Shown: positions 1 to 28,129 of the stretch, piece by piece
Numbering within the stretch: position 1 is the first letter of the stretch
Layout: each line of letters starts with the position of its first letter
From: Candidatus Thorarchaeota archaeon
GTDB taxonomy: Archaea > Asgardarchaeota > Thorarchaeia > Thorarchaeales > Thorarchaeaceae
Length of the DNA: 28,129 nt
Reading direction: 5' to 3'
Assembly: GCA_016933575.1 (NCBI GenBank)
Contig: JAFGAR010000099.1
Span: 1 to 28,129, forward strand
The notes under the pieces: model-generated
Database searches by the model: none
Seen by the model: the letters and a program-made list of their open reading frames with translations, nothing else
Told to the model about the DNA's origin: nothing
Translations under genes and position numbers: made by a program

Positions 1-2555
1 ATTGCAAAAGTAGATCCCGTGTTTAGGGAATTGCAACACTATCTGCTCTCTGTGGAACAGACCAGACCAAGTTCGAATTGCAAAAGTAGATCCCGTGTTT
101 AGGGAATTGCAACTGGATGGTCGTTGGCAGTCTGTCCCTTCCTGACGACATTGCAAAAGTAGATCCCGTGTTTAGGGAATTGCAACTCTCCTTCGTTCAT
201 CGTGTCGCAGACTCCAAATCTGAATTGCAAAAGTAGATCCCGTGTTTAGGGAATTGCAACACCTGTTCCGCCACCGAAGTCAACAACGAGGTTAAAGATT
301 GCAAAAGTAGATCCCGTGTTTAGGGAATTGCAACTCATCATTCCTTGAGTGTACTTTGAGTAAGGTATTGCAAAAGTAGATCCCGTGTTTAGGGAATTGC
401 AACCTCCACCAGGTGCATGATCTCCTGGTCGGCAATGAATTGCAAAAGTAGATCCCGTGTTTAGGGAATTGCAACTCAAGCATCTGTCCCTGCTTCCTGA
501 TCTCATCCATCTATTGCAAAAGTAGATCCCGTGTTTAGGGAATTGCAACATGAAGTCTTCTGAAGACTTCAGAGCTTCATCCTTTGATTGCAAAAGTAGA
601 TCCCGTGTTTAGGGAATTGCAACTCCGTTCAAACAGGTCATCTATGGAAACGACACGGTATTGCAAAAGTAGATCCCGTGTTTAGGGAATTGCAACTTAG
701 ACCGACTTCGACCATTGTAAACTTTGAGTCGTATTGCAAAAGTAGATCCCGTGTTTAGGGAATTGCAACTAAATAGTCAAATCTTCGTTCTTCGCCAAGA
801 AAGAAAATTGCAAAAGTAGATCCCGTGTTTAGGGAATTGCAACATTAGTTCCATCATAGAATTTATCAACAAGCTCTACATTGCAAAAGTAGATCCCGTG
901 TTTAGGGAATTGCAACTCATGTCGCAGCTTCAATGGTGATATTGACCAAATACATTGCAAAAGTAGATCCCGTGTTTAGGGAATTGCAACTCTTCTCACC
1001 ATAGATGGTTCGATATCTGCCAGTGATGGATTGCAAAAGTAGATCCCGTGTTTAGGGAATTGCAACAACCAGTCTTGGAAATCATTCTCGTCAACGAAGC
1101 CACATTGCAAAAGTAGATCCCGTGTTTAGGGAATTGCAACCCGCCTGCGTGGCTGTACTGCGCGTAGGTGATCCACATTGCAAAAGTAGATCCCGTGTTT
1201 AGGGAATTGCAACGCAACCTGCTCCTGCACGATCTGTACGGTGCAGTCATTGCAAAAGTAGATCCCGTGTTTAGGGAATTGCAACTCGATGGCCATGGCA
1301 TTGATCGTGAAGTCACGACGGGCATTGCAAAAGTAGATCCCGTGTTTAGGGAATTGCAAATTGCAAGAAGGTATTATGTCGGGAGATCTATCTCGACATT
1401 GCAAAAGTAGATCCCGTGTTTAGGGAATTGCAACTACTGGATTCCATCTCGCATCACCTTCGGATTGCAATATTGCAAAAGTAGATCCCGTGTTTAGGGA
1501 ATTGCAACCTATTATACCATCCAATCTCGTACTATGTGTGTGTAGGAATTGCAAAAGTAGATCCCGTGTTTAGGGAATTGCAACTTGTTCAACATCTCAT
1601 CAGTAACATCTAACAAACCGAATTGCAAAAGTAGATCCCGTGTTTAGGGAATTGCAACCTCCCGATGTGGGCGTGCACATCGTCAATTTGCTTCTTGATT
1701 GCAAAAGTAGATCCCGTGTTTAGGGAATTGCAACATATTCCTCACACACTTCTCCCATATCAAAAGAACAAATTGCAAAAGTAGATCCCGTGTTTAGGGA
1801 ATTGCAACAGAAAAGAATCGAACAACGTGTCAGATGTCTCTGCTATTGCAAAAGTAGATCCCGTGTTTAGGGAATTGCAACCTAGACAAAAGTCTAGCTT
1901 ACTGATTTCTTCTTTCCCAATTGCAAAAGTAGATCCCGTGTTTAGGGAATTGCAACCTTGTCAGGAACCTTGACCTTCGTGAACTCATCTACGAATTGCA
2001 AAAGTAGATCCCGTGTTTAGGGAATTGCAACTCCCGCATTCATTAAAATGGGAGAACTCGGAAGAGCTTTCATTGCAAAAGTAGATCCCGTGTTTAGGGA
2101 ATTGCAACTCATCTCTGGACCTGTGAAATCGATTGTCATTTTTTTAATTGCAAAAGTAGATCCCGTGTTTAGGGAATTGCAACGTCTATTCATGCGATAT
2201 GGGCGATGAAGTGACATTAAGATTGCAAAAGTAGATCCCGTGTTTAGGGAATTGCAACCTACTGAGGTATATGCGAGAGGATGAAGGGTGTTGCATTGCA
2301 AAAGTAGATCCCGTGTTTAGGGAATTGCAACTTCTTGACTCTGGAATTGGAGTTGGCGGTCCCTGCGTTATTGCAAAAGTAGATCCCGTGTTTAGGGAAT
2401 TGCAACTCGAGGACGATTCGCCATCGACCTTTTCGAATATCTATTGCAAAAGTAGATCCCGTGTTTAGGGAATTGCAGCACTATGTAGCCGCACAAGACT
2501 GGCCAGAGCTTACTCCAGATTGTAAAAGTAGACCTCGCGAAATGGGAACTATAAG
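1..2555 (+). CRISPR. CRISPR array 1: 34 repeats ATTGCAAAAGTAGATCCCGTGTTTAGGGAATTGCAAC (37 bp) plus one degenerate terminal repeat; 34 spacers; probably truncated at window start
   Basis: Repeats start at 1, 77, 150, 224 ... 2370, 2443. Spacers are unique, about 32-40 bp. Repeat 34 ends GCAGC, and the copy at 2519-2555 matches 25/37, marking the trailer on the right. The 3' end ATTGCAAC resembles the usual ATTGAAAC 8-nt handle, so transcription is on +. Confidence 0.99.
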
Positions 2556-2760
2556 AATTCTCTAACCATCGATTCTCCAATGTATGAGCGCAAGAACAGA
2601 TCTCTGTTATGCATCGCAATTTGATGGTTCCTTTCATCGGATATCCATAGTGCATTTATGCTCCTATTTGAAAACGAGGTTGCCTTACACAAGAAGAGAT
2701 TGCAAAGCATTTTAGTATCGCTTCATCATTACACCAAACTGTATTCACGGAGGATATTTG

Positions 2761-3894
2761 ATGGACGCCCCAAATTGCATCATTGTTGTAGTAGGATCTA
2801 ATCCTCTTCCAAATTTGCTTGTTGTCGCAACAGAGATGGCACACGGAACTCGATTTAGAACGATTCATCTGATTCACTCTGATGAGACGTCGCATGTTGC
2901 ACAAAGGCTGGCGCGATTGTTCAAGTCGCTCAGAGTAAATCCTAACTTCATTTCCGTTAGTTCGTCAACTATGGCACAACAATGCCGGGATTGCATTTCT
3001 ACTTCGATGGGCAACTGCAGACTTGATTACACAGGTGGAACTAAGGTTATGTCTGCCAATACATACTGGCAGTGGCGTCAGCATGGAGGTACAGACGAGC
3101 TTGCATCCTATGTTGATGATAGATCAGGAGTTCTTAGATATGATAATGGCGAAGTTAGGGACCTCGTAATCGGTGTTGGCTTGAAGGATCTTGTTGAAAT
3201 CCATGGGTTGAGTTTGATCCGGACTAGACAGGCAATAAAAGGCGGCCCAACAGCTACAGACGCGAAGCAGATCGCATCAAAGGTTGTACGCAGGTGGAGT
3301 CTTGCGAATGAGATACGAGAGGCCAGTTCAGAGAGGAATCTGCCCATGGATTTCTCAGCTTTTGGGCTAGATCTAAGCATATCTGGAATTGACATCAACC
3401 TGGAGGCAGACCTTCTTAATGTATGGAAGATATTCCTCAGAGGGGGATGGCTGGAGGAATGGATCGCCGCACTCATACAGGAAACGAAGGTCATTGAGAA
3501 AAGGCGTATTCATACTGGTGTTGAGGTAGGAATTGTTGGAGGTAGTTTCGAGCTCGACGTTGTCGCTATTCATCGTCACAGGGCTCATGTTTTGAGTGCA
3601 ACTACTAAAAGTGACTTCCAGGCGTCCAAGCTCAAGCTCTTCGAAGCAATGCAGAGGTCAAAGCAACTAGGAGGATCACTGGCTAGAGCTGCTATTGTTG
3701 TCCCGTTGCGGAAGAAAAGGAATAATTTTGGTGATTTGAATGATCAAGTAAGTGCACTTGAGCAAACCTCGTCGGAGATGTGGGGGCTTCCTAATCCACC
3801 GCGAGTATTTGGATTGGAGGATATGAAGAAGTGGGTTGGTATGCGAGGAAACAAACCCGATATATCGAATCTTAGGGATTGGCTAAGCACCTAG
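2761..3894 (+). CDS. can2: CARF domain + restriction-fold nuclease (Can2/Card1, DUF1887 family), cOA-activated ancillary nuclease
   Basis: CARF motifs VVGSNPLPNL and LDYTGGTKVMS. Nuclease motifs GGWLEEW, FELDVV, LSATT, QLGG-x2-AR. GGAGG lies upstream of ATG 2761. Confidence 0.85.
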   Translation: MDAPNCIIVVVGSNPLPNLLVVATEMAHGTRFRTIHLIHSDETSHVAQRLARLFKSLRVNPNFISVSSSTMAQQCRDCISTSMGNCRLDYTGGTKVMSANTYWQWRQHGGTDELASYVDDRSGVLRYDNGEVRDLVIGVGLKDLVEIHGLSLIRTRQAIKGGPTATDAKQIASKVVRRWSLANEIREASSERNLPMDFSAFGLDLSISGIDINLEADLLNVWKIFLRGGWLEEWIAALIQETKVIEKRRIHTGVEVGIVGGSFELDVVAIHRHRAHVLSATTKSDFQASKLKLFEAMQRSKQLGGSLARAAIVVPLRKKRNNFGDLNDQVSALEQTSSEMWGLPNPPRVFGLEDMKKWVGMRGNKPDISNLRDWLST

Positions 3895-3909
3895 AAGTTC
3901 TTCGGTCAT

Positions 3910-4617
3910 CTATATATGATTCATTAGATCCCCAAAGGAACCAATCCTGACTCGGGATGGTTCTACGATTCCGAGTAGTTGTGCATCCTCCTTCGCTATT
4001 ATAGCAATCCTGTTCGTCCCTCGAACTGCTCCAAGACCTGCAGAGGATCTGGCACCAATACCGATATGTCCTGTACTAATCTCATCTAGAATGAAGAAAA
4101 GGACCTTCAGAGGTTCTTTTTGATCAATATTGGCTATTCGTACCTCAACAATCCCCTTAGAGTCTTCTGATTCCACTACCTGCTGGGAGAATAGGCCTCC
4201 CGGTGCATGTGTTTGTCGTTTTCGATCAATCCTGACATGATTACGAGTACGCACAGCTGTGTCTTCAAGCAGCACATCCGACACTTGCACTGCTCCTTTC
4301 AACGAGAAGTAGGTATCCTCATCTTCCTTCTTCGCAAAACCAAAGAGAATCTCCGACCAAAGCAGCTTCTTATTTCTACCATGTTTAAATTCGCACTCGA
4401 CAGGCTTCAGTGCCAACTTCTCCAGTCGTTCGAATTCGCTCCTCAAGACACCCTTTAGCGAGCTACGAGGGATCAGTGGATAGGAGCCAGATGTTGTTTC
4501 GACTTGAAGAACTTCTTCTCTATCGGGATCAGTCCCTCCAATACGAAGCCCAGAGCATATCTCGAGGCCGAATTTTAGAACTATTTCAGTTTTCAGCATG
4601 CTATAGTCGATGATCAA
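3910..4617 (-). CDS. cas7: Cas7-group RAMP (Csm3-like)
   Basis: LRIGG, PLIPRSSLKGVLRS, LFG, G-rich loop IGARSSAGLG; last gene of the cas operon. Confidence 0.88.
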   Translation of the reverse strand: MIIDYSMLKTEIVLKFGLEICSGLRIGGTDPDREEVLQVETTSGSYPLIPRSSLKGVLRSEFERLEKLALKPVECEFKHGRNKKLLWSEILFGFAKKEDEDTYFSLKGAVQVSDVLLEDTAVRTRNHVRIDRKRQTHAPGGLFSQQVVESEDSKGIVEVRIANIDQKEPLKVLFFILDEISTGHIGIGARSSAGLGAVRGTNRIAIIAKEDAQLLGIVEPSRVRIGSFGDLMNHI

Positions 4618-5750
4618 TGTTCTCCCTCCCAGAAGACAACCTGATTCATTTGTGATGATGTCAGAATCCGATCGCCTATTCCTTGCAATTCCAGCGCAAG
4701 AAGTTTACTAAAGTCGACTTCGGAGATATCCGGAACTCTATAGAAGAAGATGGATCCCTCCTTTGCACCAGTGATCATTGGTTTTTGCAGATTGGTAAGC
4801 ATGGACCACCCCGTGTAGGAATTCACTCTTCCATAGCTCTTTTCAAGATTGAATCCTTCAACCTCTAACACATATGGACGTGATATGAATCGATCGTTCT
4901 CCAAGACCACCGATGCGATACCACTCGTCGCTATAAGGACAAATCCCCCATAGATCTCGATTACCTTTTGAAGAGACGCTTCCTTCTCCTTCACGAACTC
5001 ACTATGGCTCTGCACAAACTCGATGTCATCTATCTCTACAATTCCCCAGCCTCGAGCTCTGCCTGCTCCGAGTTGTAGAAGGGCTCTTGACTTCTTCAGA
5101 TCCCGTATCATGTCTACCAACTCTCCTGAGGCAACTGCTATCTCCGTGATAAGAGGTGTGTGATGCGTGGTGGTCTGCATAAAGAATAAACCTCCTGACG
5201 TAGCCGACCCTGTCACTCCATCAATTGCAACTGCAGGACGTGTATTGATCTCTGGGGTCTGTAATGGTTTTCTACTAGACAAGCAAACTGGACCCGAGTA
5301 TCCTTTCCTAAAATATGGCTTCTTGTGTTTATCACAGAAAGTAGATTGAGAAAGATCTCCTCTCTTCAATAGATCCCCAGTTGCATCATATAATTGCAGA
5401 TGTTTTTTCTCACCTTCACAAGCCTTACAGGAAAGAAATGTAAATGGTGCATGGGGGACCTCCCGTGGTGTATCTGATTCAGATCTCGGAAGTGCTGGTG
5501 ATGCTTTCAGAAATCCCTCGACGGCCTCTTTCTGAAATTTGGATTTGCTGTGTTCGGACAGAGGAATTCTCTTGGCTTCCGTGTGTGGTGTCATCGTCCG
5601 TCTAATGGCTGTCAAGAACGCTCCACGCACTTTCTTTCCGGAGATGAAAGGACTTGCGGGATAGAAGTTCCGTGAAGGTAGTTCCTCTCTTGGCGAAATC
5701 TCCGAGCGTGGCTCCAACCTTATCCTTAGTCGATAAATCTCAGACATCAT
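4614..5750 (-). CDS. csx10: Cas5-group RAMP (Csx10/Cmr3-like)
   Basis: PFISGKKVRGA, LGAGRARGWG and C-terminal GWS-x3-N-x2-KP...GSIF; overlaps both neighbours. Confidence 0.75.
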   Translation of the reverse strand: MMSEIYRLRIRLEPRSEISPREELPSRNFYPASPFISGKKVRGAFLTAIRRTMTPHTEAKRIPLSEHSKSKFQKEAVEGFLKASPALPRSESDTPREVPHAPFTFLSCKACEGEKKHLQLYDATGDLLKRGDLSQSTFCDKHKKPYFRKGYSGPVCLSSRKPLQTPEINTRPAVAIDGVTGSATSGGLFFMQTTTHHTPLITEIAVASGELVDMIRDLKKSRALLQLGAGRARGWGIVEIDDIEFVQSHSEFVKEKEASLQKVIEIYGGFVLIATSGIASVVLENDRFISRPYVLEVEGFNLEKSYGRVNSYTGWSMLTNLQKPMITGAKEGSIFFYRVPDISEVDFSKLLALELQGIGDRILTSSQMNQVVFWEGEH

Positions 5751-6360
5751 CTCTTAGTAGTGCCTCCTTCATTTCTTCAAGAGTCGATTCATGCTCTCCA
5801 AGATCTATCGCGATTCTTGCTCTACTTCTACCTAGTCCCTCTTTCTCAAGCGTTTTGGTAATGAAAAGCGAGATGAACATGTCCACTATCATGTCCTCTT
5901 GTGATAGTGAGTCTGGGACATCAAGAATCATTTCAAATGCAAATCTCGATCCCGGGCTTACTACTTCATGGAAAAAGAGAGCTCCGCTTTCGACGGATCT
6001 ACGTGTAGTATCCAATCGTACTCCAGGGAGGGTTTCTGTCGGAGTAGGTGCGATCAAACGTCCATCAGAGATGACCAGTTTCCCTCTATAATCCTCCACC
6101 CCGAAGAAATCTGCAACAACTGATGCATCGTTGCGAAACGTTGAGAAATATCTCTCAAGTGAACCAGTTGCTACCCGTCTGAGAATTGGAGTCAATCTAG
6201 TCAAGTTCCATCTCAATTTCCCCCTCAGGGTGCTACCTGGAATCATTGGCTTGCCTTGCGACCTCTGAATTGCTAAAATAGGCCCACCTCCTAAGCCAAC
6301 TGATCCACTTCCTATGTGCATAGTGTCCAAAGATTGAAGCACGACATCTATCCGTTTCAT
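5740..6360 (-). CDS. cas7: Cas7-group RAMP (Csm3-like)
   Basis: MHIGSG, PMIPGSTLRGKLR, FFG...RGKLVISDG, GALFFHE. Confidence 0.9.
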   Translation of the reverse strand: MKRIDVVLQSLDTMHIGSGSVGLGGGPILAIQRSQGKPMIPGSTLRGKLRWNLTRLTPILRRVATGSLERYFSTFRNDASVVADFFGVEDYRGKLVISDGRLIAPTPTETLPGVRLDTTRRSVESGALFFHEVVSPGSRFAFEMILDVPDSLSQEDMIVDMFISLFITKTLEKEGLGRSRARIAIDLGEHESTLEEMKEALLRDDV

Positions 6361-8855
6361 TATGTTCCCCCCATCATCATCTTAGTCAGCGTTGCCGCAT
6401 CAAGTACACCCGATCTTCCATGTTCATCTCCTAGAATTAGAAGCCCAATCCTCTTGTATATCTCCGACGATCTCGTCTTCACCTCTTGACGACCCACAAG
6501 ATAAACCGTAAAGGAAACTCCCTCTGCCTTGTTTGCAGCAATGTCAGGTCCCGTCCCTTGTGTGGGTAGTTTCATTCGCTCCAATGGTTCCAAGCACGCC
6601 AGTGAGAAATCTTTCAATCTCGTTGGAAGATCTTTCGCTAATCCTTGATTCACCAATAAATGCTCAAGAGAGATCTTGACAAGATTCTCAGCGAGCTGTG
6701 AAGATTCATCTTGTTGGCATATCGATAATAGAATGTCGTTTTTCAAAGATTCTAGGAAGAGAGGTCTCTGGGATGTACCTTGGTGTCTCCAAGCTTCGTG
6801 AACACGAGCTATCTCCTGAGGGGCACTTAGATTTCCAGATATTCGCTCATAGTCGATCACAATTTTCGGTATAACACCCGATAATATTCTAGATCTTGAT
6901 GTTGCCTTGCAGTATCCTAGTAAAGACTCTGAGGCTGCAAGAATAAAACGTATGGGGTAATCTGGCGGGAATGAAATTATACTGCATGATAAGCTGATAG
7001 TTTTACCCATATAGGTGTGAAACAGATCCCCCAGCTTTATCACAAATTGTAACGCAAAAACAGATGGAGTCAAAACGAGAAGATCGTCGCCTCCTACATA
7101 CAGAGTGCCAAGATCAAGTTGTAACCTAAGATTATTGGCTAGATTGATCCCCATCTCTTCATTAAGCTGATCGGTAGCATGTTGCTTAACAGTATCGACT
7201 AGCCAATCCATTGATTCTGTGACTGCTCTCTCTAGGATCTCTGTTAGGAGAATGTTCTTCTCAATCATTGCGAGTAGATTGGGCACTTTAGCTATATACG
7301 CTCCAGCTAGGTTGGCATCTGCTTTTATCATCGCCAACTCCTGTTTTCCTACGCTTATAGCTGTTCCAGTATTCCCCGCGATATAATCCATAATACCATC
7401 AGAGAACTCCTGCCAAAGCATCTTAGTAATCGATTCCCCAGCAGGACGGAATGATGATGAGCTATCATACACCCTCTTGAAGGAGAATTGGTTCCCATAA
7501 TCCAACAATCTGGAACAATCACCACAGTAAGAGCGCGTTTTCGTTCCTATTCCAATAATCTTTGAAGCAGGTTCAGTTCTACACGAGTCACATCTTTTTT
7601 CGATGCCATAATAGAATTCACTTTGTTGCAGTGTCGTTAGATCATTCTTATTGAGTGTCGAGGAGATCTTTGCGTTCTCAAGGTGATCGAGAAACGACCC
7701 CGCATCATCATCAAGCGTGAATGACGTGGTTGAAAGAACCAATTTGACATGGCGCGTAATCTTTGAGAAGCCACTTACTAAGTGAGTACATAGATCCTTG
7801 GAAACAGTGTGATGGACTATAACAATGAAATTACCTCCACCTGAAGTTATACACGCTTCAAGTGGAATTCGATGCTCCCGAAGGATAGTATAAAGTGAAG
7901 GATATCCCGCCTCCGTTAAGGATGGATCATTCTTCATATAGCCATCAATTAATGAAGAAGCACCTTTCATTTGACTCAGTCTATCCGTGTTTTCAATGAA
8001 ATGCTGTATTCCTGACACATCCGCAAGTATTATCTCTAGATCACCTGTGTTTCCATTGACAGGTCGTGGTTCATACTCATTGATAGCCAATGCCTTTGTT
8101 ACTTCTTCATAGTCACCGATCGATAGTTTCTTCCATGCGGCTTGACTCTCAAAATCCTCTACCTTCCACTTCAGTATCTTACAGATAGAGGTCCTGGATG
8201 ATTTGTACGATTGAAGATATCTTACTATTTCTCGAATAGCCCTTTGAACATCTGTTTCATTGCCATCTGATTTGAGCATATCCACTGTCTGCTCGATCAA
8301 TGGATCTGGTAGAATCTGATCGAAAAGCATCCTCACCCGTTTGAGAAGCAGTTGATAGTCTATCTGTGCGCTGTCATTAAGACCAAGAAAATAGACCAGT
8401 GCTGCTAAACGCATTATGGCCAGATTCTCTCGTTCAATGTCATAGAATTTTGCTGTCAGGAAAGCGGATGTTAGGAGTGCTGCACTTATCGTACCGGTCA
8501 TATTCAATCCCGGTCTTGGATCCGGCGGAATGCTTTGCAGAGCTTCAAGATCCCGTGCAATGTTCTCCAATAGTTCATGCAACTCTATGACATCGATCTT
8601 CAACTCACTCATAACCGTAGCAGCAGCAGCTCGTCTGTCAGCGGACGAAAAGGGAGATCGAAGAAGAAGTGTGAGGATATCTGTGAGATCCCAAATCCTA
8701 TCAAAGCCGCAGATATCCTGAAATCCCAGATTCTTGAGAGTAGAATTCAAACTAACGCAAGATGCATCGATAATTGCCCCCGCATTCTCTATTGCGATAA
8801 CATATCTAGGAATCCCACCGATTAATCTTGGGGTGAAATAGCTCCTGTACAGCAT
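6360..8855 (-). CDS. cas10: Cas10 large subunit; Palm2 GGDD intact, HD domain degenerate
   Basis: ADVSGIQHFI and GGGNF (Palm1); CDSC...CGDC zinc finger; IKADAN and YVGGDDL (Palm2); N-terminal PPDPRPGLN motif. Confidence 0.95.
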   Translation of the reverse strand: MLYRSYFTPRLIGGIPRYVIAIENAGAIIDASCVSLNSTLKNLGFQDICGFDRIWDLTDILTLLLRSPFSSADRRAAAATVMSELKIDVIELHELLENIARDLEALQSIPPDPRPGLNMTGTISAALLTSAFLTAKFYDIERENLAIMRLAALVYFLGLNDSAQIDYQLLLKRVRMLFDQILPDPLIEQTVDMLKSDGNETDVQRAIREIVRYLQSYKSSRTSICKILKWKVEDFESQAAWKKLSIGDYEEVTKALAINEYEPRPVNGNTGDLEIILADVSGIQHFIENTDRLSQMKGASSLIDGYMKNDPSLTEAGYPSLYTILREHRIPLEACITSGGGNFIVIVHHTVSKDLCTHLVSGFSKITRHVKLVLSTTSFTLDDDAGSFLDHLENAKISSTLNKNDLTTLQQSEFYYGIEKRCDSCRTEPASKIIGIGTKTRSYCGDCSRLLDYGNQFSFKRVYDSSSSFRPAGESITKMLWQEFSDGIMDYIAGNTGTAISVGKQELAMIKADANLAGAYIAKVPNLLAMIEKNILLTEILERAVTESMDWLVDTVKQHATDQLNEEMGINLANNLRLQLDLGTLYVGGDDLLVLTPSVFALQFVIKLGDLFHTYMGKTISLSCSIISFPPDYPIRFILAASESLLGYCKATSRSRILSGVIPKIVIDYERISGNLSAPQEIARVHEAWRHQGTSQRPLFLESLKNDILLSICQQDESSQLAENLVKISLEHLLVNQGLAKDLPTRLKDFSLACLEPLERMKLPTQGTGPDIAANKAEGVSFTVYLVGRQEVKTRSSEIYKRIGLLILGDEHGRSGVLDAATLTKMMMGGT

Positions 8856-8856
8856 G

Positions 8857-9177
8857 TTACAACCCTCGCCCTATTTGCTTCAGCATATCATAAAGCGATA
8901 CTATCGAATCTGGATCAATGGGATGACTGATCTCAAGCACATCCAGTATTTCACGCTTAGCTCTGGGGTGAAGGATGATGTCTTGGGGGTTTCCTTTCTT
9001 GATTTGTACTTCATTTCCTTCAACAAATTGACCTTGATCAGAATACCAATTGATTGCATAGAACTCTCCGTTTCGTTCAATTATGCTCATGCCTATCTCT
9101 GCAGAAACTCGATCTAAAGATATGCATGTAGCAAGTTCTCCTACTAGTACCACGTGAAAAAGCGTCTTCTCCGTCAA
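8857..9177 (-). CDS. Small hypothetical protein inside the type III operon (possible accessory subunit)
   Basis: 106-aa ORF tightly coupled to the upstream Cas7 fusion and to cas10; no motif recognised. Confidence 0.6.
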   Translation of the reverse strand: MTEKTLFHVVLVGELATCISLDRVSAEIGMSIIERNGEFYAINWYSDQGQFVEGNEVQIKKGNPQDIILHPRAKREILDVLEISHPIDPDSIVSLYDMLKQIGRGL

Positions 9178-10988
9178 GATGATTCCTCCTCGCAGTCAGA
9201 TAGAGTTCGAATCCCCTCTCCGAAGGCATTCAAAGCCTTTGTTTTCATGTCCCCTACATACTGCGAAACACCATCTTCGATGCTTCTTCCATCATCGAAA
9301 TCAATACCCAAGATCTTTACCATCATACGTCCGAATTCGTTTCGAAAATGGAATCGTCCAATCCGTATTCCTTGTTTCTCACCCGCTCCCATTGATAGCA
9401 GTACCAAACCTAACTTCGTTTCGGAAAGATTCTTGAATTGCAGCTGGCCCATGAATGCTGGAGAGATCTCATCAGTTTTAGCATATCTCACAGCGAGCAG
9501 GCGAGCTGTCTTTCCACTTCCTACTTGAATATTTAAAGGCTGAAGCTTTCCTCTTATAAGAGGTGCATCTTGGACCTCTATCAACGCCTTGAGTGATCCA
9601 TTTTTCGTTGTCATCCCAAAAATATCGCAGACGATACAAGGATGCGAATGATCTCTGCATTCTTCCCGCTGTTGAATTCTCCCTTCTTCTCCATACAATC
9701 TCTTGTGAATAGATGAAGATCTAGATGAATATCTCTCTTGCTTAACGAAACAGCTTTCAACGCTGCCTTCTACTTCGACAAAAGAATGTTCCAATCTTGA
9801 TCTGAACACACCTTTGAGGGTAGATCCTGGAATTACTGTGGTAGGCTTCTCATTTCCTTGATGTTTTTGATAGCTAAACGATTCATATTGATTGATCTTG
9901 CTCTCAAACGACACTCCCATATTCAAAATCTCGTCAAATGATGAGCCAGATTCTATCATCTCGACTATCCTGCTATCAACCTTCTTTGTAGAGGGATGTA
10001 GATGACCTGCTCCCACAAATATGCTATATCCTTTTAGTGGCGTTAGTTCGAACCGGATTCTACCCGAATTCGATAGATGTATCTCATTCCTTGGGGTCAT
10101 GTTCATTTTTCTAACATGCAATAGGTGCCCATTACCTTGACGAGGAATCCCCTCCTTTACTCGATCAATCTCTCTTATGCTTCCGCGCTTAATGGGATGA
10201 TCCCATTTCGCACTTGACCAGTCATTAATCACTTGGGTGAGCGACACATCATTTCCTTTCAAATGATATTGCCAAGGTAGTTCTATCTCTGGTATCTGTT
10301 CCAATGTCCTCTGTTGAAAGACTACGTTAGCTACCGTAACATTCATGCCCCCGAATCCCTTTGTTGTTAGTCCTCCAAGCTTCAGGTGTCCTGAATTGAA
10401 TTTGAAAAGCCTTGACAATAGGAGAGCGAGAGTGACATCATCGACATCACGGATAATCAGTTTGGATGCAAAACGACTGCCAACCTTTACATATTCAATA
10501 GAAAAAAGCGCAGTGTTACTCGTCGCCCCGCCAATACGATCCATAGCGATCCCTTTTCGTTCAGCGGTAGGGACAACACCACCTAACTGACCCGGTAGTA
10601 GCAATGCATCTTCTAGTCTAATTTTGCCTCGATATCCATGAGTTCCAAATAGCTTGCAAGCAGTACAGAATTCATCGATAATCTTCCTTAGCTGCTGTTT
10701 GTTCTTCTCTCTTTGTGCAACTCTAATTCGCTGTTCATGCGCTTTTCCACAAGAATTCTTTCCTTTTTGACTATCACAACAACTCTCTCCAACTCGCTGC
10801 AATTCTGCTACTACAGCACTTCTTAGGACACCTTTCAGACTTGTGCCAGGAAGGTATGGCGTTTCTTTCCCATCAATCCATGTCTTTAGCACTGGCATAT
10901 CAAAATCTTTGCTCTTGCAGTCCGATCCTATTTTCAAGGGTGTAGTATTCTCCCAAAGCAATTCAAAGATATACTCCCCTTCTATCAT
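9174..10988 (-). CDS. cas7: Cas7-Cas7 fusion RAMP (type III-D-like), with Cys-rich zinc sites
   Basis: Two RAMP motif sets: PYLPGTSLKGVLRS...CTACKLFG...LGGLTTKGFG, and VIPGSTLKGVFRS...CIVCDIFG...IGRFHFRNEFG. Confidence 0.9.
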   Translation of the reverse strand: MIEGEYIFELLWENTTPLKIGSDCKSKDFDMPVLKTWIDGKETPYLPGTSLKGVLRSAVVAELQRVGESCCDSQKGKNSCGKAHEQRIRVAQREKNKQQLRKIIDEFCTACKLFGTHGYRGKIRLEDALLLPGQLGGVVPTAERKGIAMDRIGGATSNTALFSIEYVKVGSRFASKLIIRDVDDVTLALLLSRLFKFNSGHLKLGGLTTKGFGGMNVTVANVVFQQRTLEQIPEIELPWQYHLKGNDVSLTQVINDWSSAKWDHPIKRGSIREIDRVKEGIPRQGNGHLLHVRKMNMTPRNEIHLSNSGRIRFELTPLKGYSIFVGAGHLHPSTKKVDSRIVEMIESGSSFDEILNMGVSFESKINQYESFSYQKHQGNEKPTTVIPGSTLKGVFRSRLEHSFVEVEGSVESCFVKQERYSSRSSSIHKRLYGEEGRIQQREECRDHSHPCIVCDIFGMTTKNGSLKALIEVQDAPLIRGKLQPLNIQVGSGKTARLLAVRYAKTDEISPAFMGQLQFKNLSETKLGLVLLSMGAGEKQGIRIGRFHFRNEFGRMMVKILGIDFDDGRSIEDGVSQYVGDMKTKALNAFGEGIRTLSDCEEESS

Positions 10989-11001
10989 GTTTGGATGCCT
11001 C

Positions 11002-11667
11002 CTACAATTGAATCTCAGATGTGATATCTCTATATTGCAACTCGAGCGAACGCACAGACTCCTTAGTAAGAACCTCTATCCTTTCCACATCTAGATGTAC
11101 CACGCCAAGCCCCGCTGATGTTTTACCTCCGATCGCGATATTCCCACGGCTGAGTTCGCGTAAAACCAACTTCAATACCTTTGAGATAATGGTTTCTTCT
11201 CTAAGATCAATATTCTCGAGAACCAGTTGAAATGAGAATTGCGTACTAGGGGCAATTGTTTCCAGCTCATACTTCATGCCATGGCTTGCTGCGCCAGTGA
11301 TCGCGTCGATCGCAACCCCTGGTTTTGTTTCTGTCATCACGGGCTGCAATGGAAGACAATCCGAAAATGAAGCATGGCCCTTCACTCTCAACGAATCATC
11401 AGAATTCCCAAAGATATAGTTAATTATCAACTGCTTATCAGAATGATCTTCAATCAATCTCTCTGTATATCCCCGAATCACACCCTTCAGGCTCGATCCT
11501 GGGATATATGGGACCGACTCCCCTCTAATTGATGTTCTAATTATTGGATTATCATACTTTTCAGCCTTAGTCCCTGATCCGATATGCAATTGGGTCTTAT
11601 TCGTTATAGAACCCTTAATCACTGTTCTGCACTCGAACTTGTCAAAATCATCAGGCCGAATGGTCAT
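11002..11667 (-). CDS. csm3: Cas7 backbone RNase (Csm3/Csx7-like)
   Basis: LHIGSG, YDNPII (candidate catalytic Asp), PYIPGSSLKGVIR, IGGKTSAGLG. Confidence 0.93.
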   Translation of the reverse strand: MTIRPDDFDKFECRTVIKGSITNKTQLHIGSGTKAEKYDNPIIRTSIRGESVPYIPGSSLKGVIRGYTERLIEDHSDKQLIINYIFGNSDDSLRVKGHASFSDCLPLQPVMTETKPGVAIDAITGAASHGMKYELETIAPSTQFSFQLVLENIDLREETIISKVLKLVLRELSRGNIAIGGKTSAGLGVVHLDVERIEVLTKESVRSLELQYRDITSEIQL

Positions 11668-12065
11668 CGCCTCTCTCTCCTCTCTGGACTAGGAGCAAAG
11701 ACTTGTCTGGCAAACTCATCAAATGCTGAATTCTCGTTTTGAATTCTAATCGAATCCAATTCCTCTGCACCTTTGAAGAGTCGTTTTATGTGATTCAGAT
11801 ATTGCCGAGCTGTCCTAGCAGGATCTTTCTCATCGGACTTGATTACCTCCATAAGATCCTGATAGACACATTTACAGAACTCCTTCGGAAGAATCCGTCC
11901 TGACTGATATACAAGGTGCTCTTGCACAGCATAGATACCTTCAACACCTTGTCTTGATGATAGCACCTCAAGAAGCTGATTCAATTGAGACGAACCCTCT
12001 CGTTTCTTCTTGAGCAGTTTACTTACACTAATAGCAGCTTTATTGAGAAGTATTTGTGTTTCCAT
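11664..12065 (-). CDS. cas11: Probable Cas11 small subunit (Csm2-like)
   Basis: About 133 aa, helical-looking and basic, with a YQSGR motif; first gene of the effector operon. Start may be GTG 12068. Confidence 0.65.
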   Translation of the reverse strand: METQILLNKAAISVSKLLKKKREGSSQLNQLLEVLSSRQGVEGIYAVQEHLVYQSGRILPKEFCKCVYQDLMEVIKSDEKDPARTARQYLNHIKRLFKGAEELDSIRIQNENSAFDEFARQVFAPSPERRERR

Positions 12066-12177
12066 CACACCACGCTCCTAATCCATCACCATGTCACGAA
12101 CCTAGATATAAGATTATAGGATTTTTCCTGTGAATATGGTTTATCGAGGAAACATGCGTTTGTGATGGAAAGTTTCT

Positions 12178-12996
12178 CTACATTAGCTCTATATCGGTTG
12201 AGATCATTCCAAGACCCGCAGTACGGTGCTTTCCGATATTACTATATTCTGCGAAACGAGCAAGACCAGCAGTCATCCGCGACATTGGGATCGAGCCATC
12301 TTTGATGGTATAGTACACAGTGCCAATGAATCCAACTATCTGCATACCAGATCCTGTCTTTAGTGGATAGGTTCTTATCGTGTATCTCGGGATCTCGATA
12401 TTTCTTTTTACCCACTCCCTGTACTCCCCAAGCGGGAAGAAATAGGTCGTTCTATCTATAGACTGCCAGATTTTCATCAAGGCAGGGAAGACCTTTTCAG
12501 GCATAGGGAACAAGCATAATGCGTTCGAATCTGAATGTGCCAGCTGCGTTGGAGTGCGGAATGTCAATGCGATCCGAATCCTCTCAGCTTTTTGCAGCTC
12601 TGGTGCGTCTACCCATGTATGCATGATTTCTTGGGGCTCCATAATCGAAACACCAATGCGTCGTACTGGCAAGATGTTCTCATACAAGCGAATGTACAAA
12701 TCATCCTTCAGAATCAGGTGCTTGGTGAAATCACGGTAGTTTTGGTGATTAAGGAGAGTGATATCGAAGGAGTCCTCAATTCCCTGTCGTAGTGTCGTGC
12801 TGAAATGCCTGTCATGCGACATAATGCCGAGGGCATACATCCGAACTCCCTGTCCTTGGTGAGTATCACTACTCAGTTTTCTATCATAATTCTTCAAGAT
12901 GTCGAGAAAGGCTGCGCGAAGAGGGATGCCTGAGAATCCTATCTCCTTGGTCACGGGACTGGTTATATCAAACCTTAGAGATATCAAGCTTAGCAA
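12178..12996 (-). CDS. cas6: Cas6 crRNA-processing endoribonuclease
   Basis: FRTPT, LFPMPEKVF, GFIG and C-terminal IGKHRTAGLG loop; TTG start preceded by AGGAGG. Confidence 0.93.
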   Translation of the reverse strand: MLSLISLRFDITSPVTKEIGFSGIPLRAAFLDILKNYDRKLSSDTHQGQGVRMYALGIMSHDRHFSTTLRQGIEDSFDITLLNHQNYRDFTKHLILKDDLYIRLYENILPVRRIGVSIMEPQEIMHTWVDAPELQKAERIRIALTFRTPTQLAHSDSNALCLFPMPEKVFPALMKIWQSIDRTTYFFPLGEYREWVKRNIEIPRYTIRTYPLKTGSGMQIVGFIGTVYYTIKDGSIPMSRMTAGLARFAEYSNIGKHRTAGLGMISTDIELM

Positions 12997-13244
12997 CGCC
13001 TCCTCCTAGTGTGTTTGTCTTCAAGCATCTGGCAATCAACCGGACGCTTCTTTCTCACATGATCCGTCCTAGTGATTACATTAGACCCCTGATAAGGATC
13101 GATAGAGAACCTTTCTCATAAGCCTTTCAAGTATTGCAAGGGTTTCCTTATAAGCAAGGTTGCAGATTCCCGATCCCCTTGAGAGCAATTCAAGAAGAGG
13201 TCTATACTTGCTTATTTTCGCAAAATTGATATATCTTCGCTCCT
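12997..13244 (+). promoter_or_regulatory. Probable leader of array 2, divergent from cas6
   Basis: Non-coding stretch next to the non-degenerate end of array 2, with TTATAA-like elements. Confidence 0.6.
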
Positions 13245-13725
13245 CTTGCAAAAGCAGATCCCACCTATAGGGAATTGAAACACGAAAAAGTCAAAGATTG
13301 CTGGTGCTTTCTTGACCCCCAGCTTGCAAAAGCAGATCCCACCTATAGGGAATTGAAACATGTCGTATGAAGCCGATGAAGTCCTCCAAACACGGCCACT
13401 CTTGCAAAAGCAGATCCCACCTATAGGGAATTGAAACCATTGAACTCTGTAATCGCATCAAGCATACCTTCCAAACTTGCAAAAGCAGATCCCACCTATA
13501 GAGAATTGAAACATATAGTACCCATAGTCCATGCCCATCGTCGCATCGCACTTGCAAAAGCAGATCCCACCTATAGGGAATTGAAACTACCAACTTGGTC
13601 TAATAGTCACATTGTCCTTGATGTATATCTTGCAAAAGCAGATCCCACCTATAGGGAATTGAAACTCCATGGATGCGGAGACCACACTGAAAACTTGTCT
13701 TCTTTGCCTGATCGTTTTGCAAAAG
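13245..13725 (+). CRISPR. CRISPR array 2: 6 repeats CTTGCAAAAGCAGATCCCACCTATAGGGAATTGAAAC (37 bp) plus a terminal remnant
   Basis: Repeats at 13245, 13323, 13401, 13476 (one G>A), 13551 and 13629. Spacers between full repeats are 38-41 bp. Remnant TTGCAAAAG at about 13717. Confidence 0.98.
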
Positions 13726-13759
13726 ATATAATTTACTCTCCATCCGAAAGTGAATATAT

Positions 13760-14458
13760 TCAGTGTTCAGTTTTCTTAAGGCCTTTCCATGCACGAACGG
13801 TTTTCCCAAGTTCGGTTATGTACACCTCACGGACCCGCCCACTCGACTCGCTGACCCTACGTTCTACCAATCCCCAATTCATAAGCTTCTTCACAAGTTT
13901 CGATGCGCTCGACGTTTGCTCTAAGGATGCCATCTCCATAGCATCTCGCCATCTTTTGCTAAGATCCTTTAGGGACTTTACCATCCCGTTTTCGCTATTG
14001 TAAAGCACGTCTAACATTGTAAGCTGTGCCTTGGTAAGACTAAGCGTGGGCAAGGTTGGTATCTCCCTAATGTCCTTCGGTTGACGTGTTTCATGATCGG
14101 TGATGGTAACAAGAAACATATCGCTCTCAGTTAGAAATGCCGCCTGGGATAACGCAAGAGTAACGAATCTGGTACCAAGTCCCACATAGAAAACAGGGCT
14201 GTATCCCTTACACTCATCCTGTATCATTGTTAGAGTGGTACTGAGAATAGCCATATAATCCTCTGGATCGACCTGCTTGATGACGAACTTGATACCTTTC
14301 GGTTGATAGGTGTCCCTGAGTTTCTCAGCATGCATTACTGAGGAAGCATCCGCGACCAAGGCAACCATCTTGTAGCTCCCTTGAATCATGGCAAACTCGA
14401 TTCTCTCATGATCGTACATTCCAACTCCAGCTATTAGCACGCGTTTTCCCTTAGCCAT
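13760..14458 (-). CDS. csa3: Csa3-like CARF + winged HTH transcriptional regulator
   Basis: N-terminal Rossmann-like domain (VLIAGVG, FYVGLGTRFVTLAL). C-terminal MarR-like wHTH (VKKLMNWGLVER...GRVREVYITELG). GAGGTG precedes ATG 14458. Confidence 0.8.
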   Translation of the reverse strand: MAKGKRVLIAGVGMYDHERIEFAMIQGSYKMVALVADASSVMHAEKLRDTYQPKGIKFVIKQVDPEDYMAILSTTLTMIQDECKGYSPVFYVGLGTRFVTLALSQAAFLTESDMFLVTITDHETRQPKDIREIPTLPTLSLTKAQLTMLDVLYNSENGMVKSLKDLSKRWRDAMEMASLEQTSSASKLVKKLMNWGLVERRVSESSGRVREVYITELGKTVRAWKGLKKTEH

Positions 14459-14563
14459 GTTTCCACCTCTCACCAAGCATTTGATGGATTATGCTCCATG
14501 ATTATAACATTTGCCTTTCGCATGAAAGCTTTGTATTGATGATGTATATCCAAATGACTATTA

Positions 14564-16582
14564 CTAATTTCTATCGTCTCGGAGCACAGCCAAACGATTG
14601 TGTTGATGCAACACCTCATGATCCTCAATATATGGACGTTTCGAGAGTTCTCGCCTAATATCCACGAATGCCTTTGGTGGGTTGTGGAAGAAGACCACCT
14701 TCTTTGGCATCAAGCTATCGAAGAGTTCCATGAGCTGATCCTTGTCTGGATGATAGTTGAATATCTGATGCGATTCGAACTCCCAATTAAGGACCTTGCA
14801 TTTGACGGGCACTTTGTGGAATCTATCGTCGCCCTCTTTTCCTATCTCAACAAATCCCCTTCCTGATATCAGATCTAGCGTTCCACTACTTCTTGGCGCA
14901 CCGATGACTACGACGAGATTATCTTTTCCCCCCAATACCTGCTTCAATGCACTGAATCTATCCGAGCTAAGTTTCCCATGTAGATTAGCGTCCATGCTAA
15001 TCACACATTCGCCTTTGATCGCATTCTTTAGACCGATTCCTCCAAGATGTGGATAGTCTTCTTCCAATCGACGAATCATAGCTGAGTGGAATGGATCATT
15101 GTGCATTTGGATCTTCTCCTCGATGGATGGATCTAAGTCATCAGCCCTATCACGGAGAATGCACATCTGTTCCCATGTTGCTGAATCAAAGTAGAATGGG
15201 ATTCTCCCTGCATTCCAATCAATGAGTCCTTGGCGAATAATGAAATAGGTCACTATCGCTCCTATGTTCTGATCTGAAAGAAGTAGAGTGACTCCTCCCT
15301 TTTGATATACATCGACGATGTCACTATACAATCGAGCTCGCGTCAGGGATTCCTTTGGAAACTCAAGATCCGCTGCGGATCCATCGCAAATGATCGCGTC
15401 AGGGTGTACCTTCAATGTACTCAGTGCGCTTCTCCCTGATGCTATCGGCTCGAATTCCAAGAGATTGAAGTCTCCTGTGAAAAGAATGCTGTAGTCATCC
15501 ACTGCAAAAAGAGTCATAATAGCACCTGGGAAATGCCCCGCTTGGCATATCTTGATTGAGAATCCCTGTCCGAATTCCAATGTTTCTCCATAGGATACCA
15601 GTACCATTCTCGCTAGCAGCTTTGAGAATTTCCTATCGAGCAATTTCGAGGCTTTCTCAAGTTGCATTCCCTCTTGTTCATCCCTGCTAAGAGCTTGATA
15701 GTCGTCTTCCTTCATGATCTCCTTCTTAGTGATCTCTAGGATTTCTTGATATTCTCTACTCCTTGCCAAGCCCAACTCAAGTGTGGCTCTGGTAGTTAGC
15801 AGAGGCGCCTCACAACCGTATTTCTCATAGAGATCGATGACTCCCCCGAAATGGTCTGAGTGGGCATGTGAAACTACGACTAGATCAAGCTTTTCCGGAC
15901 CAATACTCTCAATGAGATCTGAGCAATCAGCAGTCTTTTCAGGAGGCCAATAGAATCCAGCATCAAGGAGGATACGGAGTCCACCAAGCCGAAGCTTCAT
16001 GCTGCTTTGTCCACTTCCACCTACTTGTCTTACTGCTACCCATTTCTTTGTCGCATCTATCGAGTTAAGTTTGAAGGGTTTTAGATGCGTAGCAGTCCTT
16101 GCACGAGTGTCTAGCCAGCAGGAAACGAGCTCCCGTGGCAAAGGCGGACCGGTAATATATAGATAGACTCCGAATTCGTTGGCGTATCGCTCAATATGCT
16201 TGAATAGCTCGGTTCCTCGTCGTATCCGAACCTGTACAACTGGGTACTCGCTAAAATTCTTCATTATGAGAAAGCTGTGTAGTGAATATTTATCCACAGA
16301 GGGGATTTCTTTATCGATCCAGATCGTATTGACTAGCTTATCAAGAGCGAAGCTCTTGCGATCGTGTTTTGATATGATAGATTGAATTCTTTCCTCATAG
16401 ACTTTCGTCGGTTTCCATTCCCAGTCCAAATAGCCTACACGGAATACATGACGCTTACCATCAATCTTGAAGTTCATCAGGAGAGGCTTACCGCACTCTG
16501 AGCATTTGTCATTGTATTGTGAAGGTCTAAAGCAATATGGACAGATCATTTCATTACTCACAGATTCCACCACAACCGACAT
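14564..16582 (-). CDS. Metallo-beta-lactamase/beta-CASP nuclease with N-terminal zinc ribbon
   Basis: LLDAG, SHAHSDH, AGHFPGA, FTGD; beta-CASP-like CDGS, YHPD, FFH; N-terminal CPYC...CSEC. Start uncertain (16582-16624). Confidence 0.88.
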   Translation of the reverse strand: MSVVVESVSNEMICPYCFRPSQYNDKCSECGKPLLMNFKIDGKRHVFRVGYLDWEWKPTKVYEERIQSIISKHDRKSFALDKLVNTIWIDKEIPSVDKYSLHSFLIMKNFSEYPVVQVRIRRGTELFKHIERYANEFGVYLYITGPPLPRELVSCWLDTRARTATHLKPFKLNSIDATKKWVAVRQVGGSGQSSMKLRLGGLRILLDAGFYWPPEKTADCSDLIESIGPEKLDLVVVSHAHSDHFGGVIDLYEKYGCEAPLLTTRATLELGLARSREYQEILEITKKEIMKEDDYQALSRDEQEGMQLEKASKLLDRKFSKLLARMVLVSYGETLEFGQGFSIKICQAGHFPGAIMTLFAVDDYSILFTGDFNLLEFEPIASGRSALSTLKVHPDAIICDGSAADLEFPKESLTRARLYSDIVDVYQKGGVTLLLSDQNIGAIVTYFIIRQGLIDWNAGRIPFYFDSATWEQMCILRDRADDLDPSIEEKIQMHNDPFHSAMIRRLEEDYPHLGGIGLKNAIKGECVISMDANLHGKLSSDRFSALKQVLGGKDNLVVVIGAPRSSGTLDLISGRGFVEIGKEGDDRFHKVPVKCKVLNWEFESHQIFNYHPDKDQLMELFDSLMPKKVVFFHNPPKAFVDIRRELSKRPYIEDHEVLHQHNRLAVLRDDRN

Positions 16583-16692
16583 AGAGGAGCTGCGATATTT
16601 GATTCTTATCTGTATCACTTGCAATCAGGAGGGAAAGTTTCTGGCGGATATCCTAAATGCTCATGGTTCAAGGATATTCTGGTGGTAAAAGC

Positions 16693-17388
16693 ATGAGGGT
16701 AGGTATAGAAGATCGAGATGGCACAATGCGAGTGGATGATAGCTCTCTGTACAATATAGCTTTGGGCGGCTCTTTGGCTGAGGTGTTGAAGCAACTTGCT
16801 GATGCAGGTACACTTGTTGATATCCTTACGATCACTTCACCATCTCTTAATCAGGATGAATCCTTACTCAAAAGAGAAACTCACGGTGTTAGAATCATCA
16901 TGGTTGGTGAGGATCATGTTGTTCTGGGTCCGAAGAGACCCATCTTTACATCCTTCCTACCATTGGATGATATCCTTATGGTACGAATCACAGAAACTCA
17001 AGAATGTGATGAAGGATACATCGAGGATGACGATTTCGATGACGAGTTCTTAATTCCCGATGGGCTCTTACACGAAATTAGTCCTCTCGACCTTGAGGAT
17101 GCTATTGCTGACACCTCTGTTGTAGTTCTATTGATTATTGGAGAGGAGGACAACTCCAAGATCGTTGAAATGATGCAAAGCCTTGCAGAGGAATTTCACG
17201 AAGATGCTCTCTTCATTAGGGTAGCTCCAACAGAGGAAGTTGAGACAGAGTTTGGAGTAGATGAAGTTCCTGCTGTAGTCATTCTATCTGATGATGAGAT
17301 ATTGAGCCAAATTGTAGGAGTACAGCAAATCAGAAGATATCGTAAGGATATCTTGGATGCCATTGACCTTTCTGAGGCGGGTGACTGA
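16693..17388 (+). CDS. Unknown N-terminal domain + acidic linker + thioredoxin-like fold lacking CxxC
   Basis: C-terminal LAEEF...FIRV...EFGVDEVPAVVIL...QIVG pattern of the Trx fold; no CxxC. Confidence 0.65.
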   Translation: MRVGIEDRDGTMRVDDSSLYNIALGGSLAEVLKQLADAGTLVDILTITSPSLNQDESLLKRETHGVRIIMVGEDHVVLGPKRPIFTSFLPLDDILMVRITETQECDEGYIEDDDFDDEFLIPDGLLHEISPLDLEDAIADTSVVVLLIIGEEDNSKIVEMMQSLAEEFHEDALFIRVAPTEEVETEFGVDEVPAVVILSDDEILSQIVGVQQIRRYRKDILDAIDLSEAGD

Positions 17389-17389
17389 C

Positions 17390-18091
17390 ATGAGTAGATC
17401 TATCATTCCCTCAATTCGATCTAATGACTTTGAGGAAACAATTGCCAAGTATGAGCGAGTTATCGTAGATTTTTATTCAGATTTCTGCGCTCCATGCTCG
17501 GCTTTAAGCTCTGCCTTAGAAGAGCTAATTCCTGAATACCCAGAATCATATTACTTCAAGATAGATATCGAAGAGGCTTCTGAACTAGCTGATGATATGG
17601 ATGTCCAAGCCATTCCGTGTCTAATGTTCTTCAATGATGGAAAGATCAAGAAACAGGTCATTGGATATCTTGGTCCTGAGAAGCTGGAGAATGATATCCG
17701 AAGTTTCTTGGGTTATGAGACCAATGATCTTTCAGACACGTTCGCAGACGGTGAACTTTGGGACCTTGATGATTCTGATGCAGTCGATATGATACAAAAT
17801 GTGCGTTTGTCCGTTCTCTATTTCATTGGCTCTGAGAAAACAGGAAGCGGATCCCTAAAACGGAATCTCAAGATGCTGGCAAATGAATTCGAAGGGATGA
17901 TTTTCTTTGGCATGCTTGAGTCTGTAGACTCTCCAGCTACAAGGAATAGACTAAGAATCCCACGAAAACAGCATGTCATTTTATTCCTTCAAGATGGCTT
18001 ACCAAAGAGCAGATTGATCGGGAAGGCGGGAATGCGTGAACTGAGGACGGAGATAGCCCGATTGCTATCACAAAAGTATCAAGAATCATGA
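17390..18091 (+). CDS. Tandem thioredoxin-domain protein (first domain with CAPC, second without CxxC)
   Basis: IVDFYSDFCAPC, VQAIPCLMFFNDG; second Trx-like repeat. Confidence 0.88.
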   Translation: MSRSIIPSIRSNDFEETIAKYERVIVDFYSDFCAPCSALSSALEELIPEYPESYYFKIDIEEASELADDMDVQAIPCLMFFNDGKIKKQVIGYLGPEKLENDIRSFLGYETNDLSDTFADGELWDLDDSDAVDMIQNVRLSVLYFIGSEKTGSGSLKRNLKMLANEFEGMIFFGMLESVDSPATRNRLRIPRKQHVILFLQDGLPKSRLIGKAGMRELRTEIARLLSQKYQES

Positions 18092-18162
18092 ACGTCTGGT
18101 GGAAAGCTTCTCATTGTTAGTTGATATCTATTTGCCTCTTTCCAAGTTAGGAGGTATATGGA

Positions 18163-19014
18163 TTGGAGTTCTACACACAGAAAGGTGCCGTTTGCGCGTC
18201 TATCGTCAGCTTTAGCTTGAGCATCGGCTTTAGAGGTTTGATAATCTGTTTTTCGACAATCAAGGATACAGTGGCACTGCTCTTGTATTTTCCTCTGTGG
18301 ATTTCTATTGATCTGCTGTTGATAGTCGCTTTCTCAATCTATGGATTCTTTTTTGTATCTCTATCAATCATCATTACGAATCACTTCCAAATGTTTCTCT
18401 TGATCGATCCCTTGATGTATTCGTTTTTTGAAATTAATATACTATCAATTCAGATACTAGCACAATATAGCGAGAAGCTAAATTCACTTGTAGGTGCAGA
18501 TATTTACGATTATGTTCTTTCAATTCTAATTCCTTTTCTCCTGGCAATATCCTTCACCTGTATTCTCCTCTTTCACATGTCAATACCAATCTATGTATCA
18601 TGGGTTACTCAAATTGCTACTCTATTCACAGGCTATTTTGGCGCCCTGTTGCTAGGCATGTATCCTTGCCGATACTTCCTTCTGCAAAGAAAGGCAAATC
18701 CCTACACATGGGGTTCTCCATTCCTCATGGATCTACTTTACTTCAATATACAAGGCACTTCTCATGGTAGATCTCTTAGCCATGTGACCCAACCAGTGCA
18801 TTCTACACGAAGACCTCAATCAACTGCGAGAAGTGACCCTCGTAGTGATCACATAATTGGAACCCCGCGGAGCGAATCCAGAAGAGTCAATGATACGATC
18901 ATTGCTCCGAATATGGTACTGATAACCCCCCGAGGAGAGATAATCTGTTCAAGATGTGGGACCTCGAATTGGACAAGCAGGCGACGTTGTAGAAGATGTC
19001 AGGCAGCACTATAG
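18163..19014 (+). CDS. Multi-pass membrane protein with C-terminal RanBP2-type zinc finger
   Basis: About 4-5 hydrophobic segments, a polar linker, then CSRC-GTS-N-WTSRRR-CRRC (C-x2-C-x3-N-x6-C-x2-C); AGGAGG upstream. Confidence 0.7.
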   Translation: MEFYTQKGAVCASIVSFSLSIGFRGLIICFSTIKDTVALLLYFPLWISIDLLLIVAFSIYGFFFVSLSIIITNHFQMFLLIDPLMYSFFEINILSIQILAQYSEKLNSLVGADIYDYVLSILIPFLLAISFTCILLFHMSIPIYVSWVTQIATLFTGYFGALLLGMYPCRYFLLQRKANPYTWGSPFLMDLLYFNIQGTSHGRSLSHVTQPVHSTRRPQSTARSDPRSDHIIGTPRSESRRVNDTIIAPNMVLITPRGEIICSRCGTSNWTSRRRCRRCQAAL

Positions 19015-19125
19015 ATGCGAAATCGTATCTGTGTTACTAAAGAAAAGTTTCCCATGAAATAGAAAGTTTCCAAGATTGGATTCAATACATCATATTACTT
19101 AGGTATGTTTTGAGGGTCATACGAA

Positions 19126-19527
19126 ATGTCTGGAAACGATGATGTTGTCTATATCGATGAGGAAGGAAATGTGATTTCTGCGAATAGAGTTTCAAAAACC
19201 TCAAAGCAACCCAAAGGAGCTTTATCAGCAATACGGGATAATTTGGGAGAGTTCTCCAACGATAGAAATGACGGTTCTGATGTTGTCTATATAGACGAGG
19301 AAGGGAATGTGATATCTGGAAACCGAGTCCCATCAACGACAGATGCGGAGAAGGGCGCAAAGACAGCAATTCGAGATAATCTTGGTGAATTCTCAGAGAA
19401 TAGAGATCAAGTATCGAAGGTCGTTCATGTAGATGAAGAAGGTAATGTGATATCTACATCAGAGGAAGATGAAGAACCTGAGAAGCAGATAACAGCTATT
19501 CGTGATAACCTTGGAGAATTTAGGTAG
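19126..19527 (+). CDS. Three-unit tandem-repeat peptide protein; putative conjugation-tag or RiPP-like precursor
   Basis: Units of 44, 46 and 43 aa, each VV[YH][IV]DEEGNVIS-variable-AIRDNLGEF[S/R]. DNA differences within the motifs are mostly synonymous, supporting that it is coding. Function is inferred. Confidence 0.8.
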   Translation: MSGNDDVVYIDEEGNVISANRVSKTSKQPKGALSAIRDNLGEFSNDRNDGSDVVYIDEEGNVISGNRVPSTTDAEKGAKTAIRDNLGEFSENRDQVSKVVHVDEEGNVISTSEEDEEPEKQITAIRDNLGEFR

Positions 19528-19540
19528 AGGGAGATCAGAC

Positions 19541-19984
19541 ATGAAGCGAGGACAGAGCTATCACATGGGCGTTAGTCGGGAGATACTCATAATGGGTGCT
19601 GATTTGAATCGTCCTCGCATGAGAGTCGAATATGAGAGAGTTTCGCAGTTTTGCAAGGGATTCAGCTTCAAGAAGAAAACTTTGGCGGGAAAAGAGGTAC
19701 TAGACAGAGTTGAGGGATATTTCACCATCGAGGGTAGACGATTCGGACTTCGTATCATGATTCCAAAGAACTATCCATACGAGATCCCGAGGGTATTTCC
19801 CCTTGGGTGGAGGCCCCAAGGAGCACCTCATCAATACTGCGGTGGTGATCTCTGTTTGATGCGACCCGAACAGTGGAATGAGATATACTCCCTCGCTTTC
19901 GTCATCAAAAAGGCGCAATACTGGGTTCACAAGTATCTCAAATGGCGAATGACCGGAAAGTGGCCTGGTAGGTCTCAAGATTAG
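19541..19984 (+). CDS. Prokaryotic E2 (UBC-fold) conjugating enzyme
   Basis: IPKNYPYEIPRV, PHQY-x3-DLCL (catalytic Cys), downstream W, and C-terminal W-x3-G-x-WPG. Confidence 0.85.
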   Translation: MKRGQSYHMGVSREILIMGADLNRPRMRVEYERVSQFCKGFSFKKKTLAGKEVLDRVEGYFTIEGRRFGLRIMIPKNYPYEIPRVFPLGWRPQGAPHQYCGGDLCLMRPEQWNEIYSLAFVIKKAQYWVHKYLKWRMTGKWPGRSQD

Positions 19985-19995
19985 GAGGCGAAAGG

Positions 19996-20847
19996 ATGGA
20001 TTTCGATAGAATTCAGTATATTCTTGCACCAGAGGAACTTGAAAAGAAGCGAGTCGTTGTGATAGGCCTGGGAAGTGGAGGTGCTCCTGTCGTTCAGCAT
20101 CTTGCTATGAGCGGGGTCCGCAAGTGGTCTTTGTTTGATCCCGATCTCCTTGATGAAGTGAACCTTGTCAAACATCCTGGGATGCGAAAGGACCTAGGGA
20201 AGACTAAGATCGCTGTGATAGCTGAATGGCTAATGGATAGGAATCCAGATTCCGAGATCCGAGAATTCCCTGAGGATATCCTCGATTCAACAGACTTCGA
20301 GAGAGAGGCTAGAAATGCGCATCTTATCATCTCTGCAACTGATACACTTTCAGTTCGGCAGTTCATCAATAGAATCGCTGTGAGGCATGGTATTCCTTGT
20401 GTCACTGCCAGCGTCTTTCGAACAGCTTTCGGAGGAGAAGTGTACTCGTATATCCCCGGGAAAACTGGATGCTATCAGTGTATGAACATCGTCAGCGGTA
20501 AGCTGGGTTGGGGGAATATCGAGAATCAAGTTGAGATGACTGAAGATGAACAGGACCGAATATACGGACTCGGTCAGGAAGATTATCGAGCATCAGGTCT
20601 ATCGATGGACATCGCGATAATTTCAGCGATTATGGCAAAAAGAGCCCTAAGCCTTCTATTAGATTCTCCCAATCCAGTTTATTTTCCCCAGGATTCCTCC
20701 AATTATCTGATTTTCTATATGCGTGGAATGGGATCAATCCCCTCGCTGTCAAGCTTGAAGTATGCAATTCCTGCTCAGAAGGATTGCTTCTGTTCGTTTA
20801 ACGACGGCGAAGAATCAGCTGCTAATGAAATCAGTGACCTGGAGTGA
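19996..20847 (+). CDS. ThiF/MoeB/E1-like adenylating enzyme
   Basis: VVVIGLGSGG, FDPD-x5-NLVKH, DLGKTK, SATD, GCYQC and C-terminal CFC. Confidence 0.93.
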   Translation: MDFDRIQYILAPEELEKKRVVVIGLGSGGAPVVQHLAMSGVRKWSLFDPDLLDEVNLVKHPGMRKDLGKTKIAVIAEWLMDRNPDSEIREFPEDILDSTDFEREARNAHLIISATDTLSVRQFINRIAVRHGIPCVTASVFRTAFGGEVYSYIPGKTGCYQCMNIVSGKLGWGNIENQVEMTEDEQDRIYGLGQEDYRASGLSMDIAIISAIMAKRALSLLLDSPNPVYFPQDSSNYLIFYMRGMGSIPSLSSLKYAIPAQKDCFCSFNDGEESAANEISDLE

Positions 20848-21884
20848 TATGGATGAAACTAAAGGGATTTTTGCAGAAACAAGAAAGAGTTCTCTATCTC
20901 ACTCAACTACGGGAATCATTTGGCCTCGATAGGGTGATTATCTCAACCAATCTACTCAACTCAATGGTCAATCGAGCCAGCGAATATCCCGTCATGGAAG
21001 AAGGCGGTGTGCTGGTTGGATATATTGAAAGCGATTGGGATCCGTTGAATGGTTTCTCTAATCCCCATGCGAAGATTCATATCGTGAACTTTATCCCAAG
21101 TGGTCCACGAGCGCAAAGGTCTTCTACCCATCTATTTTCAGACCTTACATTTCAGGAATTTGAGTTTCAAAGACTTCATGATATCGATCCTAACATGCTA
21201 CATCTTGGTAGCTGGCACAGTCACCACTGTAATGGATTGAAGAATCTAAGTGAAGGTGATCTAAATTCATACTTCAATATTCTCCACTCAAAGAATCATG
21301 CCCATGACTTCTATCTGGCAGTACTTCTACATACCTTTCCTACTGGTAGGTTGAGAAAGAAAAGTGAAGTAATGCATTCCTTCTCTTTCTACTTGATATC
21401 TCGAAAAACCGGAAAGACCGTGTTCATCTTGGACAGTTCTTGTATTGAAGTAACTCAGGATCTTGTGCTATATGCAGATTTCATTAGTTCAGGATACGAG
21501 CTTCCAACTGAATTAGATGTTCAAGAGAAGCGTGAAAGATCATGGTTCATTAGAGATCAAGCGAAGGAGATTTTGAAAGAGGACAATATTTTACTTAGTT
21601 CATTACTATCCGAGTTTCCCTATATTATTCAAGGCAACTCTATTGTCATAGAAGGCACATACGCTCTTAGACTAGTACGTCGATACTATGCAGGAAACAC
21701 CTTGATCGAATACCAATATCCGGAAACAACTGATGCTGAAGGAATAGAGATCCTCCTGTACGATATTTCCCAGATGGAAAACGAACATAGTGATCTGACG
21801 CTCAAAATCAGGGCTGGTCCGATTAGTATTCGGCATGAGATCTTCTCAGTGGTGCTGGGTTATTTTCAAGAATCTTGGACCTAA
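20844..21884 (+). CDS. JAB/JAMM (MPN+) metallopeptidase with unknown C-terminal domain
   Basis: EEGGVLVG and LGSWHSHH-x7-SEGD; start overlaps the E1 stop (GTGA). Confidence 0.9.
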   Translation: MIWMKLKGFLQKQERVLYLTQLRESFGLDRVIISTNLLNSMVNRASEYPVMEEGGVLVGYIESDWDPLNGFSNPHAKIHIVNFIPSGPRAQRSSTHLFSDLTFQEFEFQRLHDIDPNMLHLGSWHSHHCNGLKNLSEGDLNSYFNILHSKNHAHDFYLAVLLHTFPTGRLRKKSEVMHSFSFYLISRKTGKTVFILDSSCIEVTQDLVLYADFISSGYELPTELDVQEKRERSWFIRDQAKEILKEDNILLSSLLSEFPYIIQGNSIVIEGTYALRLVRRYYAGNTLIEYQYPETTDAEGIEILLYDISQMENEHSDLTLKIRAGPISIRHEIFSVVLGYFQESWT

Positions 21885-21893
21885 GGAAACATC

Positions 21894-22505
21894 TCACTCA
21901 TATTGATTTCTTATCTTTGTAATCATCTCATTAAGATCGTTGATATCGGTGAGTACAATTTCTGCGTCATCGGAATCGAGCTCATATACAGGTTTCCCCA
22001 TGATTTCAGGACTGAACCTCCGAAGCCAGTAGTATGATAATGTTACCTTTCGTTCGTACCTATTGTTGAGGATATATCCCGCTAAGACCGCGCTTGATGC
22101 CATCGTTTTTCTTCCTGCTGTAGTATCTATTATGATCCTTTCGTTTCTTGCCGTCTTGTGAAAAATCCCTTCCGTTATGCACTTTACACCAAGGCTTAGG
22201 TTCTCTTCAGGTATCCATACTATGTCGTCTGGGTGGAAGGTGATATCATCCAATCCATCCGAATGCATATGTTCAAGATTCTTCGTAAGCAGATCAATTA
22301 CCTCTTTGACATACTGCTGACTCGTAGATGAGGGTTCTGCTCTCTCATCCCAAGATGTGACAAAGAAGATGTCACCTATTGGAACATGTCTATCGTCCAT
22401 CAAATAGGATGCTATCGAATTCGCACAGGCAATTGGCGTTATTCCTACAACCGAAAAATAGGACCCCGTTGGTTTCAGCCTCAAGAAAAGCAACACTCCT
22501 ATCAA
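21894..22505 (-). CDS. Stand-alone CARF domain protein (candidate ring nuclease or cOA sensor)
   Basis: SVVGITP, FFVTS and IIIDTTAGRKTMAS CARF motifs; no effector domain; start uncertain. Confidence 0.75.
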   Translation of the reverse strand: MIGVLLFLRLKPTGSYFSVVGITPIACANSIASYLMDDRHVPIGDIFFVTSWDERAEPSSTSQQYVKEVIDLLTKNLEHMHSDGLDDITFHPDDIVWIPEENLSLGVKCITEGIFHKTARNERIIIDTTAGRKTMASSAVLAGYILNNRYERKVTLSYYWLRRFSPEIMGKPVYELDSDDAEIVLTDINDLNEMITKIRNQYE

Positions 22506-22682
22506 CTAGATTTCTCATTAGCTCTTTCAAATACTCGGTGTGGTCCCAACTGCATATTTAACACTTGAGTAGGAAAGATTCCTTCGTACTAGCATCCTTA
22601 TGGGATATTACTCCCATAAATATTGAATCGAAAGAAAAGTAAAAACCTCATGTCTGAAATGATCATGATATTGATTAAGCAC

Positions 22683-24698
22683 TCATTCAAAAGACATCTC
22701 AATATGGCTTCTTTCATGAATATTCTCATTGACATTTGTGTTTGGGTGGGTACTCTCAGATGTCGTATCTAACCTTTCTCTGTGAAAGAGCACTATTGAT
22801 TCATATCGTATGTTTCCTCTGAGGGATTTCTCAAGGGGTCGCTTCAAATACATCTTAGGATTCAGTCCATGATTAGATCCAAGTTCAATTAGGATTCTAT
22901 CATTTTCAACTTCTAAGAATGTTCCATGGTTTGATCTACTACGCCCCCTTGAGTTGAATGTCGCTTTTAGTCGCGTATCCACTAGAAGTGATAAAAGATC
23001 CTGCTGTGTTAGGAGTATACTCCTAGCAGATTTTTCGAAATGCGCATCATCTAAGAGATACAACTCCCCCGTACCAGTTGAAGCAACTCTCTCGTCTGAG
23101 ATCTTCAAATGATTGTTGCCAATTACAATGGCAATCCGTGATCCATGGACAAGAGTGGATGTTTGAGCCTCCAGCGACCTGTCGAGGAAGAGAATGAACT
23201 CTGCAATAGACATTGCTTCACGACTTCTTCCAAAATCTACGAGCGCCTTAACTAACGTCTTTCCATAATCTGTTGGGATCAATTCTATATTGCATTTCCT
23301 ACTTTTTCTTCTTGGATTCCCTGCTAGTCGCTGATCAAGCGTTTGAAGATCCTCCTCCGATTGAATGAATCCCATCAATATCATTTGTTCCAGATCATTC
23401 CCAATATAATCAATTGCAGTGGAATAGGGTGGAGAGTTTACTCCCGCTCGCATGGGTCCCAATTTTCGGAAGACTCCGATATCCGATGCATCTCCTCTTA
23501 CAATAACACTTCTTCCATGGTTCACTCCCAGTTTCCGCCTAATAATCGAGGATAGGATTCCAGTACGATAGATCAATTGGCATCTATCACTAAAGAGGGC
23601 AAAGGCATCCGTTTTCTTCTTCTTCTTCTTTTGAGAACTAATAGCCATGGTCAATCCCAGTTCAAGTAGAGGTTTTAGACAATCAGGGGATCTCATAATA
23701 AACTGCTTTATCCATATGAGATCAGAAAATTTGGTCATGTCATGCTTCAATATCCCTTGCGATTCTTCAGATCGGATACCTCCTAAGTCTTCACGATAGT
23801 CTTGAACTACATCACAGTATTGTCTGTAGTACTCTAAACTATCATCTGTCATAGATAATAGATCTGTTTTCGATTGAGCGACTGCTATCGCGACAGGATT
23901 GATGTCCATTCCTATTCCATCAAGTCCCATCAGATTGGTTTCAATCAAAGACGTGCCGCTACCGGAGAAGCAGTCAATGACGATCCCCCTTTCCTGTGGA
24001 TGTACAATGTTAACTAAGGCTTTTGCCAGTCGCGGATGAAATCGACCTTTGTAGGGATATAACGCGTGAGATAGATAAAGCGAGGGTTCCTTCCTCTCAG
24101 CTACATAGTCCAAGAGCCGTTTTCCTACCCGTGCCCCAGCAGAGGCTGGTATTCGTTTTAGCATATTGAATCGGCTGGAAACGATCCTATCAAAGAACTT
24201 CTCCATTGTGAGAGTTGGGAGAGTTTTTGTCACCTTTAAGATGTACTCGCTCATCTCAATGAAAAACTGATGGGCGATTAGGCGTATTGCTCTCTTCTCT
24301 CCAATTGCGAACACTTGCCTATCAATCCCAAGCATCTCCGATTTTTCTAGTGAGGATACCTTTCTATCACCGATGGCGTATATTTCAGATGTATATGCAA
24401 GTCGCCGCTGGAGTTTTTGAACAACTGATTCATCATCTACATCAACCCTGAATCCCTGAGTCGGTCCGTATGCCACTTCGAATAGAAAATAATCCTGGAA
24501 TCGAATAGACTCTATAATTGGTTCAGATGATATTCTATTCATGAAGGACTTGAATGGCTCTATGTGTAGCTCATCTACGAGATTGACAATGGGTTCTGGT
24601 TTTTTTCCTGTGATACTTTCGATCTCTAGTTGTGCGAGGTAGATTTCATGTTCGTCTTTGATGGTTTTTGAGAGTTTAAGGATCGTATACACTTGCAC
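22683..24698 (-). CDS. Amino-DNA methyltransferase (probably N4-cytosine) with N-terminal extension
   Basis: HALYPYKGRFHP, IDCFSGSGTS (motif I), MDINP, NSPPY (motif IV). Confidence 0.85.
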   Translation of the reverse strand: MQVYTILKLSKTIKDEHEIYLAQLEIESITGKKPEPIVNLVDELHIEPFKSFMNRISSEPIIESIRFQDYFLFEVAYGPTQGFRVDVDDESVVQKLQRRLAYTSEIYAIGDRKVSSLEKSEMLGIDRQVFAIGEKRAIRLIAHQFFIEMSEYILKVTKTLPTLTMEKFFDRIVSSRFNMLKRIPASAGARVGKRLLDYVAERKEPSLYLSHALYPYKGRFHPRLAKALVNIVHPQERGIVIDCFSGSGTSLIETNLMGLDGIGMDINPVAIAVAQSKTDLLSMTDDSLEYYRQYCDVVQDYREDLGGIRSEESQGILKHDMTKFSDLIWIKQFIMRSPDCLKPLLELGLTMAISSQKKKKKKTDAFALFSDRCQLIYRTGILSSIIRRKLGVNHGRSVIVRGDASDIGVFRKLGPMRAGVNSPPYSTAIDYIGNDLEQMILMGFIQSEEDLQTLDQRLAGNPRRKSRKCNIELIPTDYGKTLVKALVDFGRSREAMSIAEFILFLDRSLEAQTSTLVHGSRIAIVIGNNHLKISDERVASTGTGELYLLDDAHFEKSARSILLTQQDLLSLLVDTRLKATFNSRGRSRSNHGTFLEVENDRILIELGSNHGLNPKMYLKRPLEKSLRGNIRYESIVLFHRERLDTTSESTHPNTNVNENIHERSHIEMSFE

Positions 24699-24981
24699 AC
24701 CTCATTGGCAGGGTGTTGTTATCATCTGCATTAAAAAGCACAACACCTGTTTTAGATAACAACAACGACTTTTTTGCGATCTTGCTATAGAAGATCGACA
24801 TTTGTCGATCAATGTCCGGAAAGAACTCCTCATAGGACCGTGCGATCAAGCTGGATATTGGAGGACAAAGAACATTTCCAATCTTGGCTGATTTCATCGA
24901 AATTAGTATTTTACGCACTGAATATCTGATAATAGCGGAGATTAGAAATCTTCATCTCATACTATGGGACACATATCCTAG

Positions 24982-25269
24982 GTGAATACGGTGAGCACGG
25001 AACATAGCAATGTGAAACAAGCATTGGAGGAGTATTTCTCAAAGAGGCCTAATTACAATCTCCAAGGATTTGGAAGGTACAGAAAAGAGCAGATTAGTCG
25101 AGGAACTGGACTATTTCTTGTTGAAGTATTTGTTGAGCAGAGGACTGAGAAATACTATGCTTTGGTTACAACATCTCGAGCGCGCCCTCAAGGAATCATC
25201 GTGTTGAATGCAACTCAGATTTCAACTGTTGTAAAGATGCTAATTGATGGATTAGACGAGGAATTCTAG
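24982..25269 (+). CDS. Hypothetical protein
   Basis: 95-aa ORF of normal composition; no motif recognised. Confidence 0.55.
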   Translation: MNTVSTEHSNVKQALEEYFSKRPNYNLQGFGRYRKEQISRGTGLFLVEVFVEQRTEKYYALVTTSRARPQGIIVLNATQISTVVKMLIDGLDEEF

Positions 25270-25458
25270 AGCCTGACTCTGAAATCTCCTTCCTTCGGAT
25301 GGCCCATTCGGTGCTGCTGTCTTAGACTCGTTCATTGCAACGCTTAGTTTCGAGGATTCACTGATACTGTTTGTGGAAAACAAGCAAATAGATAGCCCAA
25401 GAACAACAACTACATCTGGGGATGAAAGCAGGAACTATTCGCCCAGTTTTTCGACGGG

Positions 25459-25887
25459 CTACTTCTGCTTCGCTCTGGCTCGGGCATCATTCTCCTCGAC
25501 CCGAGCGAGGACGATCCTCTTGATGATCGCTGACGGAAGCGCCTTCTCGATGGGGATGTGGAGCGTGGCCGTGGTGGTCTCGTAGCCCACCAGCTCCTCC
25601 TTCATCGCCTTCATGACCTTCGGGCTCATGACATGGAAGCTGATGAACTGCTTCTTCCTTCGTTGCGTCTGCGAGACGGAGAAGCCCACAAGATGGCCAT
25701 GATGGAGAAAGGTCGGGACGTTGTAGCTGATCCTCTCGACCGCGTCAGGCACGACCTTCTTGACCAGTGCCCGGAGCCTCTCGAGCGGCCCTTGCATGAC
25801 CTCGGGGACCGTGGAGATGTACTCGTCAATAGTAGCGACGGGCTCGCCCTTCATCGAAGGATTTCCGCTAGAACTGACTTTCCTCAT
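25459..25887 (-). CDS. DUF1801/YdhG-like protein
   Basis: TIDEYI...LERLRALV...PDAVERISYNVPTF...LP-x2-IIKRIV; GC-rich third positions; RBS GAGGAG. Confidence 0.85.
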   Translation of the reverse strand: MRKVSSSGNPSMKGEPVATIDEYISTVPEVMQGPLERLRALVKKVVPDAVERISYNVPTFLHHGHLVGFSVSQTQRRKKQFISFHVMSPKVMKAMKEELVGYETTTATLHIPIEKALPSAIIKRIVLARVEENDARARAKQK

Positions 25888-26268
25888 AGGCTCTCCTCGC
25901 TGAGGAAACTAATGAACCCGCTCATTGCGGACAGTCCCAGCGGTCATGGCGGCATCTGAGCAGTATGATTAGCAAGGAGAGGCAATGACGATGCACTGTC
26001 CGAGTTCACTGACCTTTAACTTTGTCACTCTTGCTAACTGAACTGACCACTTCGACTAGCTACAGGTCCTAAAGGATGATTCGTCTGGCTACAGTGGTAG
26101 CCAGGGCCAATTCTTCAGCACGGGGGATCATTCGGAATCAGGATTACATACCAACCACCAGTATCATTCGACCAATCCTTGGAAGAAATAGGATTTACTC
26201 AAATTCAAGGAAAAAGCATGAGCATAGCGTAGTCTTATCACTATGCTCACGAGGTTAATCGATTATCT

Positions 26269-26763
26269 TCAATAATATAGATGACGCGGATTTGGAAACG
26301 GATATAGACCGTCGTCAGGGATGATAATGTAGAATGAATGGTGAACAGTTATCCATCCTACGTGCCAACCGAAGAAGTATGTTTTGATATGGATATCAAA
26401 AGTGATGGTGGTCTTGATAGCACAGGTATATAGCTGGCTTCGAAGATAGCTGAAAGACGTAGAGGTCGTAATCGTTCCTTTGTTCTGAGTTACAACATAG
26501 TTCTCAGTTTGATATGTCACTACTACATTCGTGAGATACATACCATTACTCAAAGTAATGTATACGTAGTGTTTTGCATTCCTGTAATAAAACTCAGGGC
26601 TATCTGGAGAACAGTGTCCTCCCTCCACTCTAAGAGTGACATGACTATCATACAGAAGTGCGTCAAAAAACACCACACTCCTTTCAGCAGCTGTTGCGTA
26701 TGGCCACGCGCTCACTGAGGGTATGACAGCGAAGCTCATTACCATTCCAAGAACTAGCATCAC
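26269..26763 (-). CDS. Hypothetical secreted/surface protein
   Basis: Signal-peptide-like N-terminus (…IPSVSA), followed by beta-rich Thr/Tyr-rich sequence. Confidence 0.55.
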   Translation of the reverse strand: MMLVLGMVMSFAVIPSVSAWPYATAAERSVVFFDALLYDSHVTLRVEGGHCSPDSPEFYYRNAKHYVYITLSNGMYLTNVVVTYQTENYVVTQNKGTITTSTSFSYLRSQLYTCAIKTTITFDIHIKTYFFGWHVGWITVHHSFYIIIPDDGLYPFPNPRHLYY

Positions 26764-26796
26764 TGATAGTATCTTATGATGATCATCGCGAATCAG

Positions 26797-27036
26797 TTAT
26801 TCCTCCTTTATTTGAATACCTTTAAGTTCAAGCGAAGCAAATGCTTCTTCCATATTACGGATTTCTTGAACTCTCGATTGATGTATTGCGACGTGTATTA
26901 GGTCCTTCTTGTGACACTCATCACACATCACGCTATATGAGGTATCAATCTCTGGATAACATCCAATTCCGAGGATGATGATAGAAACAGCACTGGATAT
27001 TGCAGCTAATAACGGGGTCCCGACACCGATTGCCAT
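26797..27036 (-). CDS. Small hypothetical membrane-anchored protein
   Basis: One hydrophobic segment and a CDEC motif; weak support. Confidence 0.35.
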   Translation of the reverse strand: MAIGVGTPLLAAISSAVSIIILGIGCYPEIDTSYSVMCDECHKKDLIHVAIHQSRVQEIRNMEEAFASLELKGIQIKEE

Positions 27037-27117
27037 CTCAAGTTGATACTTGATCGATGGCTACTCTCCTGAGGGCACTGAGAGGTTTGATTATGAAGCG
27101 AGCTCATTGCAGTAGAG

Positions 27118-27690
27118 ATGCCCGAGTTCACAGCCCTCGTATTCAGAGAGGTCACCCCCGCCACCTGGGCCGACTTCGAGACCTTCTTCCAGAACGACCC
27201 TGCCTGCAACATGTGCTGGTGCATGTACTGGCGGAAGCCCCGCTCCCAGCTCTTCGGGCACGCGACGGAGAACAAGGCGGACATGCAGCGTATCGTGCAC
27301 ACGGACACGGTCCCGGGATTCCTTGCCTACAAGGACGGGCAGGTCGTGGGGTGGTGCTCAGTGGCTCCCCGCAGCCACTACTCGGGACTGGACAGGTCCC
27401 CGCCCCTGAAGCCCATCGATGACGAGCCCGTCTGGTCCATCACCTGCTTCGTCGTGGCGAAGGGATATCACAGGAAGGGCATGACGACCGCCCTCATCAA
27501 GGAGGCGGTTCGGTACGCGAAGGAGCACGGGGCGACCATCGTCGAGGCCTATCCCCTGGTCAATCCTGATGGGAAGTTCAGGAAGCCCGGGGAGAGCTTC
27601 ATGGGCTTCGCGAGCACCTTCGAGGAGCTGGGCTTCACGCAGGTTTCTGAGCGGTCCGAGGTCAGGAACATCATGCGGCTCAATCTATGA
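27118..27690 (+). CDS. GNAT family N-acetyltransferase
   Basis: CWCMYWR, VVGWCSVAPR, VWSITCFVV-x3-YHRKGM (acetyl-CoA motif), VEAYP, FEELGF. Confidence 0.92.
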   Translation: MPEFTALVFREVTPATWADFETFFQNDPACNMCWCMYWRKPRSQLFGHATENKADMQRIVHTDTVPGFLAYKDGQVVGWCSVAPRSHYSGLDRSPPLKPIDDEPVWSITCFVVAKGYHRKGMTTALIKEAVRYAKEHGATIVEAYPLVNPDGKFRKPGESFMGFASTFEELGFTQVSERSEVRNIMRLNL

Positions 27691-27719
27691 TAAATTGCTT
27701 TAATCATCCCAAAGAGGTG

Positions 27720-27753
27720 AAAAAAAGAGAAGGAGGAGGTCAGCACCCCCTCC
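27720..27753 (-). terminator. Hairpin plus T-tract between convergent genes
   Basis: Minus strand reads GGAGGGGGT-GCTG-ACCTCCTCC followed by TTCTCTTTTTTT. Confidence 0.55.
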
Positions 27754-27811
27754 AAAACGTGCTTATCTTAGTAGGAATCAGCTATCGCAATAAAGTGACC
27801 AGAAACCTCCA

Positions 27812-28129
27812 TTACTTTGGCGGATCAGGGAATGTCGGATTAATGGCTGTCCAGATAGTCACCCACATATCAATCCATTCTGGATTATACACGCCGCCTG
27901 CCTCTTCCCAATGACCAGTTCTCCAATCCTCTGAGGGATTGAAGAGTCTGGCTTTGTAGATAAGGTCGAAGTACTCCTGGGTATAGGTCGTGTAGCAGTG
28001 AATGACAATGTCCAATTCAACTGTACAATACGTCTTGCGGATATTCAGACTCTGAGAGAACTGCTCATCTTGGCTTGTGTCGCCTACATACCAAGTTGTC
28101 TGATATCTCTCAAGTAGTGTGTTGTCTGA
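27812..28129 (-). CDS. 3' part of a hypothetical protein running off the window
   Basis: The frame is open from the window edge (SDNTLLERYQTTWYVG...) to the stop at 27812. Confidence 0.6.
   Translation of the reverse strand, partial: SDNTLLERYQTTWYVGDTSQDEQFSQSLNIRKTYCTVELDIVIHCYTTYTQEYFDLIYKARLFNPSEDWRTGHWEEAGGVYNPEWIDMWVTIWTAINPTFPDPPK

What the first reader, a model, noticed from the sequence alone, without database searches (positions are those of the whole stretch)
13760..22505. Conjugation operon is bracketed by CRISPR CARF genes, suggesting coupling to cOA signalling
Seen: the beta-CASP, Trx, Trx, membrane-ZnF, peptide, E2, E1, JAB block lies between a Csa3-like CARF-wHTH gene and a stand-alone CARF gene, beside a cyclase-competent type III system. 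Inference: the module may be an ancillary arm induced via Csa3/cOA. It may also be an independent defence cassette inserted into the CRISPR locus.
Basis: inference. Interest (0 to 1): 0.7.

Follow-up and report, generated by a model that had tools for sequence, protein, structure and literature searches.

The report
CRISPR-embedded mini-tag protein-conjugation cassette
In an Asgard (Thorarchaeota) genome, a ubiquitin-style tagging cassette whose tag is a 44-residue peptide sits inside a type III CRISPR locus between two cOA-sensor (CARF) genes; it recurs in CRISPR loci of two other genera and shares a promoter palindrome with the cas genes, so co-regulation is plausible, but control by cOA is not shown.

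Summary
Window 13760-22505 carries a Csa3-like CARF-wHTH gene, a beta-CASP nuclease, two thioredoxin-like genes, a membrane protein with a RanBP2-type zinc finger, a 3x~46-aa repeat peptide, E2, E1, JAB and a small CARF gene, beside a GGDD-positive type III-D system.

The core (membrane-ZnF, peptide, E2, E1, JAB) is rare: 3 of 400 Asgard genomes. All three copies lie in CRISPR-Cas loci next to the same small-CARF family, in three different gene orders. A palindrome GGAAA[G/C]TTTCC lies 64-67 nt upstream of the peptide gene in all three genera. In this genome it also precedes cas1, nurA, the type III effector operon and the beta-CASP/Trx genes, and in G028 it precedes a csa3-like gene.

The bracketing itself is not conserved. 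The Csa3-like gene belongs with cas6 and the effector genes. The small CARF normally pairs with a PIN-like partner, which this genome lacks. Homologous peptide-E2-E1-JAB cassettes in bacteria stand alone or sit beside CBASS or MBL/STAND genes.

Most likely this is an autonomous mini-tag conjugation cassette that became a co-regulated resident of the CRISPR locus. cOA dependence is inferred only. An earlier scan note reports a different conjugation cassette linked to type III CRISPR in a cyanobacterium.

The parts
1..2479 (+). CRISPR array, 34 copies of a 37-nt repeat. It runs off the contig start. Contig C105 of the same genome ends with the same repeat, after cas1-cas2.
2758..3894 (+). Card1-like CARF-nuclease, the canonical cOA effector of the locus
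   Evidence: Card1_endonuc 3e-6, CARF_Card1
3910..12068 (-). Type III-D-like effector operon: RAMPs, Csx10-like, Cas10 at 6360-8855 with GGDD, small subunit, fused double RAMP, orf134
12168..12176 (.). Palindrome GAAAGTTTC between cas6 and the effector operon
12178..12996 (-). Cas6
13760..14476 (-). Csa3-like CARF-wHTH regulator; candidate binder of the palindrome (inferred)
14564..16624 (-). Zinc-ribbon beta-CASP MBL nuclease. It is a rare accessory gene that is not conserved with the module.
16633..16641 (.). Palindrome GAAAGTTTC in the 32-nt divergent promoter gap between beta-CASP and orf243
16657..17388 (+). orf243, with a weak cysteine-less Trx-like C-terminal domain
17357..18091 (+). 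Thioredoxin (CAPC motif) plus a second degenerate Trx-like domain
18163..19014 (+). Polytopic membrane protein with a C-terminal RanBP2/NZF-pattern zinc finger. It is conserved in all four archaeal module copies. The G028 copy carries an inserted NYN RNase domain.
19062..19071 (.). Palindrome GAAAGTTTCC, 64 nt upstream of the peptide ATG, with a variant at 19042. The same element sits 66-67 nt upstream of the peptide gene in G028 and G391.
19126..19527 (+). Tag precursor: three ~44-46-aa units, each with VV[YH][IV]DEEGNVIS and an invariant AIRDNLGEF. It is single-copy in G028 and G391. In one metagenome contig three units are fused in frame to E2.
19541..19984 (+). UBC-type E2 with the conserved PH.Y..G.LC.M cysteine motif
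19996..20847 (+). Single-domain ThiF/MccB-type E1 adenylase. It has two CxxC-type zinc pairs and no conserved catalytic cysteine.
20844..21884 (+). JAB/JAMM metallopeptidase with a ~200-aa C-terminal domain specific to this clade
21894..22505 (-). Stand-alone small CARF protein, convergent with JAB. It lacks the PIN-like partner that follows it in eight other Asgard loci. A variant palindrome lies at 22572, upstream of it.

Best explanation
The block is a composite.

Its conserved core is a five-gene protein-tagging cassette: membrane-ZnF protein, tag peptide, E2, E1 and JAB. The tag is a ~44-residue peptide, too short for a beta-grasp ubiquitin fold, made as one to three tandem units or fused to E2.

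Proposed chemistry (inferred):
1. JAB trims the precursor at or near the invariant ...GE[F/Y].
2. The MccB/ThiF-like E1 adenylates the new C-terminus.
3. The E2 cysteine takes it as a thioester and passes it to a target amine.
4. JAB also reverses the tagging.

The membrane ZnF protein, which carries an NYN RNase domain in one genus, is the likely target, reader or effector (inferred).

The peptide-E2-E1-JAB unit is an autonomous module found in bacteria on its own or beside CBASS or MBL/STAND genes. In Thorarchaeota it has become a long-term resident of the type III / cas1-cas2 CRISPR locus. There it is wired into the locus through a shared promoter palindrome, GGAAA[G/C]TTTCC. The locus-encoded Csa3-like CARF-wHTH factor is the obvious candidate to bind that palindrome, which would make expression responsive to cOA.

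What is shown: gene content, homology, recurrence in CRISPR loci, and the shared cis-element.
What is inferred: the chemistry, the regulator, and any cOA dependence.

The flanking CARF genes are ordinary CRISPR-locus residents, not dedicated parts of the cassette.
For: Rarity and recurrence:
- Close E2 homologues occur in 3 of 400 Asgard genomes, and the JAB clade in 3 of 86 family genomes.
- All three copies are in CRISPR loci. G028:C42 reads PIN-partner, sCARF, solo repeat, peptide, TM-NYN-ZnF, E2, E1, JAB, cas1, cas2. G391:C35 reads E2, E1, JAB, radical SAM, sCARF, partner, HEPN-like, peptide, TM-ZnF, cas1, cas2.
- Divergence is deep (E1 55-63%, JAB 30-34%, Cas1 41-44% identity) and the gene orders differ, yet the linkage is kept.

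Palindrome:
- There are 29 sites in 3.47 Mb. Six fall on C76 plus C105 (59 kb), about 0.5 expected from these counts.
- The sites lie upstream of the effector operon, beta-CASP/orf243, the peptide gene, nurA and cas1. Variants lie before TM-ZnF and sCARF.
- The position is conserved at -64 to -67 from the peptide ATG in three genera.
- In G028 it is duplicated, with its promoter, before E2, and it also lies ~70 nt upstream of the csa3-like gene.
- C105 ends and C76 begins with the same repeat, so they are probably one locus.

Tag:
- Conserved peptides lie directly upstream of E2 in all 13 bacterial loci that show an E2 match (L005-L018, seen directly in 10) and in a distant Asgard variant. All keep [IV]D..G and a C-terminal GE[YF], or an aromatic end.
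- Two peptides stop exactly at GE[YF]; the others have variable tails.
- A natural 3x peptide-E2 fusion exists, like the BubAB Ubl-E2 fusion that its peptidase cleaves.
- The nearest solved relative of the E1 is MccB, which adenylates the C-terminus of a short peptide.

Csa3 precedent: Csa3a binds cA4, and a CRISPR-associated promoter palindrome lies 12 bp upstream of the BRE/TATA of the cas acquisition genes (PMC8699464).
Against: - There are only three genomic instances, all in one archaeal family. Module, sCARF and Cas1 show the same pairwise pattern (G028 and G391 closer to each other), so the locus may simply have been inherited or moved as one block.
- The Csa3-like gene is not next to the module in G028 or G391. 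It also occurs with a type III locus that lacks the module, in G389.
- The palindrome was not found before cas1 in G028 or G391, nor in the G389 type III locus.
- No Cas10 was found in G028.
- Bacterial cassettes in Streptomyces and Phytohabitans are flanked by housekeeping genes, so the cassette needs no cOA system.
- In S. solfataricus, Csa3a bound DNA non-specifically and independently of cA4 in vitro (PMC8699464).
- No experiment bears on conjugation by this peptide.
Confidence: 0.5

Rival explanations
1. Pure co-location. The cassette is an independent defence or stress module that landed once in a CRISPR-rich defence island and has hitch-hiked with it. The palindrome would be a promoter feature of that island, unrelated to Csa3 or cOA.
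For: - Bacterial homologues are autonomous or sit beside unrelated systems: CBASS in L015, Mrr-STAND plus MBL in L005, housekeeping flanks in Streptomyces.
- The same pairwise divergence pattern for module, sCARF and Cas1 fits a single ancestral locus.
- A type III locus of the same type exists without the module, in G389.
Against: - Three different gene orders keep the module within a few kb of cas and CARF genes at 30-60% protein identity.
- The palindrome is shared with cas1, the effector operon and, in G028, a csa3-like gene on another contig.
Confidence: 0.3
2. Direct post-translational coupling. The small CARF protein senses cOA and gates the conjugation enzymes or the membrane protein. 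In this genome it would take the place of its usual PIN-like partner.
For: - The small CARF is adjacent to the module in 3 of 3 loci.
- In the window it abuts JAB (stop codons 10 nt apart), and its partner is absent from the whole assembly.
- The fold is a bona fide CARF with the conserved D.TAGRK and G.TP motifs.
Against: - In G028 and G391 the small CARF keeps its PIN-like partner as its own two-gene unit.
- The family occurs in at least 10 other loci with no E2, E1 or JAB.
- Stand-alone CARFs of this size are often ring nucleases; the model matches Sso2081 (PMC12409355).
- The assembly is 85% complete, so the partner may simply be unassembled.
Confidence: 0.1
3. Not protein tagging but peptide maturation. 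A multi-core precursor would be cut by JAB and C-terminally activated by an MccB-like E1 to give a modified peptide (RiPP or peptidyl-nucleotide), with the membrane protein acting in export or immunity.
For: - The E1's best solved relative is MccB at 1e-18.
- The precursor has tandem cores with invariant motifs and variable linkers.
- A radical SAM gene follows JAB in G391.
Against: - A UBC-type E2 with an invariant cysteine is conserved in every cassette and is even fused to the peptide. No RiPP pathway needs one.
- The E1 lacks the MccB N-terminal peptide clamp (283 aa; the match covers only the adenylation core).
- The radical SAM gene occurs in one locus only.
Confidence: 0.07

Closest known systems
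Type II CBASS Cap2 (E2-E1 fusion) / Cap3 (JAB); family 6b of Iyer et al. 2006
   Same: - The E2, E1, JAB order and the PADLOC CBASS profiles are the best defence-library matches: E1 1e-25, E2 6e-8, JAB 3e-9.
- In both, the tag is a short disordered C-terminal segment, not a beta-grasp domain.
- Both attach to a cyclic-oligonucleotide immune system. One bacterial homologue (L015) sits directly after a SMODS cyclase and a patatin effector.
   Different: - E2 and E1 are separate proteins here.
- The tag is a free-standing ~44-aa peptide gene, in one to three units, not the cyclase's own tail.
- There is no CD-NTase in the window.
- The E1 has no conserved catalytic cysteine.
- By sequence the E1 is nearer MccB and ThiF than solved Cap2.
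[quoted passage not shown]
   Same: The E2, E1, JAB order is the same. An MBL-fold gene is adjacent in the window (beta-CASP) and in the Planctomycetota locus L005.
   Different: - Three separate genes here, not one polypeptide.
- The MBL is absent from the other two archaeal loci.
- No small peptide gene was described for 6a in that paper.
Bil (BilABCD) and Bub (6E/DUF6527) bacterial ubiquitination-like antiphage operons
   Same: - Tag, E2, E1 and JAB logic.
- JAB pre-processing of a tag that has C-terminal extensions.
- A tag-E2 fusion cleaved by the peptidase (BubAB) parallels the natural peptide-E2 fusion in L049.
- An E1 without a catalytic cysteine, as in Bub.
   Different: - Bil and Bub tags are one to three beta-grasp domains ending in Gly. 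Here each unit is ~44 aa ending in GE[F/Y].
- There is no DUF6527 protease.
- The E2 keeps its cysteine, whereas Bub uses serine.
- The Bil E1 is a multidomain IAD-AAD-CYS protein.
Csa3a / CAPPa regulation of CRISPR loci in Sulfolobales
   Same: A CARF-wHTH factor is encoded in the locus. A CRISPR-locus-specific promoter palindrome lies just upstream of core promoter elements, including that of cas1.
   Different: - The palindrome sequence differs: TCCC-N8-GGGA there, GGAAA[G/C]TTTCC here.
- Binding here is untested.
- The regulon here would include a protein-conjugation cassette.
MccB (microcin C7 synthetase)
   Same: It is the closest solved E1 homologue (E 1e-18), and it adenylates the C-terminus of a short ribosomal peptide.
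   Different: The MccB peptide-clamp domain is absent. An E2 and a JAB are present. The peptide does not end in Asn.
Cyanobacterial Ubl / E2 / JAB-E1 cassette with NYN nuclease and small membrane protein upstream of type III-B (earlier scan note e1-2496746, unchecked here)
   Same: A conjugation cassette with an NYN RNase and a membrane protein that is linked to type III CRISPR. The G028 copy here also carries an NYN domain on the membrane protein.
   Different: That cassette is of a different lineage (Bub-like, with a beta-grasp Ubl and a JAB-E1 fusion) and is bacterial. I did not re-examine that locus.

Membership tests
Type II CBASS (Cap2/Cap3) | CD-NTase cyclase in the operon | tested here: not met
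   There is no SMODS or CD-NTase hit among the window ORFs. One is present only in the bacterial relative L015.
Type II CBASS (Cap2/Cap3) | E2 and E1 fused in one Cap2 polypeptide | tested here: not met
   They are separate genes, 19541-19984 and 19996-20847.
Type II CBASS (Cap2/Cap3) | JAB (Cap3) peptidase with an intact JAMM motif | tested here: met
   PADLOC JAB at 3e-9. E52, H125, H127, S136 and D139 are invariant.
Bil (BilABCD) | beta-grasp Ubl ending in Gly | tested here: not met
   Units of 44-46 aa are too short for a beta-grasp fold. The conserved end is GE[F/Y].
Bub (6E/DUF6527) | DUF6527 serine protease and a serine-type E2 | tested here: not met
   There is no PF20137 hit in the block. 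The E2 has an invariant Cys105.
Iyer 2006 family 6a | E2-E1-JAB in one polypeptide beside an MBL | tested here: inconclusive
   The order is the same and an MBL is adjacent in the window and in L005. However, the genes are separate and no MBL is present in G028 or G391.
CARF superfamily (small CARF, 21894-22505) | Rossmann-like CARF fold with the post-beta1 and post-beta4 ligand-site motifs | tested here: met
   The AF2 model (pLDDT 90) hits Csm6, Crn1, Cam1, Cad1 and Csa3 CARF domains at Foldseek E of 4e-6 and weaker. G.TP.A.N and D.T.GRK are invariant in 12 homologues.
CARF superfamily (small CARF) | Binds or cleaves a cyclic oligoadenylate | not testable with these tools
   This needs biochemistry.
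Csa3 family | N-terminal CARF plus C-terminal wHTH | tested here: met
   PADLOC CARF3 at 1.8e-14 and Csa3 at 1.8e-5; Pfam MarR_2 and DUF6293_C; NCBIfam cas_HTH at 1.9e-4, below its cut-off.
Csa3 family | cA4-responsive regulation of cas promoters | not testable with these tools
   Only a candidate operator was found.
Type III CRISPR ancillary module | Repeated genomic linkage to cas10 or type III genes across lineages | tested here: inconclusive
   - 3 of 3 module copies are in CRISPR loci.
- cas10 is on the same contig only in the window. It is elsewhere in the genome in G391 and was not found in G028.
- All three copies come from one archaeal family.
- The bacterial relatives are not CRISPR-linked.

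The most novel reading that the evidence does not exclude
A type III CRISPR system controls a protein-tagging arm. Target RNA recognition produces cOA, and the Csa3-like factor then induces, through the GGAAA[G/C]TTTCC operator, a conjugation system. That system attaches a 44-residue non-ubiquitin-fold peptide to viral or host proteins, or to the membrane ZnF/NYN protein. The same mini-tag family would serve E2-E1-JAB cassettes from Streptomyces to Asgard archaea and has gone unannotated because the gene is so small.
Probability: 0.25. Interest if true: 0.85.

Novelty: new variant of a known kind. Interest (0 to 1): 0.68.

Why it matters
Ubiquitin-like conjugation is now a recognised arm of bacterial immunity (CBASS type II, Bil, Bub). 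No link to CRISPR signalling in archaea, and no free-standing tag of this size, turned up in the papers I could search.

If the cassette is an output of the type III locus, it adds protein tagging to the known cOA-controlled outputs (nucleases, proteases, membrane effectors, transcription).

The conserved ~44-aa peptide before E2, in bacteria and Asgard archaea alike, gives a concrete and testable substrate for an enzyme triad whose substrate in the 2006 '6a-type' operons was never identified.

It also bears on the diversity of conjugation systems in the archaeal lineage closest to eukaryotes, alongside their eukaryote-like ubiquitin machinery.

Tried and rejected
- Word-indexed protein search with the JAB found only one 54%-identical fragment on a 1.3-kb contig.
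- The full HMMER search gave 12 full-length relatives. The named ones are all Thorarchaeota.
- The metagenome scan with the peptide gave a single 2.3-kb contig.
- Two viral-contig scans, with the JAB and the peptide, found nothing, so there is no sign that the cassette is virus-borne.
- Rfam and tRNA scans of the window were empty.
- I tested whether beta-CASP and Trx belong to the module and rejected it. They are absent from the other module loci, and beta-CASP has only one close homologue, on a 2.5-kb contig of a genome without the module.
- I tested whether the palindrome is a general promoter element and rejected it. Genome-wide it is no more frequent than chance, and the two sites on C139 belong to an unrelated ~60-nt repeat.
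- Literature searches for a CRISPR or CARF link to E1/E2/JAB found nothing relevant. Shmakov et al. 2018 was not held.
- No shared neighbours beyond the four-gene core were found among the bacterial loci.


Full report
**Setting.** The window is the whole of contig C76 of a 3.47-Mb, 215-contig MAG (85.5% complete, 6.9% contamination). Named relatives of its proteins are all 'Candidatus Thorarchaeota archaeon'. The closest homologous locus is titled 'uncultured archaeon'. Earlier scan notes also call the genome Thorarchaeota.

**Anatomy of the window**.
- A 34-repeat CRISPR array (1-2479).
- A Card1-like CARF nuclease (2758-3894).
- A type III-D-like effector operon (3910-12068, minus strand). 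Its Cas10 carries GGDD at residue 588.
- cas6 (12178-12996).
- A Csa3-like CARF-wHTH gene (13760-14476).
- A zinc-ribbon beta-CASP nuclease (14564-16624).
- A co-directional cluster on the plus strand: orf243, a CAPC thioredoxin, a polytopic membrane protein ending in an exact C-x2-C-x3-N-x6-C-x2-C finger, a 133-aa protein made of three ~46-aa units, E2 (19541-19984), E1 (19996-20847) and JAB (20844-21884).
- A convergent 203-aa CARF gene (21894-22505).

Contig C105 of the same genome ends with the same CRISPR repeat, after rad50-mre11-herA-nurA, a second small CARF, cas2 and cas1. C105 and C76 are therefore probably one locus that the assembler split in the array.

**Which parts travel together.**
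- The E2 has close homologues in only 3 of 400 Asgard genomes. The JAB clade is in 3 of 86 genomes of the family and in none of 27 congeners.
- G028:C42 (9.2 kb) reads: PIN-like gene, small CARF, a solo degenerate CRISPR repeat, a single-unit peptide gene, TM-NYN-ZnF, E2, E1, JAB, cas1, cas2.
- G391:C35 (8.9 kb) reads: E2 (cut by the contig end), E1, JAB, radical SAM, small CARF, its partner, a weak HEPN hit, peptide, TM-ZnF, cas1, cas2.
- A 2.3-kb metagenome contig carries TM-ZnF followed by three peptide units fused in frame to E2.
- The conserved core is therefore TM-ZnF, peptide, E2, E1 and JAB.
- beta-CASP, orf243 and Trx are specific to this genome. beta-CASP has one 74% homologue, on a 2.5-kb contig of a genome without the module.

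**The CARF genes.**
- The small CARF gives a confident AF2 model (pLDDT 90). It matches the CARF domains of Csm6, ring nuclease Sso2081/Crn1, Cam1, Cad1, Csa3 and Card1. The usual ligand-site motifs are invariant in 12 homologues.
- The family is not specific to the module. It occurs in at least 13 of the 400 Asgard genomes.
- In eight loci it is followed directly by a ~360-aa PIN-like protein. On C105 it precedes NurA-HerA-Mre11-Rad50.
- The PIN-like partner was not found anywhere in this assembly.
- The Csa3-like gene has homologues beside cas6 on a different contig in G028. In G389 a homologue lies beside a type III effector locus of the same type, and G389 has the small CARF and its partner but no conjugation module.
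The bracketing is not a conserved feature.

**Evidence for coupling.**
1. All three module copies with visible context lie in CRISPR-Cas loci, in three different gene orders. Divergence is deep: E1 55-63%, JAB 30-34%, Cas1 41-44% identity.
2. A palindrome, GGAAA[G/C]TTTCC, is shared.
   - The 9-nt core GAAA[GC]TTTC occurs 29 times in the genome, no more than base composition predicts.
   - Six sites fall on C76 plus C105 (59 kb, about 0.5 expected). They lie upstream of the type III effector operon, in the 32-nt gap between beta-CASP and orf243, 64 nt before the peptide ATG, and upstream of nurA and cas1.
   - One-mismatch variants lie before TM-ZnF and the small CARF.
   - The element sits 67 and 66 nt upstream of the peptide ATG in G028 and G391. 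In G028 it is duplicated with a 32-nt promoter segment before E2, and it lies about 70 nt upstream of the csa3-like gene on another contig.
   - This parallels the CRISPR-associated promoter palindrome proposed for Csa3a in Sulfolobales (PMC8699464).

The link between this element and the Csa3-like protein, and any effect of cOA, are inferences.

**Evidence for independence.**
- Homologous E2-E1-JAB triads (E1 39-47% identical) occur in Streptomyces, Phytohabitans, Solirubrobacter, Dehalococcoidia, Planctomycetota and Desulfobacterales.
- Each of the ten I examined has a small ORF directly upstream of E2 with the same two motifs, [IV]D..G... and ...GE[YF]. Two of these ORFs stop exactly at GE[YF] and the others have variable tails.
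- Contexts differ: a SMODS cyclase plus patatin (a CBASS) in L015, an Mrr-STAND protein plus an MBL in L005, and housekeeping genes in Streptomyces and Phytohabitans.
- The four-gene cassette is therefore autonomous and attaches to varied neighbours. None of the bacterial loci has CARF or cas genes.
- A Cas10 was not found in G028.

**What the cassette is.**
- The enzymes match PADLOC's CBASS type II profiles best.
- The E2 profile finds eukaryotic UBC enzymes and keeps an invariant cysteine.
- The E1 is a single ThiF-type adenylation domain with zinc-binding cysteine pairs but no conserved catalytic cysteine. Its nearest solved relative is MccB, which adenylates a short peptide.
- The JAB keeps its metal site.
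- The order E2-E1-JAB with an adjacent MBL recalls 'family 6a' of Iyer et al. 2006. The tag-E2 fusion recalls BubAB.
- The tag is too short for a beta-grasp fold. I found no description of it in the papers searched.

**Verdict.** The most likely reading (about 0.5) is an autonomous mini-tag conjugation cassette that has become a co-regulated accessory of the Thorarchaeota type III CRISPR locus. Plain co-location is the main rival (about 0.3). Direct gating by the small CARF (about 0.1) and a RiPP-like role (about 0.07) are less likely.

Noticed in passing
window 1-36, and genome contig C105 (last 37 nt; C105 27261-30821): C105 ends with the same CRISPR repeat that starts C76. Upstream on C105 lie cas1, cas2, a second small CARF paralogue (34% identical) and a NurA-HerA-Mre11-Rad50 operon. 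The palindrome lies before cas1 and before nurA. A CARF gene heading a DNA-end-resection operon behind cas1-cas2 is unusual.
   Followed up: partly
L003 (G028:C42) ~3303-3340: A single degenerate CRISPR-like repeat (about 10 mismatches to the window repeat) lies between the small CARF and the peptide gene. No second copy is on the contig.
   Followed up: partly
L015 6429-10996 (Desulfobacterales MAG JABXJX010000004.1): A CBASS operon (SMODS cyclase, patatin) is followed by a 57-aa peptide gene and by separate E2, E1 and JAB genes, not by a Cap2 fusion. Some type II CBASS may therefore use a free peptide tag.
   Followed up: partly
L006, L008-L011, L013 (Streptomyces spp.) ~8440-11000: The peptide-E2-E1-JAB cassette lies at locus coordinates that agree within ~40 nt in six Streptomyces species. 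In L006 it is flanked by dxr and a LacI-type regulator. It looks like a conserved chromosomal cassette, not a defence island.
   Followed up: partly
L052 (G168:C192) 210-901: A distant Asgard variant: a small ORF ending ...KIYIDKNGRITT...FKHQVWY lies directly before a divergent E2 and E1. It has the aromatic C-terminus but not the GE motif.
   Followed up: no
L041 (G389:C4) 7839-8947: Two small ORFs with weak SAVED-domain hits lie between the type III effector genes and the small CARF/PIN-like pair.
   Followed up: no
genome contig C139 ~3010-3100 and ~4095-4190: Two copies of a ~60-nt repeat contain the same GGGAAACTTTCCC core, about 1.1 kb apart among small ORFs. This is a different repeat family from the CRISPR-locus promoter element.
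   Followed up: no
window 22683-24698 (-): A 671-aa protein has a weak N6/N4 DNA-methylase-like segment and a faint match to an anti-phage-associated DUF1156 model. It lies directly beyond the small CARF.
   Followed up: no
window 13291-13593 (-), and L087 7456-8358: The 100-aa ORF between cas6 and csa3 has three tandem homologues next to the csa3-like gene of G389. It has no family hit.
   Followed up: no

Follow-up and report, generated by a model that had tools for sequence, protein, structure and literature searches.

An operon in the genome of a Candidatus Thorarchaeota archaeon encodes a peptide of three head-to-tail units followed by a ubiquitin-conjugating-type E2, a ThiF-type E1 and a JAB peptidase. 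On balance we favor the reading that this is a split Cap2/Cap3-type conjugation cassette, the substrate of which would be a short peptide tag (about 45 residues, for the most part unfolded) and not a beta-grasp ubiquitin-like protein (Ubl) or a CD-NTase. The peptide is strictly linked to the E2 in genomes, in some cases by fusion into a single gene, and it is the sole partner common to the archaeal, MBL-type and CBASS-type settings in which the cassette occurs, the effectors being variable. The operon lies in a 28,129-nt stretch of contig JAFGAR010000099.1 (assembly GCA_016933575.1), hereafter called the window, the features of which are listed in Table 1.

Table 1. Positions of the cassette and of neighboring features in the window.
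Feature	Position	Strand	Description
Cas10 (nucleotide cyclase)	6360-8855		part of type III CRISPR-Cas locus
MBL-fold protein, 686 aa	14564-16624		beta-CASP nuclease: aCPSF1 1.8e-24, Cas14 5.7e-12
Multi-pass membrane protein	18163..19014	+	C-terminal zinc ribbon, C-x2-C-x3-N-x6-C-x2-C (RanBP2/NZF pattern)
GGAAA[GC]TTTCC quasi-palindrome	19042..19071		two copies, 55-85 nt 5' of tag start
Putative poly-tag precursor, 133 aa	19126-19527	+	three head-to-tail units and one extra Arg
Tag unit 1	19126-19254	+	43 aa
Tag unit 2	19255-19392	+	46 aa
Tag unit 3	19393-19521	+	43 aa, followed by the Arg
E2, 147 aa	19541-19984	+	Cap2-type (E2-CBASS family), ubiquitin-conjugating fold, Cys105 and His97
E1, 283 aa	19996-20847	+	ThiF/MoeB-type adenylating enzyme
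JAB, 346 aa	20844-21884	+	JAMM/JAB metallopeptidase with C-terminal domain
Stand-alone CARF-like protein, 203 aa	21894..22505	-	convergent with JAB

Gene organization

As originally observed, the four genes are co-oriented and closely packed, with 13 nt between the tag and E2 genes, 11 nt between E2 and E1 and a 4-nt overlap of E1 and JAB; all four ORFs are present on the + strand and their catalytic residues are invariant among relatives. The E2 ORF is open from 19502, and its start was assigned to the ATG at 19541 from the alignment with relatives and from a ribosome-binding site, GGGAG, located 7–8 nt upstream. The possibility that tag and E2 are a single gene broken by a frameshift or an assembly error was ruled out, as the window E2 has this GGGAG of its own and a related locus (L003) is split alike, again with its own start and ribosome-binding site. 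The tag ORF of the window and the E2 of another related locus (L005) were left uncalled by gene callers, so that the module is missed both by these programs and by defense-system catalogues. Scans of the window for Rfam families and tRNAs returned nothing. A search of sequencing runs found DNA of the locus in the probable source sample only, with no RNA run listed.

The peptide

Each window unit is built of an acidic lead, a beta-hairpin VV[YH][IV]DEEGNVIS, a variable linker and a tail [ST]AIRDNLGEF, and the motifs V[YH][IV]DEEGNVIS and AIRDNLGEF are found in all three. The units are spaced at 138 nt and share only 73–80% DNA identity; Tandem Repeats Finder reported nothing for the repeat ORF, the DNA of the copies having diverged too far. 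Within the two motifs, 4–7 of the 10–13 codons differ synonymously, as against 0–3 non-synonymous differences, and from this synonymous excess it follows that the repeat ORF is translated and under purifying selection.

Across relatives, the general unit consists of a beta-hairpin V.IDE.GNV and a tail [ST][AV][IL]RDxxGE[FY]. An alignment of 18 units has D41 and E45 invariant and D14, G17 and G44 almost so, and the aromatic residue that follows Gly-Glu is kept better than the Gly itself, one unit of the P0004 fusion described below reading PEF. The tail pattern matched four times in the 6.9 million six-frame residues of the genome, three of the matches falling in the tag ORF. In an AlphaFold model of the monomer the hairpin alone is predicted with confidence (pLDDT ~88) and the tail is a low-confidence coil; a unit of ~43–46 aa is too short for a beta-grasp fold.

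Two resemblances were examined and rejected as the identity of the peptide. The surface-protein repeat SSSPR-51 (PF18877/TIGR04308) is matched by the DExGN hairpin alone, at model positions 3–27, with scores barely over the cut-offs (27.6 vs 27 and 37 vs 35), and membership of that family means a full-length match to a repeat of ~49–51 aa in a secreted Gram-positive surface protein, the host here being archaeal. A Streptococcus MucBP fragment (2.9e-4), which was the sole return of a word-indexed protein search with the repeat protein, is a motif-level resemblance. Comparison of the repeat protein with plasmids and phages by tblastn gave no match, and a PHROGs search nothing meaningful.

The E2, E1 and JAB proteins

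The E2 was recognized by the PADLOC E2 and E1-E2 models, with scores down to 5e-8; its family profile matches eukaryotic UBC enzymes at 4e-7, and PF26395 (E2-CBASS) is marked on all homologous E2s. Both H97 and C105 (codon 19853-19855) are invariant among relatives. Searches of genome_contigs, JGI metagenome_contigs and viral_contigs with E2 profiles and a degenerate DNA pattern of the E2 active site gave no confirmed relative.

The E1 (Pfam ThiF, 9e-35) has a single adenylation domain with a GLGSGG loop and a CxxC…CxC zinc tetrad. In an alignment of seven orthologues the only invariant cysteines are C159, C162, C264 and C266, and there is no crossover-loop cysteine; because the E1 has no catalytic cysteine, a classic E1~tag thioester cannot form. 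The best solved relatives of the E1 profile are MccB (8e-22), ThiF, MoeB and UBA5.

The JAB protein matches Pfam Prok-JAB weakly (0.0047), the PADLOC JAB model at 3e-9 and the JAB part of NF058523 at 1.7e-6. In eight sequences E52, H125, H127, S136 and D139 (H125-x-H127, S136-x-x-D139) are invariant. The JAB domain occupies residues ~30–165 and is followed by a C-terminal domain of ~180 aa, which is kept from bacteria to archaea and matched nothing in any library searched.

Related loci

Single-sequence searches with the repeat protein and with JAB matched in none of 40 relatives, and profiles later found two genomes, G388 and G389. A peptide of the YIDEEGN…GE[FY] type had been expected to accompany homologous E2/E1/JAB genes consistently, and it does so in every related locus that could be read, lying beside the E2 or fused to its N-terminus. 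Among the findings that the original prediction had named as speaking against it, such as homologous operons without the repeat ORF, none of those that can be looked for in silico was encountered.

The form of the peptide varies. Separate tags consist of three units in L003, with a 6-residue extension after the last, and of one unit in L004 (GEY, then stop), in L005 (genome G388), in L039 (genome G389) and in L007, which lies on a high-GC, presumably bacterial contig. In L041, L043-45 and L058 the separate tag has 48–51 aa and ends in GEY or GEYA, and the P0047 contig carries a 48-aa gene at the tag position. A phmmer search of 1.8 billion representatives identified P0004 and P0005, in which two to three tag units lie N-terminal to an E2 of 47–48% identity and each fusion is followed by a ThiF gene and one of JAB size. 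For the contigs of P0002, P0004, P0005 and P0047 the analysis drew on gene lists only. L059 is a CBASS operon with SMODS (CD-NTase) and SAVED that encodes both an 84-aa tag and a second protein of 105 aa, which has a different body and the same TILRDPKGEY tail plus an extension. Copy number is therefore one (43–84 aa), three (the window and L003) or two to three fused to E2, and many single-copy tags end exactly in GEY. That a tandem-repeat peptide leads the module, as had been proposed, is true of the window and L003 but not of the general form, which is a single peptide of 43–51 aa.

E2 and E1 are separate genes in all nine loci read. Strong matches of the tag and E2 profiles fell in the same three of 400 Asgard genomes. 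The cassette is rare: of 86 genomes searched in the family 3 have it, and the other 27 genomes of the genus do not. The bacterial relatives adjoin either a ComEC-like MBL hydrolase, itself a weak match to NF058524 (39 vs 220 bits), or, in L059, the CD-NTase and SAVED genes.

Genomic setting

The window is an island of defense genes, in which a CRISPR array and type III cas genes lie alongside a Csa3-like regulator, the beta-CASP nuclease, the CARF-like gene and a methyltransferase-like gene. Given this setting and the ties of the bacterial relatives to MBL or to CD-NTase and SAVED, an antiviral role of the cassette is most likely. The occurrence of the peptide beside type III CRISPR-Cas in Asgard archaea and beside MBL/CBASS effectors in bacteria suggests that it is a portable module that regulates antiviral immunity or serves in it as an effector.

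The view that no beta-grasp Ubl is encoded in the window was borne out: no ubiquitin (PF00240) was found in the genome, no ThiS/ubiquitin family member is present in the window or the related loci, and all six ThiS-family matches of the genome lie on other contigs. The parallel statement that there is no nucleotidyltransferase holds for CD-NTase/SMODS, none being found in any scanned ORF of the window, but has to be qualified by the presence of the Cas10 cyclase, together with CARF proteins. The 686-aa MBL-fold protein was considered as a 6A-MBL partner and rejected, since it is a beta-CASP nuclease with no match to NF058524 and only generic MBL similarity to the bacterial partner.

The membrane protein upstream of the tag matches Pfam Zn_ribbon_RanBP at only 0.024, and its homologues adjoin the cassette in L003, L004, L005 and L039, where they share 24–28% identity, an FPxWIxIE motif and the Cys tetrad; that of L005 contains an inserted NYN nuclease domain (Pfam 9e-7). 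This conserved companion of the archaeal cassettes is a candidate effector, target or tag reader. The CARF-like protein (TIGR02710, 5.5e-5; PADLOC CARF and Csx1 models, 1.4e-5 to 8e-5) has homologues of 39–44% identity near the cassette in L005 and L039, coupled there to a PIN-like protein, and presumably belongs to the module. About 10 distinct sites of the 3.47-Mb genome carry the quasi-palindrome in its exact form, three of them in the window (12167, 16632 and 19062). It is also found 5' of the tag in L003, L005 and L039 and 5' of the E2 in L005, and is a candidate operator held in common with the cas genes.

Proposed mechanism and alternatives

We infer each chemical step, the target and the biological role as follows. 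Each tail motif of the precursor would be a JAB cleavage site, with the cut placed behind the Gly, as in the processing of Ubls by JAMM peptidases, or behind the aromatic residue, F/Y being the native end of most single-copy tags. The freed C-terminus of the tag would be adenylated by the E1 and the acyl group handed straight to Cys105 of the E2, a direct transfer that is proposed because the E1 lacks a loop cysteine. The E2 would then move the tag onto an amine of a target, and JAB could reverse this step. Fusion to E2 and variable copy number (one, three, or two to three fused) argue for proteolytic release of the units, of the kind known from polyubiquitin and BubAB, and this supports a short non-ubiquitin tag as the reading of the peptide. 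The original prediction of such a tag gains from these two features and from the linkage of peptide and enzymes, and loses in that the tandem form on which it was built is only a local variant.

Two features of the peptide sit awkwardly with a conjugated tag. Many tags stop at GEY, and it would be unusual for an E1 to act on a C-terminus as bulky as Tyr/Phe, given that in CBASS cGAS loses its function with the G436E change. Among Ubl precursors, such strong conservation of a 2-residue pro-peptide would be unusual as well. The inability of the E1 to form the classic thioester, the rarity of the cassette and the low AlphaFold confidence for the tail also count against the tag model.

The tagging model can be extended to the archaeal setting, in that the cassette might be an accessory arm of Asgard type III CRISPR-Cas immunity under Csa3/cyclic-oligoadenylate control, with JAMM-released 45-residue tags attached through the cysteine-less E1 and the Cap2-type E2 to proteins of the virus or the host, the membrane zinc-ribbon protein being another possible target. 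We regard this extension as speculative and distinctly unlikely; if true, it would describe a minimal, non-beta-grasp form of ubiquitin-type tagging common to bacteria and the archaeal relatives of eukaryotes.

An unlikely but possible alternative is that the peptide is a regulator or pseudo-substrate, the tail of which fills the active site of E1, JAB or E2 (in cis where it is fused) and keeps the cassette inactive until infection, the real substrate being another protein. Fusion to E2 suits an auto-inhibitory N-terminal extension equally well as a precursor, conservation extends past the Gly to the Glu-aromatic pair, one fused unit does without the Gly, and type II CBASS, Pycsar and MBL pathways have been assumed to conjugate their own signaling enzyme (PMC11601596). 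Head-to-tail copies of full units, each with its tail, are nevertheless hard to explain in this way and are typical of tag precursors, and the L059 tail on a second, unrelated protein body is what would be expected of a portable activation tail. Furthermore, the neighboring proteins (MBL, membrane zinc-ribbon protein, CARF protein and the L059 CD-NTase) have no conserved Gly-type or GE[FY] C-terminus.

Less probable again is that E1 and E2 act on the C-terminus of some other protein, for example a neighbor (the CARF protein or the membrane zinc-ribbon protein) or a distantly encoded ThiS/SAMP-type carrier, with the peptide as an adaptor or E3-like specificity factor. Non-Ubl substrates have a precedent in CBASS, the membrane protein is co-conserved in all archaeal loci, and ThiS-family genes do exist elsewhere in the genome. 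Against this stand the lack of any such gene at the cassettes themselves and the fact that only the peptide is kept from one context to the next. A RiPP-like pathway, in which an MccB/PaaA-like E1 would act on peptide C-termini from a multi-core precursor to give a modified small molecule, is highly improbable and gains little from the data: the multi-core layout, the cysteine-less E1 and the top rank of MccB chains among solved matches fit it, but MccB leads ThiF by only ~3 bits (81 vs 78) in a match to the generic adenylation domain. The E1, with just 283 aa, lacks the peptide-clamp domain of MccB. RiPP pathways do not employ a JAB peptidase or an E2 with an invariant Cys, the loci have no conserved gene for a transporter or for immunity, and most relatives have a single 'core', in some cases fused to E2.

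Relation to known conjugation systems

To our knowledge, characterized E1/E2 pathways always act either on a beta-grasp Ubl, as with ubiquitin, SAMP, BilA and BubA, or on a large enzyme, the CD-NTase, through its tail. If conjugation of the tag is confirmed, a peptide of ~45 residues would be the smallest modifier for E1/E2 machinery, the ubiquitin fold would be dispensable and specificity would be carried by the tail. Single, poly-precursor and E2-fused forms of the peptide exist, as does a graft of its tail on another protein, and these make the idea testable with simple JAB, E1 and E2 substrates. A full-text literature search found no description of such a peptide tag, in keeping with the initial impression of an undescribed architecture, but the enzymes themselves are of a known kind, being related to those of Cap2/Cap3 and 6A-MBL, here in split form. 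Together, these data point to a minimal protein tag in antiviral gene islands of archaea and bacteria, undescribed in the literature searched.

The cassette shares with type II CBASS and 6A-MBL an E2 of the E2-CBASS family (PF26395 on homologues), a ThiF-type E1, a JAB and a defense context, and the proposed peptide resembles their substrates in offering a flexible C-terminal tail, not a beta-grasp body. In CBASS, a protein that is not a Ubl is adenylated by Cap2 on its disordered C-terminal tail, and the cut by Cap3 falls precisely behind that tail (10.1101/2022.03.31.486616). Cap2 is, however, an E2-E1 fusion with an E1 catalytic Cys, whereas here the genes are separate and the loop Cys is missing, and a dedicated peptide of ~45 aa stands at the substrate position in place of a CD-NTase. 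6A-MBL is an E2-E1-JAB 'cap2_3' fusion with an MBL-fold protein (NF058523, NF058524), whereas the present enzymes are split, reach only 59.8 (E1) and 26.9 bits (JAB) against the NF058523 cut-off of 320 with no match for the E2, and have no ComEC-like MBL (NF058524) in the window.

In the type I Bub system the BubAB Ubl-E2 fusion is cut after a conserved Gly by the JAB domain of BubCD (PMC11601596). P0004 and P0005 similarly join the modifier to the E2 N-terminus, the genes being split in the window, and the cassette also has an operon JAB peptidase and an E1 without catalytic cysteine. The Bub modifier, by contrast, consists of 1–3 beta-grasp domains in place of a hairpin-plus-tail peptide, the Bub E2 uses Ser (oxyester) where Cys105 is invariant here, and the DUF6527 protease of Bub operons has no match among the neighbors scanned with Pfam. 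In Bil systems, too, modifier, E2, JAB and E1 are each encoded by a gene of their own, that of the modifier leading, and BilA is pre-processed by BilC (10.1101/2023.09.26.559546); the counterparts of this processing and of the antiviral role of Bil are only proposed here. BilA is a beta-grasp Ubl, unlike the 43–46-aa units of the window, which show no ubiquitin/ThiS match, and BilD is a large E1 (IAD-AAD-CYS), unlike the present E1 with its one ThiF domain and no loop Cys.

More distant parallels can be drawn with other peptide modifiers. MccB, like the E1 in the proposed mechanism, is a ThiF-fold enzyme that adenylates the C-terminus of a short ribosomal peptide, MccA (microcin C7), and it is the top solved match of our E1; it differs in its peptide-clamp domain, in having no counterpart of E2 and JAB and in acting on a much shorter peptide. 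Pup, too, is a short tag that is intrinsically disordered and has a Gly-…-Glu region at its C-terminus, but it is ligated via a Glu side chain by PafA/Dop (glutamine-synthetase fold), without E1, E2 or JAB, and no homology between Pup and the tag was detected. Polyubiquitin (UBI4/UBB/UBC type) resembles the window precursor in architecture, not by homology. It differs in that the units here are 43–46-aa and non-beta-grasp, that a conserved Glu-aromatic pair follows each tail and that the candidate processing enzyme is an operon-encoded JAMM peptidase. In both, units lie head to tail, each ending in a tail, with extra terminal residue(s) after the last, and diverge synonymously while keeping their protein sequence; in both, too, an Arg stands four residues ahead of the Gly, as R72 does before G76 in ubiquitin.

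Organization of the cassette

Four tightly spaced, co-oriented genes encode a repeat peptide, an E2, an E1 and a JAB peptidase, as the original prediction held. Gaps of 13 and 11 nt precede the E2 and E1 genes, and the E1 and JAB genes overlap by 4 nt; the cassette therefore probably forms a single transcription unit. The repeat protein contains three units of 43, 46 and 43 aa, spaced at 138 nt and 73-80% identical in DNA, in an ORF in which Tandem Repeats Finder detected no repeat. Comparison of the copies over the motifs (D/K)VV(Y/H)(I/V)DEEGNVIS and (S/T)AIRDNLGEF gave synonymous changes in 4-7 of 10-13 codons and nonsynonymous changes in 0-3, which is direct evidence for translation of the tag frame and for purifying selection on both motifs. 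A collection of 5.8 billion proteins does not contain the window's tag ORF, and gene callers thus seem to pass over it; the E2 of one related locus (L005, 5272-5712, TTG start) is likewise uncalled. Because parts of the cassette are missed in this way, tags and E2s of such cassettes will be under-counted in catalogues.

Features of the window, with the three places of the palindromic promoter motif
Feature	Position	Strand	Remarks
CRISPR array	1 to ~2500		at least 34 copies of a 37-nt repeat (ATTGCAAAAGTAGATCCCGTGTTTAGGGAATTGCAAC), spacers ~37 nt
Card1-like gene	2758-3894
RAMP genes and Cas10	up to 11667		Cas10 at 6360-8855
GGAAA[GC]TTTCC	12167-12177		before cas operon
Cas6	12178-12996
Csa3-like CARF-wHTH regulator	13760-14476		weak match
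Beta-CASP MBL nuclease	14564-16624	-	aCPSF1- and Cas14-like
GGAAA[GC]TTTCC	16632-16642		beta-CASP/thioredoxin divergent promoter region
Two thioredoxin-like genes	16657-18091	+
Membrane zinc-ribbon protein	18163-19014
GGAAA[GC]TTTCC	19042-19071		upstream of tag gene
Repeat protein (133 aa)	19126-19527	+	ORF
E2	frame open from 19502; start ATG 19541	+	alignment with relatives, GGGAG box
E1	19996-20847	+	ORF, Pfam ThiF
JAB peptidase	20844-21884	+	ORF, PADLOC JAB
CARF-like gene	21894-22505	-	stand-alone, convergent with cassette
Methyltransferase-like gene	22683-24698	-

The peptide as partner of the E2

Exhaustive phmmer searching of 1.84 billion representatives yielded two real relatives, P0004 (323 aa) and P0005 (321 aa), both with 2-3 units (TAIRDxxGE[FY], V[IV]DE[YE]GNV) N-terminal to an E2 in the same protein. 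This E2 part is 47-48% identical to the window's E2, and downstream of each fusion gene come a ThiF gene and then a gene for 394-439 aa. A search with the E1 found about 330 relatives, the closest of which, like the MAGs with the closest cassettes, are named 'Candidatus Thorarchaeota archaeon'.

Cassettes at related loci, with positions of GGAAA[GC]TTTCC
Locus	Tag	Genes	Palindrome
L003	142 aa, 3 units	membrane Zn-ribbon protein, tag, E2, E1, JAB	964
L004	43 aa, 1 unit, AIHDSKGEY then stop	neighbours E2, E1, JAB
L005 (genome G388)	47 aa, 1 unit	tag, membrane-NYN-Zn-ribbon protein, uncalled E2, E1, JAB, Cas1, Cas2	3559 and 5181
L039 (genome G389)	1 unit	E2, E1, JAB; tag and membrane protein ~4 kb downstream	6148
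L007 (high GC, presumably bacterial)	63 aa, ends TVLRDPEGEYAGAD	E2, E1, JAB-sized gene
L041, L043-45, L058	48-51 aa, ends TVLRDPEGEY or GEYA	ComEC-like MBL, tag, E2, E1, JAB
P0047 contig (from gene list)	48-aa gene in tag place	MBL, 48-aa gene, E2, E1, JAB-sized gene
L059 (CBASS), 2380-7837	84 aa, plus second 105-aa protein	SMODS, tag, E2, E1, JAB, 105-aa protein, SAVED

A YIDEEGN…-type ORF, on whose recurrence in homologous neighbourhoods the original prediction depended, is present, beside the enzyme genes or fused to the E2, wherever a related cassette has upstream sequence or gene calls that can be read, the P0047 contig having a small gene in its place. This tally covers all cassettes but one, the second of two on the P0004 contig, upstream of which lies a gap of 883 nt without a called gene. 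Among 400 Asgard genomes, the E2 profile is strong (E < 1e-44) in the window's own genome (G000), G388 and G389, and the tag profile is strong (E < 1e-16) in exactly the same three. The tail pattern occurs four times in the 6.9 million six-frame residues of the genome, three of them in the tag. The cassette is sporadic in family and genus, being present in the window's genome and in 2 of 85 other family genomes searched, and in none of 27 other genomes of the genus.

Two further arrangements were seen. The P0004 contig (6984 bp, from its gene list) carries two cassettes in tandem, the first consisting of the 323-aa tag-E2 fusion, a 295-aa ThiF protein and a 394-aa protein, and the second, after the 883 nt, of a split E2 (143 aa), a ThiF protein (285 aa) and a 346-aa protein, sizes that match those of the window's genes. 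In a more distant Asgard variant (L011/L040; G151:C192, 318-2363), a 47-aa ORF with a KIYIDKNGRI hairpin and the end …KHQVWY lies directly 5' of an E2 that matches the E2 profile at 1.4e-18 and is followed by an E1 of 469 aa that is extended at its N-terminus; the ORF keeps the C-terminal aromatic residue, and the rest of its tail differs.

Anatomy of the tag unit

An alignment of 18 units showed the same parts throughout: an acidic lead, a hairpin [IV]x[IV]D[ED]xG[NE][IV], a linker of 9-20 residues that varies in length and composition, and a tail [ST][AV][IL](R/H)DxxGE[FY]. The tail Asp and Glu are invariant (18/18) and the Gly is present in 17/18, the exception being a Pro in unit 3 of P0004. 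The tail aromatic residue is followed by Ser, Ala or Gly in 16 of 18 cases, and in three single tags the stop codon comes directly after Tyr. In the tag an Arg stands four residues ahead of the Gly, the spacing of R72 and G76 in ubiquitin.

AlphaFold predicted the whole repeat protein, without an alignment, as beta-beta-alpha per unit at low confidence (pLDDT 44); given the 18-unit alignment, it predicted the hairpin confidently (pLDDT ~88) and the remainder as coil. At 43-46 aa, with confident prediction limited to the hairpin, the unit is far smaller than known beta-grasp domains. Membership in SSSPR-51 (Pfam, TIGRFAM) was also considered and rejected, as the cut-offs were barely passed and the hairpin half of the model alone was covered; the match is treated here as a shared D-E-x-G-N turn, not as family membership.

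The conjugation enzymes

The ThiF/E1, E2 and JAMM assignments of the original prediction stand. The E1 matches Pfam ThiF at 9e-35, and in its alignment a CxxC…CxC zinc tetrad supplies the only invariant Cys residues, with none in the crossover loop. The E2 scores at best 5e-8 in PADLOC (E2 and E1-E2 models), its homologues carry the prior annotation PF26395 E2-CBASS, and UBC enzymes of eukaryotes, UBE2W among them, are matched over the active-site half by a seven-sequence profile (4e-7); His97 and the catalytic Cys105 (GDLCLM) are invariant among relatives. The JAB is weak in Pfam (0.0047) and is matched by PADLOC JAB (3e-9) and by the cap2_3 model of 6A-MBL in its JAB part (1.7e-6), and the JAMM signature E52…H125-S-H127…S136-x-x-D139 is invariant in 8/8 JAB sequences. 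Its C-terminal domain of ~180 aa (residues ~170-346) is conserved from bacteria to archaea, with motifs such as W-[WY]…L-x-[ED]-D and Y-x-Y-P, and had no match in Pfam, NCBIfam, PADLOC, PHROG or PDB sequences.

A possible conjugation pathway

We suggest, with somewhat better than even confidence, that the cassette is a peptide-tag conjugation system, which is its best-supported reading. Tandem and E2-fused tags would need release by proteolysis, for which the JAMM peptidase of the operon is the obvious candidate. There are precedents: BubCD cleaves BubAB after a conserved Gly (PMC11601596), BilC trims BilA (10.1101/2023.09.26.559546), and Cap3 cleaves exactly after the cGAS C-terminus, and Cap2 shows this lineage of enzymes to be able to activate a disordered non-Ubl tail (10.1101/2022.03.31.486616). 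The cut might fall after the tail Gly, which would fit JAMM and E1 chemistry, or after the tail aromatic residue, as the native GEY ends of many tags, the better conservation of Glu and the aromatic than of Gly, and the small residue next to the aromatic in repeats and fusions would favour. As the E1 has no loop Cys, the simplest route would be acyl transfer straight from the adenylate to Cys105 of the E2.

The CBASS locus L059 bears on the alternatives. Its 84-aa hairpin tag and its 105-aa protein, the latter with an unrelated and probably helical body, both end in a TILRDPKGEY tail plus extension, and the CD-NTase of the locus is without a tail of this type. That the peptide is a pseudo-substrate or regulator of the enzymes is unlikely, and that their true substrate is another protein is more doubtful still: against both stand this portable tail and the multiplication of whole units. 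A RiPP-like pathway is very improbable, given the presence of an E2 and a JAB.

Relation to known systems

By its enzymes the cassette belongs, in split form, to the Cap2/Cap3 and 6A-MBL lineage, and it lacks defining features of each named system. Polyubiquitin, Bil and type I Bub follow a similar logic, but the modifier of the present cassette differs in being non-beta-grasp. MBL-type pathways are assumed to conjugate their own signalling enzyme (PMC11601596), and 6A_MBL has been listed once in an Asgard genome (PMC13700489); a literature search for a description of such a peptide tag found none. What this window adds is a three-unit precursor of polyubiquitin type, natural fusions of tag and E2, a tail that is also found grafted on another protein, strict co-occurrence of tag and E2 among Asgard genomes, and a setting of type III CRISPR, CARF and Csa3 genes.

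Genomic setting and a candidate regulon

The CRISPR array extends past the left end of the window. The quasi-palindrome GGAAA[GC]TTTCC is rare, with only about 10 distinct sites genome-wide; three of these are in the window, where one-mismatch copies lie at 18101 and 22573, and others lie ahead of a cas1 gene and of a PIN toxin pair. It is also found upstream of the tag in L003, L005 and L039, and upstream of the E2 in L005, and could be the operator of a defence regulon. This distribution suggests that the tag operon is co-regulated with CRISPR-Cas, possibly via the Csa3-like protein.

The beta-CASP gene shares the motif with the tag operon; its 686-aa product has an N-terminal extension of ~190 aa, and its matches to aCPSF1 (1.8e-24) and to the Cas14 model of type VII CRISPR (5.7e-12) fall well short of the cut-offs. 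Homologues of the CARF-like gene (39-44% identity) occur in L005 (2219-2788, -) and L039 (3493-4068, +), where they overlap a PIN-like gene for 352-358 aa, so that a CARF-like gene adjoins the cassette in three Thorarchaeia-family genomes. This recurrence hints at a link of the cassette to cyclic-oligoadenylate signalling.

Every archaeal locus has a homologue of the membrane protein, with a C-terminal C-x2-C-x3-N-x6-C-x2-C in 4/5, the Cys spacing differing in L004, and an NYN domain in L005. Between its gene and the beta-CASP gene lie the two overlapping thioredoxin-like genes, which have no homologue at related loci; their products (243 and 244 aa) both contain a weak HyaE-like thioredoxin-fold region, to which the second adds a thioredoxin domain at its N-terminus (1.3e-19). 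Near the bacterial relatives of the cassette are fused HTH-plus-M78-peptidase regulators, an MqsA-type antitoxin gene and transposases.

Follow-up and report, generated by a model that had tools for sequence, protein, structure and literature searches.

A three-unit peptide precursor beside Cap2/Cap3-like E2, E1, and JAB genes in a thorarchaeal type III CRISPR-Cas locus: a candidate disordered protein tag

An open reading frame in a Candidatus Thorarchaeota contig encodes three consecutive copies of a short peptide, each with the invariant C-terminal motif AIRDNLGEF, and adjoins genes for a stand-alone E2, a ThiF-type E1, and a JAB peptidase. We propose, with slightly more belief than doubt, that the frame is a poly-precursor of a small disordered protein tag that would be released by the JAB peptidase and activated by the E1 and E2 enzymes. 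We regard the whole system as a variant of the Cap2/Cap3 type of conjugation module, one whose putative substrate is of a new kind. The features of the window (the entire 28,129-nt stretch of DNA that was analyzed) are collected in Table 1.

Table 1. Features of the window. Positions are numbered from the first nucleotide of the window; residue numbers refer to the encoded protein.
Feature	Position	Strand	Description
Type III CRISPR-Cas context	1..13665	.	Arrays, Card1-like nuclease, RAMP genes, Cas10, Cas6
CRISPR array, 34 repeats	1-2479		
Card1-like CARF nuclease	2758-3894		
Cas10	6360-8855	-	
Cas6	12178-12996	-	
Second CRISPR array, 6 repeats	13245-13665		
Two thioredoxin-fold genes	16657-18091		
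Multi-pass membrane protein	18163..19014	+	C-terminal C-x2-C-x3-N-x6-C-x2-C (RanBP2/NZF-like) zinc ribbon
Three-unit peptide precursor ORF	19126..19527	+	133 aa plus stop; ATG start; identified by translation and family membership
Unit 1	19126..19254	+	aa 1-43; hairpin motif aa 7-18, then linker; tail AIRDNLGEF aa 35-43; predicted hairpin aa 8-19
Unit 2	19255..19392	+	aa 44-89; hairpin motif aa 53-64; tail aa 81-89; predicted hairpin aa 54-65
Unit 3	19393..19521	+	aa 90-132; hairpin motif VVHVDEEGNVIS aa 99-110; tail aa 124-132; predicted hairpin aa 98-113
Arg133 codon and TAG stop	19522..19527	+	Single extra residue capping the putative mature C-terminus
Stand-alone E2, Cap2-type	19541..19984	+	147 aa; invariant His97 and Cys105 (APHxY...LC[LV]M); frame differs from that of the peptide ORF
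ThiF-type E1 adenylation enzyme	19996..20847	+	283 aa; Zn site (TGCxxC and C-terminal CxC); crossover loop without cysteine
JAB/JAMM peptidase, Cap3-like	20844..21884	+	346 aa; EEGG, HSHH, and S..D motifs; extra C-terminal half
Stand-alone CARF protein	21894..22505	-	203 aa; also in the G028 and L020 loci

Organization of the precursor

Translation of the precursor ORF reproduced exactly what an initial annotation, made from the letters of the DNA, had described: three units, each consisting of a hairpin motif (VV[YH][IV]DEEGNVIS), a variable Lys/Ser/Glu-rich linker, and the invariant AIRDNLGEF. The units were 43, 46, and 43 residues long and followed one another head to tail, with the variable linker as the sole spacer. 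The tail was succeeded by Ser in units 1 and 2, and Ser44, the first residue of unit 2, directly follows the putative cut. In unit 3 it was succeeded by Arg133 and then the stop codon, so that the protein does end just past the third motif with GEFR in place of GEFS, as had been pointed out. A Shine-Dalgarno-like GAGGG was located 9 nt 5' of the precursor ATG.

Differences in synonymous codons had been read as a sign of selection on the peptide, and a comparison of the units bore this out. Across 21 conserved codons, pairs of units differed by 9-12 synonymous versus 0-2 non-synonymous changes, with dN of 0.02-0.06 and dS ranging from 1.4 to saturated (NG86). Because synonymous sites are saturated while dN is low, the repeat is old and every copy is under strong purifying selection on the peptide. 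Nucleotide identity between whole units was only 60-65%, which explains why Tandem Repeats Finder reported no repeat in the precursor region. A chance ORF was ruled out by dN/dS together with conservation across phyla.

Distribution of the peptide family

The true relatives returned by a HMMER search over 1.8 billion representatives numbered just two (P0002 and P0003), each with three units fused to the N-terminus of an E2 domain. Their operons ran from E2 to ThiF and then to a protein of 394-439 aa that has no Pfam assignment and occupies the JAB position. We built a unit profile from 14 units and then searched for small proteins, which yielded 96 proteins of 42-107 aa, nearly all of them single-unit and none with a Pfam domain or a name. 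A search for longer proteins added two more three-unit E2 fusions, P0104 and P0105, that were 58-60% identical to the window precursor. The units of all four fusions were in frame with E2, and GE[FY] was followed by A or T at the junction. All five multi-unit proteins contained exactly three units, and four of the five were fused to E2.

Comparison of copy number and C-terminal residues across genomes by means of a unit profile, a check proposed along with the initial annotation, thus uncovered single, triple, and E2-fused forms. The peptide family comprised about 100 small proteins, distributed over archaea, cyanobacteria, Desulfobacterales, and one actinomycete. Genome G028, which belongs to the same family as the window's archaeon and to another genus, encoded a single-unit ORF of 47 aa ending in ...AIRDNLGEFAL. 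Searching GTDB genomes with an E2 alignment retrieved loci in Microcoleus/Oscillatoriales cyanobacteria, Desulfobacula, and Phytohabitans (Microcoleus and Phytohabitans being represented by cultured strains), and in each of them a small ORF with both motifs lay directly 5' of the E2 gene. The consensus tail was ...[TA][AI][IL]RDxxGE[FY], with the variant ILRDPxGEY in a clade that has bacterial members.

Other searches were less productive. A degenerate DNA pattern for AIRDNLGEF, run against metagenome contigs, found one true locus (L024) and two chance matches that were discarded, L025 (a glycosyltransferase) and L026. A single-sequence, word-indexed search matched only a Streptococcus MucBP fragment, whose likeness was confined to the hairpin and which we rejected as a relative; the window's own protein was absent from those results. 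No E2 relative was found in viral contigs. The search of sequencing runs listed no RNA dataset, and its sole match was a sediment metagenome, possibly the source of this DNA. A literature search, with subscription journals outside its coverage, found no description of the peptide. Judged by its sequences, the peptide family is real, and it is unannotated in the family libraries searched.

C-terminal end of the unit

The tail ...[IL][RS]DxxGE[YF] was carried by 94 of the 96 small proteins. Half of these (47/94) stopped exactly after GE[YF], and a stop codon directly after Y was confirmed on DNA in six loci (L011, L012, L013, L016, L019, and L022). The other 47 carried 1-24 extra residues that were unconserved even at the first extra position, and in the poly and fused forms the residue following GE[FY] was S, A, or T. 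Since half of the homologues end at GE[YF] and the extensions are unconserved, the mature C-terminus is best placed, as far as sequence can indicate, at the aromatic residue of GE[FY]. None of the archaeal-type members ended exactly at GEF, all of them having 1-4 extra residues or a fusion; for this clade the putative cut site is assigned by parsimony and by extension from bacterial and cyanobacterial relatives.

The end pattern of the family supports, at the level of sequence, the suggestion that AIRDNLGEF is a conserved C-terminal tail for processing or activation. The two cut sites suggested along with it fared worse. A cut after Gly or after GEFS is unlikely because the resulting ends would be variable or truncated across the family, given the 47 of 94 homologues that end at GE[YF] and the lack of conservation in the residue that follows. 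By analogy, the pattern matches that of ubiquitin-like precursors, in which a defined end is either exposed or masked by extra residues, further copies, or a fused enzyme. The window precursor has the organization of a poly-modifier, its three contiguous units each ending in AIRDNLGEF and the last being capped by a single Arg, but the family tail is GE[FY], as opposed to the Gly or Gly-Gly end of beta-grasp modifiers.

We also considered whether the peptide might be a non-covalent regulator or adaptor of E2, E1, and JAB. As a pseudo-substrate, inhibitor, or scaffold it would occupy the E1 or JAB site or tether a partner, with its three units working together, in cis when fused, and with neither release nor conjugation. 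Such a role would suit the four relatives that carry three units as an N-terminal extension of E2, the unit number of three in all five multi-unit proteins, and the third hairpin that was placed with moderate confidence beside the E2 domain in the AlphaFold model of P0104. Indeed, the constant three units and the E2 fusions make a cis-acting, uncleaved role conceivable and count against the tag mechanism. However, about 100 members are separate genes, and the finding that half end at GE[YF] while the rest bear unconserved tails argues that a free, defined C-terminus is required, which a binding motif would not need. Moreover, cleavage of a Ubl-E2 fusion by a JAB domain has already been demonstrated for BubAB, where the JAB domain of BubCD makes the cut and the BubCD E1 lacks a catalytic cysteine (PMC11601596). 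We therefore regard the regulator as an unlikely reading that still deserves some weight, and we favor the released tag.

Predicted structure

The units had been judged too short for a beta-grasp fold, and structure prediction agreed. AlphaFold2, run on the window precursor with a 99-sequence alignment, gave a pTM of 0.23 and three isolated beta-hairpins, one in each unit of 43-46 aa, with coil elsewhere and no globular fold; the hairpin of unit 3 reached a pLDDT of about 90. The AlphaFold model of the fused relative P0104 had an E2 domain with a pLDDT of about 90, three units that again formed isolated hairpins, and linkers and tails with a pLDDT below 50; none of the units was docked onto the E2 domain with confidence. 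The ESM Atlas model of the precursor had a pLDDT of 0.27, and the ESM Atlas search gave no usable match. A profile search of the PDB with the unit found nothing below an E value of 0.07, and no ubiquitin-like match to the precursor was obtained in Pfam, NCBIfam, or the PDB. Folding of the units together into a known repeat domain was seen neither in the AlphaFold models nor through the ESM Atlas or the PDB profile. According to these predictions, the units have no beta-grasp and no known repeat domain and are mostly disordered peptide. The unit layout and the isolated hairpins together support a multi-copy, head-to-tail precursor of a short peptide outside the beta-grasp fold, as had been proposed.

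Linked enzymes

The three enzymes encoded next to the precursor were compared with defense-system models in PADLOC. All three had CBASS models as their best matches: the E1-E2 model for E1 (1.3e-25), the E1-E2 and E2 models for E2 (5e-8 and 9e-8), and the JAB model for JAB (3e-9). All three weakly matched the NCBIfam 6A-MBL Cap2/Cap3 fusion model, and the E2 genes of peptide relatives carry PF26395 (E2-CBASS) on record. The start of the JAB gene overlaps the stop of the E1 gene. The active-site His and Cys were invariant in the E2 alignment. An alignment of 11 E1 proteins conserved only the two Zn-binding Cys pairs among cysteines, and the crossover loop contained invariant IYGL and ASGL and no Cys. 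The E2, E1, and JAB proteins thus appear Cap2/Cap3-like, and their catalytic motifs look intact from sequence. Read-through or a frameshift that would fuse the peptide to E2 in the window was rejected, as the E2 ORF opens with a separate ATG at 19541, preceded by an AGGGAG site and out of frame with the peptide, and G028 even has a gene between the peptide and E2.

The closest solved relative of the E1 by sequence was MccB (E 1e-18, versus 1e-6 for Cap2), the E1-like enzyme of the microcin C7 system, whose short peptide substrate is adenylated at its C-terminus. With its conserved cores and variable linkers, the precursor could accordingly be a multi-core RiPP-type precursor, in which the MccB-like E1 would modify the C-termini of the cores, as for microcin C7 or pantocin, and JAB would free them to yield a secreted or signalling peptide. 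The alignment to MccB, though, covered only MccB residues 107-279, beginning at residue 9 of the E1, and left out the N-terminal peptide clamp. An E2 with intact catalytic motifs was always present, whereas no exporter or immunity gene was conserved. Conservation extends over the entire unit instead of being confined to a short core, the peptide ends in F or Y where MccA has Asn, and the surroundings, with E2 and JAB, are those of CBASS or CRISPR defense and not of a bacteriocin. A RiPP is, in our assessment, highly unlikely.

We rejected even more firmly a sulfur-carrier-like substrate, for which the E1 would make a peptide thiocarboxylate (as for ThiS, MoaD, or CysO) and JAB would play the part of Mec+. 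In its favor, the E1 resembles ThiF/MoeB and has no catalytic cysteine, and the two thioredoxin-fold genes upstream in the window would suit such a carrier. The thioredoxin genes were not found in the G028 or L020 loci, however, and no rhodanese or sulfurtransferase was linked. The peptide has neither a beta-grasp nor a C-terminal Gly-Gly, E2 with its catalytic Cys is always there, and the context is one of defense, all of which leaves this explanation scarcely credible. A protein tag handed from E1 to E2 remains our preferred reading.

Genomic context

The association of the peptide with E2, E1, and JAB, on which the initial annotation had built, held in every locus with readable neighbors: the window, G028, L011-L017, L018, L019, L020/L021, L022, and L023. 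Linkage was scored for loci of that kind; the L024 contig ends after a peptide-E2 fusion, and no genes are listed after the peptide for P0049. A family occurring mainly apart from E1 and JAB was not what we found wherever neighbors could be read. The peptide and this E2 clade were distributed alike over 61 related genomes, being present in the same two and in no other, a descriptive count in which the genomes are kin and not independent. This four-gene layout corresponds to none of the operon types (6a-6e) that Iyer et al. described in 2006.

Archaeal-type members had as neighbors cas1/cas2 or type III genes, together with a CARF protein and a membrane zinc-ribbon protein. A homologue of the last adjoined the peptide gene in all four archaeal-type loci, which makes it a candidate effector, target, or reader. 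In G028, the order after the peptide was a membrane-NYN-zinc-ribbon protein, E2, E1, JAB, cas1, and cas2. No SMODS or CD-NTase gene was detectable in the window or in its genome, which is 85.5% complete. ThiF appears, with no further detail, in the list of CRISPR-linked genes of Altae-Tran et al.

The bacterial operons of the ILRDPxGEY clade had a different setting resembling type II CBASS, with a SMODS cyclase followed by an optional patatin or NUDIX effector, the peptide, E2, E1, and JAB. In the peptide-bearing CBASS loci L014, L019, L022, and L023, the cyclase ended 5-7 residues past its last helix, while the closest solved CD-NTase extends 38 residues further. Such tail-less cyclases would suit a tail that has moved onto a separate peptide.

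In type II CBASS, the CD-NTase has a disordered C-terminal tail that Cap2 first adenylates and then transfers; it ends in ...TGRFA in E. cloacae CdnD and in ...KPGGFA in the B. cereus cyclase; known Cap2 systems join the cyclase to lysines of a partner, and Cap3 cuts exactly after the last residue (Ledvina et al., preprint 10.1101/2022.03.31.486616; Jenson et al., PMC10097602; Krueger et al., PMC11153139). This raised the possibility that the peptide is an acceptor, whose Lys/Arg-rich stretch before the tail, or whose N-terminus, receives the C-terminus of another protein such as the cyclase or a Cas/CARF protein, with three units providing three sites. A basic residue 3-5 positions before [TA][AI][IL]RD was kept in most units, and attachment of the cyclase to partner lysines by known Cap2 systems offers a precedent. 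On the other hand, the cyclases in peptide-bearing operons have no tail to donate, no CD-NTase was found in the 85.5% complete genome of the window, and an acceptor would leave the exact C-terminal end pattern unexplained. We consider the acceptor role distinctly unlikely and the donor role, that of the tag itself, the better account.

Discussion

From the anatomy of the precursor, the selection on it, its family, end pattern, and linkage, its predicted disorder, and the apparently intact enzyme motifs, we infer a course of cleavage, adenylation, and transfer, along with probable targets. JAB would cut after the aromatic residue of each unit, releasing three peptides with identical ...GEF ends and removing Arg133; this step is drawn by analogy with Cap3, which cuts at the last residue of its substrate, and with the BubCD JAB, which cuts a Ubl-E2 fusion. 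The ThiF-type E1 would then adenylate the C-terminal carboxylate of GEF. As a cysteine is missing from the crossover loop of the E1, the acyl group would go straight to Cys105 of the Cap2-like E2, which would hand the peptide to an amino group on a target, and JAB would also reverse the conjugation. The peptide would in this way stand in for the long C-terminal tail that the CD-NTase has in type II CBASS. Probable targets in the bacterial relatives are the tail-less cyclase and its partners, and in this archaeon it is probably a component of the type III CRISPR/CARF locus or the adjacent membrane zinc-ribbon protein.

One feature that counts against the tag mechanism is the aromatic terminal residue. 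To our knowledge, E1 adenylation pockets rarely take such a residue; the substrates known for them end in Gly or Ala, and that of MccB in Asn. We find the evidence evenly poised on the wider proposal, in which a disordered peptide of about 40 residues would be a genuine modifier, supplied by single, triple, and E2-fused precursors, trimmed by JAB to an aromatic end, and conjugated by a Cap2-like E2 after activation by an E1 that has no catalytic cysteine. Encoded in trans, it would do the work of the CD-NTase tail in one subclass of CBASS, and in archaea it would link ubiquitin-type conjugation to type III CRISPR/CARF signalling.

The initial annotation pointed to a likeness to the ends of Cap2-conjugated CD-NTases, and this likeness is real, TGRFA and GGFA corresponding to GE[FY]. 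As an overall interpretation it has stood in its precursor layout, its conserved tail, its tie to E2, E1, and JAB, and its likeness to Cap2 substrates, whereas both of its proposed cut sites are unlikely. As in type II CBASS, the peptide is a predicted disordered tail whose conserved end contains Gly and an aromatic residue, and the bacterial peptide genes sit inside SMODS/patatin/NUDIX operons. Unlike Cap2 systems, E2, E1, and JAB are three separate genes here and not a fusion, the E1 has no crossover-loop cysteine, and the tail is found on a free peptide of 40-75 aa or on a triple repeat instead of on the cyclase. The putative terminal residue is aromatic (F or Y) where theirs is Ala or Gly, and the archaeal version resides in a type III CRISPR locus in which no CD-NTase was detected.

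Other modifiers share some of these features. The copies are arranged head to tail without a spacer and the last one bears an extra residue, as in polyubiquitin, and there are enzyme-fused forms, an operon-encoded metalloprotease, and an E1 without a catalytic cysteine, as in BubAB. Unlike either, the unit is about 43 aa long, has no beta-grasp, and would end in an aromatic residue instead of Gly. The E2 here has its cysteine, whereas Bub works via oxyesters (PMC11601596). A small, disordered, non-beta-grasp candidate modifier also calls to mind a different kind of tag. Pup is a small, intrinsically disordered actinobacterial modifier that is not a beta-grasp protein; it is ligated by the glutamine-synthetase-like PafA through the side chain of a C-terminal Glu, after deamidation by Dop, with no E1, E2, or JAB. 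The window peptide has no sequence similarity to Pup and lacks its C-terminal GGQ/GGE, and the enzymes linked to it are E1, E2, and JAB.

Known E1/E2/JAB conjugation in prokaryotic immunity uses either beta-grasp ubiquitin-like proteins (Bil, Bub) or the cyclase's own tail (type II CBASS). Our proposal points to a third arrangement, in which the tail would be supplied in trans by a very small disordered peptide. If correct, it would add an overlooked, unannotated gene to a subclass of CBASS operons, explain the function of operons with tail-less cyclases, and supply the first concrete substrate for E1/E2/JAB sets in archaeal CRISPR-Cas loci. It would also mean that E1 enzymes can select for an aromatic C-terminus and that Pup is joined by a second kind of non-beta-grasp prokaryotic tag, and the minimal 35-40 residue handle could serve as a ligation tag.

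The hairpin is likely to be a recognition element, either for one of the enzymes or for a reader. Its motif, [HY]VDEEGNVIS, narrowly passed the cut-offs of the SSSPR-51/MucBP models (PF18877, TIGR04308, PF06458; 27.6 versus 27 bits and 37 versus 35 bits), with positions 3-27 of 48 matched and one of the three units significant. Unlike the surface proteins that carry SSSPR-51/MucBP repeats, the precursor has neither a signal peptide nor a wall anchor, the latter half of the repeat is missing from it, its host is an archaeon, and the remainder of the unit is a different conserved tail that is common to the E2-linked family. Going by these comparisons, the match is a generic resemblance between hairpins that could cause mis-annotation. 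In the PDB profile search, the hairpin pattern of the unit also weakly matched the blades of unrelated beta-propellers.

Genomic surroundings of the module

In all four archaeal-type loci (the window, L009, L020 and L024), the peptide gene was adjoined by a gene for a multi-pass membrane protein with a C-x2-C-x3-N-x6-C-x2-C zinc ribbon at its C-terminal end. This ribbon matched the Pfam RanBP2/NZF model weakly (E 0.024), and the version at L009, the locus of genome G028 from another genus of the same family, additionally contained an NYN RNase domain. Because NZF fingers bind ubiquitin in eukaryotes, the membrane protein could be the reader, target or effector.

The beta-CASP nuclease of the window gave weak matches to aCPSF1 and to type VII Cas14. 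An MBL partner is the hallmark of 6A E2-E1-JAB operons, and for this reason a tie between the nuclease and the E2-E1-JAB module is conceivable. The winged-helix protein encoded next to the nuclease was found in L020 too. The thioredoxin-fold pair was not found at L009 or L020. In both of these loci the CARF gene was accompanied by a conserved PIN-like protein, with 63% identity between the two versions. The two CRISPR arrays of the window had related repeats, and between them lay a complete type III effector set consisting of Cas10, several RAMPs, Cas6 and a Card1-like CARF nuclease.

Features surrounding the module in the window and at archaeal-type loci of relatives
Feature	Locus and position	Strand	Remark
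CRISPR array, 34 copies of 37-nt repeat	window 1-2479		reaches window edge
Card1-like CARF nuclease	window 2758-3894		
Cas10	window 6360-8855	-	
CRISPR array, 6 copies of 37-nt repeat	window 13245-13665		
HFX_2341-N/DUF6293 winged-helix protein	window 13760-14476	-	neighbour of beta-CASP nuclease
Beta-CASP metallo-beta-lactamase (MBL) nuclease, 686 aa	window 14564-16624	-	N-terminal zinc ribbon
Two thioredoxin-fold genes, side by side	window 16657-18091		immediately upstream of module
Membrane zinc-ribbon protein	window 18163-19014; L009 3838-5124; L020 about 7722-8489; L024 297-1136		
PIN-like protein, 363 aa	L009 1177-2268 (-); L020 5271-6359		

Variation among relatives

When the crossover loop of the window E1 (19996-20847) was compared with that of 10 homologues, IYGL and ASGL were invariant and none of the loops contained a cysteine. 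The invariant tyrosine recalls Y370 of the cysteine-less BubCD E1, the sole invariant residue of the crossover loop in that enzyme.

Cyanobacterial peptides (L011 5730-5954, L012, L013 and L016; proteins P0074, P0090 and P0095) had an additional 40-aa N-terminal part containing a Gly/Ala-rich helix (for example ...GVISAAARGVGRSI... and ...GGVVGGVGGSLG...), which looks like a glycine-zipper membrane segment. These cyanobacterial loci consisted of the four module genes only and had no cyclase, and the peptide may therefore bear its own cargo there.

The bacterial CBASS-like locus L019 had the typical SMODS-peptide-E2-E1-JAB arrangement plus patatin, except that an inserted pair of IS630-type transposase genes (7309-8257) separated the peptide gene from E2. 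On the contig encoding P0002, in which three units are fused in frame to E2, the fused set was followed by a second E2-ThiF-346-aa set (4642-6984), and the ∼880 nt without a called gene preceding this second set could conceal a further small peptide ORF.

Gene calling and naming

The E2 gene of L020 (1179-1604, +) was absent from the source gene calls, in which a 115-aa ORF was called on the opposite strand; with the window E2 as tblastn query, the two proteins were 51% identical over 142 aa. The third hairpin of the window peptide (19126-19527) scored just above the curated cut-offs of Pfam SSSPR-51 (27.6 bits, cut-off 27) and TIGR04308 (37, cut-off 35), and automatic pipelines could therefore mis-name this archaeal peptide a streptococcal surface repeat.
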